A DNA stretch of 64,000 nucleotides from Saccostrea echinata. Taxonomy: Eukaryota. The stretch spans positions 9,548,001 to 9,612,000 of the forward strand of contig NW_026889753.1 of assembly GCF_033153115.1 (NCBI RefSeq). The letters are read 5' to 3'. This document shows positions 1 to 64,000 of the stretch, one piece after another. The notes under the pieces were generated by a model that was given only the letters and a program-made list of their open reading frames with translations, searched no databases and was not told the DNA's origin. How positions within the stretch are numbered: the stretch's first letter is position 1; each line of letters opens with the position of its first letter. The translations under genes were made by a program, and so were the position numbers.

Positions 1-18283: not shown

Positions 18284-21200
18284 ATGAGCACTGCTGTAGC
18301 ACCTCATCAGCCTAGTCAATCCATAGGATCTCCAAGACACCAAGACAGAAAAGCTCTTGTTTCATCTGATGGCAAAAATGGTATTTATTTGATAAATAAT
18401 ATAGAATATTCAGATATCAGTGTTGGATTTATTCTCTTTTTGGTGAAACAATAATTCATCACTCAATAAAATTTATATTATGTTATTCTTGCAGCTTTGC
18501 CAGAGCTTAGAAATAGTAATAATGCCTTAGACAAAACTAAGCCCCTCCCCACCTCACTACAGAGTGACTTTATTCCTGAGGATGTTCTGTTTGCCCTGAC
18601 ACAGCCTCCTCCTGTACGGGACCAACTCGGGCCTCCAACCCGGACCAGGAATCTTAATGTCTCTAATGTAAGTCAAAAAAGAGGTTCTGGAATAGTTTGA
18701 TCAAATATTATGATACACTAAAATATATACAGGTAATATGCAATCTGTCTTTTATTTCACTTTTTTAGTAGTAATTCACTTTTTTTAAAAAGTGTATAAT
18801 GTATATTTTTATTTAGAAACCAGAATAAATATGTGTGTCTTATTTCCAGGTGCCAGCTAGGGCTCCACCATCTAACCTTTGGAGCCATAAAAGAAGAGAA
18901 AGGTTTAAACACCTTACAGAAAACACACCTTGTATTTGTGGGGCTGGAAGGTAAAAATCCTAAACTAAAAAATATTCAGTTTAATTTTAAGATGATGTAT
19001 TTTTGTGACACATAGTAATACAGTGTAAAACTAATATTTGGGAATTTCCAGTGACATCTCCTTCCTGTACGATGTCCCTCTCCCAGAGAAGAAGTTGGAG
19101 AGACCAGATAAACTGGATAAAAGTTTTGCTAGAAAAGAAGCTCTGGACAAGCAGAGAAAGGTCAGGGGAATTCACTCTGTTAATTTATGATTAAATGCAC
19201 ATTACGGGATTTTTAAACAACCCTCTTTAAAAAAAATAAATAAACCATGCTCATGTAGAGATTTTTATTACGATAAAAAAAGTTTATTTGGTTTTGTTTT
19301 TTTTTTTTGGTAACAAGTGTCATACAATTTTATATCAAATTCATAAGTAAAATATATTTTACTCAGAGATCTACAGGAAAGGATGAAAAAGTAATAATGT
19401 TCTATTTTAATAAGAAAAGTCTAACATTGAATGGGAAAATAGCATTAACATGCTTTTGTCTTAATCATTTGTACTTGGCCAATGGCATCATACTGGTGCA
19501 GATATTTTACAACTTGCAATTACCTACAAGGAAGAAAGGTTAAACATATCTCCACAAGTGGCTTAATACTTTAATTGGCGTAAGATATTTTATGGAACTA
19601 ATTGTTTGATATCATCTCTTGAAATACATGTGTTTACTCTGTGCTTGTATATCATAATGGATTTTGTTTTAACTTGGTTACAGATTTATTATATGAAATT
19701 ATATATATATGAATATGTATAAAGTTGACTGGTGTTAAAAGCTTGTTTTTTTTTTTGTATGCTAACAATTTACATATTACTTTTACTTTAAAAAAAGCTT
19801 TCTTAGATTTCATTTAAGGAAGAAAGAGATTCCTTTCTTCCTTAGTTTTGTGCTCAGCAACAATGAAAATGACACTGAATGAATAAATAATATTTGAAAT
19901 TTTCACTATACTAATATGACCAGTCATTGAACTATATGTGAATACACAATATATTGATGAATTAACATTTAATGTTTTTCAGCCATTGGAGCTACCAGAC
20001 ACTTTAATTCCTGAGGAATATCATATCATCAAAAACAAAGGTGTCATGGGAATTGAGTTTCACGAGGAGTAAGCATATTGTAGTTTTTAGTATATAAAAT
20101 CTTTGTAGAGTATATTATAATCAATGTGCATGGTAATTCTGTAGGATTTCTATTTTTGTAATGATAAAGAATGTTTTTGTTTTTTTAAGACTGGTGCAAA
20201 ATTATTAATAAGGAGCAAATATTTTTCATATTCTTACTTAAGTTATATTTAATGGAGACATAATTTATAATAGAAGATTTGCAACTACATGTATTTAAAT
20301 CTTGCTCTATCCCACTGCTTTTAAGAATGTGAGGAACAATAAGCAAGAGCAGTTTAGTTCAAAGTAATCAAACATAAGAGCAGAAAACTTTTGAAACTCT
20401 TCGTATCAAATTATTAAACAAGCATTTTAAAGCACTACAAAGCTTGACTTTCAAAAGACAACAGATGACTCACACATACTTGACCATCTCAGTTATATTT
20501 TGTCAACTTCTGATTAATTGACCAGTTTACTTTTGTTAAATATTTTATGTTTTTTTATCATTACATGAATATAGTTATACTCCATACAAAAAAGAAACAA
20601 TTCAAATTGATAAGTTAACCAATAAAGTGTATAAGTTTGAATATAATACTATCCCAGATGTCCTTCACATAATGTGTGAATGGAACAGATGATAGTCTCC
20701 ATTATTATATACATCTCTGGTTAAAGAGTGAAGTTAAATCATAATGAGTCGGGCATTAACATTAGTGCATTTCAGCATTCAATCAAAAATGGCTAGTATA
20801 TCAGTAAATCTTCCATTATCAAATTCTTTTTTTTCAGCAAATACAGCAATCAAGTTGAGGACCATGAAAAACATCTGATTGTGTTTCCTTCTATGTAAGT
20901 AATTAAGTATCTTCATACTTACTGAGAGTGGTATCCTTTTTGTTACAAATCAGTGTTTGTTAAAATGATATACCCCTCAGTTAAGAATTTCACTTCAACA
21001 TTGTCATTAGAATTTAGAGAGAAAATGATTTCTTCATTGAAATGGAATTTAGAGAGAAAATGATTTCGTCATTCAAATGAAATCAATAATTGCTCATCGA
21101 TGCACAATTTGGTACAAGTTGAATATTAAAAATGTGAGGGAAAGTTTTACAGTGCTTCAACTTTCAACCATCATTAATTGATTTCTTGTTTTTAATTTCA

Positions 21201-24200
21201 TTGCAGGAAACCCTCAAGTCGCTTTGAAGTTGTTCAGTTGAAGAACACGATGGATCGTATGTTAGATAAAGCTGGAGTATATGACACAGATTCCGAGATT
21301 AGGGGACCAACTCAGGTGAGATCACAGACTACAATCTTGTATGTCGTATATACCTTTGTCTTCACAAGTTATGATAAAAGAATAAAATGGAGAATTATAT
21401 ACAATAATGTATACCATAAAGGTCATTTTTGGGAGTATTTACTACCTTTTTTATTTGTTGATATTATTTTATGAGAATTTATACAAATGCATATCAGTAG
21501 AACTAACTTGTTTATCTTAATTGGTACAAATAACTTTTTATTTTGAATATACTGCTGAACTTTCATTATGTCAATGTGAAAATTATTTAAATATTTCTTT
21601 GCAAGGGGACACAATAAAATGTAATGGAAACTAAATGGTGATCCAATAGGTATAAACTGGTACAAGTCAATGCATGCTTTATGTTACAAAAATATCACAT
21701 TGAACAATATATTAGATATTACAAATGAACCAAAGGAAACTCAAAAGCAGATTTCTTTGTTTTAAACACTGCACAGAAATTTTTGTTTTTATTTATGAAA
21801 ATATAGACATGCATTATTTTAGTGTGCTGATGTAAATATGTATGTTGTATTTATTGTCACTTCTAAAATAAATATATGTATTAGTTTCGTAATTCAAAAA
21901 TACATTTGTACATGTATTGATTTTTAATTCCAGATTTTGATTAGTTTTAAGGTTTTGTACTCTTTGAATATCCCATAATCTGCAGTCCGATGGCCATGAT
22001 AGTTAGAAGGCCATTAATCATTAATGCATAAAACTCACATAATTACATATACATAATACATTCTGAATTCTGTTTTAGATGCACAACTTACTTGAGTTAA
22101 TCAAGAAAGAACAGAATATTTACAACACAGTCTTTCATGAGGTTATCAGACAGGTGGGTTTGGTGTCTTCAGTAAGTCTAAAAAGGTTTTCACAAAATAC
22201 TGCTAAATCACTGATAAAGGAATCTATGTCTAAGAATTAGTCTCATGTTTGTCATAAAAATCTTGAACCGAATCATGTACATGTTTTGTAAAGTTATGTG
22301 TAATTTATTGAATGCTGGAGTTATCTAAAAGTGTGGCATAAAATATATTTTACTGCTGGTATAATAACTGAAGAATTCCCTGACATTTTATTTTTGGAAA
22401 ATGAATATATTATTTCGATGCATTAACCATACCATTTTTGTCAAATATTCCGTGAACAAGAAAAATTAAATTGTGTGTTATTTGTAGGTGAGCATAGAAT
22501 GTGTGGACAGAGGAGAACTTTTAGCCAATCTTCGCCAGAAGTACAGCGACCTACTGAACAAAGTCCCACAGCAAATCAAGAGGTGAGGCATCAACTGTTC
22601 TTATATTAATCATTCTGTAAAAAATGTTTTAGTCATTCCAAGTTTCTAATGCCTATATTTTGTCCATTGCTCAGTTTACATGAGGAGGTTATGGCACAGA
22701 GAGCTCTGGATAGAAGACTGACTGAAGAGCTGATGAGATTTAAAGGCACCATTGGTATACTGACCAGGTATGGCTCATCCAGCAGAAAGAGAATAATGTG
22801 TCAAAATGTAAGGAAAAGAGAGTTATCTCCCTTACATTGTGATCTTTACAGCAGTCATTGATTATATGTTAGGAGTGAATATTTTGACAACTCCAATAGC
22901 GTAAGCAGCACTGCATAAGAGAACCCTAGGTTTCTTAACATTTTTAAACTGTCCACCATTTCAGTGAGCTGTCTGCAGTCAAGGAACACGACAAGAAAGT
23001 CACCAAAGAAGCACAACAAGCCCAGGAGGATGTGAGTAGGAGTTGTTTCCCTTTAAGGTGGCGAATTTTATAGCTCTAGAGTTACAGAACCAGTACACAT
23101 TCACAAATCTCACTGTTGATTTTTTCATCAACAGCTGAAGACAGCCCTGTCTGAGGCCCAGAAAAATGCTAGTCTTCTGGCAGAGTACCATGATTTATAT
23201 GAGTTACAAAGGAAGAGACTGGAAACTTCAGTCCATTTACTGACAGAAGAGCGGGAACTCTGGAGTAATGCTGCCTATAGTCTTGCTCTCAAGGTATGGA
23301 AATATATCTGAATGGGAGCTTTTATCATGTATGACATTTTTAAATGTTAATATCTGCGTAAGTGGTTCTATATACTTGAACTTTTTATAGTGTTAAGTTT
23401 AAAGTTTATATCAAACAATGCATCAACACTTTCAGATTACTTTTCTTGACTTCATTCAATATGGACCATTTTCTGTTGTTACACCCCAAAACTTTAGAAA
23501 CAAATAAATATTATTCTGGATTATGAGAGATATCAAGTTTACAATGAGATTCTACACTTTATGATGCATTAGGTGACAGAGGAAGCTAATTTGACCACAG
23601 CTAAGAAGCTTCATGTTAGTGAGAAATCATGGGCCAAACTGGCCACCCACTTCACCATTCTGCTAAGTGACAAGGACACGGAGCTCCTGACTAACCTCCA
23701 GACACACGTGGAGAGGTGGCGCGACCTGGTAGAGGAATTTAACATCATTCTGAAAACCCGAGAAGAAGAAATGAAGGTCAACATCAGCTCTCTGAAGGGT
23801 AGCATTCAAAAATGGATGCTTGAGATTCGAAAGATTTGCTTGTAAGTTTATTTCTCTGGGGTAATCTTTATTTAGTTTTCAGTCTATTATTCAGAAAAAA
23901 GGATATATAATTTTTTTGTATTGTTGTTAATTTCACTGATAGCACTCTACAAGAGTAGTAGCACACATTTTGGACACTTCTTGTGGTTTTTTGGTTCAGT
24001 TTTTTTACTTTTTCATATTTCACGTTTGCACAGAGTACCATTTTAAGTACCAATCTAACTCTTTCACAGCAATATAGGGATCGTTAAGTATTTATGTTTA
24101 ATTAGCGCATAAATTTCAGTGACGTGGATGAAAATGCTAGTGTTAGTACAATGAGGTAATATGTATGTGTATAATTAATTATTATATATATGTTAATTTA

Positions 24201-27200
24201 ACAACTGTTACAGGTTTGTTCTTTATGTAAGGGGCTTTGAGGGAAAATTGTTTAATTAACTAAAAAGTATTTGATTGTATTTTGGGGGCAAAACTAATCA
24301 TGTTTTTGAAATACAAGTTACCATATGTTACAAATGTATTACATGTATTTAATTGCTTTTTGTAATAACTGGTTCAAAGTTGATTCCAGAAGTGCATGTT
24401 TTATTAACAAAGAGCATTTTTGAATTTAACAAAATTTAAAGTGAAAAGAAAAAGTTTAAAATTGATGTATTTGATTTGATTTTAATTATTATAGAAAAAT
24501 AAGGCAGAGGTAAGCAATGTTTGAGGGGATACTGTGGTCAGTTTGTAACAATCCCCGCCAGTAGGTTGTCAATTTTCACATCAAAATATCATCCATTTCA
24601 TCATCATAGTTCCCAGTTTGCTTCTCTTGAAATAATGCTAGATCTGAGTCATCAGTTTCATAATTCACAATTACTAGTAGAGAGAATACAATTATAGAAA
24701 TATTGCTATGGTAATGGGATTTCTGTACTTGCATTTCAGAAAAGTAATATGTGAAATAAAAGAATTATAGAGCATTTGATAATAGGCGTATTGCATTCCT
24801 GGTTAACATTGATACATCATCGCATATTACATGCATTGATGCATGTATAAAAGCCTGTGCATGGAATGTCTTTATAATGAAGTTTTTACACTTTAATTAA
24901 GGCTCCTTCGTTATAGAAGTTATGAAGAGTAAGTCTTAATAGCATGACTTGATGATTGTTGTGAAAGTTTTGTTGGTTTTTTTCTGTATTGTGCAAAAAA
25001 AAAAATTTGATGTTAAATTGCAATTTGATTGAAATTCAGACTGTTAAGTATAAAGCCCCTTTAGGTCTGTATTAAAATTGATGAAGAATAAAGACAAATC
25101 TTAATGTTTATATTCACCAAAAACATGACTTAGTTGTACTGTATATAAACAATAATAACAAAGGACAAGCAAATAAATAAAACTGATAAATTATCCTTTT
25201 TTAATTAACTTTCTCTGCATCAATCATACTTTTCAATATATTCATAAAATTAATATCTTAATTTTACCTGAATTTCTCTTCTTAGATTTATTATATACAA
25301 TCCAGTTCATAGTTTTATTTTTCAATACAATGAATTTACATTCTCTTATATAGACAATCCTCTCTAACATTTTTATGAAATACTTTCAGCTCATATTAGC
25401 TTGTCTGTCGAGTTTTTCTGATCAAAGCTAGTTTGTCATCCTTCTGTAACAACTTTTTTGTGTGAAAAATTGCTGAAATTTTCTTCTACAGAACTAAACT
25501 TGGCACAAAGCATCTTTGGGAAAGGATTTTTAACTTTTCAACAAAATAAAGGATCAGGTCTCTGCAGAAGTGGAGACAATTTGTAAAGTAATGTAGGGCA
25601 ATTTGATAATCTTTTTAACAAGAACCACTTGTCCAAAAAAGACGAAATTCATCTAAAAAGAAAAGCTTCCTTTGTTACCAATTAAAATATTGTTTGTAAA
25701 TTAAAAATGCTGAATATTGAAATAAATGTAGGCCATCATTAGGGTATTTCAATCGTATCATTTTTTCAGGAAGCAAAAGATTTTTCGGGTGAGCCTTGTG
25801 GCTCATGGGCCTCTTTAATTCCCATTCTTTGTTTTGAAAACAAAATATTTTACATGTAACCATTTTTTTTTTAAATAAACAAACAGACTTGTTGAAAAAT
25901 ACTTCCAGCATCATTTCCATTGGACATTTAATTAGAACTGGCTTTGCCTAATGGAAGATGTTGCGTAATGTTTTATATACAGTTCATTTCTTTATTTGAA
26001 ATGGCTATCTGCCTCTATTTTTTTAAAATTCATTTTAATACATGTGAATGTAATGTAGCAATCCAACAATGTGAGACTGCAGTATCTTGCATGGGGAATG
26101 AATTAATGAATGGGTTGCACTTGTTTTACTAAATTGCATGCAAACTAGAACTACAATGTAGCTGAAAATTAGTTAATATATGAGTTTATGGCAGCATCAC
26201 AAATCAGAAATGAGAAAAATATAAATTTCAAACATTTTTGTTTGAACATGTTTATAAAATAGGACTTTAAAAAAAAACTGCTCTTTTTTCAGCCAGTGTT
26301 TACGAGTCGGTTTTACAAATTATACCCTAGGTAACATATTGCTATCTAACACTGCATTGTCTACATTTCAGTACAAAAGAAGGTCATTTCCAAAAGCCTC
26401 CAGATGAATCAACTCTGAGGTTGTTTCTAGAAGAAATGAGAAATTGGGAAGAGGTACTTTAAAACAAAAATTAAAATTACTAATCATCATTTCATTTAAA
26501 ATTCAAAACCTAAGTATAATATACATTATTTTTTGTGGAGGGGGTGGAGATATTAACATAAACATGTATTTGACGTGTTACCGTAGACTTTTACAACTTA
26601 CAGTAAGAGGGGATGTCAAATTGCTTTATTCTTGGCCATTTTTTTATAAAGCACATATTTTTGTTATAGGTACTTGGTAGAGAAGCAGAGAAATTCGGAG
26701 GTGATACCTTACTGAACGGTCAAGAGAAGTTAACGGTCATCAGACAACAGATGGATGGATGGACAGACAATGCCCTCAAGGTCTTCAGTCGCCACCGAAA
26801 GGAGGGGGCCAAGAACCATCCAGATCAGGACGGAATGATGACATTGAATGAGGTAACTATCTGTGTGTTTCAATAAATTTAGCAAAAACTAAGTATGAAT
26901 TTCAAACTAGTTGTTTTTTCTAAGATTAAGTAAAGAGAATGTACAGTGGAGCCTCATTAATCTGGACACCAATAATACAGACACTTTACCTTCTGAATTA
27001 AAATTTTAGGGAACAGAATTGACAATTATATCTACCAGTTATAAAAGGAACATTTCATTTATGGAGACAGTTCATTAATTTCCAAGATTTTCTATGGAAC
27101 ACAAACACCTGGATTAACAAGGCTCAACTGTACCACTTCAAATATGTTATCATAGAATGAGTTTTACTAAAAGTACAAATAAGACTTTTAAATTTTTTTG

Positions 27201-30200
27201 AAGAGGAATATATATTTTATTAAAGAAAATGTATACATACATATTTTCTCTTCTAAACAGGAAGTTGAGGAATTGCTGAGACAATTTAATAACAGAATTA
27301 CGGGAGAAAATGGTGAGTAGTGCTTTACTCACATCTGAAGAGTTACAAAATTTATATGACTAATCACTACCCAAGATCTGTGCCATAGATTACAAAGAAC
27401 CTGAGTGGATTATAAAATGGAGAAGGTTTCTGTATACCTGTAGGTAAATGTTACCTGGTTACCTCTAGTATTCTGAGGATTCTTATTTTGATATTTTTTT
27501 AATTTGGTTTATTGCTTTTACCTTTAAATTATTTAAAATTTTCGGAGTTTTTTTAATTATCATTGGGGCCCTGCATCAAACTATGAGTGTTGACTGTCGT
27601 GATCACTGGATACATCTGTCAATATGTTTATCTGACTGATTATTTGAAAAAAATGATAAATTGTAATATTTATATCCTACAGACTTCATGAATACTTTAT
27701 AGGTGGAGAATCATGAGAGAAAGACATTAATTTAAAGGTTTTGGGGCCACTTGCTCATAGTTCAATGTCAAAGCTTGAGTGTAACAATATGGTCATTGTA
27801 ATGCAATAATTTAGATATTTTATTAAAGGTCAAGATCAAAAGGTCAAAATTATTGATATAATGATACTATGGGCCCTGTATGACTTTGGCAGATTTCTAG
27901 TTGGTTTTTTTTTTTGAATATTGTATTTATTAATTTTCCTAATTTTTATGCATGCATTTTTTTTTTTTTAAAGATGGCAGTAAAATAGATCATTTTACAT
28001 TTTAGCTTAGGAAAGATGACTTGTAAAAATTTATGGACTTAATTATATCTAGTTACATTGTTCAATCATATGATAAAAACAAATGTTTTGTTTAAGAAGT
28101 GTTGAACGTTTTGGTGGGTTTTACTGGCTTTTAACAAAATTCTTTCATTGTTGAAGGGGTTGCACCACATGCCATTCATTTAATGCATGGTCTGGAGACA
28201 TGGGATTTGAAGATAGCAGCCTCGCTGAATGGAACCCAGCCCATCAATGACAATGAATGGGTCAGTCTACTGAATCTGATGGAGGAATGGATGGGGGGTA
28301 TCGATGATGCAGTGCAGTACGTAGGATCCACCCAAAAGGAGGAAGACAGGATTGAGTCAAAACCACACACTAGGTAGCCATGGTAACCAGTGGTTACCAT
28401 AGTCACAAATTACCAGCACACCATCTGCTATTTGAATAACCTGAGGAACACTCTATAACTATATGTATAACCTGCACTCTGGGTGAATAACTAACTCTTC
28501 ACAGCTCAGAAAAAACTTTGCACCATTCACATATATGCATTTTGTATGAAATTATATCACATTATATACTAAGCAATTCATTTTCAAGCTGTTAAGTAAA
28601 TTTTTTCCGTTAACTTCACCATAACTGTAGATAAGTGTTAATTGCATTATTTAAATTTTTTGCAATAAACAATTTGGAATTAATCACAACAGATATTTAT
28701 ACATCAATGAATGCTTTTTAGAGAGAAGTTTTATTGTGCTAACTAACATGCGCTTTTTCGTGTTAGATTTGTGGTTTTCCTTGAACCAAGGAGGTAGGCT
28801 ATATGTCTCCAGATGCGTTTTCTCCCATGTTTTATTAAATGTTACCCTATATTAACATGTATAGTTAGTAAGGTTAATATCCCAGTTCATATTGTCTTAA
28901 TGTTGATCAATTTCTATAAAATAAAATATCAATTTTTTAATCAAATTTACATATACATCTACATTATTGATGATTATTGACATTTAACACTGAGATCAGG
29001 GACAATAACCAGAAATTTTCCCAGTATTAACCGAGTACTCGTACCTTTGGGGAATTGTCTTACAAAGAGCTCAACACAATGAGTCAAAGCATGAATGAAC
29101 TTGGCTCAGATTATACCATGCGCTGCTTTGGCACTAATATTTCACTAATATTCACTACTGTGTGGCTTTGATTTCACTCTGTTTTCTGACTTACATTTGT
29201 AATCCAAACTACTGAAGCATTTCTATGTAATTTTCCTCTCTTTACAGCAAGCATTAGAAATAGTATATCATGACAAATTATTTTGAAAACTCAATAATTT
29301 AATGCCCTTATTCAAAAGTTTTAATGTAATCTTAACAGTGAAATACTGAATTTGAAAGTAAATAACACTAACTGGATAATGAATTGAGTTTCCTCTTTAT
29401 TGACTGGTTTGGATTTTTAGGATTGATGTCATGGATACGGTTAGGAAGGTGCAGAAATGGGCCACCACAGCCAGTAATGCTATAGACAGTGAAGATGGAA
29501 GACTTGTCGAACAGGTTACTGTCATTCCAATTTTATTGAAACCACAATATTTACTTTATTAAATCTGCAAATGTTTAGTGGTCTCATTAATCTTTTTTGC
29601 TTTTCTTTTTCCAAAAAACGGGAAAAAAAAATTATATAGCTTTCATATGACTCATAATTGTTTTAAAAAATTTCCAGTTTGTAAAAAGTAAATCCAATTT
29701 CAGCCCACATTTGATTCGAAGTTTTCTAAAAAGAAAATAAATAAATAAATAAAAAAAAACAAAGTGTAAGTCTTATTGGTTGTTTAATATTTGTGAATGA
29801 CAATATTTCGTTTTGGGATTTTGTGTAGGTTTCGACACTTCACTCTCAGATGGTACAGTGGATGGTCCAGATGCTGTTACGACTCGCCCCAGACAAGGAG
29901 GGGAACTCTAAGGAGGCAGCAGACATGGTCCTCCTCAACAGCCTCACCCTGGGACAACTCTACTCCAACGTCAAAATGCTGTTTGAACAACTAGAGCAGT
30001 TCTCAACCTATGTAGCTCAGTAAGTTCTTAAACTGTGTCTTCTGATGCTTGAAGTGCAGATAGTTACAGCTTGTTTGTAAATTAACTTCACAGTTCCCAG
30101 TTACTTGCTGTTATATCATGAATTCTCTGTCTGTGGACTATATAACCATGTATGAGCTTTTGTTACTAGTTTTCACCTCTTGTCATCACCTCTACTCTTA

Positions 30201-32910
30201 CAATTACATATCCCTTTTTACCTCTATCTTTACTATGACTACTATAATATTAATCTATCTTCCTATTTTAAACTAACATGATGTTTCTCTTTCTTTCTCT
30301 CCATCTGTCTTAATCAGAAATTCCAGTGAAATCTTATTTGGCATCAGTAATCTTATATCTATAGAGGATGAATATCAGAACTCAAGGTAAAAAGTACACA
30401 AAATCAGATTTCCCTTCTTTCTATATTTGCTGATTTCTCCTTCTTCTATGAATTAATTGCTTACACAATTTGAAAATTTAAACTACAGCAAGAAAAAAGA
30501 GACTGTATAATTTATCTATATTCTAACTTCCATTACTGCTTATACATGTACCTATAAATTGTTAGTTGTGCATAAAGCATAAATTGAAATATTGCTTGCA
30601 TGAATTTTGTGGAATCTGTTGAACCTGTATGTATACAATGTATTTCTCTGGTTAGCTAGAATACAACTAATTTTTGTTGTTGTTGATTACAGATGTTGTA
30701 GTGGTGTGGTGATGGACAACACCCAGGCCAGGCGTGACAATATGGAGGACAATGCTGAGCATGAATTGAAGGATTTACAGAGACTCAGGGTAGGTTTTGT
30801 ATCAAACTCGGGGTATGTCCTCCACTGTATCAGTTTCAGACTCAGGATAGATCCTGTATCAGACTAGGGGGTAGGTCCTCCACTGTATTTACAGAGACTC
30901 AGGGTAAGTTCTGTATCAGACTCAGACTCAGGGTAGGTCCTGTATCAGACTCACTCAGGGTAGGTCCTGTATCAGACTCAGACTCAGGGTAGGTCCTGTA
31001 TCAGACTCACTCAGGGTAGGTCCTGTATCAGACTCAGACTCAGGGTAGGTCCTGTATTAGACTCAAGAGTAGGTCCCCAATTGTATCAGTCTCAGACTCA
31101 GGGTAGGTCCTGTATCAGACTCAGGGTATGTCCTCTATGAAACTCTGGGTAGGTCCTTTATCAGACTCTGGGTAGGACCAATCTCAGACTCAGGGTAGGT
31201 CCTGTATCAGACACTAGGTAGGTCCTGTATCAGACTCAGAGTAGGTCCTGCATCAGACTCAGGATAGGTCCTGTATCAGACTCAGAGTAGGTCCTGTATC
31301 AGACTCAGAATAGGTCCTGTATCAGACTCAGGGTAGGTCCTGTATCAGACTCAGAGTAGTTCTGTATCAGACTCAGGGTAGGTCCTGTATCAGACTCAGG
31401 GTAGTTCTGTATCAGACTCTGGGTAGGTCCTGTATCAGACTCTGGATAGGTCCTGTATCAGACTCAGGGTAGGTCCTGTATCAGACTCAGGGTAGTTCTG
31501 TATCAGACTCTGGGTAGGTCCTGTATCAGACTCAGGGTAGGTCCTGTATCAGACTCAAGGTAGGTCCTCAACTGTATATACATAGACTTAGGGTAGGTCC
31601 TCATTTGTGTTTACAGAGACTCAGGATAGGTTTACAGATGTCGGGTAGGTCATAAACTGTGTTTACAGACAGGATAGATCCTCCATTGTGTTAACAGAGA
31701 CTCAGGGTTGGTCCTCAACTGTGTTTACAGAGACTCAGGGTAATCCTCAACTGTGTTTACAGAGACTCTTTGAATTTACAGTCTCAGACCCATTAGGACA
31801 TAATCTGTATTTATAGACACTCAGGATAAGACCTAAATTATATTTACAGACTTTTATTGTATATCATAATCTGAAGAATCCACAGATTTCAGTTTGATTC
31901 TAGAATTTTTATGTGATATTCTTATCTGGAACAACATTACTCTATACATTTGTCCATTTAAAAAAATAAATCTTACAGAGGGAGCATGTCAGTGATCAAG
32001 ATTTTGTTGAACTTCATCAAAATAAGTTTTAAAAAAATTCGGTAAAAGTATATCACATAAGAATTCTAAAATATGTAACATGATGACAATGCTTTGGAGA
32101 CAAACATTTTTAATACATATGTAAGCATTTGATTTTGACTTTGACCATTGTGTAATGACCTATGACCTTTACAGATGGAGTGCATGGATTGGATCCACAC
32201 AGCTAAGTTGTTAACCAGCCACCTGTTGGAGGAGCCTGTTGAGTCCTTGTTTCCCTCTGCTACCTCCGGGGAGGAGCCCTCTAAGAAGTCTGCCCCAGAG
32301 AAAGCCGCTGTGGCTTTCCATGACAAAGAGAAACTAAAGCCCTCAGTGCCAGAGGCAGAGGCTGTAAGAACTTTAAGAATGAAAACTTAATTTTGTGTGG
32401 ATTTTTTTTCCTGAATCTTCAATGATTGGTTGATAAGAATTAGACTATGACCATATATAACCACTTTCTGAACATTTATCAAAGAACCACCCTTAGTATT
32501 ATCAACTTATTTAAATAAGTTATGTATTAAACAGTATTTTTGTAACATAAATACTAGATAGTACTGTTTTAGGATATATTCATTTGATGTTTTTATTTCA
32601 GAAAACAGAGGCTCCATCCACACAGCCAGCTGAAGCTGATAAAAAGGAAAATCCAAAGGATGGGGTTCCACCAGAAAGAGAAACAGGGGAGGGGGAGGAA
32701 CAGAAAAAACCAGCCCCAGTGCCACCCAAGGTTAGTACCAAAGTCAAGGTCAAATCATCAGTGTTTTGGATGTATCGTATCTTTCTTCATTTTAATTTTG
32801 AAAATGGTTTTATCACAGCAAGAAAAAGAGTCCAGTAAAGAGAAACTGGAAGTGATTGGCTATGATGAGAATACACACACAAAAACTCTAAAGACATCAG
32901 ACTCTAAGGT

Positions 32911-32963
<53 letters not shown>

Positions 32964-33815
32964 ATTTCCCATTGTAATTACTTACTTTTGAAAATAAAAT
33001 AATATATGCTCCTTTCTGACAGCCATCAGCTCCTGCCACATTTATACCTGATGCTCCCAACACACAGAAATCTTACGAGGCTTTGGAGGCTGTAGAGAGT
33101 CTACAAGGACAGCTCATGTAAGTACCCAGCAGCTTAATTAAAATTCTGTATGAAGGACAGGGCCACATGGAATATAAATGGATACAAGTACTGCCCATAC
33201 TTCATGGCAGGTAATTGAATTATGTAAAAAATGAAGCATTTTCATGGTGTTCAATTTGAAAATGTGTGAAAATTAATCTGGATACCCATATTAAATTTTA
33301 TTTTTAAAAGGATTTTAAGAAAATATAAATTACCATTTTCTCTGAGACTGTAGGCAATCTGGATATAATGAACATAATTAGTATTTGACCAATCTAGAGT
33401 TAAAAAGCATCATTACAGGTGTTCATTCTTGACAAACCTGTAGGCTCCTTTTATTTACTAGATCTTTATCTTAAAGTGATTTCACAGTAATGTTTTCTCT
33501 CCTTGACTCTTTAGGGCCACTGAGCAGAGAGCTCAAGCCGCAGAAGACCGAGCTGCTGAGGCCGAGTCAGATCTGGCCGACGCCAACGAGCGAATCAGGG
33601 AACTAGAAAAACGATTGGCCAAGTTAGAAAAGCAGGAGGAGGAATCTACAGTAGGTGACAAGACCCCCACCAAGGCATCAGCCACACCCACAACCCCTAG
33701 GGAAGAACCTGCTGCAAAGGAGAAATCTCCAGAAAAGAAGGAAGAAAAGAAGAGACCTGAGTCACAGGCATCTAAAGCTAGCTCCAAATCTAGTAAATCC
33801 AAGAAAGGGAAATAA
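18284..33815 (+). CDS. AXDND1: Axonemal dynein light chain domain-containing protein 1, about 1069 aa (25 core coding exons)
   Basis: Exons 18284-18380, 18495-18667, 18850-18950, 19052-19160, 19983-20068, 20838-20894, 21207-21315, 22079-22153, 22488-22582, 22675-22767, 22965-23031, 23135-23293, 23573-23841, 26372-26453, 26670-26852, 27261-27312, 28157-28373, 29421-29514, 29829-30019, 30693-30789, 32175-32363, 32602-32730, 32819-32908, 33023-33117, 33515-33815 (3210 nt, open). Motifs [52 protein letters not shown] and [13 protein letters not shown] match AXDND1 as I recall it. Confidence 0.9.
25388..25832 (+). mobile_element. Decayed Helentron/HINE-like element
   Basis: AGCTCA...TTTTCTGATCAAA start and GTGGCTCATGGGCCTCTT end, collinear with 12131-13328. 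Confidence 0.5.
26944..27130. mobile_element. Tc1/mariner-type MITE, TA TSD
   Basis: TA|CAGTGGAGCCTCATTAATCTGG ... CCTGGATTAACAAGGCTCAACTG|TA. Confidence 0.7.
30775..31770. repeat. Intronic minisatellite, core unit about 23 bp (CAGACTCAGGGTAGGTCCTGTAT), roughly 30 copies
   Basis: Tandem copies directly visible. Longer variants (TGTTTACAGAGACTCAGGG...) at both edges. Confidence 0.95.
32914..32960. repeat. (CT)n microsatellite
   Basis: Perfect CT run immediately after an AXDND1 donor site. Confidence 0.95.
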
Positions 33816-34461
33816 CTCTAAAATATTCAAACAGTAGCAAGAATTTATTTTTGTACTTAATGGCATTTATGTTAAATACTGTCTTTTATCCATGAGCAGG
33901 TTCTTGATATTTTTCTTTTTTTTATCAATTTCTTAATGTTCTAATACTGCTGTGAAGTATTTACTGCCAAACATTTGAGATATTTTGGTACACATTGAAT
34001 CTGCTGGTTTTGTGTATGAACACTGCTGGTCATTGCTAAAGATCTTTTATCGTACTGTTGTGATGTGATTCAGTGCCTATATATATACCTATTACTTACT
34101 TGTTCCACTTTGGATTTTTTTTATGTACTTGTGATCATAAAAAATAATATTTTTATGAGCTAGAGAATATGTAAAGAAGACTATAGTGATTGTAAATGCT
34201 AAAATATTTTGTAAGGAATTTTTTTTTCACTTTGTTTTAAGGCATTCACAAGAAATATTTACACTAAGAAGAAGTTTGTACTTTTTCATTTAATATCTGT
34301 GATATGTGAATAATATGTTGTTGAGATGTGTCTACAGTTTATGAATTGAATAATGATAATTAAAAAAGTACGATACATACATGTATAATGTTTTATATAT
34401 CAACTTTCTTATGCTTTTCTAGGGCAGGGTGATTTTGTGATAGGGCAGTTACTTAATGGAT

Positions 34462-34563
34462 ATATGCCCAATACAGTTCTGTATGAAAAAATATCGGACA
34501 GTGTGAGGCCTGTTTGGGCCAAAAACTGTCTTATATTTTACATACAGAACTGTATTTGGCATA
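34462..34563. repeat. Short palindromic (hairpin) element
   Basis: ATGCCCAATACAGTTCTGTATG ... CATACAGAACTGTATTTGGCAT. Confidence 0.65.
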
Positions 34564-36020
34564 AATCGTACTTAAAAAAAAAAAAAAATTAACAAAAGAC
34601 AAAGTGTTAATGACCAATGAAGCAATTCTTTCAAGAATGCATGCTTCAATGAAAAATACTCGAGATTTTTTTCATCTACACAATTGTGGGAATTTGAAGT
34701 AATATAATTGTTTGAAATGGAGAGCAGGGCTGAACTATTCTTGAATGCATAGTGTATGTATAGAGCTTAAATCAGTGCACTGGATTATGATACAGAGAAT
34801 CTAGTGAATGATATTTTGGGGAATGGAAAGGAAAATGCAGATTGGAACTTTGATTTGAACTGAACAAACACAGAAAATAAAGCCGATGCTGAAGGTGTAG
34901 TAATTTTTTAATTACTGACATTGAGAATAACCTCACAGGCTATTAGCAGCAGTTTTAAAAGTGAAAGGGGGTTGCAACCTCTAAAAAAAAGTTTGACAAG
35001 CAAAAAAAAAAAATCCTTAACTGTGTGGGATTGGACCTTTTTCTCCTGGAATTTGCCTTACAGCAACAAAAAAAGGGGGATGGGAACCAGCTTCTAAATA
35101 AAGATTTACTGTGGAAAAAAAAATATATGAACCAGCTTCATAAAGGATTGCATGTATTTTGGATAATTTGTTTATAAAACCAGAAGTAGAACTATGATAA
35201 AAATGACAGATGACAGATTTACCACCATCCGGCATAAATATTCATTGATTTCAATCCAAAATAAGAGATCTTTTGAATGAAAACATCTCTTAAAATCTAA
35301 CAAATTTATTATAAGTTCAGGGAGCTCATGTTTGAATCGTTATTATTCTTCTATATTCACATAGATTGTTACAGTCTATATTTACCTAGATTGTTACAGT
35401 AGTAGGTTAGGAAAAATCTTGTATTTCTATTACATTACGGTATATTGTGAATTATTCTTCTGAAATAATAATTTTTATCAAACAAAGAAATTACAGAGCT
35501 GTCAAATTTCAATCTTATTCGTAAGATTTTTTGTGAAAAAGGCTACTGAAGCATACCAGTATCTGCCTTCGTCGGCCACGGGTTTTGTGTCCATTCTATT
35601 AAAACTTTAACTCCTACCCACATCACTGTGAATGTAATTTCCCCTGCCCCCTTTTATTGAAATGTAATTAATATGAGTACATTATATTGTGGGTCACCAA
35701 CTAGACATTTTTTCAACACACCTCCCTCCCATATTAGTTGTATCTTCTATTTTGTTGCATTTTACCCAGTGAACATTCAAAGTTCAGAAATAATGTGTAA
35801 AAAATATACAAGTTTTTAAATTTATTATTATTTCATTTATTTTTTTATTATTATTTATCAGGTGTAAGAAATAGTTATATCGCAGTATATTTACATCCAA
35901 TAAATAATTTCACCTCCATTTTTTAATAAAACCAGTAATACAAAATTTTACATACTTTCACCCACTTTAAATACAATTAAATAGTTTATACAGGTATAAA
36001 ATTTGTTAATGCGGGGATAA

Positions 36021-36520
36021 CAGTTGCAATCATTGCAGATTAAAAAAAATTTAATCCATCGAATTTTATTACATTCTGCGTTAACCTCGACGAAAATGTA
36101 ATAATCCAAAAAAGTATGTTTTTACATTTGCGTTATTACATTCTGCGTTGATCTCGACGCAGAATGTAATAACGCTCCCAAGCGTATATTCCTCTCTGCT
36201 AATGTGTAGGCTAGTTTGAAGTCACAGATGTAACCTGAGGCGCAAAGTGTGTGTAGGCAAGGAGCGTCTCCCCTCTCGATAGGAAGGGGAGGGGGGGGGG
36301 GGGGTCAGAGGGAGCATTTTTACGAATTCGAAGACATCTACGATTGTCGTTTGACCAGTGACACATTTTCAGTTTATATTTTGATACGAAGACCACTTAA
36401 CAAAAATCAAGAACTCTTTAATAACATGTATCCTTTTACTAAATGTAATAACGCAAAATGCAATATAATCTCAGTTTATTACATTTTTTTTGCGTCGTAC
36501 TACATTTTGCGTTGTAACTG
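36021..36520. mobile_element. Putative non-autonomous DNA transposon with repeated TTACATT(C/T)TGCG motifs
   Basis: Ends CAGTTGCAA / TTGTAACTG. Many internal TTATTACATTCTGCG / CGCAGAATGTAATAA motifs in both orientations. Confidence 0.5.
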
Positions 36521-37735
36521 TGGCAATTAATTTCCCAAAGTGAAACCAATGACTTTCCAATTTTAAAGAAAAAAGCTTGACGCTACCATCACATCTATCA
36601 TTTTAAACAGTTGTGGCTACTCTTTTCTCCAATATGAAGTCTCTGGAAGTCAATCTCAGGGTATTAAAACATCTAGTTAGTTAGAACTTCAGACTTTAAA
36701 TTGCTGCGAGAGGTATAAATGTAAAATTGTCACTGAGGTTGTTGACACCCAGAGCTCCCATAAAACCACAAAACAAGCGTTTTTAAACCAAGTAGATCAT
36801 TTATACAAGGTCTATTTGTACTACAGGCGTGTCAAATGTAGTCCATGTTAAGACAATGGTGTCTCACGTACAAGCCTTATACACATTAATACTGGTGTCC
36901 TGGATTTATTACTTACTGGTACTTTCTGTTGCCGCTTTTCTACCCGATGAACCCACATGTAATTGCAGAAGACTGTGATATAATAATATTAATAACCGGA
37001 AACTCGTACAATCGTGATTTTAATAACGTGTCCTTTTACATGTATTACTAAAATCATTAAGACATGCATGTGCATAATTATCAAATGTAGACGTATTAAA
37101 GATATGATGCATTTGTTAAAATTCAGGATACACTTAAACACAGGTCAGTTTACCAGTTAGATTTAATAAATGTATTTAAGTTTCATCAAGTTTCATATGG
37201 TGCGTACAGTCAACTCTTCAAATGTTGGCCTGTATGTAGGCCTATTCCCACGATCACGACCTGTTACACTTGTTAAAAGAATTTATTAATAGTCTAGAAA
37301 ACCTCAAAAGTAGAATTAACGTTTAGTCTGCTGGTGGGAGGCGATGTTAACATTGAATGTATTAGGTTTAAAGAGCCTGTCCTTTAAATGTTTTTAATAC
37401 TTAATCTTGGCTACCTACTGACATACCATTCAAACAGTAAAACTTTTCAAGTTTAACGCTCCGTGGTCAATACATAATACTTGTATTGAAAACCCTTAAA
37501 AGAAAAACAAAAAAAGGCCACTACACTATAACCTAACATCTTCACCTAGCTGGTCCTAGGAACAGCTGGAATATCATCTCGCTGATGGTGGTGCTAGGAG
37601 TGTTACAACATTCTGAAAAACGTAATAATCCGAAAACGAAAACTGAAAATTTTTTATTCTAAGACTTTTTTGATGGAAGTTCAGCCTAAAATTATTTTTA
37701 CTTCAGGTTAGGGGGAAAAGGAATATGTGAACATC

Positions 37736-38788
37736 ATGGATGAAGCACACAATCTTACTCTGCAATGGAATCAGGACTATACGGAGAAACTTCTGCCCAC
37801 AGTTGTATTTCAAGGTGTTGTCTGCTTTATTGGTCTGGTGGGAAACATATTAGTGCTTCTTGTGTACGCTTTTCGAATGAAAGGGAACCGTGATGATCGC
37901 TACTTCATACCCATCTTGGCTGTGTTCGACCTCATCGCAAGTGCTGTGGCATCGGTATTTTACGTTCTCGAGTCCATCTACTTTGTGGACTTTCCATCGT
38001 CCGGCCTTTGTAAAGGTATGTTGTACACCATGACAGCTACCTCGGGTTTGTCGGCTCTGCTACTTATCGGAATAGCTGTCCAGAGGTATTTGAAAATCTG
38101 CAAGCCTCACGGAAAACAAATGGACGAGAACAAGAGGAAGCTGTGCTTGGCCTGTATTGTAGTATTCTCCATCTTGTATTCATGTCCAGTTTTGTTGTTC
38201 TCTGGAAATAAAGAAGTGGAAGGGAACTTTAACGGCCATAACGTTACTGGATTAACCTGTTTCACAGGAGCAGGGAACTACCCTACTTATGAAGCAGTTT
38301 ACTATTATATCATCTTTCTTCTCATGGTGGCCAATATCCTGACTGTGGGCTTCCTCTACATCCCAATCGGAGTCGTCATTTATCGCCACAACAAACTCAG
38401 AGAGGCTCGACGTAGGAAAAGTATGGACATCACATCAACTCAATTCGATTCAATCTCTGACAATAAGCCAAGCCAGTGCAGCACCAAAGAAATTTCATCG
38501 AAACCGAGGACTTACAAAGAAAGCAAAATTAATTTCAATGTGATGTTCTTTACCATTATTGTGTTTTATCTCATTTCCTACACACCAACATGTATTTTTC
38601 TGATCATCAGCAAACTTTCTCCAGAAATGTGGTATAATATTTCTAACGCCGAAATGATTATCTTCTTCACGTTGCAGAGATTTTACGTCATCAATCACGT
38701 GGTTAACCCAATCATTTATGGTTATTTTGACATGAAATTCCGCTCTGACATTATCAATTTGTTTAAATGTTTACCCAGTAATTACTGA
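37736..38788 (+). CDS. Class A (rhodopsin-like) GPCR, peptide-receptor-like orphan, 350 aa, single coding exon
   Basis: Seven hydrophobic segments. TM1 GN, TM2 LAVFD, TM3 Cys and QRY, ECL2 Cys, TM6 FYLISYTP, TM7 NHVVNPIIYG, helix 8 FR. N-terminal NLT sequon. First ATG at 37736. Acceptor TTTTTACTTCAG| at 37706 implies an upstream UTR exon. Confidence 0.92.
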   Translation: MDEAHNLTLQWNQDYTEKLLPTVVFQGVVCFIGLVGNILVLLVYAFRMKGNRDDRYFIPILAVFDLIASAVASVFYVLESIYFVDFPSSGLCKGMLYTMTATSGLSALLLIGIAVQRYLKICKPHGKQMDENKRKLCLACIVVFSILYSCPVLLFSGNKEVEGNFNGHNVTGLTCFTGAGNYPTYEAVYYYIIFLLMVANILTVGFLYIPIGVVIYRHNKLREARRRKSMDITSTQFDSISDNKPSQCSTKEISSKPRTYKESKINFNVMFFTIIVFYLISYTPTCIFLIISKLSPEMWYNISNAEMIIFFTLQRFYVINHVVNPIIYGYFDMKFRSDIINLFKCLPSNY

Positions 38789-39659
38789 TCTGTTGTTTAC
38801 TGATCTAGCTAATGTTTACATATATATTTGTGATTTAATTAATTACATCTAGTTCATATTACTAATTTTATTATACAGATAAAGCCTTGTGATGAGCTCA
38901 ATCCCTATAGATATATCGGCCTAAGAGAAAGCATATTAACCGAGCACGAAGCGAAAGGTCGATATGCTTTTTCTAAGGTCGTTATAGCTAGGAATTGCAC
39001 CGAATTAAAAAGGTACGTTTGTTTTATAATTTATTGTATCAATTTATGGAAAAAGAATATATTCCTAAGATAACTAAGAGCTATTTTGAGTCGTTCCACA
39101 AGGCATTGTTACGTTATACCCATTATGACATCATTATGACATCATCATTTAAGTTTTCTTGCAACAATTTTCATTTTATGCAACTCAGTATGATTCAAGG
39201 TTCTGTAAAAATTTGACATTTGCACCCCATAAAAAGTACATTGAAAATAAATATATTTTAGAGAAATTGAATTTCGTTTAGTTTTACCTTAGATAGCATG
39301 ATGTGGAAGTGATGTGTAATGTATTGCAATGTTAGCACAGGGTTTTGGGGTTTGTTTTTTTTTACATTATGTACGTTTTTTTTTCAGTCATACCGGTATC
39401 TATTTAAGAGGTCGTGTATAAATTTTAAACAAATGAGACCATATTACGTGTTAGATATAAAGGATGAATCTACACTATTTTTCATGCCACAAAGACAACT
39501 GTACTAAATTTATGAATTCTGTAAAGGAAACACAATTCAAATTGCTCCTTCTTTCATCAAGATTTCAAAATAAAATCGTTTCTTTCCATTGTAATTATAA
39601 ATCAGCAGCACGGATTTAGCTAAGAAAGTATACGAATAAAATCTGTGAAGCCGTAAAAA

Positions 39660-40018
39660 GTGAAAACCCAAGATTTAAAGTTGGAAAAATGGAAAAGTCA
39701 ATTCTTAAGTTGAAAAAGCCAAGATTTAAAGATGAAACTACCACAATTAAAGTTGGAAAAACCGAGATTAACGTTAGAAAGCCAAGATTAAAGTTAAAAA
39801 AAAACAAGATTAAAGTTGGGAAAAAACAATATTATATTGGAATTACCAGCTTTAAACTTTGAAAAACCAAGATTAAAGTTGGTAAAACTGAGATAAAAGT
39901 TGGAATAGCCAACTTTATAGTTGGAAAAGTCAACTTAAAGCTTAAAAAGCCAACGAAAAGTTGGAGAAAAAAAACAAGATTTAATTTGAAAAGCCAAGAT
40001 TAAGTTGGAATTTCCAAT
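39660..40018. repeat. Degenerate minisatellite, unit about 21-22 bp (AAAACCAAGATTAAAGTTGG)
   Basis: Repeated CCAAGATT(T)AAAGTTGGAAAA variants. Confidence 0.8.
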
Positions 40019-40384
40019 TAGACGACACGTTCCTCAGACAGATATATGTTTTGTGTCTCTTAATCTTAAATCAAAAATCATTAATAATTTTCATTCTCTT
40101 GTGAGTTCAAAATTGTTTTCAATAAATTATGTTTTAAAAAATAACTACACCAGAAATTGTGACGTTGGCAATTCAAAAGATTATCCATAAGGATTATATA
40201 AGAAATATCACCCTCTGGTATCTTGCACAATTGCCTGGTAAGGTACCTCAATTTTTTTGTCAGGGGACTTGTTTAAGTAGCAATTCTTCAATTAATGACA
40301 AATTCTATGGGAATATTATATATTTTCGAAGAACGTGTCATCTGACCTTAAGTTCAGTGAATTCCTCAATATATGTCACATGCG

Positions 40385-40540
40385 CACAAGGGCGTTTGTG
40401 ACCGGTCGGCAGGGGATGCTCACTCCTCCATGGCACATGATCCCACTTCTAATGTTTTAAAGGTCCGTGTTTGCTCTGCTTCAAAATTTGTATTGTTAAA
40501 TGGACTTTTGAGCTTGAATGCTGTTCGTTATCTCCATACA
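40385..40540 (+). mobile_element. Penelope-like terminal-region fragment
   Basis: GTGACCGGTCGGCAGGGGATGCTCACTCCTCCATGGCACATGATCCCAC, homologous to about 8799-8850. Confidence 0.55.
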
Positions 40541-40606
40541 TTTCATCGTGGGTCAAGGACGCATCAAAATCTGAGCCCCTCATGATCCCCACTCCCACGT
40601 AGAATA

Positions 40607-40884
40607 CAGGCCCGTAGAACGCGGGGGGGGGGGGGGGCTCCCCCCACTTTTTCTAAGTATTATATTTTGCTATACTAAATTTTCCTTAATACCCCCCCCC
40701 CCCCGACTTTTTGATGCAGTAAGGTCGAACACTGGCAAATTCCAGGATTTGGACTTGGACAGTTATTTTTATTATTATTATTATTTTTATTTATTTATTT
40801 ATTATTATTTTTTTTTTTGCTTGTCAGATTTTTTTGGGGGGGGGGGGAAGCCCCTCCCCCTTTGAAACCATTGCTACGGGCCTG
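40607..40884. mobile_element. MITE (CAGGCCCGTAG..CTACGGGCCTG), copy 1
   Basis: TIR CAGGCCCGTAG / CTACGGGCCTG. Flanks GAATA / AAATA (5 bp, one mismatch). Poly-G/poly-C tracts. Confidence 0.8.
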
Positions 40885-41048
40885 AAATAAGTGAACCCCT
40901 ACGTGGATAATTGTAAAATACCATGAATGTCGTCCAAGTGAAAAAAAAAAGATTAAGTTCTTCATGCTGATCGGGTTAAATTATGGTAATGCGAATGGGA
41001 ATGCCCAGTTAAAATAAGTGATCAATGTCATTTTTGAAAAGTACAGTG

Positions 41049-41272
41049 CAGGCCCGTAGAACGCGGGGGGAAGGGGGGGGGGGGTCTGAGTATAGTATTT
41101 TGCCATAGTAAATTTTCCTTTAGATGCTGCTGGTTGCCCCCCCCCCCCCACTATTTGATGTCGTAAGGTCGAGCCATTCGAGGATTTGGACAGTAAATTA
41201 CCTTTTTTGTTGTTGCCAGATTTTTTTGGGGTAGTCCCCCCCCCCCCCCTGGAAACCGTTGCTACGGGCCTG
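41049..41272. mobile_element. MITE (CAGGCCCGTAG..CTACGGGCCTG), copy 2
   Basis: Same TIRs and internal sequence as 40607-40884. Perfect 5-bp TSD CAGTG. Confidence 0.82.
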
Positions 41273-41599
41273 CAGTGTATAATATGTTATTATTGATATA
41301 AAAGTAGAACAGAAAAAGAGATCATGTAGCTGGCTCTCCAAAAAGTTTAACAGATGGAGGTGCACTTGTCCTCACGAATCTGTTTAAGTAGTTGCCTACC
41401 CCCCCCCCCCCCCCAAATACATACTGTGTTCAAATTTGACTATAAATGAACCTTATAAATGTATGTAGATATTTTAGACCCCTCCCTTCTCAAATAAGAT
41501 AATGATAATTAGGAAAGAAAATTCTCACAAGACGATTTTCCCCCTCCAGCTCTCTTTACTTTTACAGGTTTTGGTTTTTTAAATTCTAAAATTTGTAGA

Positions 41600-42045
41600 G
41601 GTTTTGATTTAATCAGCTCTATACAACTTTTAAACCTGATAAATAATATCAGCTTTTTGCTTGTCTACACTGAGTGTATTTAAAGATTCCATTGATATTT
41701 TACAAGTAGAAAGAATTCTTTTTGTTAAGAAACTTGATCTTAAGTCATCAATATCAAAACACAAAATAAAAATCAGCTCATTATCTATAAGCACAGAGAA
41801 AAAAATCCGGAAAACTGTACATTATTAGAAATTTTCAAAGTCCAAGTCCTATAACTTTCGTAAAAATGGGTCAATCATCACGAAACCCGAACTTGATCTG
41901 TTTGTCATCAATATATCAAAACACAAACTAAAAATCAGATCCTTACCAAGTATCTATAAGCACAACCAAACGTGTCTGCAAAACTAATGGATGGAAAGGG
42001 GTAACACTGTATGTCCCAGCCATTTCATGGCGGGGGCATAAAAAC
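41600..42045 (-). mobile_element. Helentron/HINE-like remnant
   Basis: Terminal ATGTCCCAGCCATTTCATGGCGGGGGCATAAAAA and two diverged internal repeats (GAACTTGATCT...CATCAATATCAAAACACAAA..AAAAATCAG). Confidence 0.45.
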
Positions 42046-43311
42046 TGTCAACTGGAGATATCAAAATGAGAAATTTAGAACTTATAAATAAAATAACTCT
42101 AAGGAATGCAAAAGGGTTCACCATGAAAGATTTTGCATGCAGCAGAGATTTCCTTCTCAACTTAAAAGAAAGTTCAAACTGCTAATAAAATGGCAAAATC
42201 AAAGTGGAAGTGACATATAGCTGTGACCTTCACACATCAAAGATCCTCTGTATACAGCAACAAATTAAACCAAAATATTTTTAGAAATTTATTTTTGGCA
42301 TCTCCTGTATGTAAATGTATAACAAGATTGTTTATATACATCTCCATTAAATGGAGTTATAACATTTTCATAATCTCTTGGTCATACAAAATAATCGACA
42401 ACCACCTTAATCACACGTAACAATCACACACCCTCACACATGTCCATTCACTGACATAAACATACACCAAAATTATTTCTGACAATCATGCATTTGACAT
42501 TTACATCAATGAAATCCATGCTTTTGCTCAACTCACACAAATCATACATACATGTAACATTTCCTTCTATTTTCAGGAATATCCTCAGAATCTTGATTTT
42601 TCCAACAGCAAAAAACACTTTTACAATTCCAATGTACAAATATGTCAATGCCCTTACCTGATTAGTTTTCCATCAGCCATTCATTGGGAAGTTGCTAATT
42701 GACTAGTGTATCAGTTTGAACACTTTAGAAGGTCAACATAACAAAGATGTAATGATTCTATAAGGCAAACAGTTTGTACTGAATACTGTTAATACAACTT
42801 GTGAGACAATTCATGGATTGCAACCTTAGTTCTATCCTGTACCATATCTAGTTTCAGTACACGTTTATTTAAAAAAAAATTATATATAAATATATAAAAA
42901 ATAAAAATTCACATATCCCGTTTCTTTGGGAAATGTTTTGATTACATTATTTTTTTTTTTTGGTCTTAAGATACGTAATTTTGAATAGTTCACTTTTCAA
43001 GAGTGTCTCTTTCTTCCAATATTTCTAAGCTTACAAAGGAAAAAGTACATTTGCATATAAACAACCTTTGATATTCAGAAAACCCCTGAAGTTCTGCAAT
43101 AAACTTTATAATCTCCAGCACTTGTAAGTTTCCAGTCTGTAAGTTCTATTTATGTAAGTTAATCTTGTAAGCCCATCAACTTGTTAATCTTCAAGACTCC
43201 ACCATGCTTATCTAACAGATAAAATTCTGAATTCCATATACTCCATTCTTCTTGCGAAACGCAATGTCCCTTGAGTAACAGTAGGTCTATTTACAACAGG
43301 GCAAAAGAATG

Positions 43312-46300
43312 CTAAACTGGTGGTCCGTTAACACCTGGGTGTAGGAATGAACACGTGTTTCCTCTCCGACAACCACCTGCAGCAAAATGACGACAAACGG
43401 CTCGATCTCCATTCACTGAAACAAAAAGTTGACTTGTTCAAGAAATTCTTGTTACAATTTGAAAATAACTCGAATATGTATAAAGCTTATAAAGAATAGC
43501 AGAATATGACTTATGGTATTTTAGGCTGCAATTGTTTCTTCACTACACAAGTTTCATCTCTTTGTTGCCCACCATTATGCACATGTATATGCATGTCTGT
43601 ATTTGCATGTCAACAAAAATTATATTTACCTTGTCTAACTCTGCCCCCTCTTCCTCCCCTCATTGGAGGGCCCATTGGAGGGCCACCAGGTATTCCTGGA
43701 GGAGGACCACGGGGTCCCCCACCTCTCATAGGTATACCAGCTCGACCTCTTCCCCTCATAGGAGGACCTCCAATCATGTTTTCTCCCCATTCATCGCTGC
43801 CAGGGCCACCTAATGCCATAAAATCAAAAAGTCAACCTTGATAAATGAACAAAACGTTGCATGACATTTGACATGCACAGTTTCTTTTTTAAAATAAACA
43901 TACAATGTCATACCTGGGAATCTCTGAGGACCCCCTGGTCCCATCATGGGAAACCCTGGAGGAGCTGCTCCTAAGATTCCACCTGGAGGTGGTCCTATCA
44001 TTCCCTGTCCTGGGGGAGGCATTCTCATACCTGGACCAGGTGGGTGCATAGGTCCCATTACTAAAAGGTACACAAAAAATTAAAATCAAGAATAAGTGTC
44101 TCTTTAAGGAGTTTATCTCATTTATTACAATTTTTTTCATTAGTCTAAGCTTTAAGGTAACAATAATTTACCTCCAGGATTCTGCATTGATTGGAATGGT
44201 TCAAGAATTTGTTTCAGTTTGTCAAAGGCATCCCCTGTTTTATTAGGATCTCCAACTGTTCCCTGCAAGTCCAGAAAGTAAAGGTACATATCAATACAAC
44301 TGTATTTGAAGAAGTACCAACATAATGCCAGAATTCTATTTAGATGGTACAGTAAAACTTGTTGAATCCGGATGTTGTGCATTCCGGCATGTTGTTCAGT
44401 CCGGCGTAATATTTTAGTCCCAAGAATTTTCTTTATAATTTATGTTTAATAAATGTTGTTCAATCCGGATCTTGCCTATTCTGTAAACCGGCCGCCTATT
44501 TGAAGAACTAACTGCTCATAATTAGTACAAATTATCTCCTCTAATCCGGCCACTTATTTTTACCTGTGCCCGCTGGTCATTACCGAAGTCTTGTGTGGGG
44601 TAATTATTGTCCCGTTAATGATCTCTCCTTTATCGACAGTTTAGCTTTTAACAAACGCGATAAATAAATCATTAATTGCTCAAGTTAGGGGATGGTTGCG
44701 TGAAGCATGTCTGTAGAAAAACTTGGAGACTTATTCATGACCTCCTTTCTACTTTCGTTTTGCGTGCACGACGTTGCAATTCGAATTACTTCCCTTTGTG
44801 TCGCTAGTTTACATCGACCATAACGACAGAAGATTTTTTTTCCAATATTCATTAAAACGTTTGAAATTAACAAATACATTGTCAAAATATTCAAACATAT
44901 TAATTTTAAAAGAAAGAAATTAATTAGCAATCTGTCCCTAACAAAATAATATTTACAGCTACGATGATGTTTTGGAGTGTGTTTAAAATATTTAACGATT
45001 TTCAAATTTAATAAATGACCAAGAGATATCATATTTCGTTACTGAATAAAAAACTTTAAACAGAAATGAAAATTATGAAAAACAGAGTTCAAAACAAACG
45101 AAACAGACGATTTTTTCAAGTGAAACGTTTGATCAAGTATTTATTTACCACTCTTTGTTTATATCTATGTAATTTTTATCTTGCTATAACGGTTCAATTT
45201 TCTCCAATCCGGATGTTGTCTAATCCGACCAAAAATTTTGGAACCACTGGTCGCCGGATTAGACAAGTTTTACTGTATAAAGATAAGGAATATGTTCTTA
45301 CCATCATTGATGCCAGGATATTCTGAGCACTGGCTGGGTCTAAGTTTGGTGGAAGTCCCCCTCCCTGTTGGAATGTTTGCAGTACGCCTGCAATATCTGG
45401 TGGTATATTAAGCTGACCAAAAATAGCATTGGGGTCAGGGGTAGCATTACCAGCAGAGGACTCAGTTGTGGTTGGGTTAACATGTGTGAAAACATCCTCT
45501 CCTGTGGAGTTTTCCTGTGGAGTCAAAAAGCAAGTCCAGTATATCCCAGAATTTTTCTACATCCTGATTAAGACTATTACATGTATGTACAACTACTGTA
45601 TGTCATTATCTAGATTGTGCATATTGTATTTAACAGTAATGAAATGCCTAAAGGTACTTTAACTTACATCTTCAAGGGGAATAAATTTTGGATCTGCAGG
45701 TTCTACTGTTTCTAGGTCAGGTTCACTCGGTGTGTCAGGAAGCCTGCAATGAAGCAGTAGATTTAATATGAATACTCAGATGAGTCAAAAAAAAAAATCT
45801 TACCTATAAGTGTATGCAAAAATGTCAAATTTACTGTTGTAGGTAAAATTACACACACAGTGTATACTTCACTTTTTCTTAAAATAATCATAACTGCATA
45901 TGTTCATGTATTACTTGCAATCTTCATTCAATTTTGACAGGTACCTGCTGGCCTTACTTACATTTCTTTGGTGAAGAAGATGGCTTGTAGAACACTTTTT
46001 TCTCTATCTTTCTGTATCTGTTTTTCTTTGCTCTGATAACCAGGTTCAACATTCACCACTAAATCTGTTATTAATGGAGGCCTTCTCCACTGTAAAGATA
46101 ACCCAACACTCAATTCACAGTAAGTGACTTTTATATGCAAGACTCTGTCCCCATTGAAATGGGCAAAGATGTAACTTATGAAGAAAGACAACTTTTACAA
46201 TGAGTAAATTACATGTACACATTAACTTACAGGAATAGCTTCCACCATGTTGTCTTTGGTCTGTCTTCTTGCAGATTCCATCACCTGTCAAATATATTTC

Positions 46301-49300
46301 ATGCATGTATAGTGACCTTAAAAATTCTGCTAGTAATTACAAGTTATCATTTGCCTACCAAAACAATATAGAACCAAAGCATGTCTACCTTCCTATCCAT
46401 ATGTGCTTCTTGTTTCTTTAGCTGGTTAAAGTCCTTTGGTCTATTTACATTTTCTGTAAAGGTAAAAAAATTAAATAAATAATACATAGTTTTCATGTTG
46501 GCAATATGTTTCAGCTAGCTTGTTTTCAGTCACTAAGAATAAATTAATGAAGGCTGTCTGTACCTCTCTCCGTCTCATCCAGTTCAAAGTAATGGAATAA
46601 TCGTAGACTGGAGTCCTCAGCCCAAGACACTTTCTTGTTTTTCTTCTTTTTCCCTGTAGCACCTGTTGTCAGAAGACCTTTAGATTCCCCGGACTTTTCA
46701 TCTGTGTCCATTGCTTCTCCATTTGTTTCAGAACCTTTATTGAGTATTTCAAGACAATTATATAGGTACACTTTAAAAATGAATATTGATTTGTCATCTT
46801 ATTTTCAGTTTGCATGGACAGCACTAGATTTAAACAATATTTTGTTTATTTCAAAAAACAGCAAAAAAAAAAACAAAAAACAAAAAACAAAAAAACAAAA
46901 AAACTCTTTTACAAGTCAAAAACAAGGTTCAATTATTTTGTTTTCAAAATTTACCCTCTTTCAAAGCATCAGTCATTTCCACATCTTCTGAAGTTTTATT
47001 CTCCTCTAGAGTGGGTGGGGCAGTTTCTTTGTCATTTTTTTCTGTGGGGGAAGGGCTCCTCTTATCTAAAATAGGAGGACTTGGGCTTCTTTTCTCTTCA
47101 GTAGGTGTTTCCAGCGTGTCTTTGTAAAACTATCAAAATCATAAATTTTATCATATCAGTCTTATTTCTACTTTTCCCATAACAGTAACACCTTGATTAC
47201 AGACACCTTAAAACAATATTAATTACAAATGTATACTCATTTGCAAACAAAGTCAGTATATACCTGGTACATTTTTTTCTCTTTCAATTTAATAAAACTT
47301 TGAAACTACATCTTCCTTATTGAAACAAGGCAAAATAAAACCCCCACTGATAAAAACAAAAGAGAGTGATCCTATTTGAGGACTTACAGATGGAACAACA
47401 GGAAGTGAGTTTTTGATGGCAGTGGTTGGAGAGATTGGAGTATGGGGTGATGTAGGCGTTGGGGGTTTGGCAGTAATCGGAGTTGTTGGACCTCGGGAGG
47501 CACCAGGTACTGAGGTTATTGCCACTGTGGCACCAGTTTTCTTTTTCCTACGTATAACCCCAGTAGGACGGTCCGGAAGGAGAGAGTCAATGAAATTTGT
47601 ACTCTCGTGTATCACAGCTGAAAGTCAACATGAATCATAATATAAATTTACACAGTAAACACTTCTACTTCTCTAAAAAAAACCAATCTTGTCACAGCAA
47701 GATATCAATGAGTCAGACACAAACATAATGAACTCAGAATATCAGCTTTTTGACAGAGATTTTTCCCCCTAATAGTGTGTAAACATTCAACATATATACT
47801 TGATCACTTACTTTTGGGTTTAGGCGGTGTAATTTTGATTTGCTTGTGTACATCTGCAGGAGAAGCTGTGGTGGGGGATTGAGCAGGTGGTTGCTCCAAT
47901 GTGCCATCCTCTGTGGACCCACCCTCCAAGCGGGACCGCTTTCCTGGTGGTTGCTCCTCCTTTGGTTTCAATTCCGACCTTTAATAAAATTGATAAATTA
48001 GAAGTGTCATTTAGCAATTATCATCTTAGTGTATGTAAATAGCAGTAGCTTTGAAAGACAATCTTATCAAGTTTATTTATTTATGTCATGCTTACCCTTG
48101 CCTTTTCTGTTGTGACTTGCTTGGGTCATTTGACAGTTTCTTTGATTGTTTGGTCACAATGTCCTCCTCCAAACCTATAAAATATAGCATTCATAGAGTG
48201 AAAAAAATCAAAAATCTTCAACAAACTCATCAATTATCACATCAAATAGAAAGATGAAATAAAATCACACCTGTTGACCTGAACTTTGTGTTAGGTCTTT
48301 TTACTGTGGAAGCTCGTTTCTTGTCTGGTTTGGAATCTTTATGAAGGCTATCTGACTTAGATTTATCACTGTCTGACACAGGAGGTCTTTCTATCTTAAT
48401 ATGAAGCTTAAGTCCATTAGTTTTTGTCACAACACCTAATGAGTCTTTAATGCTCACATCCTCACTAAGTTTTTCCTCTTTAGTTCTATGTTTGGAGTAT
48501 TTCTCCTCTTTAGATTTCTCACTATTCTTTCGGTTTTCATCAGATTCCTTGTCTCTATCACTCTTTTTACTTTTCTCTTTGTCCGACTTCTTCTTTTTAG
48601 ATTCACCTGAAAACAACACATTACCAGCAATTACAGCATCAGATTTAAAAACTTAAAAATTTCAATGTTCTCCTAATAAAGTCATCATTATATTTCTCCA
48701 GTAAAAATACAATGTAAATTGGTGAAAATAACTTTACTAAATTTTCTAATCAAGTAAATTAAATATTTACACATGTACGTACCTGATACTTCATTATTCT
48801 TTCCTCTGACCTTCTCCATCCACTTATCAACAATATCAGATGACATTGTTTTGACAGCTATGAAGGAAATATAGAAACAGACTATCAAATGTGCATTGCA
48901 ATTACATTACAGATGTATAATTTACAATAATATACTCACTGGGTATATATGAGGGTGGTTTTTATGATACTTTATCAAAAAAAAAAAGACTAGTAATACA
49001 TGCAATTTTTTTTTGGCACAGTTGCTGGCTAATGATAGGGCAAATTACGGTCCAAAAAATCTTGAGGTATACTGTACTGAAAGGAGCCTCTTTCACTCCC
49101 TCATCAGGCAAGGAGGCAGAGTAATCAAGAGCATGCGAGCATGAAATGTAATGAAATGAAGGGCAACAAAGCAGAACCATTGCTAGTGATTGCAGAATAA
49201 GGATCATCCTCACATTGCCCCCACCCCCAAACCCTGGTGTTGCTGCCCTTGTATACTTGTTTCATTGTATTGTCATATTTACAGTATCAGTCCCTGATGC

Positions 49301-52300
49301 TGTCTTGCCTCAAGGTAGTACAATGTAGCAGGCCCTACTGGTACAACATAATGATACACAAGAGCAATCAATCAATACTGTGGATTAAAACTCACTTTCA
49401 TTGTCACATTTAGAAAAGGCTTTGATGGTCTTGGCAGAGTTGTTTTGCTTTAACAGTTCCACTGTAACTGGAAGTTGCTGGAATACTTTAAGCATTTCTA
49501 CCAGGACTGGGTAATTCTCCGATTCTTTACAGTCTTGTAGCCAACTATTGAGGACATCCCAACCTCCCACCTCAATAAACCTACAGGTATCATCAAAAAT
49601 AAATCTCAGAAATTAACATTTTTCTGCTCGTCAGAATGTTTTTCCAATTTTTTTTTTTTTTTAATTTTGTACATGTACTTCAACAGTACATTTAGCTTGT
49701 TTCAATTTTATGCCAACTTAGATTGCATGAAAAATGTTGATAGTGTACGAGCTTTATCTTACTTTTCCAAAGTTTTCTCAGATTCTGTAGCTCTGAGGAT
49801 GTTGATGTAAACACATCTGCTTACAAGCTTGTTTGCTTCTTTCATCAAGCTAACTATTCTGGATGTTTCAGTTGGACTTTTGATGGCACCATTTGGTGTT
49901 AACAAGGGAGCTAGTCCCTTTAACAACTGATGGGGATCTATTGGGGCCTGTAAAAAGTTTGTCAGTGTTAATTTTAAGTACTTCAAAGATGCAAATTCAT
50001 CAATCCTTAATATACTCATATATGTGAACTCAGAAATCCTTCCTGAATACCGGAAATGAAAATCATTGTTTGCTTCTAAAATCATTTTCATATTAATTAT
50101 TAAAATGGACTTCTTTTCTTCTCAATCATAAACAGGGGGGTATTTCCAGAAGCCAAAAATGTTTCTATTGAGAATAAACATTACAAATTTAGTACTGTTC
50201 TAGAACTCTTAATGATCAATATTGGGAATTTGCAATACTTTCTAGAGGCTTCAGACTAAGTATCAAATTAAATTATAATTAGGCTATAATTATTTTCATG
50301 TATATCTTATTAATTTTATCTGTGTCTGTGTATATATTTTGGCCTTATGTAGAGTCAAACCTTTAATTTCATAAAGAAATAAAACATTTGCTCTTGGCCT
50401 TATATGTATTCATGTATGCAGTATGTTTTTGAAAGTTATTAATTTTCAAACCATTGCACTCGTTTCTTTCTCTCATAAACCTTGAACACAGCATTCAACT
50501 TTCATTAGTTCTATGCAAATCTTTTTTACACTAAATGATGAATTCAAGCATCAATTTTGCTCCAAATCTTACTTCCAACAAGTATAATTTGCTTTTCCCC
50601 ATGTAAATTTCATTAAAAATCTTTTGGATTTTAATGTCTTTTAGTGGGATAACTGGTTTTATTCAGTTTTACTGCCTTGAACAATGTAAACTCAGCTATA
50701 CTGCACTTAAGTATTACTACTAAGATGCTTCCATAGTGTCTAACTCTTATTCCTTAATGCCTCAAATAAATGTTACCTTTCTTTCCCAGGTAGTGTATCA
50801 ATGATTTTCTAAATCTATCAGGCATAAAGAGTGCTTTCTTTTTTTTATATGAAATATCAAATCTGCAATTTAGATTGTGTATCTTGAGAAAATCCCCCAA
50901 AACAACACACACAAGATAATGAATCAGGAAGTACTTCTTGTTTTCCGTTTAAAGCCTTTCGTTGACTGACAATGAATTTATCATACATACCACATATGAA
51001 ATTTTGTTCATTTCCTTCCCATAACTTAGTAAATTTACTAAATCATATATTTTGTCTTGTATTTTTTAAATCTATTTTTATCAAAAGGGGCATCAAAAAA
51101 CTACTGAAGGACACAAACACTCACAATGATGGTGTTGAATTAGAATTCATCCATGACCTCCGATAAAACCTTGGCCAAATAAGAACCTATTCACCTCATA
51201 TTGTTATAATTAGTGAATTACATGTACTTGAAGCTTTATAATCTCAAGACAAGATACTGTACAGTTCATTTGTCAATTTCATGACACCCCCCCCCCCCTT
51301 TAATCAGTTTCTCCAACATAAAAATAAGTGTAACTGAGCCAGACTTTATCCCTTTATCCAGTGTTCTATATAAAATTTAAATGAAAAAGAAAATTCAAAT
51401 GATCTCAAGTAAATCCACTGAATTTAATCAGGGCTCTCAATTGTCTTTAATTTGGGCCAATGAAAGTCTTCTGTTCTGAATTTTTAAGAAATGGTACCTT
51501 TTTCCCCAAATGAATTCCCCCCCCCTCCCCCCCAAAGAACATATATTTGGATATATACGATTTTGGATATGACAATGAACCTTGATATTCATATTATTGT
51601 GTGTGTTGCAAAACAGTAAAAATCAAAGCTGATAACAAAATATGACAAGTCTTTATGTATAATGATTTTCCAAATATTTCCCCATATGACATGAGAGCAC
51701 TGCTTATAAAAACATAAAGGTGTGTAATGCTGCATCTAAGCTGAAGAAATTTTGTTTCTCACAACCAATAATGTTTAATGTGGCATTTTAAATTTGGATT
51801 CTAGAAAAGTTAAGAGGGTCTTTATAGAATAAAGCAGATGAAAAAGTAAATGGATAGGCAGTAAAACTTAAATTCATTTGTCAGTTCTATCTTAAAGCCC
51901 CGATACCTTTATGATTAGTAGGACATTACAATCAATGAAGCTTATTAAAATCACTGAATCTCATCCTTTTAGTTCAAATAAACAAAGACCAGTTTGTTTC
52001 ATTTTCCTGCGTTTTCTGTAGAGTTTGTGCTTCATTTTCACTTGCCTTTATTATGCCTTTGGACTGTTCTTTGATAACATATTGTACTAACAGATACATG
52101 TACAAAGAGCTAGGTTCACTTTATGTACATTGTATAAAATGGCCCTGTTCATAGATCAACTAATCAGCTGTCTCCATGTCCTATATCGAGCACTAAAATA
52201 GAGACTATGTTTTCAAATCATATCAAAAAGCTCTTTTTCAATGTCCACATTCGAGAAACAGCTTTGCAGATCTGTTGTGTATTTGAATTTTTCAGACAAA

Positions 52301-53058
52301 AATGCGCATTTTGAGTACACTCAACACAGATACTTAGCAGGAGCCCAGCCAATGATGAATTTCTTTAATAGTTATATCAATATTTACTTGGAATTTTTAG
52401 ATCAGAGATAAGACTCTATTAAAATATTGCAAAACACCTTGATATAATTCTCATTTTGGAATTTTTTTTAATGCATTGTAAATAATGATGCATTTCATCA
52501 TATCACAATACAAAGACTAGTTATAAAATTATGTCATTTTAGCAGATGTATATTTAGTCATCATGAGCCAAATTGATATTTAACACAATGTCGGTGAACA
52601 TTGAACATTTTTTTTTTTTTTTAAATTATAATTTTACATGGCCAAATATGGCCCTTGGTGAACCTTGCTCTTATATATCAATTTATTCCTTGATCTGATA
52701 ATTTCCTCCTTTCCTTTTGTTCATACAGGGCCAGAAAATGTTCTACTTTCATCCCAAAGTTGATGACCTCTCCAGTTGTGCTAGACTTCAAGATCTTTTT
52801 GTCTGGGATACATACCTCCGATTTACTGGAATTTTCCTCAGAAAAAGACCACTTCTATAATATAACTCTAATAATATGTAATTTAAAATTTCAATGTTTT
52901 CAAAATAAATTTTATATCTTCAATAAAAGAGAATGCTGTTTTCAAGGTCTTATATCCCCACTTTCACTCCTTTTGCAAACACACTGGATTTAACACACAT
53001 GTTTTCAGCATCTTTTTTTTTTATTCTGTTGTTCTGTGTTATGATAGAAAATTACCAT
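43312..53058 (-). CDS. PPP1R10: Protein phosphatase 1 regulatory subunit 10 (PNUTS), about 887 aa, 19 coding exons
   Basis: Exons 53058-53056 (ATG only), 49947-49763, 49580-49396, 48857-48783, 48606-48271, 48174-48096, 47978-47812, 47617-47388, 47129-46955, 46734-46564, 46453-46389, 46284-46231, 46089-45962, 45743-45668, 45514-45302, 44262-44172, 44060-43914, 43809-43630, 43415-43312 (2664 nt, open). N-terminus [17 protein letters not shown]-like domain, PP1-docking KVSW (46622-46633) followed by [12 protein letters not shown]/Pro-rich region, C-terminal CCCH finger [27 protein letters not shown]. Confidence 0.95.
44350..45275. mobile_element. Tc1/mariner (pogo/Tigger-like) non-autonomous element, TA TSD
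   Basis: TA|CAGTAAAACTTGTTGAATCCGG ... CCGGATTAGACAAGTTTTACTG|TA. Subterminal AATCCGG repeats. Confidence 0.85.
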
Positions 53059-54577
53059 TTTATTTTAATATTTTTCATCTGGGATGATTATTATTATCAG
53101 AGAGCAAGGGAAAATGATTGCGTTCTTGACTTTAATCGACCATTGTTCCACGCAGCAGACTACAGCAATCTGAAAAGAGAAAAAAAAGGACTTTTAAGGT
53201 TTTTGTTTTTTTTTTTCATTCAACTATGATCAAACTCATATCTAAGCTATATGACAATTGAAGCTGCAAAATCAAGTTCAATAACTTGACTGTATGAATG
53301 TTTTGCTAGTTGAGTGAAGGTGTAGGTCATTGATGTGACCAAGTATCAAGAGAACCTGTGTCCAATATGGTTAAAACCAGGCAGGTACCCTGTAACAACG
53401 AACTATTCAATCTAGTGATTGAATCTAGTTTAAGTTGGTAAAGAGTGTTGATGAAATAATAATGGGTAGACTAGTTTTGTTGTTCTTTCCTTAAAATTTA
53501 AACATTGCTGCAATTCGAAACAAGCTACTTTTTTATCAAGTTTTTTTGATAAATAAATCTATAGAACTTTTTTTTTTCAAATAAAATTCCTGCCAGCCCT
53601 ACCCCGCACTGAAATAGCAGTAAGTGTTTTTACACCAAATGGATATTCTTTCATGCAATGCCATACTGTTCTGAAAAATTCATTTTATCAGAATTTTAGC
53701 AGGGGAAATTCTGATCTATTTCTTTAGTTCTCTCCCTTGGTAGGTTATGAATTCAGTCATTCACAGAACTGTTCCTCTGTCCAATACAAAGACAGTTACA
53801 TTTTGTATTTCTACCCGAGTGTACACATTCAACTTAATTTACATAGTCAAAGACGCTTAAAAGATTTGAATGCTTTCCTGTAAAAACTTCAACTAATGGG
53901 TAGCTAATGGATCATTTTCCCACTATTTTCCTCTTTTATGTACAAATTCTTCCTCCTGAAATTTCTTCATTATATAAAAATAATTCAATGCCACAAAACA
54001 AAAAGTTGACAAGGAAATAAATCTCAACACATAAAATTTTAAAATTTACCTACAGTTAACAGGGTTAGAGTATTTCATAATGTTGCAAGAGTATTGCCAA
54101 AATTGTTAGAGATAATTTTCCAGGAGCATTCTACGATCAAAAACCGAAAAAACTTGTAATTTCTTGTACCTTACATTTAATACAGAAAAACCAGTTGGTA
54201 GCTGATAAATTTGTCTTGCTTTAGTCTTTTCATCAATAATGTTCACTAAGTACCTCATATGACACAATGGCCTATAACAGGAATTCGACACTTTAAGAAG
54301 TGCAATGAAATCATGATGGAGTTAAGACTATAATCATGAAATGATGCAAATTGTAAATCTCTTTTTTTATGCATATTCTATATTTAATTTAGGGATTTTG
54401 TAACTGATATTAAATCAATCAATCAATCAGCGTGATTTAAATATACATGAGATTCAACACCGGTCCAATGGTTATAGAGATATTTTAAGAACAAGACAAA
54501 AAAATTGCCTCTCCAAAAAGTATATTTTAGTGTAGTAGGTTGCAAAAAATCTTTTACTTTATTAAATTAGATATATT

Positions 54578-54747
54578 TACAGAAGCCCATTTACGACCTA
54601 TCAAAAAATATTTTCAAATTCGATATAACGAATTGTAGAATTTGTTATAATTGAATTGAATTGTAGAAACTGTTATAATGAATTAAATTCGTTATATCTA
54701 ATTAATTCAAAAATATTTTTTGATAGGTCCTAAATGAGCTTCCGTAT
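54578..54747. mobile_element. Palindromic MITE in PPP1R10 intron 1
   Basis: TACAGAAGCCCATTTACGACCTATCAAAAAATATTTT / AAAATATTTTTTGATAGGTCCTAAATGAGCTTCCGTA. Confidence 0.7.
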
Positions 54748-55580
54748 ATATTGAATAATCCTTTAAATAAGAAAAAATATATATATTTATAGAACAAAGA
54801 AAATACATCAATGTACATGTATTTTTATTTTTAAATCTTAGTCATGATTTTTGTGAAAAAGGTTCCAGATTCCTACCATATTATCACAGTATATGTACTA
54901 TTGCCATACTCATAATCTCTTCCTTTAGGCCTAATTATTAGTAAACATGGTATATAACCAAACTTTTACTCTGTTCTTTGTTTTGATACCAGCAATAATT
55001 AATTAGCACATCTATCTAAATCTAAACGTCCTTGATCCACCAAAGGTCGGACTATCATACGAGTTATGACGTCACATATGGGTGTATAGTAGGCCTTACT
55101 CAAAGGGTACGATAAATAAATCCCGTTTCCATGGTTACATAGATTACATAATCATGTGTTAAGCTGCCCTACATTTCGTCATGGTTGCAAGATGACATGA
55201 CTGTAGAACGGCAGCCATGTTCTTTTTCACATAAAAAAAACTTAGCTTACTAATAAAGTATATACAATAAAGTGAATATGTTTAAAAATAATACAGAAAG
55301 ATACAAAAATACGTATATCAATCATTTTATACCCCATTATAATATGTCAAAGCTACGACATACAAATTATGCCCTATAGTTTATAGGTTATTCGGTCTTC
55401 TCCAGGAGGACCCATAATATCCGACAGAGCACATATTTTCTCTCCCATTCACAATGTAATTTGAAAGATTCTTTAATAAGATTTTATCTATAGTAAACTT
55501 TTATAATATTTTACAATATCAAATCGTTAAACTTAACGTGTTATACAAATAAACAATATGGTAACCAACCAACAACTTAC

Positions 55581-55985
55581 GATCGAATTAGTGAATCCTT
55601 GTCCTGTCTAGGCTTTATGTTCAGCCTTTATACGGTTACTTATGGTCAAAGAAATATTGTGGAATTATCACGTTCCACAATTTATACATGAGAAAATAGA
55701 TCAAAACAGCAGTATTTCAAGCAAATATGGAGTCTTCTATAAATCGCTAAATCCAACGGCCGTTGTCACATGTGAAGAATATAGCGAAGAGTGTTGATAG
55801 TTTTGATTAATATTTAAGAAAAATAATAATAAAATTTGGAGGAATTAAAAATTTAGATGCAATTTACACAACCAGTCTCATGTACGTTTCAACCTATCCC
55901 TAGCCGTTACAGTAAACGAATGCGGTAGCACTGTCGGCAATGTTGTGACGTCACTGGTCGAGCTCAAGAAAGAGAACAGTAAGGA
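55581..55985. promoter_or_regulatory. Bidirectional promoter and non-coding first exons of PPP1R10 (minus) and MRPS18B (plus)
   Basis: Minus-strand donor GATC|GTAAGT at 55581/55580 and plus-strand donor AACA|GTAAGG at 55978/55979 face outward. Palindromic CRE TGACGTCA at 55946-55953. CpG-richer than the flanks. Confidence 0.55.
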
Positions 55986-56452
55986 AATAGAGTTATCAAA
56001 GTCAGTTTTCATTTTATTATTACTTGCTTTTTTCAAATCACTGCAATTTGGTATAAATATCGTTAAAAATGACCAAATTATCTCTTTTTAAGAGAAGGAG
56101 TCAGTAATTACCTTTTAACACTGTTTACTTCAATTTATATAACACGCTTATCCCATTCGTCTCACAGTATTACAATGCAAAAATTTAGGTCAATGTTACA
56201 AGAAACAAAAGCATTTAATACGTATTAAAATGAGGCCAATTTAACCTTTTGTGCATGCTGTAAATGGATATACTTTTTACATTTTTGAATATTTTTCATT
56301 CATCGTGACTTTATTTTTGCAAAGATTGTGTTTTATTAAATATCAAGGGTGAATCTATTTAAACAGAATAGGTGTTTTTCAAGTCTCCCCCTTCTTATGA
56401 TATAGACTCAACCAAACGTTTTCTCGATGCAGATCAAAGTGAAAGTAGAATC

Positions 56453-59400
56453 ATGTTGAAGATTTTTCAGAAAGCATGCCTGCAGTTAGTTTCTTTGGAC
56501 ACCAAGCTGGTAGTTTATTTTTTTCTTTTCTAGAATTGATATGAAATAGCTTATGGATTGAGAAGTATAAAATCATAACCAAGAAGGGGCTATTTCGTCA
56601 CGACAACAAGTATCCTTTGCTTGACCAAGCGGGGGAGGGGAGAGGGGGTTAATACTGTTTGAGGCTCCTGCATCTTGTTCGCTACGATTGCAAAATTATT
56701 CTTAGGGAAGGTGGGAAAAACAGTACCCAGCTTGGATTATTTTTGTTGTCCGGTTGATACATTCTGAGGTATGGTTATAAAATTCTTGATTGGTGAATTG
56801 CCCTAACTGCAGAACTGTACTGTAGTTACATTTGATATTCAAACATTTTTCTCTTCTCATTTTCATATTTTCAGGGCCTTGGCAAAGTCTTAGTTTTGTT
56901 GTATATTCTTTTCAAAGTTCATTTTTAAAAACAAATTTCTTATTAATATATTGACGGTGCGACTGTTAGAGCGAACACAGATGCCTATTATTGGATACCT
57001 ACTCAGTTTTAAAAAACTTAGATCAGTCTCTTCAAACCGCATGAGACATTTGGAAGGTCACATGACATCATATATTAGTTGCATTACCATTTATAACATA
57101 GTCTCAAAAGTGCAAATTTTAACAAAGAACATTTAATCTACTATATTTCAGAGTTGTGAAAAACTTTTTCAGATAGCCAGTCATTCGGACTGGCAAGAAG
57201 ACAAAATAAGCCGGTCTGAAGTGAATTTTGCCGGTCCAAAATAATAAGTCGCAAAAAAAAGCATAACATCTATTTACTTAATAATAATATAACATTCAGT
57301 CTCCATTTCCAAGTCCTCTTCCATTTTCGTTTTTTTTTTACATTTACAACAATACTTAATTTCACCGCTTTTTGGGCTAATGACAATGCTAATTCAGCAT
57401 AGTAAACATAATTTTTTTGAAACACTTATGCATTTTGCGAATCACATTAACTTAGAAAATGAGTCTAAAAAAACTGTAGAAATTCTGTGCATTGATAATA
57501 GATATCAACACGATCAATGAAAAAACGAAATCCAGGACAGTCGGAAGTACTAGATTTACCGCTTTCCCCAACTGTGTTTGAATTCTTTCTGTCGAAATTT
57601 TTCATATATAGCTTGTCTTTATCTGTTTCATTATGTTTTCTACCTCTGCTTCAGTTGTAAATTTAATAGGTCACGAGAACATACTGGTTTCGCTTTCATT
57701 TACAACCTCGATCTCGTGTAAAGAAAAAGTATTACGCAATCGCACATAAGGTACGATAATAAAGCTGAGAAGTGCGCTGATGATAAATGGTAAAACAAAA
57801 AACTTTAATCAAAAAAGGGGCCGGTCATTTGGACCGACATCGATAGCATTTTTACCGGTCACACGCATTTTTTGTCTGTTTTGCCGGCATGACCGGCAGT
57901 TTTCCACAACTCTGATATTTATCTGCAATATCCATTAAATCAAGGTGAGATTATTTTCTGGTAAACTTTTGTTGTTACCACAAGAATGTAGTTAACAGCA
58001 GGATGCATTTGCATTGCACTGTGGATCTCAAGGGAAATGGGGAAAAAATCAATTGGATCAATATGCAAAGTCTGAATTTTCTCTTCGCCCAGAGGTTGCT
58101 CTTACAGCTCACAGTGATGAGCGGCACCTTGTGCCACTGGATGCACTCGCTATTATTACTTTTTGTGAATGTGTATTTATTAATAAGTTAAAACAAAGAA
58201 TAACAATACTTTATTATGAAAAGTAAATCTACTACTGAATCCTGATTGGGTGACTTCATCATGCATACAGCCTTGTTTTCACATGTGTGAAGACAGTTAA
58301 TAAATATGTCTATATTCACAGCATGAATTAATTTATTGACAATAAAAAGGTCTAAAATCATCAACAACTTTGGTATGACATTAATAGCTGTGCAGCTGTT
58401 TTTGCATCTTGCTGTGTGTACTTGTAACATTTGTACATTCTGTACATTGAAGTGTTAATTTTAGAGGAGTTCTGATTGTCAATGAGTATTTGATGCAGTG
58501 GTGATAAGCAGTGAAACAGATGCAAGTGCCCTGCTGTTATTCACCTATTTCAGCAGTGATAACACCAAATAGATTTATAAAATAGTGACAATATTACAAC
58601 GTGTTCTTATGATTTACAAAAAGAAAGGGGTTAAATTGTTCAGGTGACTTAAACTTTGCTTTTGTGATAATTTACAATGAAGTTTGGAGCTCAGAAGGAA
58701 CTGTTTCGCCTCAGTTGCCTACTAGCTTGGTCCTTGATCACCTTTCTGTGGTTCCAAATGGACCTCTTGGAATGCCACAGTTTTACTCCACTGCATTAAA
58801 AATTTATTTCAAATGTTTCACAACAATTGCCATTTGGAATGTTTAAAGAAAATGAAGTAATGAGAGTAGGAGTAAAATATGATATGCTTGATTAATTAAT
58901 TGTTACCATGCTTTAGATGGGGTGATGCATAAGTAAGAGAGAGGAAAAGAATATGATGGACCAGACAGGATTCGAACCTGGCCCTTGAACACTAGACAGG
59001 TGCTCTACCAACTGTAGCTGCCTGGTCACTGGTGCTCAAACCTGCCTGACCTCCACACCTGTAATGCCAGAAATAATTCCCAAAGCTTAAAAATGTTGTT
59101 GTAATTTGAAAGATTATCCAATGTTTGGATCTTTAGATTTTTGGCTTGTCTGTCAAAATTAGTAAAAGATTGGACAATGTGTTTTATGATCAGTTCAGAA
59201 TATTTTTTATACGGTAATTCTGACTGCCATCAGAAAAACTTTATACAAGTATGTTGGATAGGAGAAGTATTCCAGATACGTAGTATGAAGATTTAACTTT
59301 ATTGCCAGGGGATGCAATGTTTTTCAGTGCCTTCATTCAAATCTAAGGTGTATTTCATTTAGATGAACTGCTTTCCATTGACTTTATTAGTAGGTGGGGA

Positions 59401-62211
59401 TGGGTGTGTGGGTATTTTTGAAAATCCTTCTGGCTTCACTACATGTATATATCATGCAAAGACTTTTGGCATGCTTGGCTTACTTTATAGTAGAAAACAC
59501 TTGAGCTGAGAGAAATATCATCTGAATACATGTATATAAAGCTGAACGAAAGAGATGATTGAAGAAATTTTTAAATTTCCAAATATTTTACATTGATGTT
59601 TAGCTGGCAGTGTCTGGTACTAGATCGATGTCACTGAAGTGGAAGGATACAGAAGACCATGAAGACTCGGAGGAACTCGGTCAGGTCTATGGAGGGTTTG
59701 GTTACAAGAGGAAAAGGAAACCTGAGGTCACGTACCAACAAAGCATCAAGTACCTCGACAGTGCTGGTTTGTAATGTTCTTTTTACATTTAACCATATAC
59801 ATGTAATATTATTGTTGTCTTCTTTTGTTCAAGATCATTTAAAATCTGAATGAAAACATTATAGGGGTAATTGAATAGGACATTTTTTAGAACGTCTTTT
59901 TTTCTGCAGCATTTAGAAAAGCCTACGGGACAAACAGAGTATGGATGAGATACAAAAGGAATTATAAAGGGAACATAATGCCTAAGCCTCGGTACACTTG
60001 TACTGTAAGTTCAGAATTTTACCTAACTCTTTAATATTACCATATCCTTGAGGAGTCTATAGTTCATTATTTAACCATTCAATGTCTTGTATTGTATGGT
60101 TTGATATTACACAAATCTTGTTAATATATTTACCAAAGACTTGTTCATTACCAAAGTTACAAATTACCCAAATTTTGTTCAATAAGATCATAATATTTAA
60201 TACCTAGTCTTGTAAGACAAGTTCTGACTGAAGAGTATTATCTATGCTTGTACAGAAAATTTAAAATATTAAACAAGCTGCAGAACTGTAGCTTTCTGGG
60301 AAAGAAATTTTAGACCCCCCCCCCCAAAAAAAAAAAAAAATAAGAGAGTGACAGATCCATCAATTGTAAAAATCTTTGATTAATGTCAAGTATTGGCAAC
60401 ATCTTTTTATAACAAGCTTCAGGTTTTATTTCTCACTAAATGTTGATTGTTGTGAAAGTAAATGTGAAACACAGAGTAATTCCCCTTTATGGTAATACAT
60501 GGAGTAGAAGCTGTGACATTCTAAGGCCATAGTGGGCTGTTTGGAACTGAAAGGTAAATAAGGCAACAATAGTAGGAGAAAAATATATCACTAATTAACA
60601 GATATCCTGCTGAAGGTGAAGGAATGCTGAAACAGTTGACCTTATCTCGAACACTGATATCTCAAATACCAGGGATTAACCGAAGTGATTTGGAAGTGCC
60701 CCACATATTCTTGAAGTATTTTACCCTCGATATCTTGAATCTTCGAATATCTTGAAGTTTTTTATCATTCCCACTGAGTTTGAGATAATGAGGTTTGACT
60801 GTAAAGTGTAATTTGAAAATACTAACTGAAGAGTACAACAAAAATATATAAAATTTCAGTTTTTTCAAATATTGCATTTGAATATTTGTGCTTAAGAAAT
60901 TTGAAATCTGGAAACTTGAAAATTTTATTTCATGACGTTTCATTACATTGAATAGAGAATTTTGATTTTTGTGCAGCATAAGGGTGTTTTTCTGACAAAC
61001 AACCCATGTCCAGTGTGCCGAGATGTTTATCTGGTGGTTGACCACAGGGTAAGCCATTACAATGTACTATTCTGAAACTTTCCAAGCACAATACACCAAT
61101 TCACATAGCTGACCGATTGAAAATTGTACAAATTCAAATAAGCATATAAGCATATGAATATGAGTGTGTTTTTCTACTCCTTTTCCAGAATCCTAGACTC
61201 TTAAAGGAGTTCTTAGATGCCAACTCAATCCAGGTCTCTGACAACAGGAAGACAGGAGTTTGCTATAAACAGCAGAGAAATCTGATCAGGGAAACTGAGC
61301 TGGCCATTGAGAGAGGTGAGTTTTATCAGATACTTATACAAAGAGACTCATTTGCTCTTTTAGTTAAAAGTTAATTAAGAAATAAGATATCATTTTTAGA
61401 GTTTCATTGGGGTATGACATGATCACGTGATCAAATCCTATAGCTATCACGCTCGAAGGGCGTTATAGTAGATTTGATCACGTACCGACTTCATGTCATA
61501 ACCCAATGAAACTCTAAAAAATGATATTTTATTTCTTATATATCATATTTTACTTTTTTATTCGTGAAATATAGGCATTATTTAGATTTTGCTATGGAAA
61601 TGCAACATAGCGTACCTACGACGTCATTTGATGTCACAATTGGAAGTTTCCAATTATGGCTCGTGTGGTTTGTTTTCCATACGCGAGAAAGTCTTATCAT
61701 GTGACCAACTGCATGTCATTGATAATTGAATTTCAATTTAATTAGTATTGTTATATAAGGAAAGACAATGGCAAATGTAAAATATTTCAAAATGCAATAT
61801 TCTTAACTTAATGAGATTACCAGGAAATAATTTTTCTGGCACTTATATTCGTGTTTATATTTTTTGCTTGGGGAGGGGTGGGGGTGGGGGGGTGCACAAA
61901 GTACATTTCTAGAATTCAGTTATTGTGAGGAATATTGATGAACTACATGTCAGTCCTGAGGAAGAATGAGTAAATTTGAATTTGAATATTTGATAGGGTA
62001 CATGGAGGGTAACCTGCCGTTCCGGGGATATGACATGGACTATTACAGATCTTTGCTAAACAAGCCAGAAGAGACACAAAAGACAGATGTTCCATTTAAA
62101 ATCTTGAATCCAGAGTTACTGCCATATAATATAACAAAGAAAGATGGTAAAGCAAGGAGGGAAGAGAGGCAAAAGAAACTCAAAGAGGACATGGAAAATA
62201 TTAAAATCTGA
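56453..62211 (+). CDS. MRPS18B: Mitochondrial small ribosomal subunit protein mS40 (S18B), 242 aa, 6 coding exons
   Basis: Exons 56453-56509, 59604-59766, 59910-60004, 60977-61048, 61189-61315, 61997-62211 (729 nt, open). KYLDS..F..AYG..RVWMRYKRNYKG, PRYTC, NPCPVCRD..L.VDHRNPRLLKEF and TGVCYKQQR match MRPS18B as I recall it. The first coding exon is less certain. Confidence 0.9.
57149..57914. mobile_element. hAT-like non-autonomous TIR element
   Basis: TIR CAGAGTTGTGAAAAACT / AGTTTTCCACAACTCTG. ATATTT on both sides. Subterminal CCGGTC/GACCGG repeats. Confidence 0.75.
58955..59035 (-). repeat. Degenerate tRNA-derived repeat (SINE head or pseudo-tRNA)
   Basis: Minus strand reads ...CAGCTACAGTTGGTAGAGCACCTG...GGTTCGAATCCTGTCTGGTC with A- and B-box-like motifs, but the anticodon arm is damaged. 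Confidence 0.55.
60633..60801. mobile_element. Tc1/mariner-type MITE
   Basis: CAGTTGACCTTATCTCGAAC ... GTTTGAGATAATGAGGTTTGACTG|TA. Confidence 0.6.
61376..61538. repeat. Palindromic element in an MRPS18B intron
   Basis: AAGAAATAAGATATCATTTTTAGAGTTTCATTGGGGTATGACATGA / TCATGTCATAACCCAATGAAACTCTAAAAAATGATATTTTATTTCTT. Confidence 0.75.
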
Positions 62212-62812
62212 GAAGTTTTTGATGAAATGTTTTTATTGCACACACACACACACACATGTACTTCTGAAATGTTTTTGGAGTGCTTTTTACCATCTAGTGT
62301 ACATTCAGGCAGAAGATGTGTCTTTAATTTATTTGCTGTTTGAAAATATGACTGAAGATTTTTTGTGATTAACTTCCAAAGAAACATGTGAGGGAACATG
62401 TGAGGGAATTACAAACAACAAATTACAAAGACCCTCGATACATTACACACTAAAGAGTTCTAATTTTTTTGCACTGCAGTATTTTTATGCAGTTAGAGTG
62501 ATCTGCCCTTAGGTAGAAAAGAAGCTAAATTGAAATTCCTGTATTATTCAATTTTTAATCAGTTCAAGCATTCTTCAAGTTCTTAGCATTTTTTTGGCAA
62601 AGATAAATTTATTGAATATTATTTGATTTGTGCCTGTTTATTTTTTCCCCACATTATTAAGCATCAATACTTTATTGTCTTTGAATTTTTTTCCTGGAGG
62701 TAAACGGCTGATATTCTATGTTGAAAATGAAATAAATAAATACAACCTTTATGCGATATATGTACCTCTTTATTTGATATAATTTTCTCAATTTCCAAAA
62801 ATGTATAGAGGG

Positions 62813-63515
62813 CACAGGCACTTGTTTCGATAATAAATTTTTAACACATAGCATAATAATAACACAAGGTATCCAACTCCGAATTACATGGAGTACCCCC
62901 CTCCCCCAGAATTGCATTCATTTACACTTTCAGAAGAAATGCACTGGCAAACTGTTTATACCTATTTCTTCTAAGATAATTTATCTACTCAACCATATAT
63001 GGCATGCTTGTCTTTATTTTCTTTTTTCTCCGTAAACAGCGTCAAAACTCTGCTCGCCGAGTGGAAAAGTCGAATTCAACCATGAAATGGTATGTGCTAA
63101 TCCCGGGCAGAGATTTTGATTGGCTAATAATCTGTTCCTAAAATTACATCGGATAAACATCGTAATGTTTGCAGGGAAAATCAGACTTAAACAAATTCTA
63201 TTTATTCACTTCATGCTCTCTGCCCGGTATTAGCACATACCATTTCATGGTTGAAGTCGACTTTTCCACTCAAAGCAGAGTTTTGATGCTGTTTATGGAG
63301 ATAAAAGAAAATACAGAAAAAATGCCATGTATGGTTTTGTAGATAAATTATCGTAGAAGACAATGGTAGTAAACAGTTTACCAGTGCATTTCCTCTAAAA
63401 GTTTAAATGAGTGCAATTCTGGGGAGGGGGGTACACCGTGTAATTCGGAGTTGGATACCTTGTGTTATTATCATACTCTGGGTTAAAAAGTTTATTACAG
63501 AAACAAGTGCCTGTG
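62813..63515. mobile_element. Foldback element with arms of about 300 bp and an 8-bp TSD
   Basis: 62813 to about 63113 is the reverse complement of about 63217-63515 (ends CACAGGCACTTGTTTC / GAAACAAGTGCCTGTG). Flanks ATAGAGGG (62805-62812) and ATGGAGGG (63516-63523). Confidence 0.85.
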
Positions 63516-64000
63516 ATGGAGGGTCGTAATTTTTTTTTGGGTCAAGGTATGGGTAGTAGCATTACCATACATGTAGAGTTTAAGTCATTAAAACAACTTA
63601 CAACAATATCCAGGAAACAATGTTTTTGCTAGCTCTCGAGCGCTAGCAACTACGTTAGTCTATATTTCTGAAATATGCATGCTCGACTTCACGGTCAGGG
63701 ATTCTGGGAAAACTACTGTAGATAGACTGTACGATTACAATTTCGTTTTGTCATACAAAAATAGAAATGATACGAATTTCAGGCCTTTCCTGTCTGATAT
63801 GCGCGATATACATTTCGTAGGTTAGAGACAGTCAATACCAGTCTAGATCCGGATACTGAATTTTTTAAAATTTATTGTCTAACCTACAAATAAAAGTACA
63901 AGAAAAAATTTGGCCATATAATGCAAAGATTCTAGACATCTAGCTTTCCTTACAGTTTTACCATCTTAGTGGATAATTCCGGCAAGCTCGGAAAAAACAA

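Follow-up and report, generated by a model that had tools for sequence, protein, structure and literature searches.

Optional frame-preserving microexons in one AXDND1 intron of the oyster Saccostrea echinata may retune a predicted surface loop

Are the very short AG..GT-bounded segments within a single intron of an oyster AXDND1 gene genuine exons, and if so, what might they do to the protein? The question arises in a 64,000-nucleotide stretch of the Saccostrea echinata genome (contig NW_026889753.1, forward strand), referred to here as the window. The host gene contains a PF10211 domain (residues 194-365) in a protein of approximately 1000-1100 residues, its nearest annotated relative is AXDND1, and the 29 exons in the window correspond to the S. 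echinata RefSeq protein X1 (P0040) by exact spliced mapping. The exon mapping also bears out an earlier note on this DNA, which had read the host intron, 23842-26371, as being in phase 2.

18284..33815, + strand: AXDND1 coding region; the RefSeq X1 form has 29 exons (spliced mapping of XP_061169865.1; PF10211)
23573..23841, + strand: constitutive upstream exon, in phase 2 at its end, coding for the last part of a long predicted helix
26372..26453, + strand: constitutive downstream exon

The earlier note had proposed five microexons in this intron, one of them with two possible starts (24902 or 24917). When the sequence was checked, all six segments proved to be preceded by AG and followed by GT, the five can be combined in 32 ways without any stop, and re-translation of the four-exon joined peptide returned the sequence first written. 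All of the segments are canonical AG/GT segments of 51 nt or less, the length by which alternative microexons are defined in Li et al. (2015, PMC4317164). This pattern is, by itself, weak evidence. Open, frame-preserving AG..GT segments of 3-51 nt number 89 in the intron, while 300 dinucleotide shuffles have a mean of 69, and when scored with a splice-site matrix trained on 26 donors and 26 acceptors of AXDND1, the 15-nt segment alone beats chance (score 17.3, attained in 3% of the shuffles), with the remaining segments having 0.9-9.7 chance equals per shuffle. The 36-, 15-, and 27-nt exons are considered real because homologous proteins carry them, and not because of the AG..GT pattern.

24120..24155, + strand: 36-nt optional microexon, encoding an acidic, Ser/Thr-rich peptide of 11 residues (RefSeq S. 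echinata X1, X2)
24495..24509, + strand: 15-nt optional microexon, basic (KIRQ), with the strongest splice sites of the intron (RefSeq S. echinata X3)
24902..24928, + strand: 27-nt optional microexon, LLRYRSYE (RefSeq S. echinata X1; S. cucullata)

Four RefSeq isoforms of S. echinata AXDND1 (XP_061169865.1, XP_061169866.1, XP_061169867.1, and XP_061169869.1) map exactly to the window, in the forms 36+27, 36, 15, and skip. The same three exons are found in the RefSeq sets of O. edulis, M. gigas/angulata, and C. virginica, while that of S. cucullata has only the 36- and 27-nt exons of the three. At least one of them is present in 54 of the 70 oyster proteins that span the junction, and seven of the eight possible combinations occur in oyster proteins, which supports the combinatorial use that had been suggested. 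The 27-nt form, starting at 24902, is the one used; the inner acceptor at 24917, which would give a 12-nt form, scores well (12.2), yet is absent from every protein. The expectation that annotation had probably missed these exons did not hold, as isoforms X1-X3 already include them. The exons themselves are thus not new, and the surprise is modest, because they are already in public databases.

The 36-nt peptide is identical at 9 of its 11 residues in each of Ostrea, Magallana, and C. virginica, and the 15-nt peptide at all four residues in three other oyster lineages, being invariant over four oyster genera. This degree of identity resembles that of the flanking exons (40-43 of 45 and 34-37 of 40 residues). 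The 27-nt exon is constant in length and fast-changing in sequence, with 3-5 of its 8 residues identical in other oysters, and an allele at 24924 swaps one residue within it. Orthologous peptides are found in the separate annotations of several species and in intron-free Logan contigs. Among the 11 Logan-only oyster proteins over the junction, seven carry the 15-nt exon and the other four skip it, so the assembled form may be either, varying by run; the 36- and 27-nt exons are spliced into none of these 11. In S. echinata itself, inclusion was found in none of four public runs (from two samples), the matches listed giving only the joint 23841-26372 with nothing inserted at it, although these runs have neither RNA origin nor tissue label in their records, and contigs that lack the exons do not prove that inclusion never occurs. 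A step in depth at 26401 in three of the runs (101 vs 250, for example) was considered as a sign of hidden isoforms and rejected, given that the upstream contig is unbranched at 23841.

The possibility that all of the segments are chance or annotation artefacts would draw on the modest excess of candidates over the shuffles and on the runs without inclusion. Independent annotations and intron-free contigs holding orthologous peptides refute it for the 36-, 15-, and 27-nt exons, which makes it highly improbable as a general account. Judged from these sequence comparisons, the three are almost certainly real optional microexons. The same explanation is still the best reading of a further segment, adjacent to the 36-nt exon.

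24070..24087, + strand: 18-nt candidate, rejected (donor score 0.5; found in none of the 70 oyster proteins)
26059..26070, + strand: 12-nt candidate microexon (NPT), resembling clam inserts and followed by TGCATG at +18 and +65

The donor of the 18-nt segment scores below all 26 training donors, segments as good arise by chance approximately 10 times per shuffle, and it lies 32 nt from the 36-nt exon; chance is its probable origin. In a read-through Logan protein from a related oyster (P0149), AG..GT is impossible at the exact offsets of the segment and possible 4 nt away, and one allele, which gains 3 nt and carries a substitution within the segment, keeps the frame; neither observation tells for or against it. 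Of the five microexons first proposed, three have been confirmed by homologous proteins and RefSeq, while this one has fallen. The 12-nt segment is likewise in none of the 70 oyster proteins. Its peptide resembles the 4-residue inserts of Mactra and of protein P0352 at the junction (P 0.027 in shuffles, post hoc), and it is preceded by an AG-free zone of 74 nt, longer than those of 25 of the 26 other AXDND1 acceptors. These features make it a candidate, with a probability of being real placed somewhat below even.

The exons would all act at one point of the protein, well clear of the PF10211 domain. In an AlphaFold model of the skip form, a helix spans residues 415-496 and strands lie at 497 and 503, with a local pLDDT of approximately 90, and inserts are predicted to enter where a small hairpin (residues 497-503) begins, after an 80-residue helix and ahead of the following one; the overall confidence of the model is modest (pTM 0.49). 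The model of the 36-nt form shows the insert as a loop of low confidence. A fold search with the model recovered generic helical matches only (TM < 0.15), and nothing meaningful, while a PDB sequence search recovered one p28-like chain. The length of the span 488-522 differs in approximately 73% of the 55 homologues compared, while that of spans with starts at 245-460 does so in 0-2%.

Some of the inserts also differ from the skip form in a short motif. R-x-x-S/T is present in 11 of 27 insert-bearing forms and in none of the 11 skip forms examined; it is absent from the Ostrea and Magallana 27-nt forms, and the 15-nt exon, when included by itself, creates R-x-x-T. A CK2-type site conserved at the junction was discounted, because the junction serine is a by-product of exons ending in AG.

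Taken together, it is reasonably probable that optional microexons retune one surface loop of AXDND1. The 36-, 15-, and 27-nt exons, and possibly the 12-nt one, preserve the frame and would be skipped by default, and their inclusion would place a short acidic or basic, serine-rich peptide in the predicted loop. Such inserts would probably tune partner binding of the dynein-associated AXDND1 in certain ciliated or germ cells. Of the three switches, the 15-nt basic exon is probably both the oldest and the main one, given the similar basic inserts of mussels and Pecten, and a basophilic kinase could use its R-x-x-T motif. Regulation of inclusion between cell types or states is probable and functional tuning of the loop is somewhat favored, while the kinase-site mechanism is doubtful.

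The exons may alternatively be real and near-neutral, included at low levels in a tolerant loop and preserving the frame because frameshifting exons are purged, with no tuning involved. The skip-only pattern of all four runs would fit this, as would the finding of the 36- and 27-nt exons in automated models only (the RefSeq X-isoforms being models of this type, which can be based on few reads), and so would the unrelated sequences carried by different lineages and the free variation in loop length. Near-neutrality would not, however, predict the constancy of the 15- and 36-nt peptides over four oyster genera, nor the assembly of the 15-nt form in most of the Logan-only proteins, nor an insert conserved among the hemichordates Ptychodera, Glandiceps, and Saccoglossus. 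It is considered unlikely, and retuning of the loop is preferred.

The same site is variable in other animals. Pairs of isoforms differing at the junction at the protein level are found in Mytilus, Pecten, Argopecten, Mya, Ptychodera (24 aa), and Acanthaster (18 aa), and single proteins of Mactra and Sinanodonta, as well as P0352, have 4-residue inserts there. The inserts of mussels and Pecten are basic, of 4-5 residues, and similar to the 15-nt exon. No loop insert was found in the isoforms of Dreissena (7), Pomacea (2), Branchiostoma (9, of fixed length), gar (12), or stingray (9), and those of a bat (8) differ by a single residue at the loop. The DNA of one other animal was available, a non-oyster locus (L001) from a metagenome scan encoding a 55%-identical homologue, which has an intron at the same position and in the same phase, 807 nt long, with one TGCATG and eight crude microexon candidates, none of which has support. 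Metagenome, genome, and viral scans recovered no genomic DNA of other oysters. Mussels, scallops, starfish, and acorn worms appear, from their proteins, to have evolved their own optional exons at the loop, and in this the site resembles a hotspot where alternative splicing recurs, with non-homologous alternative exons at an orthologous place in several lineages. This phase-2 intron may have become a hotspot because the loop tolerates changes in length, with separate lineages recruiting unrelated exons.

Control of inclusion was originally attributed to RBFOX and the eMIC/SRRM code, and all five of the TGCATG motifs on which the first of these rested were located.

24393..24398, + strand: TGCATG, 238 nt downstream of the 36-nt exon and 102 nt upstream of the 15-nt exon
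24840..24863, + strand: two TGCATG, 62 and 44 nt upstream of the 27-nt exon
26088..26140, + strand: two TGCATG, 18 and 65 nt downstream of the 12-nt candidate

Five copies compare with 0.95-1.03 expected (nominal Poisson P 0.003-0.004; reached in 1% of 300 shuffles), and TGCATG ranks seventh among the hexamers of the intron, having been picked beforehand in the earlier note. Elsewhere in the window, an equal-length stretch of the minus strand has seven copies, in the area of a 146-nt tandem repeat. This excess, together with the long AG-free zone of the 12-nt candidate and the two motifs beyond it, in a position linked to inclusion in mammals (PMC4317164), would suit a neural or muscle cassette of four or five microexons under RBFOX and eMIC control. 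Against such a cassette, the TGCATG closest to the 15- and 27-nt exons is upstream, with none within 300 nt downstream; TGC is absent within 20 nt of all six acceptors, contrary to the code first invoked; CTAAY is absent within 60 nt of the 36-, 15-, 27-, and 12-nt acceptors, being present solely before the 18-nt segment, which itself fails; and the AG-free zones of the 36-, 15-, and 27-nt exons are 12, 38, and 17 nt, the median at the other 26 acceptors of AXDND1 being 33. Mouse AXDND1 is, in addition, germ-cell enriched (PMC11245616). A cassette of this type is rather improbable, and involvement of RBFOX in the microexons of this intron is somewhat less likely than not.

Two further microexons may lie elsewhere in the gene.

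19367..19390, + strand: 24-nt microexon, phase 0, RSTGKDEK, inferred from Magallana, C. virginica, and Ostrea exons
28767..28793, + strand: 27-nt microexon, phase 2, FVVFLEPR, proposed by comparison with the M. gigas exon SVTFLDDR

The second is the top of 19 candidates in its own intron (score 14.1), and neither is in any of the 11 Saccostrea RefSeq isoforms seen. In the broadest version of the explanation, an ancient bilaterian hotspot would hold four bivalve microexons, the 12-nt one activated by RBFOX and shared from oysters to clams, and these would combine with at least five other cassettes to code versions of an adaptor suited to the cilia of the gill, to sperm flagella, and to sensory or neural cilia, in an eMIC-independent programme of ciliary types. 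This extension is unlikely to hold in full.

The literature searched, which covered few subscription papers, yielded no work on microexons in molluscs or on the splicing of bivalve AXDND1. A compact locus with three conserved microexons and one candidate, in a gene required for mammalian sperm tails, is well suited to asking whether lophotrochozoans have a non-neural microexon programme, and whether types of cilia differ through the splicing of shared adaptors. The intron would also provide the idea of the recurrent splicing hotspot with a second kind of example. The public RefSeq models of oyster AXDND1, by comparison, are without the 12-nt candidate and the segments at 19367-19390 and 28767-28793, and are silent on regulation and function.

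Among known systems, the RBFOX-regulated micro-exons of mammals have a conserved motif, enriched downstream and linked to inclusion (Li et al. 2015, PMC4317164). The oyster exons share with them a length of 51 nt or less, the preservation of the frame, and TGCATG in the flanking intron, whereas the close downstream geometry fits only the 12-nt candidate here. Similarly, with the neural microexons of the eMIC/SRRM3-4 system, as presented by Torres-Mendez et al. (2022, PMC8797185), they share short length and weak 3' splice sites, and differ in that the UGC near the acceptor, the long AG-free zone, and CUAAY are missing at the three proven exons. The putative 27-nt exon at 28767 comes nearer to that code as given there, with TGC at -18 and -30 and CTAAC at -28 and -24. 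In evolutionary behavior there is a likeness to the IgIII region of Fgfr, where, according to Burguera et al. (2017, PMC5703972), unrelated alternative exons recur at one orthologous place across the bilaterians. Both cases have repeated lineage-specific exons, including the Ambulacraria-wide exon of Fgfr, and AXDND1 differs from the Fgfr described there in that the host is a dynein-associated, ciliary or flagellar protein, and the microexons of bivalves are stacked three or four deep.

The phase-2 intron 23842-26371 of AXDND1 contains, overall, three real optional microexons and plausibly a fourth, besides one false candidate, and the three are already found in automated gene models; no paper on this microexon cluster was found in the literature searched. 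Upstream of the intron, exon 23573-23841 (phase 2 at its end) is 99% identical to an S. echinata AXDND1-like protein, and RefSeq isoform X1 (XP_061169865.1, stored as P0040) corresponds, by spliced mapping on the window, to 29 GT-AG exons at 18284-33812, with zero mismatches, an exactness shared by X2, X3, and X4. We infer from these matches that the window comes from S. echinata or a nearly identical species. The junction 23841-26372, approximately 130 residues downstream of PF10211 (residues 194-365), carries the 36-nt (24120-24155) and 27-nt (24902-24928) exons in X1, the 36-nt exon in X2, the 15-nt exon (24495-24509) in X3, and none in X4. These three exons are real, optional, and annotated, and the supposition of the earlier note that they were likely missed by annotation is wrong, given that RefSeq isoforms (X1-X3 in S. 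echinata) and oyster orthologues carry them. Tandem acceptors are also found at the start of exon 27 (32819, + strand), where one S. cucullata isoform is two residues shorter.

Orthologous peptides are present in the RefSeq proteins of Ostrea edulis, Magallana gigas/angulata, and Crassostrea virginica, and in S. cucullata for the 36- and 27-nt exons. In each of three other oyster lineages, the 36-nt peptide retains 9/11 residues and the 15-nt peptide 4/4; the length of the 27-nt exon is constant across oysters, but only 3-5 of its eight residues are identical. Among 70 junction-spanning oyster proteins, a redundant sample (old and new annotations, isoforms that differ elsewhere) with 15 members listed per large cluster (of 49, 105, and 38), 36+27 occurs in 21, no insert in 16, 15 in 12, all three in seven, 36 in six, 15+27 in six, and 27 in two, with 36+15 alone in 0/70. 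One oyster AXDND1 protein cluster also includes carbonic-anhydrase-like proteins (P0079-P0081); the apparent link is an old M. gigas gene model of 1326 residues, likely a fused annotation of adjacent genes.

Inspection of the sequence confirmed the exact positions of six segments with AG/GT borders and of five TGCATG sites, as well as the four-exon peptide proposed previously, and no stop arises in any of the 32 ways of combining the five segments. The AG..GT pattern proves little by itself, with 89 open frame-preserving segments of 3-51 nt in the intron and a shuffle mean of 69. A splice-site matrix trained on the 26 donors and 26 acceptors of AXDND1 itself ranked the 15-nt segment first within the intron, followed by the 12-nt inner form at 24917 (second), the 36-nt (third), the 27-nt (sixth), the 12-nt at 26059 (seventh), and the 18-nt (14th). 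Only the 15-nt segment was rarely matched by shuffles, its score being equalled in 3% of 300.

The 18-nt segment (24070-24087) is probably a product of chance, and is found in none of the 70 oyster proteins, among the members listed. The donor GTATTT has a score of 0.5, whereas the weakest of the 26 training donors reaches 3.3, each shuffle yields about 10 equals of the segment, and the 32-nt spacing from the 36-nt exon is less than half of the shortest mapped intron of the gene (76 nt).

The 12-nt segment (26059-26070) may be a real microexon, with the balance leaning slightly against it. It is present in 0/70 oyster proteins, among the members listed, and has 3.6 chance equals per shuffle. 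Its peptide, NPT, resembles four-residue junction inserts of other bivalves (NPV in Mactra, TPV in a clam-like Logan protein, FDP in Sinanodonta) and the last three residues, SPI, of a six-residue insert in Mya. Four of the 361 open 12-nt AG..GT segments on both strands of the window, 26059 included, are as similar, and of 5000 shuffled introns 2.7% reached equal similarity, 0.3% if the splice score had to be equalled too; these values are optimistic because the likeness was spotted before the test. The segment has an AG-free zone of 74 nt, with TGCATG at +18 and +65. Very short exons are easily missed by read aligners.

Four runs (at most two samples from one study, without tissue label) were aligned to 21800-28600. 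The direct joint 23841-26372 was found in all four, at a depth of 39-251 and with zero letters between, and over this interval no microexon joint was seen in any run at the level of contigs, from which rare forms get dropped. The 51-nt exon 27389-27439 was skipped in all four, followed by a donor at 28317 joined to the exon sequence of 29421, so that the form in these runs is the shortest. Among 11 Logan-only proteins of related oysters, those of approximately 1070 residues must, we infer, derive from spliced transcripts, given their contigs of approximately 3.5 kb. The 15-nt exon is present in 7/11 of the Logan-only proteins and skipped in 4/11, and the 36- or 27-nt exon is found in 0/11, which suggests two exon classes, a strong 15-nt switch, potentially the major form, and a rarer 36/27 inclusion.

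The annotation does appear, from protein matches, to omit two other AXDND1 microexons (19367-19390 and 28767-28793), which are found in 0/11 of the Saccostrea isoforms examined.

Further optional segments of AXDND1
19367-19390, + strand: 24-nt microexon, phase 0; counterparts are RPAGKDDK in Magallana and one Logan protein, KPVDKDEK in C. virginica, and an Ostrea segment
27389-27439, + strand: 51-nt frame-preserving cassette; skipped in 4/4 runs; low-confidence loop of the model
28317-28373, + strand: 57-nt frame-preserving alternative donor extension; skipped in 4/4 runs
28767-28793, + strand: 27-nt microexon, phase 2; top-scoring among 19 candidates; counterpart of SVTFLDDR in M. gigas
30318-30386, + strand: 69-nt frame-preserving cassette; low-confidence loop of the model

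Scallops, Dreissena, and Mya have cassettes of 8-9 residues at the position of 28767-28793. An AXDND1 intron also contains a tandem array (30773-31768, 23-33-nt unit) of copies of the preceding exon end plus the donor-like GGGTAGGT. Elsewhere in the window are a 21-nt-unit array (39707-40007), an assembly gap of 143 N (7225-7367), and an intronless 358-residue ORF (37712-38788, + strand) of a rhodopsin-family GPCR (PF00001, E 4e-26).

TGCATG, chosen beforehand and seventh among the intron hexamers, occurs five times in the intron, versus 0.95-1.03 expected (P 0.003-0.01), and its reverse complement is not enriched (2 versus 1.0 expected). Five of the nine copies in the AXDND1 introns (12.2 kb) fall in this intron. 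Several minus-strand copies in the window originate from a tandem repeat at 15370-15953 (146-nt unit, four copies).

In the predicted skip form (57 sequences, mean pLDDT 66.7, pTM 0.49), a helix (415-496) is followed by a small hairpin (497-503, pLDDT ~90) and a further helix from 509. The split codon is residue 497, and the inserts therefore enter where the hairpin starts; in the 36-nt form model, the insert is a low-confidence loop. Loop length varies in ~73% of homologues, and spans starting at 245-460 are nearly invariant. The 36-nt exon contributes three acidic residues and several Ser/Thr, and the 15-nt exon two basic residues. Included by itself, the 15-nt exon also creates R-x-x-T, and does so in each of the four oyster genera; R-x-x-S/T occurs in 11/27 insert forms versus 0/11 skip forms. 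Inclusion would give an exposed loop of the helical part a different charge and a different potential for phosphorylation, which may, in turn, alter partner binding; sequence and fold searches gave no solved structure that bears on this reading. Mouse AXDND1 has been proposed as a putative dynein-cargo adaptor (PMC11245616).

Isoform pairs of Mytilus differ at the junction by 5, 7-8, and 9 residues, those of Pecten maximus by 4, of Argopecten by 14, and of Mya by 6; among the deuterostomes, the difference is 24 residues in an acorn worm (Ptychodera) and 18 in a starfish (Acanthaster). The short mussel and Pecten inserts (AIRK, ARK) are basic, like the oyster 15-nt exon (KIRQ), and GD.LF is common to one mussel and one scallop insert. 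The hemichordate insert recurs in Glandiceps and Saccoglossus. With lengths of 54 and 72 nt, if each is one exon, the deuterostome inserts fall outside the microexon class, and they do not resemble those of bivalves. No junction insert was found in Dreissena (seven isoforms), Pomacea (two), gar (12), or stingray (nine), nor in the single gastropod, annelid, and nemertean proteins examined. In amphioxus (Branchiostoma P0150, P0313, and P0315), a 24-residue cassette lies elsewhere, at ~residue 742, with none at the oyster junction. A metagenome contig (L001, 1005-2163) carries animal AXDND1 exons, which an 807-nt phase-2 intron with one TGCATG separates at this junction. Optional exons appear to have been gained repeatedly at the AXDND1 junction during animal evolution, a comparison made at the protein level, with DNA for L001 alone.

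In human alternative micro-exons, as described in PMC4317164, TGCATG is enriched downstream, where binding promotes inclusion, whereas here the copies nearest the 15- and 27-nt exons lie upstream. The eMIC code, outlined in PMC8797185 as UGC near the acceptor, a long AG-free zone, and CUAAY, is not borne out in the acceptor regions of the three proven exons, on inspection; the best eMIC-like candidate of the gene is 28767-28793, where CTAAC lies at -28/-24 and TGC lies at -30/-18. The pattern at the AXDND1 junction matches, here at the protein level, the hotspot of recurrent splicing evolution in Fgfr IgIII, as portrayed in PMC5703972.

Follow-up and report, generated by a model that had tools for sequence, protein, structure and literature searches.

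PPP1R10 and MRPS18B, an ancient head-to-head gene pair already on record, in the oyster Saccostrea echinata, with a full CRE in their likely shared promoter

The divergent arrangement of PPP1R10 (PNUTS) and MRPS18B (mS40) has been catalogued before. It is pair 118 among the conserved ancestral microsyntenic pairs of Irimia et al. 2012 (PMC3514665), a term for unrelated genes that four or more lineages keep with no more than four genes between them. In that work 593 of the 595 pairs were traced to a bilaterian origin, and gene-order shuffles put chance retention in four lineages at a false discovery rate below 0.0002. The same pair is row 22 of the 52 ancient head-to-head co-expressed pairs in Table S2 of Touceda-Suarez et al. 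2020 (PMC7530604), where its linkage is recorded for 4 of up to 8 non-vertebrates (code 01110100), and its selection into the 52 places the human pair in the top co-expressed set. The listing of pair 118 consists of a count and a code, and oysters and promoter motifs lie outside its scope. The human promoter is bidirectional, contains full CREs and is bound by CREB (PMC2774331, Fig. 6). In human reporters TORC1 raises MRPS18B and lowers PPP1R10, which is a poor fit with simple co-activation, and CREB prefers bidirectional promoters generally (61% of top human targets; PMC2774331). Two other pairs, HSPE1-HSPD1 and HADHA-HADHB (PMC3514665), resemble PPP1R10-MRPS18B in being head-to-head with a short gap and deeply conserved with lineage losses. 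Their partners, however, act in one complex, which explains their co-regulation, whereas a common function of PNUTS and mS40 was not found. In amphioxus 25% of neighbouring genes have common bidirectional promoters, mostly of housekeeping genes (PMC6292497). The 372 putatively ancestral chordate bidirectional promoters of Marletaz et al. 2018 (PMC6292497) are like the oyster pair in their housekeeping nature and in an arrangement going back to an invertebrate ancestor, but that set was defined by CAGE. The symbols PPP1R10 and MRPS18B gave 0 matches in four supplements of PMC6292497, as did a search of the PMC13508932 supplement, and other identifiers may be in use in both. Hardly any non-coding sequence is common to vertebrates and invertebrates (PMC7530604), and the causes that hold unrelated head-to-head genes together have mostly been inferred.

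The window analysed here is a stretch of 64,000 nucleotides of S. echinata DNA. The earlier claim that it contains two divergent genes is borne out by PDB matches to PPP1R10 and MRPS18B on opposite strands (Table 1), and the locus agrees in its genes and head-to-head orientation with pair 118, which is presumed ancient and classed as co-regulated. On the PPP1R10 gene 884 of the 887 residues of a stored protein (P0018) were placed letter for letter in 18 blocks, and nine of its introns are bridged by contigs. Exon 1 is seen in contig pieces of three runs, at 55581-55893 (X3), 55581-55891 (X5) and 55581-55924 (X6), and in all three the joint 53169-55581 demonstrates use of the minus-strand donor at 55580, with GT..AG verified. 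A start codon followed at once by an intron is a layout of PPP1R10 found also in L023 and L030, two of the loci surveyed below. The N-terminal coding stretch matches PPP1R10 in the PDB (E 4.6e-14), and its TFIIS-like domain is closest to PPP1R10. A close homolog (P0001) has the Pfam domain TFIIS-N (PF08711, E 3.9e-9), with zf-CCCH above the cut-off. The features of PNUTS were found as an RVxF-type docking motif in P0018 and a C-terminal CCCH finger in P0001.

The plus-strand model of MRPS18B is identical to another stored protein (P0008). It carries Pfam domain PF01084, and its best PDB match is mS40/MRPS18B (E 1.7e-21), against 0.092 for MRPS18C and none for MRPS18A among the matches listed at E<=1. 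Profile A4 likewise favours mS40 (4.6e-50 vs 3.2e-13 and 3.3e-10). A tree of MRPS18B leaves the phyla unsorted, with 21 of 44 inner branches open. By these comparisons, the human side of which consists of PDB entries, both genes are judged to be intact orthologs in the oyster. It could be argued that the arrangement has separate origins in oyster and human or that one of the genes is a paralog, as oyster MRPS18B is fast-evolving (tree branch 1.9). However, the clear best matches to mS40 and PPP1R10, the recurrence of the pair in three further lineages and its place in the published list largely refute this argument, and we regard it as extremely improbable.

Table 1. Features of the PPP1R10-MRPS18B locus, in positions of the window
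Feature	Position	Strand	Remarks
PPP1R10 (PNUTS) gene	43312..55924	-	non-coding exon 1, start-codon exon 2, 18 more coding exons; 887 aa
PPP1R10 stop codon	43314-43312	-	
PPP1R10 exon with RVxF-type PP1-docking motif	46564..46732	-	KKVSW, residue 512 of P0018 (motif scan, exon mapping)
PPP1R10 exon 3, N-terminal TFIIS-like region	49763..49947	-	PDB PPP1R10 match
PPP1R10 exon 2	53056..53169	-	ends with start codon 53058-53056, then phase-0 intron; joint 49946-53055
PPP1R10 intron 1	55580-53170	-	contig joint
Full CRE palindrome, PPP1R10 intron 1	55067..55074	.	506 nt inside donor
PPP1R10 exon 1, non-coding	55581..55924	-	5' end reaches at least 55891-55924 (contigs); donor at 55580
Maximal intergenic stretch, likely shared promoter	55925..56447	.	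contig ends
Full CRE palindrome between 5' ends	55946..55953	.	candidate CREB/ATF site of shared promoter
MRPS18B exon-1 donor as proposed earlier	55979..55984	+	score only; without a joint among those listed
MRPS18B (mS40) gene	56448..62214	+	242 aa; 5 joints in X6 contig
MRPS18B coding exons	56453-56509, 59604-59766, 59910-60004, 60977-61048, 61189-61315, 61997-62211	+	open gene model

The runs are presumed to be RNA; transcript evidence was restricted to contigs that skip GT-AG introns, and four of six runs were used, X2 and X4 being left out. On this evidence the 5' exons of the two genes are at most 524 bases apart (spliced contig ends 55924 and 56448), the contigs marking the bounds of transcribed bases and not true starts, with strand taken from the splice ends. 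The second of these ends belongs to the sole traceable full-length MRPS18B contig (X6, 1064 nt). Depth in X5 over the bin 55940-56596 corresponds to 117-194 covered bases, varying with the assumed depth, which is too coarse for locating MRPS18B exon 1. The preliminary description had put the first-exon donors of the two genes about 400 bp apart. One of them, 55580, is confirmed by spliced contigs, but the other, at 55979, has no joint among the 15 listed of 51, and a similar plus-strand candidate occurs at 56001 (scores 5.9 and 5.5). Nor do these 400 bp separate the genes, being mostly PPP1R10 exon 1. It should be noted here that the CpG observed/expected ratio is 1.0-1.2 over 55000-56199 as compared to 0.2-0.5 over 53000-54599, and that 1.1-1.3 is reached elsewhere too.

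Both of the perfect CREs described earlier, with the palindrome TGACGTCA, are present at 55067-55074 and 55946-55953; only the latter is situated between the 5' ends, 22-55 nt past the PPP1R10 contig ends and 500 nt ahead of the MRPS18B ATG. TGACGTCA occurs three times in the 64-kb window against 0.35 expected, a count reached in 0 of 100 shuffles. The third CRE falls in a possible coding stretch. Given the local composition, the probability of at least one TGACGTCA in 55581-56452 is 0.008, and two of them within 55000-56500 appeared in 0 of 20000 shuffles. The human promoter is like the oyster one in its divergent pair and its full CREs. In human, however, the CREs immediately precede the MRPS18B start and their binding and activity were measured, whereas in the oyster they are candidate sites; by contig evidence the central oyster CRE adjoins the PPP1R10 5' end and the second is in PPP1R10 intron 1, unlike the human position. 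Since the ancient linkage is already catalogued, novelty of the pair is not supported; the contribution of the oyster is a site of CREB type, likely in the service of a common promoter. On balance, we favour the reading that in this published pair the narrowly spaced 5' exons likely flank one compact common promoter, whose central CRE would be likely to bind CREB/ATF.

The protostome-deuterostome ancestor dates back over 550 million years, and the pair had been proposed to be kept since that time. A microsynteny survey, which had been suggested along with this proposal, was carried out on 12 animal lineages with at least 2.5 kb of upstream sequence and gave a divided picture. The pair was found in three of them, another neighbour in five and no named neighbour in four, and in fly the link is lost. 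In L023, L030 and L071, PPP1R10 is head-to-head upstream of MRPS18B (PDB best matches E 1.7e-5, 2.8e-5 and 1.9e-12), so that the 5'-5' orientation of the oyster recurs in all three loci retaining the pair. Oyster, these three loci and human together present the pair as Irimia et al. define one. With the published ancient list and the bilaterian origin of 593 of 595 listed pairs, the three further lineages uphold the proposed age. Of 14 ORFs tested in the gaps of head-to-head loci none gave a Pfam match, and L027 and L030 have about 560 nt of intergenic sequence in common at 73% identity. Against a compact promoter elsewhere, a sub-kilobase promoter is not evident in L023, where about 4.9 kb separate the PPP1R10 start codon from the nearest MRPS18B exon that could be matched, or in L071, where the gap exceeds 1 kb.

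The losses, in fly and in the five lineages with another neighbour, could mean that the two genes are ancestral neighbours whose survival is due solely to the small target that a short gap presents for rearrangement, each with its own core promoter and with incidental CREs. It would agree with such survival that the head-to-head partner of MRPS18B in L062 is a BAT2/PRRC2 gene (E 2.6e-9), that 11% of 1000 shuffles contain two copies of some palindromic 8-mer, and that one of the three CREs of the window is in a possible coding stretch. Passive survival is nevertheless unlikely in our estimate, as the low false discovery rate for retention in four lineages, the same orientation in 3 of 3 retained loci, and a human pair that is both top co-expressed and CREB-bound argue against it.

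Control by CREB/ATF, which had also been suggested, finds support in human CREB binding and the TORC1 response but little in CRE conservation. A full CRE is present in one of the three non-oyster head-to-head loci (L030, PPP1R10 intron 1, P ~0.02; summed expectation ~0.12) and absent in L023 and L071; one of the three loci has a variant and another none. In L023, as in L036, L042 and L049, the variant TTACGTCA is found at a distance of about 1 kb from the start-codon exon, and the latter three contain 4-6 TGACGT cores against 0.6 expected (P<=0.003). These observations, together with the opposite TORC1 effects in human reporters, the CREs of the oyster promoter and of L030, and the finding in a review that PNUTS itself restrains antisense output at bidirectional promoters, would suit a stronger proposal, namely that selection has kept the pair for a CREB/ATF-CRTC element acting as a directional switch (MRPS18B up, PNUTS down) since the protostome-deuterostome ancestor. 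If true, this would be a cis-regulatory input conserved for more than 550 million years and the reason why the pair resists breakage. However, L036, L042 and L049 are loci without a named divergent gene, TGACGT is unenriched in L023, L030 and L071 and reaches only P 0.08 in the oyster, a single full CRE among three confirmed pairs compares with about 0.12 expected, CRE positions vary among lineages, the preference of CREB for bidirectional promoters is a general one, and the pair is frequently lost. Such a conserved switch is, we think, distinctly unlikely. For a further claim, that the pairing links Pol II termination to mitoribosome supply, no evidence was found; the pair is often broken, and TORC1 acts on the two genes in opposite directions.

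Under the compact common promoter that we favour, a functional connection between the two proteins would not be required. Both genes would be needed in every cell, and both would fire from one open CpG-rich stretch, so that most breaks between them would harm one of the two. The link would in turn decay slowly, but it could go as the distance between the genes grows or as one of them acquires a new partner. To a linkage already known to be ancient, the oyster copy chiefly contributes one more species. As the CREB/TORC1 response has been measured in human and the oyster gap is short with one central CRE, it would be easy to test on the oyster promoter whether an ancient pair is held together by a shared factor site, and partner-swapped lineages, such as L062 with BAT2, are natural controls.

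When metagenomes were scanned with the PPP1R10 alignment, 196 pattern matches turned up, none of them a relative; one of the two patterns spans an oyster intron. From the homolog searches no non-oyster species had both genes by accession adjacency, though accession order is a poor negative, as the S. echinata accession numbers of the two genes are 350 apart and yet the window matches both proteins. Among other oysters, the accessions of Magallana gigas are consecutive (XP_011426266 and XP_011426267), and both genes of S. cucullata are on one contig of 294,464 bp.

The minus-strand gene was found to be PPP1R10 and the plus-strand gene MRPS18B, both intact orthologs placed head-to-head; the divergent pair of the preliminary description is real. 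The former agrees letter-for-letter with the S. echinata PPP1R10 protein P0018 at 884 of 887 residues, its first long coding exon has PPP1R10 as best PDB match (E 4.6e-14), the KKVSW PP1-docking motif was found by motif scan, and TFIIS-like and CCCH domains are present in P0001, a close homolog. The plus-strand model is identical to the S. echinata protein P0008, and its best PDB match is mS40, the MRPS18B product (E 1.7e-21; MRPS18C 0.092, MRPS18A absent at E<=1). As a separate observation, the oyster MRPS18B (56453-62211, plus strand) is unusually fast-evolving, with a stem branch of 1.9 changes per column, and has a C-terminal extension missing in most other animals of alignment A4.

The inference that the pair has been kept since the protostome-deuterostome ancestor is correct, but the pair had already been catalogued. 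In the available parts of the two catalogues, '118.0 [PPP1R10=MRPS18B]' stands at row 22 of 52 in a table of the most strongly co-expressed ancient head-to-head pairs, is sourced from Irimia et al. 2012 and has been retained by 4 out of up to 8 non-vertebrates (PMC7530604, Touceda-Suarez et al. 2020). Of the 595 pairs in that source, 593 are traced to the base of Bilateria and two are confined to protostomes, at a false discovery rate <0.0002 (PMC3514665, Irimia et al.). Excerpts of further papers include both genes in a human MHC class I table and place both on zebrafish chromosome 19 (PMC1309616). The link is lost in Drosophila, where the neighbours of PNUTS are dribble and ninaA (PMC3814315) and mRpS18B lies at 2L:38B6 (PMC2246290). 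Invertebrates that evolve slowly have many pairs of this kind: in amphioxus, 25% of neighbouring genes share a bidirectional promoter (PMC6292497).

Transcript anatomy was taken from 4 of 6 listed runs, labelled 'RNA?', whose contigs skip exact GT-AG introns; the 15 joints listed (36 further ones lie outside the list) include 9 PPP1R10 and 5 MRPS18B introns. Measured between contig ends, which do not reveal true starts, the transcribed bases of the two genes are separated by no more than 524 nt, and a CRE (full CREB/ATF-type palindrome) sits centrally between them; the head-to-head arrangement is common to human and other animals. The 400 bp described earlier as lying between the first-exon donors stood in part: the contigs bear out the minus-strand donor at 55580, and most of the supposed gap is PPP1R10 exon 1. 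The extent of this exon also makes CRE 55067 intronic (intron 1) and sets CRE 55946 at 22-55 nt beyond the PPP1R10 contig ends. The MRPS18B donor proposed at 55979 is used by none of the 15 joints listed, the traceable MRPS18B contig stops short of it, and a similar plus-strand candidate exists at 56001. Over 55000-56199 the CpG observed/expected ratio is 1.0-1.2, and over 53000-54599 it is 0.2-0.5; an unmethylated promoter would be expected to show this, but other nearby stretches are equally high. PPP1R10 exon 2 (minus strand) contains two upstream ATGs, at 53143 and 53078, of which one frame has three codons and one is out-of-frame and overlaps the main start; translational damping is possible.

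The two accessions are consecutive in Magallana gigas, and both genes lie on one contig in S. cucullata (294,464 bp) and in C. virginica (59,045,500 bp). When metagenomes were scanned with a broad alignment of MRPS18B, 200 pattern matches yielded 77 loci in 52 clusters, from which the 12 clusters with at least 2.5 kb upstream of the first matched exon were counted as a convenience sample (40 too short or intronless were omitted). Retention of the pair held in 3 of these 12 unlabelled clusters (L023, L030 and L071), with an upstream, opposite-strand gene whose best PDB match is PPP1R10; another upstream gene was present in 5, and within the ORFs covered (134 of the 260 upstream and 14 of the 58 gap ORFs on the list) no neighbour was named in 4 (L014, the L036 cluster, L043 and L072). 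In a tree of low resolution each of the three retaining loci belongs to a different group, and the oysters are in none of these groups. L023 and L030, putative arthropods by an N-terminal motif, resemble the oyster in having an exon whose last codon is the start codon and, next to it, a phase-0 intron; L027, under the 2.5 kb cut, has both the gap and the start-codon exon of L030. The conserved stretch of the L036 cluster ends in a start codon and splice donor, as in PPP1R10, and is a likely candidate for the PPP1R10 5' region. In human, BAT2 belongs to the MHC class III genes, so the swapped partner at L062 may stem from the same ancestral region.

We consider it probable that the two genes share a compact promoter and that their link decays slowly. 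One open promoter would drive both directions, and CREB/ATF would be among its inputs. A breakpoint falling in the short gap would mostly damage one or other of the two housekeeping genes; the pair would then persist for long, yet drop out of lineages with a widened gap or an exchanged partner. That two independent promoters have survived side by side passively seems to us rather unlikely.

Both CREs of the preliminary description are present, and the window holds three against 0.35 expected. When local composition is taken into account, P is 0.008 for one CRE in 55581-56452, and none of 20000 shuffles produced two in 55000-56500; the third lies inside a possible coding exon and is thus probably incidental. 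Among 1000 shuffles, 11% contain a repeat of some palindromic 8-mer; the CRE is therefore notable mainly for its match with an independent human result. The human CREB link has already been measured: in the available text of PMC2774331, the bidirectional human promoter of the pair has full CREs and is bound by CREB, TORC1 represses the PPP1R10 direction and activates the MRPS18B direction, and 61% of the top CREB-bound promoters are bidirectional, so that it is nothing unusual for such a promoter to carry a CRE. This reporter result, together with the restraint of antisense output at bidirectional promoters by PNUTS (excerpt of PMC8091971), speaks for a conserved CREB-CRTC directional switch, which on the whole we regard as improbable. 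Among the retained loci, a full CRE stands at L030, about 120 nt into the first intron of PPP1R10 (P about 0.02); at L023 there is no more than TTACGTCA (P 0.11-0.26), and no CRE was found at the L071 locus. With near 0.12 expected in sum, one hit among three loci is a weak sign of conservation; the background is 8 full CREs in 229 kb of genomic loci. TGACGT cores number 4-6 in the L036 cluster, where 0.6 would be expected (P<=0.003), but 5-6 were also counted in 2 of 74 background tiles; by the same statistic enrichment was not seen in the oyster (P 0.08), L023, L030 or L071. The TTACGTC element of L062 and L043 lies upstream of MRPS18B at loci where PPP1R10 was not found, so the sites may track MRPS18B or be a general property of housekeeping promoters. 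This analysis found no evidence that termination and mitoribosome supply are functionally linked, as had been proposed. No paper on CRE sites at the invertebrate PPP1R10-MRPS18B promoter was found in the literature searched, most subscription papers being beyond reach; as far as that search extends, the CRE there is the unpublished part, suggestive and readily testable.

Features of the window and of the metagenome loci with an MRPS18B homolog
Feature	Position	Strand	Remarks
Third full CRE	5516-5523		within open stretch 5453-5650 (-), maybe coding exon
SURF2 exon	14426-14635	-	PF05477 E 4.1e-15
Repeat unit	15227-16050		several copies between SURF2 and plus-strand gene; repeated translations
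Multi-exon coiled-coil gene	about 16000-33815	+	apparently divergent from SURF2
Intronless rhodopsin-family GPCR	37712-38788	+	358-codon open frame; PF00001 E 3.8e-26
CRE	55067-55074
PPP1R10 exon 1	donor 55580 to at least 55893 (run X3), 55891 (X5), 55924 (X6, another organism)	-	contigs
CRE	55946-55953
MRPS18B, 5' end of traceable contig	56448	+	five bases 5' of ATG at 56453; contig
Inverted repeat	about 62880-63480		two arms few hundred bases long; seen by eye
L011, sorting-nexin type neighbour			upstream of MRPS18B, opposite strand
L012, septin			upstream of MRPS18B, opposite strand
L015, histone deacetylase			upstream of MRPS18B, tandem
L031, DOR-family gene			upstream of MRPS18B, tandem
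L062, BAT2/PRRC2	4093-4365	-	head-to-head with MRPS18B; PF07001 E 2.6e-9
L036 cluster, strongly conserved non-coding sequence	L036:1420-2800, L042:3500-4840, L049:2880-4220		about 1.3 kb; divergent from MRPS18B
70-nt element with TTACGTC	L062:7306-7373, L043:275-344		79% identity

The coiled-coil gene, which received no name from Pfam or Atlas, presumably resembles AXDND1. Human SURF2 lies at 9q34, in a region paralogous to the MHC, and the presence of SURF2 in the window would be consistent with the PPP1R10-MRPS18B pair having lain in an ancestral proto-MHC linkage group.
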